Source of the DNA: Lepidodermella squamata
Taxonomy: Eukaryota > Animalia > Gastrotricha
Assembly: GCA_047495785.1 (NCBI GenBank)
Contig: JBLDXI010000025.1
Coordinates: 310,001 to 374,000, forward strand
Length of the DNA stretch: 64,000 bases
Direction: 5' to 3'
Of the stretch, positions 1-64,000 are shown one piece after another. The notes below the pieces were generated by a model. It saw only the letters and a list, made by a program, of their open reading frames with translations, did not search any database and had not been told where the DNA came from. The stretch's first letter is position 1. Each line of letters starts with the position of its first letter. The position numbers and the translations under genes were made by a program.

Positions 1-59
1 TGCGTAGACATGAAGACTTGAGTCATTTGGGTCATGCAGCATGCAGCTAGCTAACCTAC

Positions 60-804
60 CTGGCTATCGAACGGGAAATCGGCCAAATCGAGTGTGCATG
101 ACGTCACGTAGAGCGCCGTCACTTTCGCCTCAATTTGGCCCGTGTGATGCACCCATACCATCGAATTGATGTCACGGTCGTTCTGCCCGGCGCCAGTCAT
201 GAAAATCGACGACGCCGTGCCGCCATTGCCGTCTTTGACGATGGTCGGCAGGAAGACGTCACGGGTCCGCATTGGAACCGCTCGTAGGCCGTCGAAATCG
301 GCCGGGTTCCAGCGCAACAGGTCGTCCTGCCACGTTGAGATGATCATTGCTGTGACCTTCATGGTTCCAGTCAGTTCTTCGATGCCGAGAAATTCATTGA
401 TGACAAATAGCAGAGCGACATCAAGAGTCTTGTTGACCTTCGAAAAAATTAATTATTTTTTAAAAATTCATTTTAAATTGAAATGAATTTAAAAAATTTC
501 AATTGTTAAGTAATCAAGTCATTTTGTAATTTTGCAATTATACGATCAAGTTTTCGAAAAATGTCAACTTATTTCAAATTTGAAAATTGCATGCGAAATT
601 GTATACCCTTTCGACAGGTCGTGCGAGGCCAAATCCGTGGTATCGTTTTACGAGGCGTTCGACGAGTCGCGCCTCATCATTCGGCGGCAAATCGAACGTG
701 TCAAAGTCCGTAATTATTTCAGTTTTATTGTTGGTAACACTCGGCTCGGCGAGGCATAACGAGACGATAGCAACCGCTATCACAACAGTGATGAAACCGT
801 TCAT
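60..804 (-). CDS. Cys-loop ligand-gated ion channel subunit (nAChR-like), 5' part; gene continues off the left edge
   Basis: Exons 804-607 and 437-60, both phase 0 with GT-AG. Signal peptide MNGFITVVIAVAIVSLCLA, EARLVERL helix, RPV, W-x-D-x-x-LRWNPADFDG, Cys-loop start CTLDLADFPFDSQ. Confidence 0.9.
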
Positions 805-1423
805 TATCGTGTTTTCGAATGAGTGATTTTTGACCTTTTGAAGTGTTTTCGAGGCGGTTGAGATAAGAACTGTCGTACGTAGGTGTCAACTGGGCACCTC
901 GATGTCACCTTCAATTACAGGTGAAATGGGATGTTTCCACTACCCAGGTCTCTGAGGCCACCTCCGCATAGCAAGCGCATAGCTGTTGGGCGATTCATTT
1001 TACGGAGAAAAATTAGCAACGAAACGAGGCTTGAAAACATAATTAGGAAAATAGATTGAAAAATCATGGAAACATTCCCATGAATATTCAGATGACACGA
1101 GCTGCTTGCGTGAATAAGATTGCAAAAAGGCTCCGTCAGGAGAAAGCGTTTGTAAAATTACTCTGGTTTCCGCGCAAACGAACAAATCTTTCGCCTTTTA
1201 CTAAAGATTTCCGTGCGTGGGAACATTCAATGAGCCTTCGGGCGATTTCTTGGGCTTCTCTCTCAACGAGAAGCGATAATGCAAGCATACAAAGACTCGC
1301 GAGGCGCCAACGTTCACAGCAATGATGCACGCCTTTTCAACTCAACGCCAAGATTGCCTTTCATTTGCGACGCAGTTAATGCCAAGGTGAAATACTCTTT
1401 CCCGCAGTGCCGTCACGTGAAGC

Positions 1424-1496
1424 GGTTCGGTGGTGTAGTGGTTATCACATCTGCCTAACACGCAGAAGGTCGCCGGTTCAATCCCGGCCCGAATCA
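1424..1496 (+). tRNA. tRNA-Val(AAC)
   Basis: Acceptor stem GGTTCGG/CCGAATC, anticodon arm TCTGC-CTAACAC-GCAGA, T loop GTTCAATC. Confidence 0.95.
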
Positions 1497-1594
1497 GCTA
1501 TAAGTTTTTTTGGCTTTGCAATAAAGACTGGCTTCGATGTCAATTGTTCTAAAAAATTGAACCGCCTGCCACTGTCTCGAGTTCTGTGTGACTC

Positions 1595-1666
1595 TGCCAC
1601 GGCCTGGAGTCGAACCAGGGTCACCTCGGCCACAACGAGGAATACTAACCACTATACTACCGTGGC
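1595..1666 (-). tRNA. tRNA-His(GTG)
   Basis: Reverse complement GCCACGGTAGTATAGTGGTTAGTATTCCTCGTTGTGGCCGAGGTGACCCTGGTTCGACTCCAGGCCGTGGCA forms a full cloverleaf. Confidence 0.95.
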
Positions 1667-1765
1667 TGATTTCGCGGTTAAGCACACAATTTGACAGCGG
1701 CCTATCAACGTCTATCTGGTCTTGTTAAAATTCAGGCAGCGCCGACAGATGGCTTACCTGGAGAA

Positions 1766-1847
1766 GACGCGGTGGCCGAGTGGTTAAGGCGATGGACTGC
1801 TAATCCATTGGGCTCTGCCCGCGAGGGTTCGAATCCCTTCTGCGTCG
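1766..1847 (+). tRNA. tRNA-Ser(GCT)
   Basis: GACGCGG...ATGGA-CTGCTAA-TCCAT, long variable arm, GGTTCGAATCC. Confidence 0.95.
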
Positions 1848-1934
1848 TGATAAATTTTGCCTCGTTCAAAGCTGAGACGCTAGTTTTTCTGGCTTTGATG
1901 ATGACAAAAATTATGTATTTTTTAAAAATGAATG

Positions 1935-2006
1935 CTCCTTGGCAGGGAATCGAACCCTGGTCTCCCGCGTGACAGGCGGGGATACTAACCACTATACTAC
2001 CAAGGA
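1935..2006 (-). tRNA. tRNA-Asp(GTC)
   Basis: Reverse complement TCCTTGG...CCCGC-CTGTCAC-GCGGG...GGTTCGATTCC...CCAAGGAG. Confidence 0.95.
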
Positions 2007-2096
2007 TTGCACGAATGTTGATGGTCTTCGAATAGCTTCTCACCCACTTCCACGCCAACAGAAGGCCATTCCGTCAAAAATGTGACTTGGCGCAGT

Positions 2097-2167
2097 TGCA
2101 TCGGCCGGGAATCGAACCCGGGCCTCCCGCGTGGCAGGCGAGAATTCTACCACTGAACCACCGATGC
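2097..2167 (-). tRNA. tRNA-Gly(GCC)
   Basis: Reverse complement GCATCGGTGGTTCAGTGGTAGAATTCTCGCCTGCCACGCGGGAGGCCCGGGTTCGATTCCCGGCCGATGCA, canonical metazoan tRNA-Gly. Confidence 0.97.
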
Positions 2168-2252
2168 GCTGCTTGATGCCTAGCTCATGGGCGTCGTGTC
2201 GATGCGTTCACATCGTCATAATGGCAAATGCGGGCGAACGCCAAAAACTAAG

Positions 2253-2334
2253 CGTCGCCAGTAGGATTCGAACCTACGCGCGGAAACCGCATCTGATTTC
2301 GAGTCAGACCCCTTAACCACTCGGGCATAGCGAC
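2253..2334 (-). tRNA. tRNA-Ser(CGA)
   Basis: Reverse complement GTCGCTA...TCTGA-CTCGAAA-TCAGA, long variable arm, GGTTCGAATCC. Confidence 0.93.
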
Positions 2335-2875
2335 TGTTCTGGAGCAAGTCCTTGTTGTACATCGGATACTTTCACAAATCGCATATCCGCTGAAATTGTT
2401 TAACCTACTTGTAAAGCCTGTCGCCAATATAGCTATCGCTTAGAATCATCTGCGTGCGCTGCGCGATTTCCTGATGAAATGTGAGCATCTTATAGACTTT
2501 TGTAGCCCGGTTGGTGATGATAGGCCACAATACGCAATTCAGGCTTGTGAGAGGAACCATGTCTTCGTATTTGTAACCGATCGCCGTCAGCATGATCACT
2601 TGTTTCTGTGTTGCTATGATGAGCGTGAATCCCTTGCCTTTGAAGAGCACCACTTCACGCACATGCGTAGGCGTTGGATTTGAAATTCTAGAAGCCGAGC
2701 GTGCATGAAAACGGACCCCTTCCGCTCGAGAGGATGTTTCGAAACATGCCTGGAAATTGAACAAACATCGAAAACCGGAAGTTTTTGCAGAGCCGCTTTC
2801 TCCATTGTCGGATTGAGCCTGATCTTCTCATTGCATTCAATTTACCTACTGAAAGCTGGACATCAAACAAAAGAA

Positions 2876-5462
2876 ATGATATTCGCACGAAGAATCATTA
2901 TCTTAACTCTTTCTACAACTCTCGAGGCGAAGTTGCCGTGGAACACCCCTATACCATCGCGAATCACGTCCACATCTTACAACGCGAGCGACTCCAGCCG
3001 AGCAACAGTCGGTTTGCTGCTCTCGTGCAATTATGCCGGCACTAATCAACCGCAAGGCCCGATATGCTCCGAGGGAATTCGCTACGCCCTTGACAGCATA
3101 AAACGACAGCCCAACCTCCTGCGTGGAATCGAACTTGTCATTGATCCAATCGAAGATTTGGTGAGTTAACTCCTGAGCATTAAACTAAATCTCTCTAATT
3201 CTAATACTTCAAAGTGCAACGAGGCCACGGCTACTATGAGATTCTTCACTGAGATGCGGAGGAATGACGAAGTTCTCAATCGATTTCCTCTCGTTCTGTA
3301 CCCAACATGTTCAGCTCACTACACCGTGGCACAAACTTTACAACATCAAAACTTCATGAGTGTAAGAAAACCGAATCTTAGATTTGAGGGTAATTTGAAT
3401 ATCTTGATGTTCAGTTAGCTCATTGGAGCATCTCAAATGAAGTATTCACGCAGAGGACTATTTTCCGAAATTTTTTCGTGGTTTCGCCACAGTTAACGAT
3501 TACTGCCGAAGCTCTGACTTCATTCATGGCAGTTGTGGGATGGAAAAAGGTGTCCCTTGTCTCAGATATGAAAGATTCATTATACGCCAGCGATATATAC
3601 ATGCAAAGAATGCTGGAGCAGAAGTTAAACATCACCTCGTCCGCTCGTTACAAAATTCCATTGCTGAATGGGCCTCTGCCAGATTCTGAGAGCATCCGCG
3701 CCGTAGTTGAGGAAATGAAGCGCAACGACCCGAGAATCATTAGTATGGCAAGTGCTTCCCCCGTTCGAGTTGCATGCTGGCTTCATCGTTACAAACTATA
3801 TGGGCCGAACTACGTCATCTTCGTGTCTATGCAGACCCCTTTCTTACCAAATGACCCATTGAGGTTTCCATGGTGCACCGAGGTGATGTTGAGAGATGTC
3901 GCGGAATCAGTCATCCAGCACGGGAATACAAACACGATGGCCCTGGGTCGGGAAAATCTAGTTGATTCTTTCGGGAATTCAGGCTCCGATTTAGACTCGA
4001 TGCTTTTGTCCAGTATAGATAGTCCCCAGACGAGAAACAGCTGGGCTATCCGCCAGTACACCTACGACAGCGTGCTTTTAGCGGCCCACGTGCTGAACGC
4101 TACACAGACATTCCTCAGACAGAAAAATCAGTCGTTGATCGACTGGGTGACTTCTGGGACAAAATTTGCGTCGAACGGAAGCTATATCGTCGAAGTAATG
4201 AAAGAAGCACTCTATTCGACTCGCGTTACAACTAAGACAGGGGAAATCGCCTTTGAGCGTAGCACGACTCTGAACTCGGGCGGGAATGTAATTTTCGGAT
4301 ACTTCAAACTTCAATTATTGCCCAACAGCTCGAGCCCAATAGCGATCCCGTTTGCGACATTTGACACTAAACTCAAAAAGATCGATTTGATTCCAGGAAA
4401 ATTAAAGTGGCAAACTCTTGGTGGCAATGCTCCACCTGATTCAGTCAGAATCGTGAAAATCATCCTTCCTCTGATTTCAACTGAAGGTTACGTTACAATA
4501 ACAATCCTGTCATGTTTTGGGACTGTAGCGGTTATACTGGCCGGCTTCTACCTGCTGAGACGTCGCCAATCGCCGCGGGTCTTGAATTCCTTGCCAAAGC
4601 TGAATTCTTTCATTTTACTAGGCGATCTACTGCTTCTATGCTCTAATTTGGTACAGCTACCTTGGTATCAAGAAGGCTTTACTGAACTCTGCATGGCATC
4701 TAATGGTCTTTTGTTTTTTGGGATCTTTTTCTTGGTCGCAGCTATGGTGGGTAAGTTCGAGATAGCCAAGCTGCTGAGCTTGGCAGCTCGCCCTAAAAGA
4801 AGCGTGCTCAGAATGCTGAGCGCATTATACTTGGGTCGTAGCACTTCAACGGCCTCTCGGAGTACCAGTGCGAATCTAACTCCTACAACGAGGAAACTTC
4901 TGCCACCTACCAAAATTAATGTTAAATTTATTTCAAAGCTTACTTTTTTTCTGGTCGCTATCACGGGTGCTCTTGTCTTTTTGATTGCTCTTTTACCGAT
5001 TTGGTTTTCCATTGAGCCCTATGAGCTAACAACAATCCTGCGGCCATCTCAACTATCAAATATTGATGACTCAATCGCATATCAAGAGGTTGTTTTCGAA
5101 TGCTCTATAAGCGATTCATACCTAACCAAATCTGTTATTGGCGTTTTTGGTGCGATTTTAATGATACTAGTCCTCCGAGGGGCACTTGCTGCTTATGCAG
5201 TTCGATCGGTATGCTTGAACGATTGATCTTGTTTCTACTTGAAAAATGCCTTTCTCTTATACAGAAAACGTTCGAGCAAATTAACGACTTGAAGTCAGTA
5301 GTTAAATGCTTCTATGGGACAATCTTGCTGCTTGCTGCTGGTGCTGTGATTGGGGCGGTTATTTTCACAGAGCAAGAAAAGCAACGCATAGCTCTGTCAG
5401 CGATGAATCTAGCATGTGTATCTCTTAATTTAGGGCTAATTTTCATTCCCCGGTCCCGGTGA
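2876..5462 (+). CDS. Class C GPCR, GABA-B-receptor-like (Venus flytrap + 7TM), clade A copy 1, about 807 aa, intact
   Basis: Exons 2876-3160, 3215-3361, 3415-5208, 5265-5462, all phase 0 GT-AG. Signal peptide, ALDSIK..PNLL.G.EL, C-S motif, YTYD, KW...APPDS linker with no Cys-rich domain, 7 hydrophobic helices, IND.K in ICL3, FIP at the end of TM7. Confidence 0.9.
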
Positions 5463-5916
5463 AGGGTACAAACCGAGCGAATCAGCTGACCACCATTTTT
5501 CCAATCAAGATGGAATCAAATGCTACAACTAACATTATGATTAGTATCCTAAAATGAAGCATAAAGAAAACCTAAAGTAAAACATATTATTAGCGTCTGG
5601 TCGCAATTCTTCCGGAAAGATACTGATACTGATGATATAATTAGCCTCAAGATTGTCCAAAATCGATCAGAAGCGACACTTTATCGCTAGATGAATAGGA
5701 TCCCTGCATACACATATCCCGATCCGTGCGAGTGAGAGTTGTGGGAAGTTAGAAGGTGCGAGGTGCGATGTAACTCTCGATCTTTTGCTTACTGGGCTAT
5801 CGCAGCATATTGCATATTGATCACATCCGACTGGACAATTGGACAATGCCAAAACGATGCCGATAGGACAGGTTTGGGCTCAACTCAGGATGCGCTCAGT
5901 TGCAACAAAAAGGTTA

Positions 5917-5990
5917 TGGCCACTAGGAGGATCGAACTCACGACCTTCGCGTTATTAGCACGACGCTCTAACCAACTGAGCTAAGCGGCC
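5917..5990 (-). tRNA. tRNA-Ile(AAT)
   Basis: Reverse complement GGCCGCTTAGCTCAGTTGGTTAGAGCGTCGTGCTAATAACGCGAAGGTCGTGAGTTCGATCCTCCTAGTGGCCA; T stem has a mismatch. Confidence 0.88.
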
Positions 5991-6078
5991 AGTTGAACTT
6001 GTACGTCGAAACCTTCAACTTATTGCCGGTGAGCAGGGTCTGATCGTCGCCGAGAAGTGAAAAATGATAATCACAATC

Positions 6079-6158
6079 AGGCTCAGGGGGGGATCGAACC
6101 CTCGATCTTCTGCTTACTAGGCAGACGCTCTACCACTAAGCCACTAAGCTACTGAGCC
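6079..6158 (-). tRNA. tRNA-Thr(AGT) with an 8-nt tandem duplication in the D arm (possible pseudo-tRNA)
   Basis: Reverse complement GGCTCAGTA-GCTTAGTG-GCTTAGTG-GTAGAGCG-TCTGC-CTAGTAA-GCAGA...GAGGGTTCGATCCCCCC-CTGAGCCT (80 nt). Confidence 0.85.
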
Positions 6159-6236
6159 GACATGACGTTAAAATCGCGTTACGCTAAGCTCTACCGGCGC
6201 GACTTTTCAGGTGTTGCGAGAAATTCGCAAAAAGAA

Positions 6237-6309
6237 TGGAGGATACGGGCGTCGATCCCGTTACCTCTCGCATGCTAAGCGAGCGCTCTACCATTTGAGC
6301 TAATCCCCC
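6237..6309 (-). tRNA. tRNA-Ala(AGC)
   Basis: Reverse complement GGGGGATTAGCTCAAATGGTAGAGCGCTCGCTTAGCATGCGAGAGGTAACGGGATCGACGCCCGTATCCTCCA, with G3:U70. Confidence 0.95.
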
Positions 6310-6388
6310 GTTGTTGATGCTACGCCATTCTGTATACTCTTTGACAGCGTCTCACACTGTGCAGTTGTGTCTTGAATGCTAAAACAGA

Positions 6389-6461
6389 TGACCCCGACGT
6401 GACTTGAACACGCAACCTTCTGATCTGGAGTCAGACGCTCTGCCAATTGAGCTACGGAGTC
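6389..6461 (-). tRNA. tRNA-Trp(CCA)
   Basis: Reverse complement GACTCCG...TCTGA-CTCCAGA-TCAGA...GCGTGTTCAAGTCACGT-CGGGGTCA. Confidence 0.95.
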
Positions 6462-6542
6462 GATATCTTTAATTTAGGCTTAGATGCCCCTTATTGCAAG
6501 CCATTTTTCGCTAACGAGCTCCAACCGTTGACAAAAACGCAA

Positions 6543-6576
6543 GGGCCTGTCCGGGAATTGAACCCGGGACCACTCG
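6543..6576 (-). pseudogene. 3' fragment of a tRNA-Pro-like gene
   Basis: Reverse complement CGAGTGGTCCCGGGTTCAATTCCCGGACAGGCCC matches the tRNA-Pro T arm and 3' acceptor strand; the anticodon loop and 5' half are absent. Confidence 0.7.
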
Positions 6577-9500
6577 GTTGCTAACAAATCCCTAGCGTCA
6601 TTCCAAATCATAACAGAGAAAAAATAATAGCCAATACAACGGCGTCATTACTTTGATCGCGAATTCTTTTTACAATACGAAATCGACTGATCGCTGATGC
6701 TGATATCCGTCGTACATGCATGACCGTAAAATATGCAAAAAAGATAATGACCTCTGTTTGGCGGCAATCATCTCGCTGTGTTTCGTTCGCAATGAAATAA
6801 GAAAAACTGTTGCAGAAATAAGAAATGTCACTCGTAGGCAATATAATTTCCTTAACTTCGAGCCCAGCTACATTAGCTATTTAGAGGCTCCGTCATCAAA
6901 TTGAAGAGTTCGTTGTTCCGAGGAATATAATTGATTATTTCAAACCATTAGGAAATTAACCAGCAGCAATATATTAATATGAACAATTCCATAACGGCAA
7001 GATCTACAGTAGCTTAAGGTACTTATAATATTAGTAAAATACATATAACAATAATAGAACTATTCTTACCATCCTGTTATTTTGCACTGCATGCAACGTA
7101 TTAACCCATATTATGTAGGTAAGCCTAATGTTCTACATTACAACTATCAATCAGCGGATATATCAGCCGCAACTTGGCGCCGATAAAGTATATTATTTGG
7201 GCCTTCATACTAGTTAATAATAACGCGGCCGGTTTTTCCAATCCAAGAACCAGCATTCGTTATAGGCGCAGCGTTATAACCAACATCAAGTCGTGAATGC
7301 TTAGGATAAATAGGATAACTCCGATAGTTCACCACCGCGTGAATAAATCCTCAAACAAAATCAAAACAATTATGAACTTAGAAGCTAATTTTTCAATAAT
7401 TGTTTTATCTGGAGTTTTCTCGAATTTCTCAAATAATTTTCGAAGTTCCAGAAATTTCCTTCATTTTCAATAAGCTATTTTAGCAATAAGCGGTGAAAGC
7501 CTATCATCTGCTGCAAGACATATGTTTCTAAAACTAAAGACCAAAACATAAAAATCCATAAAAATCATATTAAATGTTTTTTCGATTAAATTTCCTGTTT
7601 CTTACTACCAGGCGTCTTCTTTTTGCGTCCCAGATACTATTGCTTAGCCCGTAAGACATACATGATCAAATATTCGCTTTTTTTTCTTCTTTTGCATTCG
7701 CATATGTGCGGATACTTCAAGCCGATGAGCCGCAAATCCGGGCCATGTGACTTGCGCCCGTTGTCTCGCTTGATTGAACAACAAATAACGCCGCTAAATT
7801 GAGACAGACAGTCTCTGGTCGGCAATTTTCAAAGTATTCACATGCTTCAGAAAAAATAGCCTAATTTGTTATCAAATAATTTTTTGGCTGGGAAAAACAT
7901 TTATTTTGAAAATTGAATTTTCCGATTTTTAGTCGTAGTGACCCACTTACCATACCTATTCGCAATGCGTAGCAACCTGACCTATATTTTCGCAGGCCAG
8001 GTCACGATTTTATTGCTTGATTTGAAACACGCGCTGGCAATAATTTTAACCCTGCGTGTTATAGGAACTGTCATATTATAGCTGATATATAGCATTACGA
8101 CACTGCTGTTAACAATTCTGGTATGACGCCTGTAAACAATGGCGACCGCCCTACGTAAATAAAAGCGCAGAAAAATGTGCTACTTTAACTGCTGCAAAAT
8201 AGCCGTATATGAATTTTTCACGCGCTCGGGTAAATAACTCGAGACGTGGTCGTCGCTAAGAATAACCGGTTCTACTTTACTCAGCTCAGCAAAATAACAA
8301 TAAATTTCTCTTTTTTTGTTTTCCGAGCCGGTCAAAATAGCCGCCTTGTAAAAACAAAGATAACCTCGGCTTTGTAATAATAAAAATAATAATAATCGCA
8401 CTCTCGTCCAACGTTGAAACACTTGACTGCGCTTACAAAAGAAAATTTACCTTCACGTTTTGGAGGCCCCGGCTAAAAACGTGTTCGCCACAGTGCGCGT
8501 CAGGTAATTTTTAGGTATTTTTTACAGGAAAAAAAGCTCCAGTAGCAGCTCCTGCTACTACATGCCAAAACGTCACGAAGTAGATAATAGACACGCCTCA
8601 TCATGTTTTCAACTTCGTGTATAGCCTTTTCCCTTTCTTCATTATCATCTTTTTGAGATAAAACGTCATCGCTCTCAGTTTTCACCTGTTTGTTTCTGTA
8701 AATCGAAATTATATCATCCATTAGGAATTTTGTCCAAATTCTTCTCGGCTACCGTTTGAACGTCTTCAAATAGCTATGATGTAAGCTCTCGTTTAAAAAA
8801 GTCTGGCATCGATTTTCTCGACATTTTTATGAGTGCTAGCGTACGCAAATCTCAAGAGGATCCCCGATTTATACTTGTGGCATTAGGTAATTTTCTAAAT
8901 ATCAAGTTATTATTTCTTCGCTTCGATCGATTTCCGACTCTATGAGAGGCGATTTAATTTAGTTTTTGGGCGACAATAATAGGACACGGCCGTTACCGAG
9001 CTAAGAAAGCTCCAAGATAGGTCAATTATATGGGCTATTGTGGGATCTTCACTGATCTAACTGTTTTCCATTGGATTGTACTTGGTAAGCTTGGGTAACT
9101 TTCATGAACTATTTTTGGTCCAAGAATTTCAAGATTTTTCCAATAATTAGATTAGGTTACTTATTCAATTAACCACAAATTACCTTGAAGTTTTAATTTT
9201 AATTTGGCAACTCAGGCGAATAAAGTTTTAAGATGCGGCAATGATCGGTGAAAAATCTGCAGTAGCTTTGAAAGTCTTGACATTTTTGAAAAAATTTATT
9301 TAGCAGAATTTTTTGACCGATATTGTAGCCACATTTTGAAATATTTAATTAACAAAAAATCATTTTCATAATTTTTGAGCCATTAAAAATTAAATTAATT
9401 CACAATGAAGTTCCCCGCAATTTTCTCAATTTGTTCATCATATTTTTCAATAATTGGTTTATTTAGAAAATTAGACCATTTCATACTTTGGTTTCTGTTG

Positions 9501-9679
9501 TTTTTGAATTGTTTGTTCCTTCTGTAAAGTGATGGTAGGTATCCATTATTTTTAATCAATTTTGTTCTTAATTGTATAGGTTTTTTAATTTCGATAGATG
9601 GCGCCTGGCTGATAGACTTTGAAGAAGGCGACCAAGATTATGACTCATAGCAACTAGTATCTGTATCAAATTTAAAATA

Positions 9680-12600
9680 ATGCTGAAATTCCTGATAAAA
9701 TCGTGCCTAGTACTATCCGCGTTGCTGTGCACGGTCGAAGCGGCCGGGTTGTGCCTGAAGCGGCCGGGCGAAGAAACGGTGACGTGGAACTACGACGCGC
9801 GGTCGGGCCGGTGTTACGCCGCCATCGAGTTCGCGACATCGTCCAATTTCAGCGACGCGAGGCGCGCGTGCTCCGGCTACAACGCCACGCTAGCAACCGT
9901 GCCGAACCTAGCAACGAACGTGTTCCTCATCAGCCCGCTGTTCCTGCCCAACCGGCGCAGTCCCAAGCTGCTCATGATCGGGCTGCGGTTTTCGAACGGC
10001 GAGGGCCGCTGGGACGACAACACGTACTACAGTCTCGATAGGTTCCAGTCGTTCTCAAACGCAACCCTGCAGCAGTCGAATAGGAACATCCCCGTCGAGC
10101 GGCTGATCGACGATTTGTGTACTATTATAATTTTCGACCAGACCACGCAGTCAGCGGCTGAGAACGGCAAATGGGGCCGGGTGGGGTGCTCGATGCCGCT
10201 GCCGAAGCCCGTCGCCATGTGCGCCCGCCTCGCCGACGAGAGCGACGTGTGTCCGCCGGGCACGCGCGTCGCCCGCATCGGCACGACGCGCCGCATCCGC
10301 TGCGAGTTGTGCCCGCTGAACACGTACCAGTCCAGCTTCAACCAGGACACGTGCAAAGACTGCCCTGGGCCGGCTATGCAGGGCTTCTTCATCGACACGC
10401 AACAGCCCGGCGCCACGTCGCAAATGCAGTGCTATCGGCCGGTAAATTTTATTTTTATCCATTACATAAATTTCTGGAAAATTTCAAATCAAGTTTTTTA
10501 AAAACAAATGCCGGAATTTTGGACAATTCGGCATTATAATTTCTGGAAAATCTGAACATTTTTATTTTATTTTAATTATATTCTATTTTTGGAATTTTTC
10601 ACAAAAAACCGTAGTTCGGGGTAATTGTGGACAAATCAAATTTGTAGGTGATTAGCTTTGAAAGGTCGAATGATAGAATTTATATAAAATTCCCCGTCTT
10701 TTCAGCTTTCGATTTGCAGCAATTCTGGATTTTTTTAAATATTATAACCAGTGCATGTGAGATCCCCGCACATCTTCCTATTACATTTTGGGACGCAATT
10801 TGACATGGGCGTTTCCATAGCGTTGCTCTCTCAGTTAGTGAAAGAAAAATGAAGATCCGACTTTGCAGGGCATTCGCCTCTTTCAGATGAAAATCGGGGA
10901 AAGTAAATTGGGACGCTGCGCTTCAATTTATTTGTTCTCAATGTTTTTCGAAACGAAGTTGATGCTCCATCGCGTATTCGTAATTTTTTCCAATTGAGAC
11001 TCAGGGGTTGAAATATAAGCTGAAATGTCGCTATGCCTTTCGGTATGCAAATGAGCATCGAAAAATGTTTTAAATGGCAAAAAATATCAGGTCAAATGTC
11101 CATATCGCAATGTCCTTTTGTCTTTTGCATTTTCATGTTGTTCACAATCAATTTGACTAGCGATGTTTGTCACGTGCCCAGTTTTTCTTCCTATTAACTT
11201 GTTTACTTTTTCATAGGTACGCAGCGTCTTCTTGATTTTTTTTCATTTTTTGCCTACTCATTCGCTGCTACAAAAACAGCAGAAGAAAGTGAATGGGCAT
11301 ACAAAACGTGGCTGACATCTGACATCACTGGTGAAATTGGTTTTAGACAAAAAATGCAAGATACAAAAGGTGTACAAATTGGGAATGACTTGACAAAATG
11401 TGTCTCAAATATCATAAATTTCTGAATTTAGACGGATCCTCGACCTTAGAATATTAGAAATACAAAATGCTACAAAATTTAAAATAATTTTCGCTTATTT
11501 TATTCTAGAATTTACATGGATTGTCTCAAATAAGCGTAAAATTGTATGTAAATTGGCTTTGTAAATTTCAAAAAGCCTGGAAATATAAATGAGATGAGGA
11601 ATTCTGCGAGTTTTGAAATTCAGAAATTTTCACCGTGGACTTGGAAAATCAGAATACCTTTCACCGGAAACAAATTTACGGTTAGCAGAACCTAATTTGC
11701 TGTAGCGCAACCAAATACTCGAAATATGTCAAAAGTGTCACTTTTCGAATAATTGAAGCAAAGCATGACATCAGAATTGAACACTACATATTTCACAGCA
11801 TTTTACGCATAATTCATTTAGAAATGTCCAAAAATTGATTTTAGGCCTATAAAAATTCGAAAATTAGGTTTCGATAAAAGGAGGACCCTTGGAAACTGTA
11901 GACTGCTCGGAAACAAATACCTGGCTAATTTTGAAACTAGGTTTGGCCCAATAAGGAAAAGAGTAAAATTTCAACTTGCAGACTCCAATTTTGAAAAACT
12001 AGGAATACCTATGTAATTTTTTTATTAATTTGTGTGTTAGCTTCCGAGTTTGATCGATTTCAACCCGAAGTACGGCATCTACGCGGGTGGGACGGTGATC
12101 CGCATCGAGGGCCACAACTTCTTCGTCGGCAACGACTTCCTGGTGCTGTTCAACAACCAGCCGGGCGAGCTGCTCGACTACTCGCCGAATTCGCTCATCA
12201 TCAAGGCGCCGCCGCTCAACTTCAGCGACCCGAACGTCGTCGCGCAGCCGAACTCGACGGACATCGTCGCGACGTTCCAGCTGCTGTTCAACAACGACAT
12301 CTTCATTGTCGAGTACTTCACGTACAAGGCAAACCCGGTCGTGTACGGCTACTCGCAGGGCGCGTTCATCGCCGGCGGCGGCCAGAACATCACGGTTTTC
12401 GGCGAAAATCTCGACGCTGCTCACGACATCACGCTTCTCGTCGAGGTGAGTCTCACTCTTCTTCTATATTGACTCTTGGAGACAGTCCAGGCTAAAAGAA
12501 CAGATTAATCAGAAAAGGAGTTGGCTAACATTTCGAAAATTCAAGAAAAAATTCGGAAGAATCGGACTCAGTTAAATGCCTAAACATTTGCTGAATTCAG

Positions 12601-15600
12601 GCTCCAGCAATTAAATTAGGATTCATCGTACTAAATTGTCTCGATTCTCGTTCTTCATCGATACTATTTTATCTTAGCTACCCGGTACCATCAGGTGTTT
12701 CAAATGTTGGATTCCAAGCCGCGGTTGATATCGGAAAAAATCACTGATTTGTAAAATCGATACTTGCAATTGATATCGGTTTCGCAGGCTAAATTATAAC
12801 TCTTAATTAAACTGACCACCTATAGCGTTTCAGGGCTTCAAATTGAGTGTTGGAACTTTGAATTCAGGGTGTCCACACACCCTTAACTATACCGAGAGTA
12901 CCAGAATGAATTTGTAATGAATATGAATGAAGTGGAAAATTCTCGAACACTCATGAGGAAAGAGACGAAACCATTCATGTTGAATAAAATAATCGGCGCT
13001 TCTAAAATAATGGTTTTCCCCTCAGAAATTAATAAAAAAGGGTTTCTATTTCTAACCTTAATTTTCCGGGATTTTTTGTTGGCGGTACCAACGTGTCATA
13101 GCCGAATAAAATTAGGGCAGATGGCTATAATAAGCGGGTTCCAGGTTCCAGGGTGATAAATGAGGCACGATCTCCAATTTTAATCACCTGAGGGTCTTGG
13201 AAAAATCATTAATTGCCAATCAGCTTTAAAATTTTTCAACAGAAATGAAAAAAATATGGGAAATACCGAAAATTTCCGAACCAGTGACCGTTGGATTTTT
13301 TCGCATTTTTCGTAGATGGGGAGAATTCGGAAATATTTAAAAAAAATCAATTTTCAGCAAGTCGAAAAGTAATTTAAAAGCTTTGCTTTTTTGTCGCTGC
13401 TTTTAGGTTTCGAACATGACTTCAGACTACGACACGTCAGAAACGGACCCGATGAGCACGACGGTGGACCCAGGCGGCGGCAGCAGCAGCAACGGCGACG
13501 AGACAGCGGTGGAATTCGCCGCCGCCTCGCCGCCGGCCGCCCCCGTCCAAAAAGTCATGATCCGCGCGTCGTGCTCGCCCATCAACAGCTCGACCATGGT
13601 GTGCCAGATGCCGGACCTGTACTCGCTGCTGCCCGGGCTGACGCGGCGCCAGGTAAGCGGCGCCAACCAGCTGCCAGCGGCCGGCGGCGGCACCACCGAC
13701 CCGCCCGGGCAAGGCAAATACCCGTTCGGACCGGGCGGGCGGAACCCGGTGCTGCCGCAACCGCGCGGCGGCGGCATCTCCGCCATCGACCCGGTCAACA
13801 ACGTGCTGAAGCGGCAGCGGGGCGGCGGGGCCGCGGCGGAGCGGTCGCGCGACTCGTGTGCGCCCGCCCTGGGCGGCGGTGGCGGCGCGGGGGGCGACGA
13901 CAGTCCGTGGCGCACGTCGTTTTCGTTCGCCTTCGACCAGTCGTACCAGACGAAGCCGGAGTCGCCGGGCAGCGGCGATGTCGTCATTTACGATGACCCA
14001 GTTTTCGACAAGTGGCCGGCCGAGAAAATTCTGCCGCCCGAGTCGGAGGGCGCCGGCACCCAGCTAGGTATGTTTGCGCTTTGATACAAATATTTGTGAT
14101 TGAAATATTTGAAAAAAAAATTAAATTACTCGGTGCAAAATTTACTCGGAAAATGTAAATTTATTGAAGTGTAGATGAGAACAAAATCCGCACTCATTTT
14201 CTAAGGCTTAAAAGAAAATCTTGCCCTTGTATCGAGGTTGGGTCTCGAGCTCTGGAATATTATATTTTTTCGAGTTTCACGTCTATTTTTGAATTTTTAT
14301 CGTTTCTTACCGATCAGTCTCATGATTTGCAGCATCGGCCTGAGCTCACTTCAATTTCAGGTCGATTTCGATTAAAACAGCAAAAGGAAAATTGCATATC
14401 CTATGGCTCTAAACATGAAGCCAGCTAAAACATGAAGAATCCCTGGATCATTAGCCTACTCCAAAAAAACGTTTCGACAATTTTCGAAGAACGTTGAAAG
14501 CGATCATATTAATTCGGTTATTCTAGGCTTTTGCCCAGTTTACGCTTTAAACGTGAAATTATTGGAAACATTTCTGCATCTTTTCATTCTAACGATTTCT
14601 AATTTTGTTGTATTTCTCTTATGTCGCAGCGATCGAAGGCCGCGGGCTGTTGTGCGGCGTGACGGAGGCGGACTACCGCGTGACACTCGGCCAGCAGGCG
14701 TGCCCCATCGCCGCCGTCAACATGACGACGCTGCTGTGCACGCCGCCGCTGCTGGGCGCCGGCGTGCGGTCGGCGCAGCATGCGGCCGTGTACGTGCGCG
14801 TCGGCTCCAAGGCGCCGTTCAACGTCGGCAAGGTCCTGCTCACCATCGAAAAAACAACCACGGCCGCGACTACGCCATCGACTCCACAGGTGAGTATAGT
14901 GCATAAGTCTCAGAATTACGGCGCAAATAATACGTAAACAGCCGAGAATATGTCCAGGAAAAAATCTGTCTCAGCGTGACGGGGTTCTGTTAAAAAAGCG
15001 CACGTCCCCGCCTTTATAGGCCAAATCCATGCGACACCAAATTGTACTGCAGAATAGTCACGAAAGCCCTCCACAGGGAGAAGGAACGAAATAACGCATA
15101 AAATCATTAAAAATCATAAAAGATTCATGAGATCACTACCTCTTAACAGTAATAATTGGTAATATAAGCATGTCAGCAGAGCCGTTTAGCGCAACAGTTT
15201 TTCAGAAATATATTTTTGAGTACCTGACGGCGAGCCGTGGTTTCACTTTAAAAACAAACGTATGCCGTATAGAAAGAATTCGATCTCGCTATAATTTATG
15301 CGTACTTATATTTCGTAAAAACATAAAACGAGAAACGAGAATTCCTTTGCATAAGTTTCTTTAGGAACAATCTAGTATCTAGTTTTTAAAGTGAACTGCC
15401 TTGTTTTCAGCTAACCCAAAGCTATAAAAGCTATGAAATCTAAAGTTCAGGACTTTTTTTTAAATATCAACTTGCGCGTCACGTGTTGCATTCAAGCGTT
15501 CAGAGAAATTCACAAATTTCATTATTTCAAGATGATTTTAAAGCTTTTCGGTTATTTTGGCATTTCTATTTTCCTTTCTACTTTAACACTTGAATGCTCT

Positions 15601-18600
15601 AGTTCAAGAAAATCGAACATTTGTAACTCTTGAAATCAAGCTTCAGTCTTCAGTACAAAGCCAAATTCGATTTCGATTCAGGGCTTACAACTTTTTTCAA
15701 TCTCCCTGCTATGCGGATCAAATATGTAGTCGGTGGATTTTAATTTCAATTTTTCCGAATTTTTGAATTTCGAAAATTAACACTGAACTGGTCGAGCCTA
15801 ATCGGTTCAAACTGAGAATGCATTTTATGCACACTTTAATATCCTATTTTTGCTTCGTTGCAGACGGTTGAGACGACGACGCCGAAAGCGACTGCGAAAA
15901 CGTCGCGGACAACGCGATCGACGACGGTGCGCACGACAACGACCGCGCCGGCGACACCTGCGACGGTGCCGGCGATGACGCGGATGACGCGGCCGGTGCG
16001 GCCGACGGACAGCCCGCTGAACAGCACGCAGCCGGCCTCGAACACGACGACTTCGACCATCCAGGTAAGCAACTGCTGCGAGATTATCCCCACTCACTAT
16101 GCCAAATAGCATCCCTGGAGTGAAGTCACAGTGCACTGTAAATTATGTATATATTAGGTATTTGATGAGGTGGAGGCGGAGGCGGCGAGTGGGGAGACGT
16201 TAGACCCAGATGACCTTTTCATCAACCCGGTCAAGCTTAACGAAATGATTTGCCAGCTCGAACTCGAAACCAATCCTAATAAAACTGATAGCGCAGCGAC
16301 ACCCAGTGATTACGCATAATAGAAGCCGAATATTATATTTTTCACCAAATTTTATTACTTACTCTGACTTAATAACTACTGTAATTCTCTCTCTACTGCT
16401 GGTGAATCATTTCGAATCAATAAAAACCGGTTCTTACAATTTCATGCGTCCTTTCATTTTATTTTTATCACCGATATTGGGAATCGATAATCGATATAAA
16501 AATCGAAATATTCTTTTTAATTATTTCATATTTAAATATTTTTGAATTTTGAAATAATTTGAGTTTTTTTTAAATTTCACTTTTTCGCAACTTAATTCCT
16601 GGAAATTTTCAGACAACTGCCCGAACCACGCCGCTGATCATCCCGCTGGTTACGCAGCCGACCCCGCCAGCCGCCACAACGCCGCCGCTGTCAAACGTTA
16701 CAAACCAAAACTTCGGCGTCAATCAGTTCCCTGATACCGCCAACAACCGGCAATACCTGCTGATCGGTGTTGCAGTTGGCGTCGGCATCGCCGTGCTCCT
16801 CATTGTGGCGACTATTGTCACGGTTTGCTTAGTGCTGAGGCGCCGCGAGGCTCTTGCGAAGGCTGGCCTAAGTTCCCGCCCGACGGCTCCAGCAGCCGTG
16901 GCCACATCATCAACCCTACCAGCTCAGGTAAGGTCGAAATTAAATTTTGGTAACTCCCTCGAAACTTTGACTCAGGCTTCAAATATCTGAAAATCGCCAC
17001 ATTAAAGATTGCCCCATGTCCCATTTAGCCTGTAAGCCAGAATATTTTACTTTGCTGCTTTGATTGCTCTGTATAGGTCCTGATGGCACCTGCCCCACCT
17101 GTGATTCAGCAAGCTCAAACTGCCCCGCCAATCGGTTTCGCTGCAGCCAACATGCGGCGCAGCTTGGTGCCACGGCAGAGCGAACGCGGGTCGATTTACA
17201 ACGAAGGCCTCAGCCAACACGGCTCGATGGAGGTCCACGAAGGCCTGATTACTTTAAACGTACACGCAGATCCAACAGCGGCTCATCATCCTGAGGCGGA
17301 TGCGTTCACGTTTGAAGCCCGGCAAATCATCGAGGAATTGCCAGAGTCTATTCAGGTGAATATCTCCAGTCCGAAATGATTCACGCGTGTCTCAAAAATT
17401 GGTCTTGTGCATATGCAAATGAGGCTGTGAATATGCTAATTTTGACGAGGCTGCATATTTTTACTCAATTAGCATGTAGCCGTGGAATATGATAATTAGG
17501 TCGAGGGCAGCTAAACTTTTCCAACTCATTTGCATATGCACACTTTTTCCTTAAAAAGCTCATTTGCATATTCACCAATTATTGCTGATTCTGCAAAATG
17601 AGCACTTGTTGTTCGAATAATGAAAATTGCAGCGCCTAATCAGCACGTTATTCATGCACATTTTAGCAAATGCTAATTATTCATAGATTTGAATTATGAA
17701 TATTCCGTTGTTTTTCAGTTTTGAGATGTTTTTATTCAATTTAACCCCGTTATGCACTTGCAAATTACAGCAGCTCATTTTTAATGCCCAACGTTTTTCA
17801 GGTGAAGTTGGCTCCGTTATTGGTGCCATTGGGTCGCATCAAAGTGGCGCAGACGTTCTTGCGCGGCCATTTCGGTGAGCTTGCACTCGGCTACTGGGCG
17901 CCCTCGCTGGACCGCGCGTCCGAAGATCCTCAGCCGGTACTCGTCAAATCGCTCAATCGCTTCATGCAACGCAGTACCGTGGTGAGGAAATTCCTAGAGG
18001 ACGCTTTGCTACTGGCGCGGTGCAATGAAAACGTGAATTGCCTAGCGCCAGTGGGTGTTGCATTCCGCCGAGCCCGGCCACTAGTCCTATACCCACATGT
18101 TGATGGTGTCAATCTTAAAATCTATCTCAACGATGAAAATGTAAGTTGAACTTTCAGAACTGGTTCATTAATGAAAGAGGGTTTCATCATAGGAGTCGAT
18201 TCTCGTACGGCACATGGTCGACCTAGCGTCCCAAGTTGCCTCAGCTATGGTCTACCTGAGTGAGACGAGAAACATCGTGCATAAAGATATAGCTGCTCGA
18301 AATTGCATGTAAGTATCAGGCGTAAATGAATCTTAAATCATGACTTTTGTTGATTGTTCTCAGATTGTCCCCAGATAACAATTATCTGCTCAAGGTGACA
18401 GATAACGCCCTGGTTTCGGACATGCACGGTCTCGACTACGAATTCGTGGACGAAGCTCACGAATTCCTGCCCGTTCGCTGGGCGGCTCCCGAAACCCTCC
18501 TCCGCCTTGAATACTCAGTCAAAACTGATGTCGTAAGTCATTAACAAACTGCTAATATATAAAAGAGCGAATTGATTTTGAGTATCATGAAGCTTTGAAA

Positions 18601-19307
18601 TATCTAAGGAAATTATCGAATTTGATCAAGATAATAATTTGATTTTTTTTCTTTTAGTGGTCATTCGGTGTGTTGGTATGGGAGATTTTCACCCGCGGCT
18701 CTAAGCCGTTCGCAGACATTCACAGCGTCGACGTGGTCGCTGAACTGCGCGAGCGGTTACAGCACCTGCTTCAGCGCGATTCCGGCGGCGAGGAGCAGCC
18801 ACCTGTGCTTGGCAAGCCGCAAGCGATGCCGGCTGAAATCTACGACGTTGTCAATGCGTAAGTTGAATAAGCTATCACGTATCCCATCATGCTCAGCACA
18901 CGTCCCAACTGAGACGAATTGACGATGAAATTATTCCCATGGACTTTTCCCATTCGTATGAATTAGCCTAAGCTGCGCCAGGCAGAGGTCCTCATCGCGA
19001 TGCTCTAGAGGTTCAGGATTCCCCGAATTAGTTGTATCTGGGTTCAATCTCAGTCACTAGTACAAGCCATTTTCAGCCTGATTCAAGAATGAAAAAACCT
19101 TGGAAATTGACCACGCTTAGCTCTCCAATCCGAACCCGAATGGTCAATATTGCGAAAAATCCCTGTTTTTACAGATGCTGCCAGGCGCGGCCTCGGGCGA
19201 GACCTAATTTCGGGTGGCTTAACGACCGGCTGACGTCGCTGCTAGACGAAAACGAAACAAGGCCGGAGTACAACAGGGCTGTGCTTGCGCCAGATGCAAC
19301 GCGGTAG
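9680..19307 (+). CDS. Single-pass receptor tyrosine pseudokinase (RYK-type kinase domain) with C-type lectin, ephrin-receptor-like Cys repeat, about 3 IPT/TIG domains and a Thr-rich stalk; about 1279 aa
   Basis: 12 phase-compatible GT-AG exons: 9680-10441, 12041-12445, 13407-14067, 14630-14889, 15864-16064, 16613-16927, 17077-17355, 17802-18140, 18193-18308, 18364-18532, 18658-18857, 19175-19307 (3840 nt, no stops). CTLD: RCY..FS.AR..C...ATLA..IGL..W..C. Cys repeat: CELCPLNTYQSSFNQDTCKDCP. IPT: P..G...GGT.IRIEG.NF. TM: LLIGVAVGVGIAVLLIVATIVTVCLVL-RRR. Kinase: RGHFG, VLVK, HKDIAARNC, DNAL, PVRWAAPE, DVWSFGV. Confidence 0.88.
11114..11370. repeat. Degenerate inverted repeat (MITE-like) in intron 1 of the receptor gene
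   Basis: ccttttgt..ttgcatttt..caatttgactagcgatgt..tgccca..ttcttc is mirrored by gaagaa..tgggca..acatcactggtgaaattg..aaaatgcaa..acaaaagg. Confidence 0.5.
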
Positions 19308-20191
19308 CCAGCAGCGCTCTACTCCTGCTCCTGCTCTTCTACAATCGCTGTCCTACAACATATGCTATCTTTCAAAAAGTTATTTATTTCACTTCTACAC
19401 GCCGGATCACTATTTTATATCATCGAACAAACAGGGCCTTATATCAACATGACAGTGAAATACTCTTGTATTAGCGTATATTTTATGTGTTTTACTATTG
19501 TTATTTCCTTCTTGCCGACATTCGATTTCACAAGGCTGAGCTCAATCCTTTTGTTTGATCCATATTACAAATAGTATGCATGGCATGTCTATATTTCACG
19601 AAGTATTATTTTATCTCCTTTTTAGTCACGCCGATCAGAAATCGGTTCTCGCACTTCAGTTGTGCCTTCAAAAGAGCGATTCAATGAGAATAAAATGAAA
19701 TACTTTCTTCGCCTTTTCTTATTCGCGGGCTTGTATCTTCGCTAGAACACGTTTGAGATGAATGCATAGAGCAAACGCTAGTGTAAATAAACTGCCGGCT
19801 AAATTTCTTTGTAAACTTCAAGTTTGAACACCTGTCAGACCGCTAGGGTCTAATGAAGAAAAATGAAATGATTCATGCCATCGAAAATGCGTCTTGGAAA
19901 AATTAGGCACAATTCGCAAATTCACAAACGACTTTTATGCCAAAGTATGCAGAAAATAACACGCCTTCACTGTCGAATCTATTCACCTATGAGCGTGAAG
20001 TCCAAAAGGTGGTTGCTGTATCGAATGTCACTTTGGCAGTTTGCAGCAATTTTTCTAGCTTTCAAGCTGCTCACATAAGATGGCGCTTTTAGTTTTTCAT
20101 CGGAAATAGGAAGACGAGAAAATTGCTTGCAGATAATATTTATTTAGCATTCAAATATCATCGGTATTAGATAATTAAATCCTGACCCATA

Positions 20192-20201
20192 CCTCTCTCT
20201 C

Positions 20202-20234
<33 letters not shown>
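20192..20234. repeat. (CT)n microsatellite
   Basis: About 21 CT units with one interruption. Confidence 0.95.
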
Positions 20235-20347
20235 ATTAGATCCTCACGCTGAGGAATCGAACAGCCCAAGCAAAATCTAACATTAAGATCACACTATCTG
20301 TCACCAATATTCTTCCTCGTCTTTTCTTGAAGCTGCAGCTTCGCTCA

Positions 20348-20747
20348 CTAGAACTTGAAAAGGCTGCTAGTAGCAGCACTCTTGGTGTCTTTGGCTTTGC
20401 TTTTGCTGCCGAGGCCGATAGCGCCATTGACAATGCTGCTGACTGAGCGGCTCTGCTCCCTAGACTTGAAGATTCCGTTGAACAACCCAGAGCTCTTCTT
20501 TGGAGTGGTCGTTTTGAAAATGTCGGCAGCAGGCTTTCCATTTTGCGATTTGGTGTCTTTTTGTCTGCTGTTGCTGCCGAGGCCGATGGCACCATTGGCA
20601 ATTTTGTTGGCTGATGATGAGCGGCTCTGCTCTGATGGTTCATCACAAAGCACGATGCCGACCTAATAATCAAACAATAGCGAAAGTTATCTATTATCCG
20701 CGGCGGCGATAACTTACAAAAAGTGCGACAACCACGTAGCGCAGCAT
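20348..20747 (-). CDS. Small secreted Ser/Lys-rich protein (114 aa) with two internal repeats; possible peptide precursor
   Basis: Exon 1 20747-20718 (MLRYVVVALF), GTAAGT...TTAG intron, exon 2 20662-20348 (VGIVLCDEPSEQSR...). The splice completes a signal peptide. The motif EQSRS..S..I.NGAIGLGS.S..KDTKS occurs twice. Confidence 0.7.
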
Positions 20748-21502
20748 TGTGAACCTGGAAGATTAGTTTTTGCTGAAAAATTGATGACAAATGAAAGAGT
20801 GAGTAAAAAATTTGAGCTAAGCAGCCTTTTTTATAAGCCTTTCCAGGTACCAACTGGGTGAGCTAAGACAGCAGCCAGCAGCAAGGCAAATACACGTCCG
20901 ATCAAATGTTTTTATGTTGTCGTCATCAAGTTTATCAAGACAATACAATTGCGAATACCTCTAACAGCTGGTCGCCATTGCTCGCGGTAACGCATGATAA
21001 GCTGCAGGAAGCTGTGGACGATTCGGAAAGAACTGCTAACCTTGATGGCAATGCGCGCAGAATGGTGCTGGGGCCCGAGTGCATCAGGTTTAGTCGCGAT
21101 CTAAATGGCAGCGTACGGATGTCTATGGATCTCCAGCCTGGTATGCTGTCACTCCGCCGTTTCAACTCCCAAGTTCGTGGGATAAGAGCCGCGCTGGATT
21201 TAACTCTAGAATGTGGCCCTTGTGTCACGTCACGGATCTGTGACTAAGGCGACGAAAAACCTAACGTCATTCTACTAGCATCAAGCATCAAGGGCTAGAG
21301 AAATTCCTAATTCCTTTTCTGACGGACTAAAAAGGCTTTCTTTGTTATTTTGGCTTACGAGCGCGAACAATACCCAAGTAACCGATAAACAGTTTCATAA
21401 ACGATGATTTTACTTGCCGCCAATTGATTACTAATGTCAGCGCATGATATTAGTCATTTGTTCACAGTTTAAAACATATTAAAATCAACTTTATACGAAT
21501 AA

Positions 21503-23326
21503 TCAGAGTCCGATGAAATTGGTGACCATGAACAGCGAATTTGCAGGCTGATCGTACGGCACCATGTGCCCGGCATTGCGTACCACGACGAATGTCAGCT
21601 GGCCAACAGTTGTCGAATAGCCAATCGCCTCTTGTTTGCTGTCGGTCCAAATGCGGCGAGGCGCTTGCTGCCACTCGTCCTTGTGCGGCCAGTTGAGCGA
21701 GCGCAGGAAGTTGTCCGTGCCAACAGTTGGCACGATGAGGTCGAGATGGCCGCTGTAGTACAGGACAGGGATCGAGGATTCGGTGAGCAGGTATTCGACT
21801 CGGTCTTTCACGGTGTTCATCACGTCCAGCATGAGGTTCTTCTCGACTGTCGAAGATTGCGAGCCGTATGGCTGCGAGCCGACGTGAATGTTGCGACGAG
21901 TCGAGTTCAGCTGCAGGTAGCTTGCGTAGTAATCAAAGTCAGGCGGGGATTGCTGCAAGTTAGAAAATCACAACAAAGAGGGTAACCGGTGAATTAGTGG
22001 AAATCGAGCGTGATACCTTGCAGAGAAGGAAGTTGAAGTAGTCAGTGCAGCCAGATGCGTTTTGGAAGTAGCTTGGGTATGGGAAAAAGTCGCCGTTGAT
22101 GAGCATGTCGAAGATGTCGAAAGCCGGGCCGAACTGCTTCTGTTGGATGAACGTCACTGCCTTCTGTGTCTGATCGTTGAAATACTGTCGCTGCGGATCG
22201 CTGAGCAGGCCCAGGCTGAACAGGTGATCGCCAGACGGTGCTAGCATCTTTAAAAGTTGTAGAAGAAATGAGGGTTAGGAATGTGCCTATTCCTATTCCT
22301 ATTCCTATTATTCGTATTCATATTCCTATTCCTAGCTAATATTCCTAGCTTACAGTCTCAGGATCGGACAGGCCATTTCCGACAAGGATGCCGCCCAATT
22401 TCGCAACTGGCGACGGCTTGTTGACTGACTCGTAAAACCGCTCCATCTGAACGAGCTTCTGGCCGAAAGCCGGCACGTACTTGCCGGCGTACGACTCACC
22501 GGCGACGAAAAACGGCTGGCTGGCTAGTTCGGGGAACATGGTGTAGAACTGTACGAAGAAGGTGTACAAATGCGTGGCTACGGTGTCTTCGTCTTTCACG
22601 TAGCCGTTGGGGTCAGTGACGAACGAAAACCCGGTGCCAACTGGGTTGTCGATGAAGATCATGTTGTAGAAGTTGGTCCACGAAGCCGGGCGGCGGGAGA
22701 CTGTCATCGAAGCATCGACCTGGAGGAATAAAAACTCTTAAAATAAAAAAGAGCTTTTTTTATTTATTTTGCCACCAATTATGGATTTATCAAGCCCATT
22801 TTTCAATTGGAAATCCGATTTCTATATTTTTCAAAGAATACAATTTTCTTCCTTCATCTCCCCTGATTCTGGTAGGGGAGGATAGTGGTAAGTAACCTTA
22901 AACGTGACCCAGGCATCAAAGGTTCCTTACTTGGAAAGGTCCATTTTCCACGAAAAGTCCGAATAGAGAAGAAGCACCTGGGCCGCCTTGAAGCCACAAA
23001 ACCAGCGGAGCATCCCCGCCGTTCCGGTTCGTTGGCGTGTACCAGAAAAACATATTCGCTCCGGTTTTATTGTCCACCGTGATGTAGCCAGAATAGCTGA
23101 GTTGCCCAGGAATTAACGGTTCGTTTTTAGAAAATTGCTGGGCCAAGTCGATTTGGCCTGTTAGGATGAGAGGTGTCAGGAATAACGGCTGGCCTGGGTC
23201 AGCTTTTGCAGATGGAGCTTCGGCTGCTGACCACTCGTCCATAGCTACGTCGACCCGCCGCGGTTTAGCTTCGATCGAAGCCACGAAAATCGATACGGCG
23301 ATCAGTAAACAAGTCGAGATTTTCAT
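21503..23326 (-). CDS. Serine carboxypeptidase, family S10 (CPVL/vitellogenic carboxypeptidase-like)
   Basis: Exons 23326-22931, 22719-22354, 22247-22017, 21952-21503. Signal peptide, WLQGGPGASS, IDNPVGTGFS, catalytic GESYAG, DLIVP and AGHMVP. Confidence 0.95.
22287..22335. repeat. (CTATTC)n intronic microsatellite
   Basis: Tandem cctattcctatt units. Confidence 0.85.
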
Positions 23327-24258
23327 TATTCAGTAATTGAATGCAACTAAAATGAAAAAAGTAGATAGGAAAGACGAAGTCAGCTAGTTTTAGAGATAAT
23401 TCCAGTTCTCGATAAGATAAGCCTTTGTTTCTAACCGTAAAAAGTCTAGGTAGGATTCAAAGGTTTCCAAATACCTGGTTTCCTGACAAAAAATGAAAAA
23501 TAAAATTGGAACAAAAATAAGAAATATGATTGAAAAATTCCCATTAATTCCAAATTTCGCAAATTAGCAGTCATGTAATTTTTCAATTTCGCCCAGTTTT
23601 CAATGAAAATTATGCCGCGGGTTCTATGAAGAAATTACCTGGATAGAAGTTAACCCAATTCCTTATTTTTGCAATTTTTTGTGATATTTTATGAATTTGT
23701 TGGATTCATTCGGAATTTTCTGAATCTACGATCTCATCTCTATAAAACAAAAAGCTAAAAATGAGGGTGAATAAAATATTGAAATTTCAAAAATATTCCC
23801 GAGATACTGTTCGTTTAAGCTTTCAGCTACAACAAAATTCCAAAGAAAAAACTGATTCTTCTTAGCGAGGGAGATCCTTCATCGTGAAATTTCTGACAAT
23901 AAACTCGGTCGAAAAATTTGCTGAAGCATGAACATGAACAAACTGGTGGCACGAGCCGCTCACACCAGACTTGCAAGGCAACACATGGCCGGCTGAAATT
24001 TCATCAAAGCATGAGAATTTCTGTCGAGTTTACTCAAGCGAGTAATTTTACCACCTCATAAACATTTCCATTATTTTTTATTTTTTTCTCGAAAAAAACA
24101 GCAATCAATTAGCTTGTTTTTCATCTCAACAGGTAAAAATCACGAAGCTTTAATTAAAGCGAAAATTGGAACAGTCTCATTGTAACCAAGTGAGGCGTGA
24201 AAAGCAGGCATAATAAATAATAATACGACGTAATAATACGCTGTCCCGTTTTTTTCAT

Positions 24259-27200
24259 TCAAATCGAGCATCCTTGTTTTTTGCCGTACGGCTGCTTCGG
24301 CCGGAACAAGGCGACCGCATTGTCGATGATTGCCGAATTGAACAGGTTGATCATAGGAACTTCAACGCCCATGTGAAACACGAACGAGATGGCCATTGTC
24401 AGGCAGAAGTGACCGCAATAGACCCAAATCTGCGCAAAATTAAATTTAAAAAATTTCCAAAAATTAAAATTAATTAAAAAAATCCGATTGCCAAAATGTT
24501 TAACAAATTAGGAGCATTTGAAAATTTGAAATTTGAAAAAGTTTCAGTTCAAATTTCAATTTTTCATTTATCATTTTTTCATGAAAAATCGGGATGAAGT
24601 GATTTTCAGAATTACCATGTCGACAAGCATAAAGTGGAAGAGGCGTTCTCGGGCGAAAATCCAGTACTGCTGCACGATAGGGTGGATGATGAAAGCAACG
24701 TAGGTCAACCTCGATAGGACTTGGAACGCTCCCATTGATAGGATGTGGTTGATGAGGCCACCCGAGCCATGTGAACACAGGAATACGACGAAAGCAACAG
24801 CTATCGACCAAGCGATGCGTGACGTCGCGAGATACGCGATGTCGAGGTCACGCGGCATCGATTTGTAATCGTCCACCCATGGGTACAGGCCGTATAGGAT
24901 TGCGAAACCGGTTCCGAGCGCAACAATCCACAATAAAATTGCAACAAACTGGAAAAAAATCGAATAATCAACAAACATAGGTTTAACCAAAAATGCAACG
25001 TAAAATTTCTGAGGAGCAACTATTTTGCTAACAATTAATTTTTTCTTACTTCATTGAAATTTTGAAACAAAATTCTAAATTTGTCATTTTTCAATTTAAA
25101 TTTTTTTATTCTAAATTAATGTGCTCTTAAATTTGCAAATTGAAAAAACATCAGTCATGTCCCAAAATGTGTATGTATAGCTCACCTTGTTTATCCGCAT
25201 GCGAAATTTAGTTGAAGTTAGCAAGAAAGCTAGCAAAAGTCCGATGCCAAACGGCGCGCATCTTGTCCATGGAAGAATATACAGTTTTTCTAAATAGCCC
25301 AACGGCCGCTGTAACGACGTGACCAGGCCAATAGCTTGAAGCATGTGCAGCGAACTGAAGCCCTCTTCGAGGCCGATAATTGGTACCATGGCCGCGTGGA
25401 CCGCGACGAGACCGGCTGCCAGGGCGACTCCGGCGAGGGGGGTCAGCAAATACGCGCCGACGATGAAAGGAACCAACAGGATGAGTTGCATGTAGATCGA
25501 AAACCACCAAGTCCAACCAAGGCACTGAAAAAAAGGAATAATCGATAATTTGATGGAAAAAATCAGGAAAATCGATCATACAGTGTGTCCGTCAAATAAT
25601 ATGAGCCTATATATAGCATTTTAATTGCGCCTGTTCACGAGTCGTGCACGAGGCAAAAAAACGCAGCACTGAATGATAGTACAGCTATTGTTGTTCATTG
25701 CTGGAAAAATATCAATTATTGCTCCGCCAAAATTTGTATTATTTAATCAAGATAAAGAACATTCTTCGGAACGAAAGCATTAGCTTCGGGATTTTCACCT
25801 GCAAGCTTTGTACATTGCTAAAGTTTTGGGGACAACGAGTTGCCCTGAATATTCATGCAATAAGATCAAACGCGCAACAATGTCAACCTAATATCTGGAA
25901 AAAATATAACCATTTAAATAGCAAATTTTCTTATCCAATTCAGTTAAAACTGTTTGTACTAGCCATTGGACGTATTCTTGCGGGTATGTGAAATTCACGT
26001 ATATAACGGTTACTTATATTGCTTACTTATACTTATACTTATACTTATACTTATACTTATATATTATACCCGGATGCTACACAAATTGGCGAAAGCGACA
26101 TTACCCCTTTATTTCAAAACGCGGAACTCATATCAAACAGATTACCAGGTCGTAATGGAAACTGCTTTAGTTGCTTTCATTGCATTTGTTGCATTTGTTG
26201 CTTTTGTTGCATTTTATGCTTCAACGGCAGTTATTAAATTAGACATGTAAGATTACGAAAAAATTTAGAAAATGTCCCGCGGCTGTTGAAGACCCAAGTC
26301 GATGGGCAAGTCGATGTAAGCGAAAAAGGGGAAACCCGATTCCAAAAAAGCGGTTTGTAAAACTGGCCATGGCCGAATTCAAAATGGCCCTTGCAAAACA
26401 AAAAACTGAAACGGCTCAGGGAGAAGATGGTGATGACGGAGATGAACCTGATAATTAAGATAATTTTTAAAGGCGCGGCTCGTTAAGAGGAAAATATTAG
26501 CATTCCTGATGGTCAGAACATCACCTTCTCTATCACCTGAAAGAATTAAGACGAAGAAAGTTTAATCATCAACACTAGCTGATGCATACAAATTTTAACT
26601 AGCAGTAGTAAATAAAGCTTTCGATTTCATTGACGTATTATTTTTTGCATCTCATGAAAAAAATGAGACGCCAGATCTGGCACGCACCACGCTTGCTGTT
26701 GCTTTTGGACTATAAATAGCCTCATATTATTTGACGGACACACTGTAAAATCGACAATTTAACATTTCGAACATCGATATTAAAATTAAGTGAAATTTTG
26801 AAAAAAATGAAATTGAGAAATTCTCACCCTTAGTTTTGTCTCTTCGAAGTTGTTGACGAACAACACAGTCGTCCACCAGTTTTCCTCGCATCTCGGATCG
26901 TGGTGTTGAGGGAAGGTGATACCGCCAACATAAGTCCACGGCTAAATCGATGAAAAAAATCAGTCACAGTCACGGTTGATTGATCTGGCAACGTACCGTC
27001 AACGAGTAGTAGAACCAAATCGCGACTCCAATCATGGGCAGAACTCGTAGAATTCGCTTGAAATAGAAAACCGCCCAGTAGGCGATGGCGTTTTCACGGT
27101 TACGGCTCGCTGTTAGCTTCGTGATGGCTGCGTAGGCGACCGTGAAACCGCCCAGCATGAACATGGTATCGGCAGCGAATTGCGACTGCTTGATCACCTG

Positions 27201-29236
27201 GTTCGTGAAGGCCTTCTGGTGAATGGCGTACGAGAAGATGTTGTCGATGTTGAAAAGCCACGAGCCGTACAGATACGCATGGCCGAGCATGGCCCACATC
27301 AGGGTGATCACCTTCAAACCGGCTAGGTGACCTAGTTCCTTGACCTGAAAAGGAAAAAAATTTAAGATGAAAATTCTGGTTTTGCTGAAAATTGAATATC
27401 AATATTCCAAAAAAGTTGAATATTTTCAAATTTTCAGATTTAAATTTTAAATTTTCAAATTTTGAATAATTGATCCAATTTTGTCTTTAGAAAAACAGCG
27501 ATTTTAAATTACCTTAGGCTTGGTGTTAAACAGCGACAAAACATTGCGGAAAATCGAAAATGAGGTGATCGCTTGGATGAGGGCTGATTTTTTCGAATAA
27601 TCGACCAAAAAGTAGTGAGACCGATTGTATTCGGAGCTCAGCTTGGTCTTCTCGTTCCGCTGAGCTGCCAACCACCTGGGCCGCTCGACCGCCAACACGT
27701 ACAAAAATTCAACAGCCGATCCAATCACGTTGATCGCGATGATTAGGCCAGTGGTTATGCTAAATTTCAAAATGTCTCACATATTATAGCAGCTTTCAAA
27801 ATGGATTTTCTTGATTTTAAAATTTTAAAATTGAAATTTTGTTTATCAACCTCAATTTTCTATTAAAATGAGAAGTTCACATTCTTGATTTAATTTTTTT
27901 GGAATAATAGTTATCTGTCAATTTTTGAATTTTGAATTTGAATTTTGAATTTTTATCTCTCTCTAAAAATAGTAAAAATATCTTACTTTCCCAGAATTGC
28001 AATATCGTCGAATTCCAGCAATTCATCCGTGATGCATACTAAATTGTCGCCGTAGGAAATCAAATTTTCAATCGCATCGGCGATCGTTTTCAAAAAATCC
28101 AACGGCCCTCGGGTATCCCTTGAATTAGCGTCGAAAATCCCACCAAAAGCCGCAACTAGCTCATCGCCAGTTTTCTCAGGATTGTAGGATCCATCCTCAA
28201 CAAAGGCCGCATAATCGAGCGCCCATTTTCGCAACAAGGCCTTGAACAGTTGAATTTCATGCGGTGTAATTTCGGCTAAATAAGGCCGAATTGTCGGCAA
28301 TTCCGGGCTGCGAATAGCAGCGATGATAGCCGTTCGAATGCCTTGCGTAGCATTCGCAGTGCACACCCTGGGCAGGCACAGTCCCACGGGTAGCGGCAGG
28401 GGGATGGGTAGACCCAAATTGATGCGCAGGATAAATCGACAGAACTTCGGTTCGATGTCGATGTACTTTTGAAGGACGGGCTCGTATTTCGGAGGATACG
28501 CCTTGGTGCACTCGTCCGGGGCGCCGAATAACACCTGGATCATACCCTGGCGAAGACCAGTTGGCCGTTTGCCGCGCGAGTCGAACCCTATTTCGATTTA
28601 AAAATTCAATAAATTTTAGAAAACAGTTTAATTTAAAAATTTGTGAAATTGTCATTTTCAGAAAATTAATTAATCAATTAATATTTTCAGATCTTCAATT
28701 TTGAAATCAACAACAAAAATTCAATTAAAATTTTTTAAAATTCCAGTGAAATTAGAATGAAAATTAGATATCAAGCCTACATTATAAAATATATGAACCT
28801 ACATTTTTTAGCCCAATTATTAGTCCAGTTGCCTCGAATGCCAACTCGAAACACGTCGTACGACTTGATAAAACAGTCAATCAGTTTACATTTTTGCAAC
28901 CAAGATTGAGGCTTTACTAACCTGGTCGAAACAATTCATAGTCTCGGTGTCATTCGGGTTGATTTTCCGCCGAATTTGATTGACTAAAATGTTGAAAATT
29001 TGCGGGATGAGCTTCAAGTCATTCTCAGCCCGCGTCATGACTGTTTCATAGCCAAGACTAGCTCTGTCGAAGTAATCGACTTGTTTCTCTAGGAATGGCA
29101 TGTCGCTGGAGGCGATGGCCTGCGCGATTTCATCTTCAAGGTCCAGCAGTTCTTGGTCGATGTCGTAATCGAACTGAACCGAATTTCCAGCCAATAGCAA
29201 GACTGCGAAGATGAGGTGCGTAAAACTCAACCTCAT
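24259..29236 (-). CDS. NRF-6-like protein (N-terminal NRF-type Cys domain + acyltransferase-3 multi-pass domain)
   Basis: About 8 exons (internal boundaries approximate). Signal peptide at 29236; LFGAPDEC..FC..GLCLPRVC; FSIFRN; GLKVITL.W..LGH; DTMFMLGG; KRILRVLP; CLGWTWW...YMQL; YILPWTR; LSRLTY..FIIHP; VEVPM; stop TGA at 24259-24261. Confidence 0.9.
25581..26745. mobile_element. Non-autonomous Tc1/mariner-superfamily DNA transposon in an intron
   Basis: Perfect 25-bp TIR CAGTGTGTCCGTCAAATAATATGAG at 25581 and its reverse complement ending at 26745, flanked by TA on both sides. No intact transposase; internal (TATACT)n tract near 26025-26060. Confidence 0.9.
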
Positions 29237-30940
29237 CGTTCAGCTTTTATGAAGATTCCGATGTTCGACAGCAGCGAAACAGCTAATTAGGCCACCTAAA
29301 CAAAGAATTTTAAATAAAAAGAAACAATTTCAAAATCGGAATAAATTATCAAAATTAAAGAAATTTGTCGTAATGTATGAATAATACCTCTGCGAATGAC
29401 GTCACATGTTAAATTGAAAATAAAACCGAACTCGCTAATTTTCTTGTTAAATATCTACCCAACCCGGGTGCTTATTTCGACACTGTTATTCCTAAATCCT
29501 GTAAGTTCTTAAAATCCTATTATTATCCTAATACGACCTCAGTTAAAAGATTGTTAAACAGCTAATTAGGTTGGTTTTTTGTAGGCCTGGGTGTTCAAAT
29601 TTTCGCTGGCCTCCAAGGGCGGGGCTGTTGCAACTATTGATAATGCTAACGCCCATCCGGCGTGTCCAAAAACATCACCGCCCTACTTATCCGCTTATCA
29701 ACTTTGACGCTGCAAGCCAGACAACTACTGTAGGCATAATAGGCTGGGGAAACGCCTACGGTAGCAACGCTGTCGAGTCAATAATGCGCGCACTGGTGAG
29801 GTACCGTCCGAGTAAAAAAAATGCTATCACATTTTTTCCTATACAGCTGCAGATAAGTCTTATCTAGTTCGGCTTAGCACGTAATAGCACATGAATCAGG
29901 TTCATTTATTCGCCATGTCCAAAAATCACTCGAACAACAGATAGAAGCTTTTGAAACTCTTTGACTCTTTTCGCCAAAAATTATCAGCACTTGCCACTTG
30001 CTTACGTGACAAAGTGTTTCCCACGTTATGGAGGGAGCAAGGAAAAAATACAATCGTGAATCTCAGTTTTTACTTTCAAAAATGTCACTTCATGTTGTCT
30101 GGCGCAAATGGTCAAACTTTGCATCACATCAAAAAAACTCAGTTGATTGATTATCAAGTTCTAGTTGGGGCTGTGGCTGCGGAATAAAAAGACAAAAACC
30201 ACAGCTCACACAGCTCGGCAAGACAAAAACCGAAAAGGGTGAAACAAATCGGAATCAGGCCAAGTTGAATTTAATTTCTGGGAAACAAAGGGTGAAATTA
30301 ACTACAGGGATTCATGATGAGCTTATTACTGGCAATATCACAAGTTCAGCGGTGTCGATTGCATCACTGTTTATTGAGAAGTCTTGAATTGGATCTGGCC
30401 TTGATGCCGAGGAATAACCAAATTTAATCCATCAACAACATGGAAATTAACAACGCAGTACCTTAATATCCACGAGTGGACGATAAAAGCTGTTGAAACG
30501 GCAGCAAAAATCGCTTGAAAATTGCTCTTGACAGTTCCTAGAGCTACGAGCACCGAGGTATTTTCCATGCACGTAACAAAATAATTCGACCTCCAGATTA
30601 TTACATTTTCATGGTCAAGGAATGCTAAGGCAATTGGTTAATTTCCTGATTACACGCTTACTCATGTATGAGTAAGAATAACAAGTATGTCATCTGTAAG
30701 GCGCCGGCTCGCCACGGGAGCTGCCTTGGTTTTTCGTTAACTCTCTGCCGCTGCTTGTTTTTTTTGCCGAAAGAAGCCTAGCTGTCATCGCAGCTATATG
30801 GGGGATTTTACGCACGCTAGCCAGGCACTTCAGTATACATGAAATTTCGCGTTTTAGCGTCCGCTTTCACGCGAATTCTGGCTCTAATAATATAAGGGCC
30901 TCGGAGAAGTATAGAAACCGTCAAGTCAGTCGTCGATACG

Positions 30941-32698
30941 ATGCTAAAGGGGGTTCTCTCCGTTGCCTCCTTCTTCCTCAGTTATGTCGATAGCCGCCAG
31001 TGCGGCAATCCGCCCGTCGTTTCCTGTGGCATCTGCTCAACCAAGCCATGGACCGATTGCAGAGCTATGTCGTACATTGTCAATGACCTTCATCTCTACG
31101 AACCAAATACTGTTCTCTATTACAAGCCGATCAACTCCAGCTGGGTTTTCACGGGTCCGACTCAGGTCACATGCCAGGCCAACGGCACCTGGACCCACGG
31201 CCCAACTTGTGAGATGATCTGCTCGCCCCCAACGGTGCCTTTCGGTTCATGCACTGGCGCGACATTGGGCGGGAAGTACTTCAGAGTTAGAGACCAAGCA
31301 AACTGCACGTGCCAGACCGGCTACATTCGCTCAACCGGGGTTCTAAACCCGACTTGTGATGAGGGGAATATCTGGCTGAACCCGCCGACCTGCGAACCTA
31401 TCGCCACTATCAGTGTCCTATTCCCGGGCTGTGCGAAATTGCCTTCAGTCGCATTCGGTGCCTGCTCAGCAATAAACATAACGATCCCAGCACGCATCGC
31501 TTTCAATGAGGAAGTTTCTTGCACGTGCAACTCCGGATACTACGTAGCTTCAACTTCAAGGGCGAGATGCATCGGACATGACAAGTATTAGCTTTTCACT
31601 CATGAAGGAGGAGCCTTTCACTTGCCAAATGTTTTCAGATTTACCAACGTTCCAACCTGCGAACCCATAGACCTGCCACCAGCTTTAATTTGCCCAAGAC
31701 CAACGGCTGTTCCTAACGCTAGCTGTGGTGGTAGCGATTGCAGCGGTGGCAACGACGACGAAGCAATCTTTGAAATCGGACAAGCTGTTACATTCACAGT
31801 AAGCTGACGAGTAGAAGTTATTCGCTTATTTTCATCTTAATGGTTCCCAGTGTAATACAGGCTACCGAATGTCTGGCAATGCCATGATTAAATGCCTGGA
31901 AAATGGTAACTGGACGAAATCTCCAACCTGCGTCAGGATCGCCGACACCGCCGGTTGTGGCAAAGCTCCCAAGTTTCCTGGAGGCGTCTGCCACGCCGAA
32001 GAAGACGACGACGATGATGATGTTGACATCGGACGGACGGTATTTAAAAAGCCATTAGAAGCTTGCAGAAAATATTGAATCTGTACCCAACGTCTAAGGT
32101 TTCGTGCTCCTGCATCGATGAGGATTTCTATCGGCTCGAGGGAAATCGGTTTCTCACATGTCAAACTAACAGGACATTTGCCGGTGTAATGCCAAAATGC
32201 GTGACCCATATGATGCCTCTTTGCTCTCTTTCTGCTGTGGACACTCCGGCCAATGGCTACTGCATTTCAGCACTCAATGATGGAGCTGCCGCCCTTGCTG
32301 TCGGAGAGAAAGCTATTTGCGGCTGCGACAGAGGTTATTACCTAAATAATGGGCGAAACGGTGCAACTGTCACCCTGACCTGCAAGGGCTGGGACAGGTG
32401 GGATGGCAGCAGGCCATCGTGCACTCTCATCTGGCCCACCGCGAGGCCTATCTGCGCTTTCCCGAGTGAAATCCCCGGGGGATATTGCGAGGTTGATGGT
32501 CGTGAAAACGAAGATGGCTTCGTCAATGTAGGCGAGTCTTTCACGTGCGCTTGCGATGCTGGCAAGAAATTCCCAACGGCCGTTACCGGCAAGGTCAAAT
32601 GCATTGCCATGAACACTTACGATGTAACTTTGCCGACATGCGACCAGCAAACTACTACGCAGCAAACAACACTTTTCTTTGGTTTTCCTCGAGGGTGA
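30941..32698 (+). CDS. Secreted multi-sushi (CCP/SCR) domain protein
   Basis: Exons 30941-31584, 31639-31798, 31851-32039, 32069-32698. Signal peptide and about 7 repeats of C..PP.VP.G.C...C.C..GY......C....W...PTC; no TM. Confidence 0.85.
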
Positions 32699-32951
32699 CA
32701 AAAAGTAAGGGTACAATAACAAAATAAGTAGTTATTCTGGTGATTTCTGTAATAAATACGCTCAATAAAATGAATGATATGCAATACGACGCGAATTTTT
32801 CGATGATACTTTCGTATGTACTGAATTACGTGGGCTTCAAATTCTTCAAATCCTGCCAAATACTATCAATTAAAAACATAACTTCAATTTTTATCAAGTA
32901 CCAGTTTTATCTATAATTGGAAGTTTTACAATAATTTATTTATGTACCTAA

Positions 32952-34112
32952 TCATTGGGAAAAGTAAACATCCAAAGCATTGAAATTTATGACAGCGTAT
33001 GCTATAAGAGCACTCAATAGGAAAAATGTCTCAATGAGGCGCCAGCGAGAAATAGCAAGTGGGATACAGGCGACTCTGAAGTGCGTCCTACACCACTTTT
33101 TCCACGAATTGCTGAGAAAACACGCGAAAATGAAGTAGACGGTGCAAATCAGCGACAAAGCTGTCAGACATTCGGTATATCGGCCGATAAAGATCGAGTA
33201 CGGCTTCTTCGGGACATTGCTCAAAATCGAACTCTGCAGGAAAATCAGTGCTAGAACTATTGTAACGGAGAAAACAGGTCGATCTGTCATTTCGGGCGGC
33301 ATGAGAAACCCGATGATGGTCATACCAGATAAAGCCGCACATGGGATCATCAGAAATTCGACGTAGTAAGTCGGATCTCGCTTGAAAGATATAGCGAATC
33401 GAACGGTTTTCTTCGGCACTTCAAAGTAATTGTCCTGGATGTGGACAGTTTTGCTATCAGTCAAAATCCACTCGTCGCCACTGCTGATGAAGTTGCTGCT
33501 GATGTTCAGTTTTGAAGACTTGGTGTCGAACGACAGGATGTTGCCAGATTCTTGCAGCTGGAAGTCGAGATAGCAGGTTTGCGTATCGAATGGGAAATTG
33601 CTGATTTCGACGTTGCACACCGAAGAGAAAAGGCCGAAGCGTTCCCAATTGAAAGTTATCTTGCCTGTTTCGTAGGAAGTGACGAGACTTCTCGATGTCA
33701 TGCCGTGCATTCCCATGTTCTCAACCGCGTTTTTGTGGTTGATCTGCGGCCGCCACAGCACGTCCTCCCAAGAGAAGAGCAGCGTGTCTGCGCTTGTTGT
33801 ATTCTCAGGGCAGGTGGTGGCCCATTTTACGACGAGATAACCGTCGATTTGGAAGATTTCCGTGGCTGAGTTGATGCTGATGAAGCGTTCGAAGAACATT
33901 TGGGCTAAAACTGTGAATGCTTGACATTCGCGACCGCCGTTAAGACCGCCCCGAACGCAAGTTGGTGCGTAAGACTCGCGGCCAAGTTTCGGGCATTTTT
34001 GTAGGATCGACGCGGTTATTGGCGCGCGAATTTCCAAATCTTCTAGAGCGTTCGATTTTGACAGGAGAAGGTAACTAGTAGTGACAAAAAAGCAAACGCT
34101 TGAGACGAGCAT
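32952..34112 (-). CDS. Intronless Cys-loop ligand-gated ion channel subunit (divergent nAChR-like)
   Basis: 386-aa ORF with signal peptide, LWRP, Cys loop CNVEISNFPFDTQTC, EW, pre-M1 FKRDPTYY, and M1-M4. Confidence 0.9.
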   Translation of the reverse strand: MLVSSVCFFVTTSYLLLSKSNALEDLEIRAPITASILQKCPKLGRESYAPTCVRGGLNGGRECQAFTVLAQMFFERFISINSATEIFQIDGYLVVKWATTCPENTTSADTLLFSWEDVLWRPQINHKNAVENMGMHGMTSRSLVTSYETGKITFNWERFGLFSSVCNVEISNFPFDTQTCYLDFQLQESGNILSFDTKSSKLNISSNFISSGDEWILTDSKTVHIQDNYFEVPKKTVRFAISFKRDPTYYVEFLMIPCAALSGMTIIGFLMPPEMTDRPVFSVTIVLALIFLQSSILSNVPKKPYSIFIGRYTECLTALSLICTVYFIFACFLSNSWKKWCRTHFRVACIPLAISRWRLIETFFLLSALIAYAVINFNALDVYFSQ

Positions 34113-34548
34113 TTTTTCTGTAGCTGAGGCGTGAACTTTCTTTAGTCGCGAAACAGAATGTTTGCCAATTGGCAGCTGGGTAAACGCTGCGCAGGAAATC
34201 TGTGCGTTACACGCCGCATAGAGCTAGAAACTGGAGACTATTTCGGAGGCCCATAAGAATTTTTCGGGGAGGCAAATTTCCGCGATAAACTGCTATTTGG
34301 GAGGTTACTTATTACTAGAATGTTTCTGCTGGGCATCACGAGGGCTCATCAACATCAGGGATATTTAGTTCAGTTGGAAACGTAACATTATCTCTCCCGT
34401 TTAGCTTTCCTGAGACGACTCGACAGGTAATTAGGGAAATTGAATTGAAGAAACCTCTCTTACCGTATTTCGTTTCAACAGATGTGATTGAGATTCTCAT
34501 TAAATGAATAAAGAGTAATTTTGATCGGTTGTTTTATTGTACTGTATA

Positions 34549-35187
34549 CTAATAAACCAAATCGAAATCAGGCGCTTGCACAACAAACGACTGCAGTATG
34601 ATTGTTGTGTTTTGCGATGCCAGGACATCGGTATTGAAATACCGCCGAAATTTGTCATCAGACAGCGTGATGCCGACTACCAGGGAAATAATAACTGCAA
34701 ATAGGATGACGAACATGAGGATGGCCAAAGTCCTTGTCCTGCCACCAGCCTGGCCACAACAGCAATAGTCATCTTCTGAATTAACGCTCGCCAGTTGGCT
34801 TTGATCGGTCTGGGACCTAGTCGCCTTCCTTGCCTCGACAAGTATAACTTTAGATGTTTGGCTCAGACGAATATCAGGCCCAAATCTGTAGGCTTCAGCC
34901 CACTCGACGGCTGTTTTCTTCGTTAAAGGCGCCGATGATGGCGCATCAGCATCGTCTGATGAAGATTCGGTTGCTACGGACGTTGCGTCGTTGCTAGGCC
35001 CGTTTTTAGCGGTATCTCGCAAGACAATTACGTCCTCACAGAATTTAACTTGGCCCGACGCAGCGTTTTGATCGATTTGGTAGCCGTACCTTGCGGCAGC
35101 TGCTGCCTGACAGCCGCACGGGTCGACGTAATTGGCAGGCAGCCAGACGTCGAAATTCTCATGGTTTGTGGTTATAATCTGATGCAT
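34549..35187 (-). CDS. Hypothetical single-pass membrane protein (212 aa)
   Basis: Long ORF with coding-like composition, a CCC cluster, and one hydrophobic helix LAILMFVILFAVIISLVVGITL near the C-terminus; no family recognised. Confidence 0.55.
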   Translation of the reverse strand: MHQIITTNHENFDVWLPANYVDPCGCQAAAAARYGYQIDQNAASGQVKFCEDVIVLRDTAKNGPSNDATSVATESSSDDADAPSSAPLTKKTAVEWAEAYRFGPDIRLSQTSKVILVEARKATRSQTDQSQLASVNSEDDYCCCGQAGGRTRTLAILMFVILFAVIISLVVGITLSDDKFRRYFNTDVLASQNTTIILQSFVVQAPDFDLVY

Positions 35188-35739
35188 ATTGTCCTAATCA
35201 GTTCTTAGAATTTATCAGCGGCCGAAAAAAGCCTAGATCGACGGTACATACTGTACATCCGGGCACTGCAATACAGAAACATGGATGCCTGCTAATTTCA
35301 TGGCCGGGTCATGCCGGATGCAGGAAATGCGATTTCTGTGCGATATATTGTGTAGTATGACGCCAATGCATTTTATTTGCGCATAAAAACCGGCCATGTG
35401 CGATATCTCACTCAATCGACCGCTCCCTATACGCAAATTGGACGGCTCTGAGATTTAGCTCACGCTTGTTTAAATGCAGCACTTAAGTCTCTCCAGATTT
35501 AAATACTAGTTGCAGAATTCGGTTTTGTGCGATAGAAACTTTGTTGTATTTGTCCCAAAATACAAGATAGAGTGCCTATTAAAGGGGAAGCATCGCTGCT
35601 TCCCAAGCGCATTGATTTTTTGTGCATCAAAACACATTGATTAGCGATCCAATCTAAAGTTTTATTGAAGCCTTCGAACAAATCACGGGTTTGCAGACTA
35701 GAAAATCGGCTGATAATGAAGGAGTTTTAATATATTTTG

Positions 35740-38700
35740 CTACTCCAGAGAACGGCAGTTGTTGAAGAGAACCAAGCGGCCCGATTGACGAGCGTAATCA
35801 TCTGTGCTTTGTTGCGCAACAACCATTTGAGTCTAAAATAGGGCAAAATTCAACTTCATGATTCCGTGGAATGTAAACAAACTTACCACTTTGTTTGACC
35901 GGACGATGGCAACGCTCGACCCGAAATGGCCGCGGCGAGTTCCGGTTTGGAAGGTTCCATCAGCCTGGTCGCCGGTGCAAGGCTTCAAAATCTTAGCCTC
36001 GCACGTTCGGTTCAAAGCTGACTGGGGGAAGGATTTGCGGCCGTAGTAGAGGTAGACCTCGCCAAGGCCAGGGCCGATAAATAGGTTCGTAACGTCGCTA
36101 GAGCGCGGCGGAGCACTTACGATCAAGTCATCAAAGCCGTCATCATCGATTTTTGCAAACTAGTAAAACAATCTCAAAAAATAATCCGGCTGATCGTGTT
36201 AACGGAACTCACTTGAAGATTGCGACCGTAGACTCCGTAAAGTCGGTCTCCGACAAGTTGAGCCATTTCAGCGCCAGTTCTACTGTTGTAGAGGTAGACA
36301 GTACCTGACTGCCTGTTTAGGTAAGGAATGACCCCAATTAACTGGGCAATGTTATCTGAGTGTGGAGCGCCAATAGCGAGGACGGCAGGCGCGGTTCTTC
36401 CGTTAGGATAGCCCTCGGACAGGGATCCGCCGAAGAACTCGAATTCTTTACGGCCACGGGCGAAGGTCGCAAGTGTCTTTTTCTTTACCGAGTAGCAATA
36501 GACAGCTCCCGACATTTGCAAGTTCGGCTCGCATTCGTGTTCATGGCTTAAAAAGGGAGGAATTTCGTTAAGAAATTGGCTAATTCACGGCACTTACTCA
36601 TTCGAAGATTTTTGGCCAGGAGCGCCGACTAGGAGGTCGCAGCTAGATGTGGTAATGGCCGTGGTACCAAACCAAGAATATTCCTATGGAATGAGTAAGA
36701 GAATTGAGAATTCTGAAAATGTCTCGCTGAATCTGAGTAACTTACCCCAATGCCCCATACAAGGACATCAGCATTCAAGTACGACGGAATGTAGCTTGTT
36801 TCGATTCCACTGTAGAAAACTGCGACGAACCCATTTTGGCGGGTATCTTCGAATGATTCCGAAGCGAAGGGAGATCCAACGATAAGATCGGGTGTGCCAT
36901 CGCGGTTTACATCTCCCGCCGAAAGGCTTGTGCCAAAGTTGCAATAGCGCTGAAAAACGGATAATCATTTCGTGAGAATAATTCTTCGTATTGTCGAATT
37001 TTAGAATAAATCAAGATAAAAAATATGAAAGACCAACCATGTTACAGTCGATGGTTACATCAGGCTTATCCTTGAACTTTCCATCGTCTTGACCGAAGTA
37101 GATGTAAACAAAGCCAGAGTACGGCGATTTCACAGGATCATTGGTCCTAATCGGAGCTGAGATGGCCAGATCCATGTGATTATCTCCGTTGTAGTTGATA
37201 GCAACAACGGAATAGCCAAATCGGCCGGTTCCTTCAAATGGCGCCTTGATAGCCTGGACGTTGGGCGTATTTTCGAGATCAACGTCCTGAGACAGTAAGC
37301 CATCAGCGCCTGAGGTGATGACGAAAACCCGACCCTCATCGAAGCGGTTATCTTCGCTGTAACCAGGCACGCCAACGATCAAGTCATCAGATCCATCGCC
37401 GTTCAAATCAGCCGAGACTAGGGCTTGGCCGATGTGGGAATAGGCCTTTTTGACGAAATACTTGTAGCTATCCTTCTGACGCGGGACGAACTGGTCGGGT
37501 TGATCGTCGCGATTGACGTCATGCTGCGAGTCGCCGAATTCGAGCAAGTCATTAACGACCATGCTATGAACAGTTTTCCTCAGCAAGCCCTTGGGTCTGA
37601 TGATCGTATTTCCACTCCGGTCTTCAATAACTTCGGTTAGCTCCTCCTCTGTACCCATAGAACCACGAGTTTTGCCATCGCCAAAGTATTCCGTCGATAG
37701 ATCGAAGAGTCTAGCCATGTAAGCGGCCTTGGTCTTACCAGCTTGAGCTTCTTTCTCCTCGACACTTCTGTGATCTCCTTGGGTGTGCATCCACTCGCTG
37801 GGAGGTGGGGTTAGTTTGGGCTGGTCGCCACACATCCAGTACAAATGGTTCGACTTGTGATTGTTAACGCAGGTCGTCGAGTTTTCGAGGTATCTCAAAG
37901 CGGTTTCGATGCGCTGTGACGTCCATGAGGCCATGTCATTCATCCCGCCAACGAAATGATCGTCATAACGAGAAGTGAGGACTGGCGATTTCATTGCATA
38001 ACCGATGTACCACTGAAAATAATTGAAATAAGGCTATGACAGGATTTTAGAGCTTCGGCTTACCTTCTGCATCAAGACTTTGTGCATGAGTGCGCGGAGC
38101 ATAGTTGCGCGTGGGCAGAGTTCTAGGGCGAGGCGGAATGGGGTCATGGTGGCGGTGCAGGCGACTGTGCCTGGCCGAGCACACATCAAAGGTTCGTAGA
38201 TTTTCATGAGGTGTTTCGACGGGATGAACCATTGGCTGAAGCCGAGGTGCAAGTTGATGAAACTGACATCGTACAACAGAACGGCGTCGCCACCTGAAAT
38301 TCATCAGCATGAGTAGGAAGAAAATGCAAAATAGCAGAATTGATTTTCATTCTGATCCAGAGAAATTCAGTCGAAAAAGGCCGAATGCAAATACTTTTCA
38401 AAATAGAACTATTGCTTGGCGCAGTTTAAATAAATTGATATTTAAAGACGATAGGTTGAAGCGATTCTAAAATGTAACTTACCCCAATCTGCTTCGGGAT
38501 GCGCGGCCGTAAAGTTGCCGTGATAGTTGGCTGCAGCCATTGTTGTGACAAAGCCCTGATCAATATCATAGCCATGCCAAGCCTGATCTTGTGTATCATG
38601 GGCTACAGTGCCTAAAATGAAGGCCAACAGCTTCTCACCATCCTGGCGCGAAAGACACATAAAAGTCACAAAAAATTCGTAAATATTTAAACTTCTTACA

Positions 38701-39089
38701 TCCTTGAGCTTATCCCCGTCAATAAAGGTTTTCGAAAAATAGTCCAAGGCTGATTTCGTGAATTCCATCCCGTGAGCTTTCTTCGCATTATCGACCCATT
38801 TGCCATCAAAGCATAGAGGGGAGTAGAATGAATCCGGGAAAATCGAGCCGGTCAGGTAAGCGTCTGAATGCTTGTGCAGAATCTCCCGAATATCCACACC
38901 CTTGAATTTCCGGCTGAAAAACTCAATGGCTCGATTTGCTGTAGTCGGGATATTTTAGTACTCAATCATTTGTTGACGATTACACAACTTACAAACTTCC
39001 ATGTGGGTCAACATCCCACAGCCATTTGCGCTGTTCAAGAAAGCAGCAAATGCTGCTGACACCAGTAAAATCAGACTCAGCACTTTCAT
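35740..39089 (-). CDS. GPLD1: Phosphatidylinositol-glycan-specific phospholipase D
   Basis: Multi-exon. Signal peptide then CGMLTHMEV, GSIFPDSFY..C, H...D..WH, AH..AD.GGD, GGMNDMA.WT, followed by several FG-GAP repeats (DLNGDGSDDLIVGVPG, DLAISAP, DDLIVSAP); stop at 35740. Confidence 0.9.
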
Positions 39090-39645
39090 TATAACACACT
39101 AGAGTTAATAAAATTTGTAACACACCATGAAATTAGCTGGTTAATTGAGCACCAAGTGAGAAGCAGATAGATAAAGTACCGTTCATGTCGCGAAAAAACA
39201 GCCTGCCGTGAGATAAAAGTCGGCAGGGTGTGCCGGTAGCTTACAGCTGATAAATCGGATTCTGCTCTTTTTAGACGCCAAGTGCAACTGGTGTAGAGCG
39301 GTGGGAGGAACTGCGCTGTGATAAGGAAACACGCCACACATCACACATCTTTTGCTCGAGAAGATAGCCCACAGGAAATCGAAAATTTGGCCCGATTTAC
39401 ACGTGGAAAGTGAAACAGTTGTAGAGAGAATAACATCCGGCTTTTAACGTCTAATTGGTCTGTTGCATTTAATTAGAATTAATTTTATTTGAAATTAACC
39501 AAGCTTTCCACATCGCGTCACGGGACACAACTTTCATGTAACTGCAATCTACAATCAGATAGTCTTAGGATTTCCCGCACACGCTACATTTTGAACTGAT
39601 CGAATCTTTGCATGCAAAAAATTGAAATAAAATAGCGTGAGAGTC

Positions 39646-42239
39646 CTACTTCCATTTGGTAACATAATATGGAAGATAGGAGTTAATGTTCATCTTAGGG
39701 AGAGAAAATCCAACGACTAGCGCCACGCTTGCCAAATTCATGACAGATATTGCGATCCTCTGATGTTCTTGATTACCGAAAATCGCCCCAGCTATGACAA
39801 ATCCAGCAAGAAGGAGCAGCACAATGCTGTAGAAGCATCCGACTACCTTCTGCAAATCTTTGATCGATTTAATCTTGATCTGGAAATATAGAAAAAGTTG
39901 GAAGCCTGGCCGAGTGATGATTATCTCAACTTACGTTTCGTAGCACGAAGGCTAAGAAGGTTCCCCGTAAAATCAGAACAGTAAAGACTGAACAAAAAAG
40001 ACCGATGATGATGCTAGCAGTCAATCCCAGGCGATATTGGCGAGTGACACCTCTATAAGCAATTGAGTTGTCATCTGACAAGATTTTTGGCTGTCCTTTC
40101 ACTGATTGCGTTTTAATTCGGTCCGCCGCGAACCACACCAGCAGTAAGACCATACTGATCAAAATGAGCACAGTGACTGAGATGTACGATATTCTCTTGC
40201 CACCTTTCACTGATATCCCCTGCGTTCGCCAAGACATCTTACTCGCTTTCGACTTGTGAGTGAACTCAATACCCAACAGATGGAAAGAGAAGGACACCAT
40301 CTGATAGGCAGCCAAGCTTGCGCCGGTATTTTGAGGTATTACCAAGTTTGAAATCATGAGAAAACTGCTTCCAACAAAGAGAAGAATCGATGCTCCCGAA
40401 GATTTCCTGAGAATAAAGGCATGGATTGTTAGTATGATAGATACAACCAATTCCAATGAGCTCAAAACTGTTATCGAGACGTAAGAATCAAAGAAAAGCA
40501 GCGGCTTCGTAATATCGATGATTTTCACATGATCAATTGGAGCGGAACCTGTTTTGGTTTGCCACTTGATTTTTCCGGGAATGAAGTCGATTTTACGAGT
40601 GCGACTGTTGAATTTTGCAATCGGGACCATTTTTAAACTTAGATTACCTTCAATAGGTTGGTACTGGAAAAACCCTGAAATCACATTGCCACCTGTATTC
40701 AGGGTAGTTTCTCTCTCGAAACCGATGTCTCCGATTTTACTAGAGATTCTAGTCGAGAAAAGAGCTTCCTTCAAATTCGTGACTATCACCGAGCCATTTG
40801 ACCGAAATCTCTCGCCATTAGTAATCCAATCTGATAATGATTGATTTTTCCGACGAAGGAGGTCCTGAGTTGTATTGAGTACATGAGCTACAAGTAGAAC
40901 ACTGTCGTAACAGTAATGACGCAAAGACCACCCACTCCGCGTTTGTGGATTGTCGATTCTAGCGAGCAGAGTGCCATCTAAATCTGATCCAGAGTTGCCA
41001 AAGGAATCAAGCGCATTCATGTCATCCAGTGTCATAATGTTTGTGTATCCGAAGAGAATGAAACTTTGCAAAACATCCCTAAGCATGCCCTCTGTGCACC
41101 AAGGAGAGAATCTCAACGGATCATCCGGATTAAACGCCGTGAGAGTGGATGAGAAAATGATATAATTAGGGCCATAGAGTCCGAATTTGTGCAGCCAGCA
41201 CGCGATTCGGCCCGGCGAAGCTGAGCCTATCATGATTATTCTATGGTCTGCTTTACTCATTTCTTCAACGGCATCTCGAACGCTGTCTGAATCTGGCAAC
41301 GGGCCATTCGTCAGCGGAATTTTGTAAAGGCCCGACAAAGTTATATTGAACCGCTTTTCGTTGAGTTTGATGAAACTGTTATCAGACGTTAGCGTCATAT
41401 CTTTTATGTCTGAAATTATGGCCAGATTGCGCCAGTTCATCGCAGACATGAAAGCACCGACGGATTCTTGAATTTCGTTGAGCGCAGGCGACGTTACGAA
41501 AAAGTTTTGAAAGCGCCTACGACTCGTGAATACTTCCGGCGGGACGGTGAATGGCGCAAACTAGAGCGAAATGGAAGCATTTCACATTACGTTGACATGG
41601 TTCATAAAATGATGGGAAGCTAATGGTAGCTTTAATCACACTTTAACCACATCGGTACGCTAGCCAAGTTCCAACGTGAATCTTCAGCTGGAATATTAGC
41701 TTTGGCACTTCAGTGGATCTCTGGAAAAACTAGAAAACTTACCCTGATAACGTTGAAATGCTGCAGTGTCTGAGCAAGGCCGTAGTGAAGGGAGCACGAA
41801 GCGAATAGATAAATAGGCAAACGGTCGCCAGCCAATTCATTTGCTGACATTTCGGCAAAGAACCTTCGCATGGCTGTTGGCTCATTGCACTGAAAATTAT
41901 GTTCGAAACATGCACATTTTTGATCATTCATTCGAAAGGACACCAACCAAGTCGTCTATAGGATCTACTGCCAGTTCGATACCGGTCAGGAAATTCGGCA
42001 TTTTTCTGATACTGTCTAAAGCGTAGCGGATACCTTCCGTGCATATCGGACCTAGCGGATTCGCGTAGCCAGCGTAGTTGCAGGACATTGGTATGCTGAG
42101 TGTGGTAAGGCTTGCATCGTTAGTAGTTAGTAGCAATGACTTTCCGCGGTATCGAAGCATTCATAGCAGCTTTCGTTTGTGTGAATCCCTGCGCGACTTT
42201 CGAGAGAAGAAACAGAATAGTTATCGGCAGTTTTGCCAT
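39646..42239 (-). pseudogene. Class C GPCR (GABA-B-like), clade B copy 1, disabled
   Basis: Same 4-exon layout as its paralogs. A net +4-nt insertion gives TAA at codon 40 (42120-42122). An in-frame deletion of about 39 codons removes the end of TM3 and much of ICL2 (GIEF-TH-KSKASK). Confidence 0.82.
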
Positions 42240-42799
42240 CTTAGCGATTTCAGAGAATGGAAAGCGATGATGCGAGTGACTCGCTCATCAACGATACAAG
42301 AGATCTTGCACAGGATATAACCGCGCAGATGCCATGCATTAGCGTGCAAATGTTATTGCCGTAGTTCCGGCTATATTACTCAACGTCTGGTGTGTTTGGG
42401 TGAGGGGTCGGCGATATTAGAGATTAAACGTCCTAGCTACGCGTAGAGGATCAGTAATAAGCAAGCCAAGTCGCAAGTCGGAAGAGACCTCCGCTAAGCT
42501 ATCGTTTCCGCGACTTGTCTAGGCTCGCTTATTGCTGTTCCAATTCCCTTTGATAGCAATAAAGTCTGAGCTAAGAAAAGTGTGATTTCCTTAAAAAAAT
42601 ACAACAAAGATGCTATACAGCGTTCCCAGTTCCCAGTACGGCGATTGGACCCGTTGGCTGTAAATTGAAGGCTTTGAAAAGACGGCGGGAACCCTGAGAG
42701 ATCAGCGATCAGGAGAAGCCTCCGAGGATTCAAACAGCCATATAGCCTCCGCTGTAGACCGAATGGCGATTGATCAGTTCTGTCAGATTGTATTACCCG

Positions 42800-43264
42800 T
42801 CATCATCACTTACCTACGCAGCTATTTCGACCAAGCCTTGGAAGTACCATTCTTCACTTGCAAACGTGCTCAATCAACTCTCGCTTTCAAAGGTGCTGTA
42901 GCTTGGAATGCTTTGCCTCGCCACGTGCAAGAATCGAAATCAGCTCATGGATGTCGAAAAAATGTATGTCTATACCTTCTCGGCGATGCGCCATTCCAGT
43001 TTTCAAACGAGCCCCAAAAATTGTGAAATTCTATAGTATTCAATATAAACTGTTTTTTATTACCTTACATGCATTTCTCACTTTGGATTTTTGGATGTCA
43101 TTTCTCACTAATTTTAATGTTAATGTGGAACCAATTTTGTTGTTGTTTTGTATTATCACTATAAAAGTGGACAAATGGAATTTGAAACGGACTGAATTTG
43201 GATTTCCCCGATTAACATTGTGTGAGCGTTCGGCTACGGAGCTTAAATAAATAAATAAATAAAT
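42800..43264 (+). mobile_element. 3' fragment of a non-LTR retrotransposon (CR1/L2-like)
   Basis: Translation ...STLAFKGAVAWNALPRHVQESKS...RKNVCLYL resembles the LINE ORF2 C-terminal G...WN.LP motif; followed by an AT-rich UTR ending in (TAAA)n. Confidence 0.7.
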
Positions 43265-43300
43265 GCGTATAACCAAGATTCAAGATTTACATCCACAATA

Positions 43301-45920
43301 TCAATAACGATTAGCAGTATCGTGTATCTTGGGAAAGAAAAATCCGACTACCAACGCGACGTTTGCCAAATTCATGACAGATATTGCGATTCTCTGGTCG
43401 TCTTGGTCACTGAAAATCGCCCCAGCAATAACCAATCCGGCTATGAGAAGAAGGACAACTCCGTAAAAGCATCTGGCCACCTTCTGCAAATCATTCATCG
43501 CTTCAATCTTGAACTGGAAACAGAAACTGTAAGGCATTATAAAGTAAACAATTGTAAACTTACATTTCTTAGCACGAAAGCTAGGAAAGTTCCTCTCAAG
43601 ATCAAGACAGTGAATGTTGAACAGAACAAACCGATGATGATGCTCGCTGTTAATCCTAGGCGGTAAAGGTGAGTGATATCCCTATAAGCGATTGAGTTGT
43701 CATCTGGCGGGATTCTCGGCTGACCGCTTATCGAATACGTTTCAATGGGATCCGCCGTGAACCAAACCAAAAGAAGTATCAAGCTGAATGTGATGAGCAC
43801 GCCAATATAGGTGCACAATTTCCTCAGGCTAGCTTTCATTGTTATCTCTTTCGTTCGTCCTGAAATTTTGCTTGCTTTTGACTTTTGGGAGAAACTACTG
43901 ATTACGGTCAAAATATCTCCATTCCGCTTTCTACCCCCTTGCGCTTGAACCTGGAGGATTGCGCATACATTTGCGATTTCTAGCTTGAAAATGATGTCCA
44001 GCAATAAGAACTCAATGCCCAGCATCAGAAACGAGAAGGAAGCCATGTGGTAGGCACCCAAGTTTGCGACGGGATATTGCGGTAAAACCAAGTTTGAAAT
44101 CATGAGAAAAGTGCCTCCAACAAAGAGAAGAATTGACGTCCCAGAAGAATTCCAGTGAATCGCAGAATAAATTGTTAAAATAATCGATATTGTCATCTCA
44201 AATGAGCTGAAAACTGTGACAGAGATGTAAGCATCGAAGGAAATAAGTGGCTCGACAATATCAATGACCGTCGCGGAATCTCTGGGAGCAGAGCCCGACT
44301 TTGTTTGCCATTTCATTTTGCCGGGTATGAAGTCGATTTTCCGAGTTCGACTGTTAAATTTCGCAATCGGTACCATGTCCAATCTTGGAGTACCTTCAAT
44401 AGCTTGGTACTGGAAAAACCCTGTAATCACATTACCACCTGTATTCAGGGTAGTTTCTCTTTCGAATCCGATTTCTCCGATTTTACTCGAGATTCTAGTC
44501 GAAAATAGAGCATCTTTTATGATCCCCACAATAAAGGAGCCATTAGATCGAAATCTGTAGCTATTTGTTAACCATTCTGTTAGAGATTGATTTTCTTTCG
44601 CTAGCAGACTCTGCGTAGTATTGAGTACATGAGCGGCTAAGAGGACACTGTCGTAGCAGCTGTGACGCGATGTCCATCCACTTCTCGACTGAGGGTTGTC
44701 CATTCGAGCCAACAAAGTTGAATCGAAATCTGATCCTGAATTTCCGAACGAGTCTATCTCATTCATTTGATCGAGAGTCATCATGTTTGCGGATCCGAAG
44801 ATAATGAAACTTTGCAGAACATCCCTGAGCATGGCCTCGGTGCACCATGGCGTGAATCGCAGGGGATCATTTGGACTGAACGCCGTGAGAGCTGATGAAA
44901 AAACTATGTAATTAGGGCCGTAGAGTTTGTAGCGATGGAGCCAGCATGCGATTCGAGCCGAGGAAGCCGAACCGATTATGATTATTCTATGGTCGTTCTT
45001 ACCCATCTCCTCAACAGCACCACGAATACTATCGGAATCTGGCAAGGGGCCACTGGTAAGAGGAATTTTGTAAATCCCAGACAGAGTGATGTTGAACTGC
45101 ATCTCCATGGCTTTGATGAAGCTGATATCAGCCATCAACGTTATGTCTTTAATATCAGAAATCATGGCGAGTTTGCGCCAGTTCAACGCCGTCATGAAAG
45201 CTCCAACAGAGTCTTGAATTTCGCTAAGTGACGGCGACGTAACGAAAAGGTTTTGAAAACGCCCGCGTCTCGTGTACACTTCCGGCGGGATGGAGAACGG
45301 CGCAATCTATGTCAAAATGGAGAAAGGAATTTAGATTCTAATTCATAAGTGTTCGGGTTAAAGTAGGGCAACTAATCGATTGAGTTGTGTTTTGTCCGAA
45401 TTTCCTATTGCTAGATAAAATGCAGCGACTCACGCTGATGATATTCAAGTGCTGCAGCGTTTGACCCAGGCCGAAGTGAACGGAGCATGAAGCAAATAGA
45501 TAAATGGGCAGACGGTCGCTGGCAAATTCGTTTGCCGACATTTCAGCAAAGAACCTCCGCATTGCTGTCGGCTCATTGCACTAAACGTAAAAGGTATTGA
45601 GAATATTTTCGAATATTCTAATTTAAGCATACCACGTCGTCGATTGGATCAATTGCCAGTTCGATATCGGTCAGAAAGTTTGGCATTCGTTTGATGCTGT
45701 CTAGAGCGTAGCGGATACCTTCCGTGCATATTGGACCGAGCGGATTCGTGAAACCAGCGTAGTTGCATGATAGCGGTATGCTGACCAATGTACGGCTTCC
45801 ATTGTAGCTAGAGGCAGTAATTCTTCGCGGTATCGATGCATTAAGCGCAACTTTGTTCTGCGAATGTCCTTTGTCGATTTGCGCCATAAAGAACAGGACA
45901 ATTATCAATAGTCTAGTCAT
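43301..45920 (-). CDS. Class C GPCR (GABA-B-like), clade B copy 2, intact, about 796 aa
   Basis: Exons 45920-45633, 45580-45434, 45306-43564, 43513-43301, phase 0, no stops; VFT + 7TM. Confidence 0.9.
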
Positions 45921-46886
45921 CTTAGGAATTCACGGAATGGAAAGAGCGAAGGTGAGAATGATTCGCTTATATTGACACAAGACACCATGAATAGGAAAAA
46001 CAGCGCATATTATTGTGGGCTTGTTGTTCCGTGTTCCGGGCATTATTCACCACGTGAAGTATCCGTATGAAGTGACGCCGCGAAATGTTCAGTAGAATCT
46101 GCAATCGGAAGTCAGCTCGAAACGAGGCAGGTTAGCTGAGAGCGAGCATGTTTGTTGATAATTGCGGAAATGTGTCATACATTCCCAACACATAGCACTG
46201 AATTTGTACTCAATCTTCCCAGTTCGCAGAACTGCATGTTTCGGACAAATTATAGTTATTATGTATCTATTTCTGAGCTTCATTTCTGCGGCAGAGCTGG
46301 TATCGCAGTGGAAGCCATTTTCATTATATATCACTTCAGCATTGGCGCAATGGCCTCGATCTGCATCGGACATTTCACATTTCCGTTAGATTCAAGCTGC
46401 GTTTTACGGTGCACGGGCAGCTTTGAGCCCCAAACTTCCAGCCGGGATTAAGAAACCGGATGCTTTGATTTCGGCTCACTAATGACATAGGTTATACATG
46501 ATTGGTTTTGTCTCGATCAGCTATTTTTTCCCATTCTTTCCAGCTCGAAACTCGATTGAAAATTATGAATTCTATACAAAAAGCAGAATCCTCGACTGTG
46601 GGGGTGGGTGAGGATCATTCTTCGCCTGCCTTCGCCCTCTTCAAAACCGGAAACGGTACACGACGCTCAGTCTCGAAGAGGCAAAATAAAACTATTACTA
46701 CTACTACTTTCCAGCTTTTTAACTTGCGTTCAGTTTCAATACGTTTGTTCCTTCATCCCTGATTCGAAAAGGCATGATAACTAAATCATGTAAATTTTAT
46801 TTAGGTTCATAACCAAATACGAACTCGTCACACTCCAACTTATAATAATCTATTCCAAATTCGAAAATTCATACATATTGTTGCGC

Positions 46887-49429
46887 TTATTTCGGCCTGT
46901 TAACTCCAACTATCAGAGCGACGGTCGTCAAATTCATGACGGAAACGGCGATCCTTTGTTGGTTCTGAGCTCTGAAAATACCCGCCGCTACGGCAACTCC
47001 GGCTAAAAGGAGCACCACAATTCCGTAGAAACATTTGACCACGGCTTGCACATCATCGGAGTTTTCTATTTTGATCTAAAACATAAATTTTAAAATTGAA
47101 ATGGCCTTTGAACTGCAAACATACCGATCTCAGAATGAAGGCTAGGAAAGTCCCGCGTAATATCAAAACTGTGAATGCCGCCCCGAACAGATAGAGAATA
47201 ACGCTACCCGTCAGTCCAAAACGATATGAAACTGTCATCTCTCGATAGGCGATAGCGTCGTCTTCTGACGAGATATTCGAAATTCCGCCAGCAGCATACG
47301 TTCGTATGGGCTCAACTATGAACCATATCGCGAGTAGCACCAGGCTCATTGTTACATAGCCGACCACGCAAATATAAATGTAAATTTTTTTCGATCCGAT
47401 TCCCATAGATATCTCATTGGACTGGCGCGATTTGGAATTTTGAGAATAAACCTCACTTCTTGGCTGATTTGTTCGATGGCTTCGTTCCCGTCGAGTTTGT
47501 CTTTGAATCTGACTAACCGCACATAGGTTGGCATACTCTAGCTTAAAAACTAGCCAAAGCAGAATAAACGCAATGCCAACGAGAAGGAACGAGAACGAAG
47601 CCATGTAATGATCAGAGAGCCTAGCTACGGGAGCTTGCGGCAGAACTAGATTCGATATCATAAGATGAACAGCCCCAGAGAAAAGGAGACTCGATGATTT
47701 CAGGCGAATCAAAGCAAGTGCCGACAACGTGGCCGATACGGCCAGAAATATGGAGCTGAAAACAGTGATTGCAATATAGGACTCCATCGATAGCAGCGGT
47801 TTTTCGATCTCAATTATTTTCAAGGAATCCATAGGAGCGGAACCTGTTTTGGTTTGCCACTTGATTTTTCCGGGAATGAAATCGATTTTTCGACTACGGC
47901 TGTTGAATTTAGCTATAGGCACCATGTTCAACCTTGACGACGCGGGAACAGGTTGGTACTGGAAAAACCCTGAAATGACATTGCCACCAGTATTCAGCGT
48001 GGTTTCTTGTTCGAAGCCGATATCTCCAATTTTGCTAGAGATTCTAGTAGAAAATAAAGCTTCCTTCAGCTTCCCTACTATGAAAGAGCCGTTAGTCTGA
48101 AATCTCTCGCCATTGGTTAGCCAATCTGTCAGCGATTGATTTTCGTGACGAAGACTGTTCTCAGTAGCATTGAGTACATGCGCCACAAGCATAATACTGT
48201 CGTAGCAGTAATGACGTAGCGCCCATGCACCTCGAGACTGGGGATTGTCGATCTTCGCTGTCAGGATTTCGTCAAAATCTGACCCTGAGTTGCCATAAGA
48301 ATCGACGGCATCCATTTGATCGAGCGTCATCATGTTGGTGAATCCGAAAAGAATGAAACTTTGCAGAACATCTCTGAGCATTGACTCGGTGCACCAGGGC
48401 GTGAATCTCAATGGGTCATTGGGGCTGAATGCTGTGAGGGTTATTGAAAAAATGACGTAGTTTGGGCCGAACAACTTGAATCGATGCAGCCAGCACGCAA
48501 TTCGAACAGGAGAACTTGAACCAATAACGATAATTCTATGATCGTTCCTACTCATCTCCTCAACGGCACCACGAATACTATCGGAATCTGGCAAGGGGCC
48601 ATTTGTCAGTGGGATTTTGTAAAGCCCGGACTGAGTGATATTGAACTGTTTCTCAATGAGTTTTATGAAGCTGTTATCGGTCATCATGGTCACATCTTTG
48701 ATGTCTGAAATTACAGCGACCTTACGCCAATTCAACACTGACATGAAAGCTCCAACTGAATGAAAATTTTCGTCAAGTGCCGGCGACGTTACGAAAAAGT
48801 TCTGGAAACGCCCCCGTCTCGCAAATACTTCCGATTGGGTGGTGAATGGCGCAAACTAGGGCAAAAGAGAGGGAAAATATAAAACATTCGCGACAAGCTT
48901 CATTATTCTCGTCTCTGAATACAAAATTGTAACTCACGCTGATGACATTCAAGTGTTGCAGCGTTTGAGCCAGGCCGTAGTGAACAGAGCACGAAGCAAA
49001 TAGATAAACGGACAAGCGGTCATTGGCGAATTCACTCGTCGACATTTCCGCGAAGAACTTGCGCATAGCAGTCGGCTCGTTGCACTATGAAAATTAGCTG
49101 GATGAGTAGGTGCCTCTCGAGAGCAAAAATGCAAAGCTTACCAAGTCATCGATCGGGTCAATAACGAGTTCAATGTCGGTCAGGAAATTCGGTAGACGCC
49201 TGATGCTATCCAGAGCGTAGCGAACTCCTTCTGTACAAAGCGGACCATGTGGATTCGTGAAGCCGGCGTAGTTGCAAGATAGCGGTATGCTTAGTGTTTT
49301 ACGACTGACGTTGTAGGTGGATGAGAAAATTCTTCGTGGTAGCGTTGCATTGAACGGCGTCTTGGACTGTGATATCCCAGGGGAAATATTGATTAGCAGA
49401 AATAAAAATGTCAATGAAGTTCGCTGCAT
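46887..49429 (-). CDS. Class C GPCR (GABA-B-like), clade B copy 3, intact
   Basis: Exons 49429-49142, 49084-48938, 48855-47125, 47075-46887; the protein ends VGVNRPK* right after TM7. Confidence 0.88.
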
Positions 49430-51002
49430 ATGTTAATATTCTATCCAATGCAGGAAACAGTGCAACTGCAATCAGTGCACGAGATATGTTACAAGTTACA
49501 AAGACGCTGGAAATCTTATCCCACTATTTGCTGCGACTGAATACGAGACTGTAAACGATCAGTAACGCTTGTGCGTTGTGCGATATGAATAACGATTCTT
49601 ATTGCTCATTGATGCAATGCGCCAACATCGAACGGCAGGTTCAACATTTCTCGCCTACCCAATTATCAACGCCAACGCGAAGCAGCGCTCCTTCCTCGTC
49701 AAAGCATCTGCAAAGTGTGAAGCGTAAAGAAAAATAATGTCTCCTCGATACTCGGTAACTAGCGAAAACGTGTTTTTATCTGAGTTGGGCTGATTAAAGC
49801 TCGGACAACTTCCTACACATGCGTCAATCACAATGCGAGCTGAGCTTGAGATTCGGGATAAGATACAACGTCCATGAGTATGAAATATGGATAACCTAAT
49901 GTTTAAATATTATTAACGAAATAAGCGATTGAGCGTCTACACTCTTCATAAGAAAGGCGAAGGCATGAAAGCTAGAATTAGCCGCCTGCTTACGCTGCGC
50001 TCAGATTTGAAAATATTATGATTATAATGATAAATAAAAAACTAATCAATAGCCAGCTACCAACTCCGTCATATTTCGTCTTTATAATGCCTCGGAATGA
50101 TACTCGATCATTGATACTCCATCAGTGTACAAAGATTTTTTAGGTTTAACACAGCAGTGCTCATTTATTAATTCTAAAACATGCACAGTCCGAATCATAG
50201 ATGACAAATTCAAAAATTGCTACGCGATCAACAAGCTACAATGAATCGTAATTTTGCTATTTAGGCATCTATACTTTACGAAAAGAACCCTATTTTTGTT
50301 AACCACCAGTCACCAGTGCGACAGCTCCCGCCTCCTTCAACCTGACCGTGCGACCAGTCCCTGCAAAGTAGTTGCACTTTGACACTGAAAAGTATCAATT
50401 CGTAGAATGATGGAGCTCATAATACGAAAAGGTAAGCTATTATTTTCAGGAGTCCATTTCATAGTTTATCCTATGGTAAAACTAGTTTTCTATAGTGCTG
50501 TGAGTACGCTAGATATGACATCGCGCACGATATATCTATCAACGCCACATGTGCCTATCGGCTTTGTTTATGTATGTTTCCAAACGTTTTTTTTTATTTA
50601 TTTTCATCAGAATGCGTCCGATATCATAATCTGCTTCAATGTCAAATCTTATCTGCACGTTCACGTGTTTCTACCATTGATGGGAAATGTGAAGTAATTC
50701 ATCAGGGAGGAAATAGCGTGACAGCTGACAAACAACATCCGAGAGTAGCATCAGCAAAACAATGCGATGTGCATCTCATGGGCGTTTCCTTAACCCTTAA
50801 CCCAAGACAGCTTATCGAACATCTCGGACTCGACGGACAAACGATATGTGCTATGTGCTATGATTTGTGAATTGTGAATATTTTCTAGCCAGATTAGCAA
50901 AAATAAGGGCAAGCGCTTGGTTTGAAATCGTCTTCAAGGTTGAATGGTACAATTTCGCGCATAGAAAATTGGACATTTCAATCCACGTCACATGCGCCGT
51001 CG

Positions 51003-53346
51003 TCAATTACGATAAGAATTATCGCTACTCTTCGGGAAAAAAAATCCGATCACTATTGCAACGCTGGCCAAGTTCATGACAGATATAACGATTCTCTGAT
51101 CGTCTTGGTCACTGAAAATCGCCCCAGCTATGACAACCCCGGCTACAAGGAGCAGCACGATCCCGTAGAAGCATCTGACTACCTTTTGCAAATCAGTAAC
51201 GGCTTCAATCTTAATCTGGAAACACAAATTGTTAAACAAGTACACTTATGGATAATTTGAACTCACGTTTCTTAGGACGAAAGCTAAGAAGGTTCCTCGT
51301 AAGACCAGAACCGTCAAGGCTGAACAAAACAGTCCGATGATGATGCTAGCTGTTAATCCCAGGCGGTATAGATGAATAGTATCCCTGTAAGCAATTGAAT
51401 TGTCCTCTGTCGATCGTTCCGGCTCTCCTTTCATCTCATAAGTTTCCACTGGGTTCACTGTGAACCAAACCAAGAGCAACACCAGGCTGATCGATAGGAG
51501 CACGCCGACAGATATGTACAATCTCCTCATACTAGCTTTCATTGTCATCTCCTTCGTTCGGGAAGATATTTTACTTGCTTTTGATTTTTGAGAGTAAGTA
51601 CTAATGACGGTTATAATGTCGCCATTCCTCTTTTACCGCCTTGCGCTTGAATCTGGATAAGTGCGCTTATGTTTGCGACTTCTAGCTTCAATATTAGCCC
51701 CAGCAATACAAATTCAACGCCAAAAAGTAGAAAAGAGAACGAGGCCATGTGGTGAGCGGCCATTTTCTCAACGGAAACTTGCGGTAAAACCAAGTTTGAA
51801 ATCATAAGAAAAGCGCTTCCGACAAACTGAAATATTGAAGCTCCAGAAGATTTCCAACGAACCGTCGAATAAATTGATAGAATCAGAGAGATTGCGAATC
51901 CTATTGAGCTGAACACTGTTATTGCAACATACGCATCAAAGGAGAGCAGCGGCGGTACAACATCGATGATTCTCATTGAATCTAAGGGAGCTAAACCTGT
52001 TTTCGTTTGCCACTTCATTTTACCGGGCAATAAGTCCACTTGTCGACGACGACTGTTGAATATAGCGATTGGTAACAGGTTCAAGTTTAGAGCTCCTGAA
52101 ACAGGCTGGTACTGGAAAACTCCGGAAATCACATTGCCACCTGTATTCAGAGTGGTTTCTCTCTCGAAGCCGATATCTCCAATTTTGCTGGAGATTCTGG
52201 TAGAAAACAGGGCGCCTTTCATTTTCGCTACTATCGAAGATCCATTGGTCCGAAATCTCTCGCTGTTAGTGAGCACGTCTGACAGGGATTGGTTTTCTTT
52301 TCCAAGTAGTTCCTGAGTAGCATTGAGTACATGGGCCGCTAATAAAACACTGTCGTAGCAGTAATGGCGCAGTGACCACCCACTCCGCGTTTGAGGATTG
52401 TCAATTCGAGCTAACAATGTTTTATCGAAATCTGATGCGGAATTCCCGAAAGAGTCTATCGCATCCATTTGATCAAGCGCCATCATGCTCGAGTATCCGA
52501 GGACAATGAAACTTTGCAAAACCTCCCTCAGCATGGTCTCAGTGCACCAAGGGGAGAATCTTAACGGATCATTCGGGTTGAACGCGGTAAGGGTTGATGC
52601 AAAAATGACGTAGTTAGGCCCGAAGAGTTTGTAACGATGGAGCCAGCACGCGATTCGAACAGATGAAGCTGAGACTAGCATGATGATTCTATGATCGCTC
52701 TTACTCATCTCTTCAACAGCTCCGCGAATGCTGTCAGAATCTGGTAGAGGGCCGTTGGGTAGCGGAATTTTGTACAGCCCAGATAAAGTGATGTTGTACC
52801 TCTTCTCGATGAGGCTAATGAAGCTGCTGTTGGAAATCAGCGTCGCGTCCTTTATCTCTGAAATTATTGCCAGTTTGCGCCAGTTCAACGCGGACATTAG
52901 CGCTGCGATAGATACTTGAGTTTCGTAAAGGGATGGTGACGTCACGAAAAAGTTTTGATAACGCGTTCGTCTGGTAAATATTTATAGCGGAACAGTGAAT
53001 GGTGCGAACTGGAGCAAAAAGAAGAAAATTGGGATTTCCTAATATAATTATATTTTATAACAGTTTTAGGGTGTCTGCTGTGTTCATATTCTAATATAAA
53101 CAGTTAATGCTATTCACTCGTGGTGGAATCAAACTACAGCGATGATAATAGGGAGTATATAGGTCTGATCGATTGAATATGTAACTAAATGCAACTCACG
53201 CTGAGAACATTGAAATGTTGCAGAGTTTGAGCTAGACCGTAGTGAACCGAACAAGAAGCAAACAGATAGATAGGTAGGCGGTCGCTGGCGAATTCGTTCG
53301 CCGACATTTCCGCGAAGAACTTGCGCATAGCTATTGGTTCGTTGCA
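51003..53346 (-). pseudogene. Class C GPCR (GABA-B-like), clade B copy 4, disabled and 5'-truncated
   Basis: TAA at 52982-52984 where paralogs have GAA; 1-nt deletion in an A run at about 51631-51634; no exon 1 found upstream of the exon 2 acceptor at 53347-53348. Confidence 0.85.
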
Positions 53347-54460
53347 CTTTTAACTCATCGTGGGATGGGTATTCATCATCCGGGTTTCTTTAAGGGGGTT
53401 TTTCCGGGCGTGTGTGTTTTGTCTGAAGTGCGTGTGTGTTTTGTGAGTGCATGTCTGGGAAACAGTCTGCCAAGTCTTTTGAGATTGTAAATGTGGGCAG
53501 ATAAGCAATCGCCAACGTGGGGACTTTAGAATCGGAAACTTCACATCATAACACTTGTTAAGGAATAGTGCGATAATGCCTTTTTATGTGCATGATAGAG
53601 ATAGAGTGGCCTTAGATGCACTTAAGGTGCTATATTGCAGGCAAGCTTCGCAGCGGAATTTTTTATCTAGCTTCATATTCGAGTCATTCCGTCACATCGG
53701 ACATTGGGCGTCTGAGGATTGCAATACAGGTTAAGAGCACTGTGATTCAAGATTGATTCGAATGTCGGTGCATTCCATTCCATGGCTTGTTCGAGTTTTT
53801 ATTCCTTCCTGACCATCTTAGCATTATGGTGCTCTCGGTTCTCAATTCCTAAAACAGAGTAATTGAATCAAAACGAGACTTGGGCTTTGAACACCCTGAC
53901 GCTCCAACTCCCGAGTTAATTTGCGATCACAGTGCGTTATGGCAACTGTTTTCATTTCCTAGTATACAAAAATAATTATTGATTGCACATTGAAAAACTC
54001 TTTTGTGAGCCCACATTATATTTTTTGTCACTATTAGGATTTTTTCAGCAAGAACACAGTTGAAATGGAGCGTGAGAAACTTGCACACATCATCATGTTA
54101 CGCGTTGCATTTTTGACACTTTTTTTAGCATTGTAGTTCTCACACGGTGTATCGAATCGACGTCAATAAGAGATGCCGGGCAAAAGTTAAAATTACAAGC
54201 CACACCTGGGCGAAAAAAATCACCACCCACCAACAGAATATGCCATATTTTCATCGACTACAATGGTCACAATGGAATGTTTTGAATTTAAGGTGGATGC
54301 CATTGTCAACCTGTCGAAACTAGGTCAGCCGATTTTTTTCACACCTTTTGACCTCTGTTCACACCTTATCACTTTATTCTATTGTGATTGGCATTCCTAA
54401 GCCGAAAACGCGGTATTTAAGCGATAGCTTCAGACTTGATATTTTGCTGCATTGAAAACC

Positions 54461-56947
54461 ATGATTTTACCTACATTAGCGGTTTCAGCTCTACTGAGCT
54501 TCGTTTCAGCTAAGCCAATCGATCCATCAGTTGGCGTTGGATCTTGCACAACTGCTGGCTGCGTCAAGGCTGCGGATTTCATTCTGAATAATCTGGATCT
54601 AACCGCCGACCCGTGTGAAGACTTCTACCAATTCGCCTGCGGTGGATTCGCTGATAATACGGTTCTTAAAGACGGCGCCGAGGAAAATGAACCAATGAGT
54701 GATGTTCTCGAAGATATGAAGCTGCGGGCACTCCAGGACTTTACAAAAACGAACGTCTCAAGCTTCTCCAATGCTGAGAGAAAGTTCTTGCTGTTCTTGC
54801 AATCTTGCAATGCTGGTGATGATCGCTTCGATGACACCGAATCCTCCGTCGCCTTCCTTCGCAACCTCGCTCGAGACACCGGCGGGCTTTTTATCAGCAG
54901 CGATGAAGTCAAGGTGCCGTTGGAATTCGTTCTACCAGCTACGCTGATCGACGGGCAAACTGCTTTCTTCTCAGTTAGCGTTGATGTGAATCCGGCGAAT
55001 GCTTCTGAATATCAGCTGTACGTTGGTCCAAGGACAACGCCAGTTTTCGGCGATAGTAAGCTCGTTCAAGATTTGATTGACAGCGACGAAGATAATGCAA
55101 CGCTGAACGACGCTAAAGAAATGTACGTCACTGAGATCACCAAGTTGTTCAAGACGATCATCCCCAAGAAGGACCGTTTCACAGTTTCTGACACCTATTT
55201 GAAAGATCTGGCCGAGTTCGAGGTCGAGCTCGCCAAGGTTAGTTCGAATGTACAAAAACCAAACTTTGTTGAGATATTCCGTCAACTTGCAGATTTCACC
55301 ACATAACGACGAGGAAGATGGCGATAAGGAGAATGACGATGTTGAGAGAGATAATTTCATCGAAGACAAGGAGGACAAATTTGATGAGCGTTTGGAGGAG
55401 CTGGAGAAAATAAGTCCAAATATCAAATGGCGGGAGTTTTTCCGAGCTTTGGGGGGCATCGCAGGCGTGGAATCGCTCAATTCTAAGGATCTTCGACTCT
55501 CTTTCCGCGGCAAGACCTACTTTCAACAACTGTCTCAACTCATTGACTCGACTCGCGCTAAACTCGGCAACGACCGCAGCAAACGAGTATTCCAAAACTA
55601 TGCAGTTCTGACAGCAATCGATGCCTACAGCGACGAACTTGCTTGTGACATAACGCAACCGTTATACCAGCTACAGGCCACTGCCCAGTCAATCGCCGAT
55701 TCTGACCGAATGGACGCCGAGGCGTACTGCGCACAAACGAAAGAGGACGCGCCATCTTGCGATGATTTGCTGCAAGAGCAATTCGGGGACCTCCTCATCG
55801 CGCGTCGCTTTGTGAAGCGGTACTTCTCAAAGGAAAACGTCGACTACCTTACGAATATGACTAATCTTGTGTTGGCTGAAATTCGCGACGCTCTTGACAA
55901 GGTGACGTGGCTGGACAGTAAATCAAAAGCCGCCGTCAAGCTGAAGATTGAAAAGATTCAATATTCAACGGGCTTCCCGTCAGATCTCTTGAGCGATGCT
56001 TTTGATAAGAGGTACGATGAACTGAGCATTCCAGGCCCCGATTTTGTCCACAACAAAAAAGCTCTCGACCAATTCAATAATGTGAGAATGTTGAAGAGGC
56101 TAAATGGTCCAGTTAACCGTCTCGAGGCGGTGTAAGTTTTACGAGCTATTTTTGAAGAATAATTTTCGAATTTTCATTAGCTGGCAAGGAGCCACTGTTC
56201 TGGAGCAAAATGCTTTCTACGATCCAACACTAAATACGTTTGCATTACTGGCTGGCTACTTCATCGCTCCGTCTTTCCGCTTTGATCTTCCCAGCGCTTG
56301 GAATTGGGGATTCCCCAGCCAAACTATTGGACACGGTTGGACTTACTTCTGATATTCATGTTGTTTGTTCAATTCGGTTTCGTAATAGAGGTCATGCATG
56401 GCTTCGACAGCAGTGGAGTTAGCTTCAATGCTTACGGTGAGGCAAAGCCAATTCTGGAAGCAGCGCCTCTTGCTAAATTCAAGGAGCAGCTAAAGTGTCT
56501 CATCGACCAGTTCCAAGCCATGCGTCCGAATGCGACTGGCTATGGCGAGGCCACCCTTGCTGAAAACGCGGCTGATAACGCTGGACTAAAGTTCGCCTAC
56601 GCAGCTTTCAAAAAAGCTTTCGGTGATGATGGCCTCAAGAGGTTCGAAGTCCCGGGCGTTCCGCTCAACAACAACCAGATCTATTTCGTCAGCAATGCGC
56701 AATCTTTCTGCCTAGCGGCCACAGAGGACGGGAAAGCTGCGTTACTTGAAGACGAGCATGCCTACGGACCGTGGAGGTGAAATTTTCATAAATACACTTT
56801 TCAATCAACAATATTCAACCTATTTTTTACAGAGTGAACGAGGGCATGAAGAACTTTGAACCATTCGCCACTGCTTTTAGCTGCCCGGTAGGTACGAAGA
56901 TGAACCCAGCAGGGTGGAAGCGCTGTGATGTTTGGGCAACCAATTAG
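54461..56947 (+). CDS. Secreted M13 family zinc metallopeptidase (neprilysin/ECE-like)
   Basis: Exons 54461-55237, 55293-56131, 56181-56335, 56389-56776, 56833-56947. Motifs C...C..AA..I..NLD..DPCEDFYQFACG, NAFY, HEVMH (split by an intron), ENAADNAG, DEH...WRVN, MNP...CDVW; cleavable signal peptide. Confidence 0.93.
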
Positions 56948-57444
56948 GATGATTCAACACTATAAAGACAACCAGTGAAATAAGACAAACATCTCTTATG
57001 ACAGACTTTAAGACTTTTTAGACAATCCGAACCCTGCTTTATCCTTTCGCAGCCTTCAGCGTGCAAAATTTGCAATAACACAATCTGCGTCTGTCTCTTT
57101 CAGTCCTTTGCCATGGCAACTGTCTTAAGACGTAGCAACGGTCTATTTTTAGCTCTTGCATGCACTTTGAAACCCGCTGTACTCCCTGTTACTTTACTTT
57201 CTAATACATCTTGGTTTGCGCCACGCTATTAAGATTAAAGTATGAAAGGAGTGTCAGTGATGTCAACACAGCTTTCTGATAGGAATGGCATGAAATTGTA
57301 CGTCGAAGCTTTTACCGCGCCACAACGTAACACGTGACACCTGACGCCATATTATAGCATGAGGTAGCGACACTGTTCTTAATAATGGTTGGGATAAATT
57401 CAAAGAAAAGTGTTCGTTGACAGATTCGAATGAGAAATTGTCAA

Positions 57445-60080
57445 TCACAAGCCTAAGTCGAATTGCTCAACTTGCTCAGTTCGACGTGGACGGAAAATCA
57501 GCCCAAGGTTGAGCGATACACATGCTAGATTCATCGCTCCGAGAGCCAATCGTTGTTTAGTTTGCTCTGTGAAAATAACTGCAGCGATGACAGCTCCAGC
57601 GGCCAGCAGTATGATCGTCCCATAAAAGCATTTAACTATAGATTTCGAGTCATTTATTCGTTCCAAGGAGACCTGAAAATGCAAAAGAGTATGTAATAAA
57701 GTTAGGATGCCACCTTTCAAACGAACCGATCGAACTGCGTAAGCTGAGAGTGAGCCTCGAAGGACCAGTATCACGAAAAGTGCACAAAATAACCCAATTA
57801 CAGCTTTGCTTAGATATGAATCAGCTACAGAACATTCGAAAATAACTTCTTCGTATGCGATTGAATTGTCCAGGGTTGAAAGCTGAGGTGGTCGAACGAT
57901 CATATTCATCTCATGGGGCTCGATAGAAAACCAAATGAGCAGAAGACAGATTAAAATAGCAGGAACACCCGAAATCGCGATTAGGGCATATTTATGCATT
58001 GAAATAAATTTTGCGTCAATGTTAACAGGTGGCAAAAATTTTCTGCTCGCTGAAGGAGCGTTCCTCGTTGTGGTTCTCCACGTTGTTGCTGGTCTCCAAA
58101 CATTTTTCCCAGGGCCACGAGTGAAATTAAGAGTGCTTAGCATTCCAAGGGTCCTACTCTTGGGCCGGGTGGCCATGCTTAGCACCATTGCAAGCTCCAA
58201 TTTACCCACCATGGCTGAGAACAGGAAAAATATTCCAAGAAATATCAGACCATAAGACGCCATGCATAATTCAGCAAAGCCTGCTTGATACCAAGGTAAT
58301 TGGACCAAATTAGAACACAGAAGTAGAAGATCACCCAGTAAAATGTAAAAATTCAGTTTGGGCAAAGAATTCGCGACCCGTGGAGATTTCCGACACGTCA
58401 GCAAGTGAAAAGCGGCAACTGTCGCTGCGAAAACCCCTAAGCTTGACAGGACTGTCACTGTGACATACCCCTCTGTCGAAATTAAGGGTAGCACGATCTG
58501 AACTAACCGTACGGAGTCTGGCGGAGCATTCCCACTAAGAGTGTTCCATTTCAGTTTTCCAGTTATCAACTCGATCTTTTTGAATTTTGTGTCAAATGTT
58601 GCAAATGGGATCGCTATTGGACTTGAGCTGTTGGGCAATAACTGAAGTTTGAAGTATCCGAAAATCACATTCCCGCCCGAGTTGAGAGTCGTATTTCGCT
58701 CGAAAGCGATATTCCCCGTCTTTGCTGTAACACGAGTCGCAAAAAGTGCTTCCTTCAATTTCTGGACAATGTGGCTTCCATTAGAAGCGAAATGCTTTCC
58801 AGAAGTCACCCAGTCGATCAAAGACTGGTTTTCCTGTCGCAGGAAAGTCTGTGTTGTGTTCAACACGTGGGCTGCTAGAAGCACGCTGTCGTAGGTGTAC
58901 TGGCGGATAGCCCAGCTATTTCTCGTCTGGGGATTATCTATATTCGACATGAGCATCGAGTCGAAATCGGAACCTGAATTCCCGAAAGAATCAACTAGAT
59001 TTCCAAACCCTAGGGCCATCGTGTTTGTACCATACCCGTACTGAATAACAGATTCCGCGACCTCTCGCAACATTGCCTCCGTGCACCAATCCCGGAACCT
59101 TAACGGGTCATTGGGTAGAAAAGGGGTAAGCATAGACACGAAAATAACGTAATTCGGCCCAAACAGCTGGTAACGATGTAGCCAGCATGCGACGCGAACC
59201 GGTGAAGCAGATCCGATGCTGATAATTCTCGGGTCGCTACGCTTTATCTCTTCCACTACGACGCGAATACTTTCGGAATCTGGCAGAGGCCCACTTAGCA
59301 GTGGAATTTTGTAAAACCCGCCCGATGTGGTGTTAAATTTGTCTTCCAGCAGCTTTTGCATGAAAATATCGCCAGCAAACAGTGAGTCTTTCATATCGGA
59401 AATTATAGCCAACTTTTTCCATCCCATCACTTCCATGAAAGATGTAATTGTTTCAGAGGAAATCGATAAGGCTGGCGAAACTACAAAGAAATTTTGGAAA
59501 CGGCTCCGCTGGGTGAAAGTATCGCCTGAGATGCTCCATTGAGCTAACTGAAGATAAGGTAATCAATTAAAATTAGGGGCATTGTAGCGTTCTTACACTG
59601 AGGAAGTTTTGATGTTGCAAGGTTTGTGCCGCGGTATAATGAACAGAACATGTTGGGTACAGAATAAGCGGGAAACGATTCAAAACTTGGTCATTCCGGC
59701 GCATCTCAGCGAAAAATCTCGTGGTCGCTATGGGCTCGTTGCACTAGATTTATTAGAATTAGCGAATGAGCTTCGATATCAAAGAGATGGCTTACAAAAT
59801 CATCGATTGGATCAAACGCAAGTTCGATTCCTGGAAGGAAATTAGGCTGTCTTTTGATGCTATCCAGGGCGTAGCGAATTCCCTCAGAGCATATCGGGCC
59901 TTGTGGATTGTTTGTTCCAGCAAAATTGCACGAAAGCAAAATACTAATAGTTGGTCGCGTCGTATCGTTCGCGTTGTACGATGGCGAGGTAACTCTCGAA
60001 GGGATCGTTATGTTCCAGAGTAACTTTGCCTCGACAATTGAAGGAAGGAGTAAGATGACAATAATCTGTACGAATTTCAT
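57445..60080 (-). CDS. Class C GPCR (GABA-B-like), clade A copy 2, intact
   Basis: Exons 60080-59796, 59743-59597, 59547-57727, 57672-57445; closest paralog of the 2876-5462 gene (shared QLLPNSSSPIAIPFATFDTK and NLVQLPWYQ). Confidence 0.9.
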
Positions 60081-61250
60081 TTTTCTTGTACTAGGACAAT
60101 ATTTCAAATAAGTTCGAAGAAACATCAATGCAATTTTCAAGAATAGACCCGACATCGGATGGGGTGGCTGTATAAAACTAAAAGCTTCCGTTTTCTAGAC
60201 TTTTCCAATCGTGTTACGATATGTCTTAGCGGGCAGTGTCCGAGTTTAAGAGCACGCCTGGCTTCTGGAATTCTGGCCATATTATGATGCACCCTTCAAG
60301 TCATATTATGAGCAAAGTCATCACATCCTCTGCGATGTCACTCAACCAAGCACTAAGCTACCTTCCCCTTCTCTGGCTTCCGGTGAACAACACAGTGGAC
60401 TCACGCCCTATTTTTTGAGTTGTTTGATTTTAGATTGTACTTTGTTTGAATCCGATCGATAACATGACAGTATAAATTACAAGTCGGAGATGAGCTCTAA
60501 AGATCCTTCAACGCCTTCGTCTTTTTCGATTTGAAATTTGTTCTATTCCATTCGCTTAAGCATCTAATGCCCATAGCTATTTTAATGACTTTGCACCTTG
60601 CCCCTTGCACCGTTTTTGCTTTTTGCTTGAGCGTAATGTTCCTTCAGGATGTAATAAAGTTAAAGACAGTCAATACCGAACAAGTTGAGCACAAAAAGTT
60701 GCAAACTTAAGGGAATGCAAAGTATCGTTGGCTAGCATTTCGAAATGATATAATATATTATATTCATTGAATGACCGGTGAACGTGTGGGAGAGATGTAG
60801 GAGGAATCAGGCGAGAGAGATGTTGCATCAAGAAAGAAGCAGACGACGTCTGTTGTCGGTAGTCGATAATCGCTAATGGCAGCTCAATGCACGTACGTGG
60901 GCTGAAAGATTTCTGCTCATCGTATGGGTGTGTTTTTCTAGTTTAAAAAATGAGTTATTACAGCAGCGATACAATTACAAATAGCAGAGGAAATTGTAAT
61001 TTGCCATCAGTTCTCATTTCTCATTTCCGTTACATAAAAAATGTGATAAACTAACAGACATCCCAACGTCTGAACGAATTGGTTGCTAACCGAAGGAGGG
61101 ACAATATTGATTATCGCCTCAGTCTTGCTGCGAGCCGCAACCTTTCGAGAGTGGCCCCTTCGGAGGGGTCGCCGAAGCAGAAGGTGACAAAATAACAGTG
61201 TCGATAATTTTTCAAGCCTTTAAAAGCTGCGTCATAAATAATAAAATTCA

Positions 61251-61348
61251 ATATCCGGGTGGATATCATAGGTGGATAGCACGATGGATATTGGCCTGAA
61301 GCCTGAAGGACGACTATCCATCGCCGTCCACTGATGACACCCGGATAT
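61251..61348. repeat. Short imperfect palindrome (MITE-like)
   Basis: atatccgggtg..gtgga..cgatggata is mirrored by tatccatcg..tccac..cacccggatat. Confidence 0.55.
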
Positions 61349-61458
61349 GGTTGTTATCCGGCGTCAAAAATCATCAAATCCGGATAAATAATAAAATCTT
61401 GAAATTTGTTCAACGCTAACCTGTTGACACCGATGAGACGCAGAAAATAGTTGTATAA

Positions 61459-62689
61459 CATTGTAGGCCGGGTTTCGTAAGGTCAAAGTACAAAGCATGA
61501 TTCTCGCTATTGAAATAATGCAGCTAGTTGTTAGAATAATTTTTCAAATTTTCCAGATTCTTCATATTATTGAAAAGTATCTTGAGAATGCTGGGTTATT
61601 TTAATAGTGGAATTTCTAAAATAGTTTGAAAAATCTGAAAAATTTGAAAAATAAGGCTACACATACGAATAAAAATGGTTGGGCTATTTTTGGAATTGAA
61701 CTTTGGCCAGACGACACGCGATTGATGACAGCGACCTATTTCCACTTTGACATCAAACCTTGACCTCGTCGTTTTTTTATCGTGTGCCGGATTAAGAGAA
61801 AGAAAAAACAAATGAAAAAATGTAATTTTAATACTCAAAACGCAGTTTTCTGCCTGGACGGTTTTACCCGTTTTACCAAGCATCAAAATTACCACTGGTG
61901 ATCCCCTCTGCCAAAAATAGCTGGTTAGTTGATAAGTGCGCCAATAATTATGGCGTGGGCGGGATGTGGTGTAACTGGGTTAAAGTCGATGACAAGTACT
62001 ACTAAGAATTCCTCAGCCAAACCAGAAAATTGAAATTTCACCACCCAATACTGATAAAAAGAAATATTCATGATCTTCCGGTCCTTTAAAAATTGTCATC
62101 CTATTCTCCGTTGATTTACTTTTTCATATTTCAAATCTCATTTCATATGTTGAATTTAAAAATTGCATGATTTGGGCAAATTTCAAGGAAAGAAAAATTT
62201 CCGGTTATCATGAAATATAATTTTCTGCTATGACCTATGACAGCGCGACTTTGGGAAAAATATCACGTTTCTTCTGGCCAATGTCCAACTCCAAAAATAG
62301 CTCAACAATTATTTACCATTGAACTTTGAACCAGTGAATTCCTGACAGGGCACGCGTTTGCTTGCTCGTCTTACTGAACTTACTAAACTTCAATTTTACA
62401 GGTTTAAGGGTTTAAATACTTTGTCCCTAAAAATGACTGAATATTGGCGCGAAAGTATCGAGGAAAGAAGCGTTTTTGAACTAGTTCAAAAACTCAAAGC
62501 ACTCGCCGTCCAGTTTCTTTCAAAATTTGAAAATATATATCGCGTGCTGTCTGGTTAAAGTTCATTCTATAATTAGATTAGATATTATTTCTTGAACACC
62601 CTGTATAACGTTACAGAGTAGTGCTAGTTTTAACCGGCATGCGCTATTTTTAGGGTTGTACTTTGACCCTGCAAACCCGGCCTACAATG
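61459..62689. mobile_element. Non-autonomous TIR DNA element (about 1.2 kb), superfamily unassigned
   Basis: Imperfect about 34-bp TIRs: CATTGTAGGCCGGGTTTcgtaaGGTCAAAGTACAA and TTGTACTTTGACCctgcAAACCCGGCCTACAATG; non-coding AT-rich interior. Confidence 0.75.
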
Positions 62690-63252
62690 AACTTATCAGT
62701 TTTCAATGGCTCAGTGTTTTAACATTAAAGATAAGTGTCGCGACTTTCGAAAAAATGTGAATGATTTTTCTTTCACTCTTGAAGCCATTAAATCGGAAAT
62801 CGGGGCAAATTTATGAGCAAACCATATCGTTCGTGGCGCGGAAGAACCAGCACTTCAGGCAAAAAAACTCGTGTACACGAGTACAGTATTTTTACTCTGT
62901 ACATTCTGGTACAGTTTTGCTGGCCGTAAATATCAGTACGGCTCACTCGGCTGTAGAGCGAGTACAGTTGATCCGGCTGTATATGAGATGTACAGTGCTC
63001 TCCTAACATTGGGTAGCATTGGGTACAGCTCATTGAGCTGTAGTCCAAGTACAGTCAAATGCACCGTACTTACTGAGTACAGGGGTGGCTGCCGTAATGA
63101 CTGTGCACGGTTCGTCCAAACCGTACTCGAAATTACAGCAATTCCCCATGTTTTATAACGTCGCACACCGCACAGAGATTCTCAAACTGGGGGCCGAGTC
63201 AGCCGGGGGTCATCTAATGATATTATTGAAACTGCAAAATTGCGGGGATTCG

Positions 63253-63437
63253 ATATCGTTAGCGACGCGCCAAAACAACCACTTTACTATCTATAGATTT
63301 TATGAGGAAAGTACGTTCGAAATTAGGAAAAAATCGGTGTTCAAAAGGCCTAACGTACTTCAAAATTACGTTAGGCGACTAAAAGTACGATCGAATGAGT
63401 CATCTAAGTGGTTGTTTTGGCGCGTCGTTAACGATAT
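63253..63437. mobile_element. Small MITE-like inverted repeat (about 185 bp)
   Basis: ATATCGTTAGCGACGCGCCAAAACAACCACTT and AAGTGGTTGTTTTGGCGCGTCGTTAACGATAT, 31 of 32 matching. Confidence 0.7.
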
Positions 63438-63817
63438 ATTTCTGGTCACCCATCCAGAAAAATATACGAAAATAGCGTTAGCTCAGAGAGCTAAGTGCCG
63501 CTAGGGATATGGTAAGGACTGGGATTCATAGTAAATTCGTAACCGCAAATTCGTACAGTGGTTGATTCATAACGTGATATTATCGTACAGAGTAAGTTCG
63601 TATCAATACATTTTCATATTAAAAGTGGTGACTTTTTCGTAGCAAAATAAATTATCATAATTTCAATTCGAAAGTGGTGATCTTTTCGTAACCGGACCTA
63701 AATGATAACACAAAATAGTGATCGTTTCGAAGCAAACGCGTGATATGATGTAATATTCTCGCCCTTAAAACCGTGGTTTCGCTGATTCGGCACCCATTCA
63801 TCGTGATTTTGCGTAAG

Positions 63818-64000
63818 ATGCGTTGTACAATTTGCAATCAAGTTTGTAAAAATGAGCGCGGCCTTAAGATACATGTTGGGCGTGTGCACTCGGATAAGGC
63901 TAGGGTAGATGTAGCTGAAAATCATGCTGATAACACAGCTTCATCCTCTGCGGCGAGCCTAACTCTAAATAATACAACTATCTCTGGCCTGCTCCCGAGA
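63818..64000 (+). mobile_element. Start of an ORF with an N-terminal C2H2 zinc finger, probably a restriction-like-endonuclease non-LTR retrotransposon; runs off the window
   Basis: MRCTICNQVCKNERGLKIHVGRVHS... is open to the window edge. The CKN.RGLKIH finger resembles the N-termini of CRE/HERO/R2-group elements. Confidence 0.5.

What the first reader, a model, noticed from the sequence alone, without database searches (positions are those of the whole stretch)
9680..19307. RYK-type receptor pseudokinase with a lectin/plexin-like ectodomain in place of the WIF domain
Seen: 12 exons splice in phase into one ORF of about 1279 aa: signal peptide, C-type lectin domain, ephrin-receptor-like Cys repeat, about 3 IPT/TIG domains, Thr/Pro stalk, TM, kinase. 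The kinase has the RYK/Derailed set of deviations: first Gly of GxGxxG lost (LRGHFG), VLVK for VAVK, HKD for HRD, DNAL for DFG. Established: RYK/Derailed/LIN-18 bind Wnt through a single WIF domain, and IPT arrays belong to Met/plexins, which carry a Sema domain. I recognise neither WIF nor Sema here. Inference: a domain-shuffled receptor coupling lectin-type recognition to a catalytically impaired RYK-like scaffold; I do not know this architecture from any described family.
Basis: partly seen in the sequence, partly recalled or inferred. Interest (0 to 1): 0.88.

Follow-up and report, generated by a model that had tools for sequence, protein, structure and literature searches.

The report
Lectin/IPT receptor with RYK-like dead kinase
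This is a real 12-exon animal gene for a cell-surface receptor with a C-type-lectin-like domain, a cysteine-rich repeat, three IPT domains and a probably inactive kinase that carries RYK's odd active-site residues; it belongs to a small unnamed receptor lineage lying between the Met and RYK families, not to RYK proper.

Summary
Twelve GT-AG exons (9680-19307, + strand) splice in phase into 1279 aa: signal peptide, C-type-lectin-like domain, Ephrin_rec_like repeat, about three IPT/TIG domains, Thr/Pro stalk, TM helix, and a kinase with LRGHFG, VLVK, HKD and DNAL.

RNA contigs confirm the last four junctions. A homologue on a metagenome contig (L001) encodes everything from the Cys repeat to the kinase end in one uninterrupted ORF. 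Its lectin exon is joined in frame by a 73-nt intron, so this is one gene.

The "RYK-type" reading is only partly supported.
- There is no WIF domain and no RYK C-terminal Y-[IV] tail.
- Two RYK-specific length differences in the kinase are absent.
- The kinase scores higher against Met/Ron than against RYK.

In trees the kinase lies outside the WIF-RYK clade. It groups robustly with mollusc IPT-bearing pseudokinases (DAA/DAS). That clade is sister to RYK only while the motif columns are kept; without them it moves to the Met side.

An annelid (Owenia) protein has the same Cys-repeat/IPT layout with an active, Met-like kinase. The best reading is therefore an unnamed IPT-array receptor pseudokinase lineage of the Met/RYK supergroup, probably a non-catalytic co-receptor. 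The lectin domain lacks the sugar-binding motifs.

The parts
9680..10441 (+). Exon 1 (aa 1-254): signal peptide (9680-9745), long-form C-type-lectin-like domain with 6 Cys (about 9746-10222), Ephrin_rec_like Cys-rich repeat (about 10241-10435)
   Evidence: One continuous ORF. Pfam Lectin_C 27.6 bits and Ephrin_rec_like 31.1 bits, both above cutoff. The weak exhaustive-search hits are genuine Lectin_C and Ephrin_rec_like proteins. Donor ccg|GTAAAT.
12041..12445 (+). Exon 2 (aa 255-389): IPT/TIG 1 and the start of IPT 2
   Evidence: Pfam TIG 44.5 bits, 2 stretches. The alignment to P0002 is seamless across the exon 1/2 junction (QMQCYRP|LPSLIDFNP against QMQCHRPLPMLKSIDP).
13407..14067 (+). Exon 3 (aa 390-610, phase 1 end): rest of IPT 2 with a Gly/Pro-rich insert of about 100 aa, and the start of IPT 3
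   Evidence: Open frame with GT-AG borders. The flanks of the insert align with P0002 IPT 2/3. There is no Pfam hit on this exon alone.
14630..14889 (+). Exon 4 (aa 610-696): IPT/TIG 3 and the start of the Thr-rich stalk
   Evidence: Pfam TIG 23.9 bits; aligned to P0002 aa 333-418.
15864..16064 (+). Exon 5 (aa 697-763): Thr/Pro-rich mucin-like stalk
   Evidence: In-phase exon. Stalk composition is 33% Thr and 15% Pro.
16158..16440 (+). Candidate alternative terminal exon 5b. Joined in frame to exon 5, it adds 53 aa, then stop TAA at 16317-16319, with AATAAA at 16419-16424. It would give a secreted, TM-less ectodomain isoform.
   Evidence: An RNA contig shows the joint 16064->16158 (GT..AG, depth 7.2, but only 28 nt on the shorter side) and RNA cover over 16156-16394. 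Sequence read. Tentative.
16613..16927 (+). Exon 6 (aa 764-868): end of the stalk, TM helix (about 16754-16837, followed by RRRE), start of the juxtamembrane region. An alternative acceptor lies at 16658.
   Evidence: Hydropathy peak at aa 809-841. The open frame 16574-16987 has no ATG, so the exon needs an upstream exon. Collinear with the P0002 TM region.
17077..17355 (+). Exon 7 (aa 869-961): juxtamembrane region. An alternative acceptor lies at 17110.
   Evidence: The conserved block GLSQHGSMEVHEG against GLSEHGTMVIENG, and alignment continuous across the exon 7/8 junction.
17802..18140 (+). Exon 8 (aa 962-1074): kinase N-lobe. Degenerate Gly loop LRGHFG (17859-17876), beta3 Lys in VLVK (K1010, 17946-17948), alphaC Glu retained.
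   Evidence: Pfam PK_Tyr 27.7 bits. Donor 18140|GT confirmed by an RNA contig.
18193..18308 (+). Exon 9 (aa 1075-1113): alphaE and the catalytic loop, HKDIAARN (HKD at 18280-18288)
   Evidence: Sequence. Both flanking introns (52 and 55 nt) confirmed by RNA contigs.
18364..18532 (+). Exon 10 (aa 1113-1169): DNAL in place of DFG-L (18401-18412), activation loop, APE
   Evidence: Pfam PK_Tyr 28.9 bits; junctions confirmed.
18658..18857 (+). Exon 11 (aa 1170-1236): kinase C-lobe (DVWSFGVLVWE...)
   Evidence: Pfam PK_Tyr 32.8 bits; junctions 18532/18658 and 18857/19175 confirmed.
19175..19307 (+). Exon 12 (aa 1236-1279 plus stop): end of the kinase (RPNF) and a short tail with a conserved Tyr (EYNRAV). 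The tail has no PDZ-type Y-[IV] end.
   Evidence: the junction is confirmed by an RNA contig.

Best explanation
The locus is one gene for a type I membrane receptor of about 1279 aa. It belongs to a small, so far unnamed lineage of IPT-array receptors in the Met/RYK kinase supergroup.

The conserved core of the lineage is about three membrane-proximal IPT domains, one TM helix and the kinase. The N-terminal cap varies between members:
- here, a C-type-lectin-like domain plus one ephrin-receptor-like Cys repeat;
- in the snail Batillaria, a LamG-like region plus laminin-EGF repeats.

The kinase has degenerated in this lineage. DFG has become DNA here and DAA or DAS in molluscs, HRD has become HKD, and the first glycine of the Gly loop is lost. 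The beta3 Lys, alphaC Glu, catalytic Asp and Asn are kept.

Inferred mechanism: like RYK, the protein has little or no phosphotransfer activity. It would work as a ligand-binding co-receptor or scaffold whose cytoplasmic part, including a conserved tail tyrosine, is used by an active partner kinase. The lectin-like domain lacks the Ca/sugar motifs, so it more likely binds protein or another non-sugar ligand. A soluble ectodomain isoform from alternative exon 5b is possible.

The resemblance to RYK in the active-site residues is either convergent or marks a deep sister relationship. The gene is not a member of the RYK family proper.
For: Single gene:
- The lectin domain and the Cys repeat lie in one exon here.
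- In homologue L001, everything from the Cys repeat to the kinase end is one 3867-nt ORF. Its lectin exon is spliced in frame by a 73-nt GT-AG intron.
- Exon 6 has no start codon.
- Four kinase junctions are seen in RNA contigs.

The lineage:
- In all four trees the window gene and P0002 pair at 100/99. In the three trees that include them, the pair joins the mollusc pseudokinases (Mercenaria, Batillaria, Elysia) at 96/86 to 100/97.
- Batillaria P0285 has TIG domains, a TM helix and a kinase with HRD/DAA.
- Mercenaria P0209 starts inside the last IPT domain.

Met-side affinities:
- PDB ranking is RON 168.9 > MET 163.7 > MER 155.8 > AXL 151.7 > RYK 148.5 bits.
- The window's own kinase scores 137-142 bits against Met-like sequences and 117 against the best RYK.
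- The ectodomain's best non-self matches in the fetched set are Owenia and Met-family IPT arrays.
- Owenia has Ephrin_rec_like repeats, TIG domains and an active Met-like kinase.
- Kinase indel lengths are Met-like.

Pseudokinase reading: the motifs are the same as in RYK, whose ATP site is reported as occluded (PMC13259870, Table 2 and text).

Sugar motifs: absence read directly from the sequence (VER in place of EPN, WGR in place of WND).
Against: With all alignment columns, the clade is sister to WIF-RYK (97/93). Forcing it into the Met-like set is rejected (AU p=0.0097) and forcing it next to Owenia is marginally rejected (p=0.044). This also holds with the molluscs left out (96/89). A genuine RYK-side origin is therefore a live alternative.

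The tree lacks TAM kinases and deuterostome RYKs, and the window branch is long (1.12).

Loss of catalysis is inferred from motifs only: the catalytic Asp, Asn, the beta3 Lys and the DFG Asp are all present.

No RNA evidence links exons 1-7. In the one RNA run, exons 3-4 had zero depth while the kinase exons had 16-22.

The source organism and the family's taxonomic range are unknown.
Confidence: 0.6

Rival explanations
1. The lineage is a true offshoot of the RYK stem. The HKD/DNA pseudokinase arose once, in a common ancestor of this clade and WIF-RYK. Either this clade kept an older IPT ectodomain or it swapped WIF for a lectin/IPT module.
For: The all-column tree gives a sister relationship at 97/93, and 96/89 without the molluscs. 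AU tests reject the Met-side placements. The strings HKDLATRN and VKVADNAL are identical between P0002 and insect Dnt. The first Gly of the loop is lost, as in RYK (PMC13259870).
Against: Support falls to 87/71 when 3 motif columns are dropped. The placement flips to the Met side (93/79) when 19 columns are dropped, and then neither topology is rejected (p=0.37). The mollusc members carry DAA/DAS and partly HRD, so DNA need not be ancestral to the clade. The RYK alphaD-alphaE insert, activation-loop deletion, LGDNENRP signature, WIF domain and Y-[IV] tail are all absent. Diagnostic columns split 6 Met to 4 RYK. Pseudokinases tend to attract each other as long branches.
Confidence: 0.3
2. There are two genes rather than one: a secreted lectin/IPT protein ending at exon 5b, and a separate downstream TM-kinase or kinase-only transcript. 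In that case the 1279-aa fusion would be an artefact of in-phase exon joining.
For: An RNA contig joins exon 5 to exon 5b, which carries a stop and an AATAAA signal. RNA depth is 0 on exons 3-4, about 1 on exons 6-7 and 16-22 on exons 8-12. No RNA joint was seen for 5/6, 6/7 or 7/8. Exon 7 contains an in-frame ATG at 17083.
Against: Exon 6, which holds the TM helix, has no start codon or signal peptide and has a good acceptor. The homologue has ectodomain, TM and kinase in one uninterrupted ORF, and so does Batillaria P0285. The RNA run is small, held only as assembled contigs, comes from a differently coded organism and is only 95-99% alike for many contigs, so gaps in cover prove nothing. 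The 5/5b joint has only 28 nt on its shorter side.
Confidence: 0.07
3. The kinase is still catalytically active, as an atypical but working tyrosine kinase, and the receptor signals by ligand-induced autophosphorylation like Met.
For: The beta3 Lys, alphaC Glu, catalytic Asp and Asn, the DFG Asp, APE and an activation-loop Tyr are retained. Its closest sequence relatives by score are active Met-like kinases.
Against: It carries the same HKD plus DNA combination as RYK, listed as a pseudokinase with an occluded ATP site (PMC13259870). The DFG Phe and Gly are lost in all five members of the clade. The kinase branches are long, consistent with relaxed or changed constraint.
Confidence: 0.15

Closest known systems
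RYK / Derailed / Doughnut / LIN-18 family (WIF domain, TM helix, pseudokinase)
   Same: Type I receptor with a kinase carrying HKD, DNA(L) and a Gly loop lacking its first Gly. The catalytic-loop and DNAL strings of the homologue P0002 are identical to insect Dnt. It is the sister group in the all-column tree.
   Different: There is no WIF domain, and the ectodomain is about 800 aa rather than about 200. There is no C-terminal Y-[IV] tail. The RYK alphaD-alphaE insert and activation-loop deletion are absent. The gene lies outside the RYK clade (100/99), and the sister relationship depends on the motif columns.
Met / Ron receptor tyrosine kinases (Sema, PSI, four IPT domains, TM helix, active kinase)
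   Same: An IPT array sits next to the membrane. These are the highest-scoring solved kinases (RON 168.9, MET 163.7 bits). Indel lengths and the activation-loop (K/R)EY pattern are Met-like. The IPT modules match each other.
   Different: There is no Sema or PSI domain, and there are three rather than four IPT domains. The motifs are those of a pseudokinase. No YxN docking pair is present in the tail. Placement inside the Met-like set is rejected with all columns. The published Met survey searched by Sema domain and would not have found such proteins (PMC6374515).
Owenia fusiformis 'receptor protein-tyrosine kinase' CAH1793778.1 / CAH1793776.1 (P0055, P0290; unnamed)
   Same: Signal peptide, Ephrin_rec_like repeats, IPT array, TM helix and a Met/RYK-supergroup kinase. 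It is the best named ectodomain match to P0002.
   Different: The kinase is active-type (GKGQFG, VAVK, HRD, DFG), there is no lectin domain, and it has two or three Cys repeats. Its kinase sits in the Met-like clade, not with the window gene. AU for joining them gives p=0.044.
Mollusc IPT pseudokinases: Batillaria attramentaria KAK7484905.1 (P0285), Mercenaria XP_053406725/6 'TXK-like', Elysia GFR69325.1 'HGFR, partial'
   Same: These are the robust kinase sister group (96/86 to 100/97). They share IPT domains before the TM helix, loss of the DFG Phe and Gly, and partly HKD.
   Different: In Batillaria the N-terminal cap is a LamG-like region plus laminin-EGF repeats instead of a lectin domain plus ephrin-like repeat. 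Their motif is DAA/DAS rather than DNA. They have YxN tail motifs, which the window gene lacks.
[quoted passage not shown] 2000, as cited in PMC2680970)
   Same: C-type-lectin-like domains sit in the ectodomain of a receptor tyrosine-kinase-type protein.
   Different: The comparison rests on the literature only and its sequence was not compared here. It has four lectin domains, and the citing paper's description mentions no IPT array or RYK-like motifs.

Membership tests
RYK/Derailed family | Single extracellular WIF domain (PF02019) | tested here: not met
   Pfam on all ectodomain exons and on P0002 gives Lectin_C, Ephrin_rec_like and TIG but no WIF. The true RYKs retrieved all carry PF02019.
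RYK/Derailed family | Pseudokinase motif set: first Gly of GxGxxG lost, HKD, DNA | tested here: met
   LRGHFG, HKDIAARN and KVTDNAL. The reference set comes from PMC13259870 Table 2. HKD alone is also found in PTK7, ROR1/2 and STYK1.
RYK/Derailed family | Kinase domain nests within the RYK clade | tested here: not met
   The RYK clade (17 sequences, 100/99) excludes it. At best it is a sister, at 97/93 with all columns, 87/71 with 3 columns dropped, and on the Met side with 19 dropped.
RYK/Derailed family | C-terminal PDZ-type tail ending in Y-[IV], and the RYK-specific kinase indels | tested here: not met
   The five arthropod RYK tails printed end in YI or YV. The window gene ends in PDATR and P0002 in PTTGT. 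The alphaD-alphaE insert and the activation-loop deletion are absent.
Met/Ron family | N-terminal Sema domain followed by a PSI domain | tested here: not met
   No Sema or PSI hit appears on any exon or on P0002. Branchiostoma and mollusc Met-likes do show Sema.
Met/Ron family | Membrane-proximal IPT/TIG array | tested here: met
   TIG hits in exons 2 and 4, three TIG stretches in P0002, and matches to Met-family IPT arrays.
Met/Ron family | Catalytically competent kinase (HRD, DFG) that nests in the Met clade | tested here: not met
   The motifs are HKD and DNA. Holding it with Met-like kinases is rejected with all columns (AU p=0.0097), although it becomes their sister when the motif columns are dropped.
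C-type lectin (Ca-dependent carbohydrate-binding) domains | CTLD fold signature (Pfam Lectin_C, conserved Cys pattern, WIGL-like motif) | tested here: met
   Lectin_C scores 27.6 bits against a cutoff of 22.6, covering profile positions 2-72 of 107. Six Cys in the long-form pattern and the motif MIGL were read from the sequence. Exhaustive-search hits 3-26 include genuine Lectin_C proteins. A fold check failed because the AlphaFold model had pLDDT 37.6.
C-type lectin (Ca-dependent carbohydrate-binding) domains | EPN or QPD triplet and WND motif of Ca site 2 | tested here: not met
   The sequence reads ...PVERLIDDLC...GKWGRVGC..., with no EPN/QPD and with WGR in place of WND. P0001 also lacks them.
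Unnamed IPT-array pseudokinase clade (window gene, P0002, Batillaria, Mercenaria, Elysia) | IPT array, TM helix and a kinase with the DFG Phe and Gly lost, forming one kinase clade | tested here: met
   The clade is supported at 96/86, 100/97 and 99/90 in three analyses. Architectures come, and motifs.

The most novel reading that the evidence does not exclude
The clade could be a surviving intermediate between Met-type and RYK-type receptors. An IPT-bearing receptor of the Met/plexin kind would have acquired the HKD/DNA pseudokinase state before the RYK lineage replaced its ectodomain with a WIF domain. RYK would then descend from an IPT receptor, and this gene would preserve the ancestral ectodomain together with the derived kinase.
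Probability: 0.2. Interest if true: 0.7.

Novelty: new variant of a known kind. Interest (0 to 1): 0.5.

Why it matters
Receptor pseudokinases (RYK, ROR, PTK7) are a small and poorly understood set, and all of the pseudokinase-only subfamilies known so far are Wnt co-receptors. This gene shows the RYK combination of active-site changes on a receptor with a completely different, Met-like ectodomain. Relatives occur in molluscs and in one unidentified animal.

That gives a natural test of two questions. Did the HKD/DNA state arise once or repeatedly? Does it serve a general scaffold role that is independent of Wnt/WIF?

It also extends the IPT-receptor repertoire beyond the Sema-based surveys of Met and plexin evolution, which would have missed Sema-less members. 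The practical consequence is modest: a new unnamed invertebrate receptor family to annotate, and a caution against naming it RYK, Met, TXK or HGFR by best hit.

Tried and rejected
- AlphaFold2 of exon 1 without an alignment gave pLDDT 37.6. The model was unusable, so no fold search was run.
- ESM Atlas searches were uninformative. The ectodomain returned generic TIG clusters below 0.9. The kinase returned all kinases at about 0.98. A neighbouring GPCR gave no taxon.
- The first word-based homologue search with whole P0002 returned only unrelated kinases.
- High summed scores of P0045, P0046 and P0164-P0173 are tandem multi-kinase proteins, not relatives; for example, P0045 has six domains of 58-77 bits.
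- I first read the tail Tyr as a Grb2 YxN site. That was wrong: in the window gene and P0002 the Asn is at +1 (EYNR, AYNV). Only the mollusc members have YxN.
- Exact-sequence look-ups for Mercenaria P0209 and for a neighbouring window ORF found nothing, so neither synteny nor the source organism could be established.
- A search of earlier scan notes for RYK, WIF or IPT in this genome was blank. Whether a canonical WIF-RYK coexists in the genome is unknown.
- A count of diagnostic columns between RYK and Met was indecisive, with only 10 columns, split 6 to 4.
- No missing exon was found in the 1.6-kb first intron, because the alignment to P0002 is continuous there.


Full report
THE GENE MODEL

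The + strand between 9680 and 19307 holds twelve open segments that can be joined by canonical GT-AG introns in a single phase-consistent way. The exons are:
- 9680-10441
- 12041-12445
- 13407-14067
- 14630-14889
- 15864-16064
- 16613-16927
- 17077-17355
- 17802-18140
- 18193-18308
- 18364-18532
- 18658-18857
- 19175-19307

The CDS is 3840 nt, giving 1279 aa plus a stop. Introns range from 52 to 1599 nt. Two acceptors are ambiguous, with alternatives of equal phase: 16613 or 16658 for exon 6, and 17077 or 17110 for exon 7.

DOMAIN CALLS

Pfam was run on each exon separately.
- Exon 1: Lectin_C (27.6 bits, cutoff 22.6) and Ephrin_rec_like (31.1, cutoff 23.1).
- Exon 2: TIG (44.5 bits, two stretches). 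Exon 4: TIG (23.9).
- Exons 8, 10 and 11: PK_Tyr_Ser-Thr.
- No WIF, Sema or PSI anywhere.

The weak hits of an exhaustive search with exon 1 are genuine Lectin_C and Ephrin_rec_like proteins. Hydropathy shows only an N-terminal signal peptide and one TM helix at aa 809-841. The segment between IPT 3 and the TM helix is 33% Thr and 15% Pro.

The kinase reads LRGHFG, VLVK, HKDIAARN and KVTDNAL, with the alphaC Glu, the catalytic Asp and Asn, and APE retained.

The lectin-like domain has the long-form six-Cys pattern. It lacks EPN/QPD, and WND is replaced by WGR. Sugar binding is therefore not supported.

ONE GENE OR TWO?

Three lines of evidence support a single gene.

1. The lectin domain and the Cys repeat share one exon here.

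2. The exhaustive phmmer search of 1.84 billion representative proteins with exon 1 found only two real relatives. P0001 is a 153-aa lectin exon. P0002 is a 1288-aa protein on an ENA metagenome contig. In that contig (L001), the Cys repeat, three TIG domains, stalk, TM helix and HKD/DNAL kinase form one uninterrupted 3867-nt ORF. The lectin exon lies just upstream and is joined in frame by a 73-nt GT-AG intron (...NGRW|SLVECSAK...). The window model and P0002 are collinear from aa 168 to the C-terminus. The alignment runs straight across the exon 1/2 and 7/8 junctions.

3. Exon 6, which carries the TM helix, has no ATG in its open frame.

RNA evidence is partial. One small RNA run, held as contigs and coming from a differently coded organism, confirms the four junctions between exons 8 and 12. 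It gives no cover on exons 3-4 and little on exons 6-7. It also shows a joint from the exon 5 donor to 16158. That alternative exon 5b adds 53 aa, then a stop, with AATAAA 100 nt downstream. It suggests a secreted isoform, but the joint has only 28 nt on one side. I rate a two-gene reading at about 7%.

WHICH KINASE FAMILY?

By score, the kinase is closest to Met/Ron. For P0002 against all solved structures the ranking is RON 168.9, MET 163.7, MER 155.8, AXL 151.7, TYRO3 148.6 and RYK 148.5 bits. The N-lobe alone is a near tie among Mer, Axl, Met and RYK. The window's own kinase scores 137-142 bits against Met-like sequences, 127 against Owenia and 117 against the best RYK.

Two database searches with different length windows supplied sequences for a tree. 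They returned Met/Ron, invertebrate Met-likes, 18 WIF-bearing RYK/Dnt proteins, and Trk, Ror, InsR, ROS, FGFR and Abl.

Tree results (69 kinase domains, IQ-TREE with LG+C20 PMSF):

| Analysis | Placement of the window clade | Support |
|---|---|---|
| All columns | Window + P0002; joined to three mollusc pseudokinases; the five together sister to the RYK clade (itself 100/99), with Met-likes incl. Owenia apart | 100/99; 96/86; 97/93 |
| All columns, AU tests | Joining Owenia disfavoured; nesting among Met-likes rejected | p=0.044; p=0.0097 |
| All columns, molluscs left out | Sister to RYK | 96/89 |
| 3 motif columns dropped (HKD Lys; DNA Asn, Ala) | Sister to RYK | 87/71 |
| 19 columns dropped (Gly loop, HKD, DNA) | Sister to the Met-like clade; RYK alternative not rejected | 93/79; dlnL 0.9, p=0.37 |

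The RYK signal therefore sits largely in the motif columns. Other characters point the same way:
- RYKs share an insert between alphaD and alphaE, a shorter activation loop and an LGDNENRP signature. The window clade has the Met-like lengths and a Met-like (K/R)EY pattern.
- Columns that discriminate RYK from Met split 6 to 4.
- RYK tails end in Y-[IV]. This protein's does not.
- The mollusc members carry DAA or DAS, and one keeps HRD. DNA is therefore not obviously ancestral to the clade.
- HKD also occurs in PTK7, ROR1/2 and STYK1 (PMC13259870, Table 2).

My reading is that this is a distinct lineage within a well-supported Met+RYK supergroup (99-100 support in all runs). It is not a member of RYK, and its side of the Met/RYK split is unresolved.

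THE ECTODOMAIN AND THE RELATIVES

The full-length Batillaria protein (KAK7484905.1, P0285) has a LamG-like region, laminin-EGF repeats, three IPT domains, a TM helix and an HRD/DAA kinase. Mercenaria 'TXK-like' starts inside the last IPT domain.

Owenia fusiformis proteins (CAH1793776-8) have a signal peptide, two or three Ephrin_rec_like repeats, an IPT array, a TM helix and a fully canonical, Met-like kinase. The IPT modules of all of these match each other and those of Met-family receptors.

The recurring core is thus an IPT array, a TM helix and a kinase, with a variable N-terminal cap. Met and Ron can be seen as the Sema/PSI-capped version. The published survey of Met evolution searched by Sema domain and reports no Met in Ecdysozoa (PMC6374515). 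It would not have seen these Sema-less receptors.

An RTK with C-type-lectin-like domains is known from Hydra (Sweet Tooth, cited in PMC2680970). A lectin ectodomain on an RTK is therefore not itself unprecedented.

MECHANISM (INFERRED)

The motif set matches RYK, whose ATP site is described as occluded and which signals non-catalytically (PMC13259870). I therefore expect little or no phosphotransfer, and a role as a ligand-binding co-receptor or scaffold for an active partner kinase. A tail tyrosine is conserved between the window gene and P0002 (EYNRAV, AYNVPI), and the mollusc members have YxN motifs. This fits trans-phosphorylation and adaptor docking. None of it is shown experimentally.

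NOVELTY AND LIMITS

No named family has this architecture. In 1.84 billion representative proteins, the lectin plus Cys-repeat head has one relative.

Relatives of the core do exist in public data under misleading or empty names, and RTK domain shuffling is common in invertebrates. Earlier first-stage notes on this same genome, which I did not check, list several other Met/AXL-like kinases on unusual ectodomains. This gene may therefore be part of a wider radiation. I class it as a new variant of a known kind.

Limits of this analysis:
- The organism is unknown.
- TAM kinases and deuterostome RYKs are absent from the tree.
- The window branch is long.
- There is no RNA support for exons 1-7.
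- The structure prediction of exon 1 failed.

Noticed in passing
window 16158-16440: A possible alternative terminal exon (5b) is used from the exon 5 donor. It is in frame, adds 53 aa, has a stop at 16317 and AATAAA at 16419. RNA contigs cover 16156-16394. It would give a secreted lectin/IPT ectodomain without the TM helix or kinase.
   Followed up: partly
window 1158-2334 and 5917-6461: A U5 spliceosomal snRNA gene (1158-1274, 90.6 bits) lies next to a dense cluster of ten tRNA genes on both strands (Rfam).
   Followed up: no
window 3478-5226 (+), 39926-41449, 43537-45279, 47053-48744, 51611-52945, 57445-59436 (all -): Six paralogous long-exon ORFs form an array. They share motifs such as PLPDSDSIRGAVEEM. 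Two were scanned: 7tm_3 scores 43.6 bits in one and 30.9 bits (below the 33.5 cutoff) in the other, which also has a sub-threshold ANF_receptor hit. This looks like a tandem expansion of class C GPCR-like receptors flanking the gene.
   Followed up: partly
window 21503-23326 (-), 30941-32698 (+), 32952-34112 (-), 37011-38897 (-), 54452-56780 (+): The neighbouring genes are a serine carboxypeptidase S10, a Sushi-repeat protein, a single-exon Cys-loop ligand-gated channel (Neur_chan_LBD), an FG-GAP repeat protein and an M13 peptidase. There is no shared gene order with the homologue's contig L001, which carries zf-C2HC and SSF genes.
   Followed up: partly
L001 5534-9877: In the metagenome homologue the same gene has only one intron (73 nt, inside the lectin domain), against eleven here. 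Its stalk is much longer and rich in Gln, Asn and His. Intron content has changed greatly between the two species.
   Followed up: partly
window 13407-14067 (aa about 395-560): IPT 2 carries an insert of about 100 aa that is Gly/Pro/Ala-rich and absent from P0002. It stays open in frame and may be a disordered loop.
   Followed up: no
proteins P0045, P0046, P0164-P0173 (ENA, EukProt): Proteins with two to six tandem tyrosine-kinase-like domains top the summed-score lists; P0045 has six in 1590 aa. They are not relatives of this gene, but they are an odd multi-kinase architecture, probably from unicellular relatives of animals.
   Followed up: no
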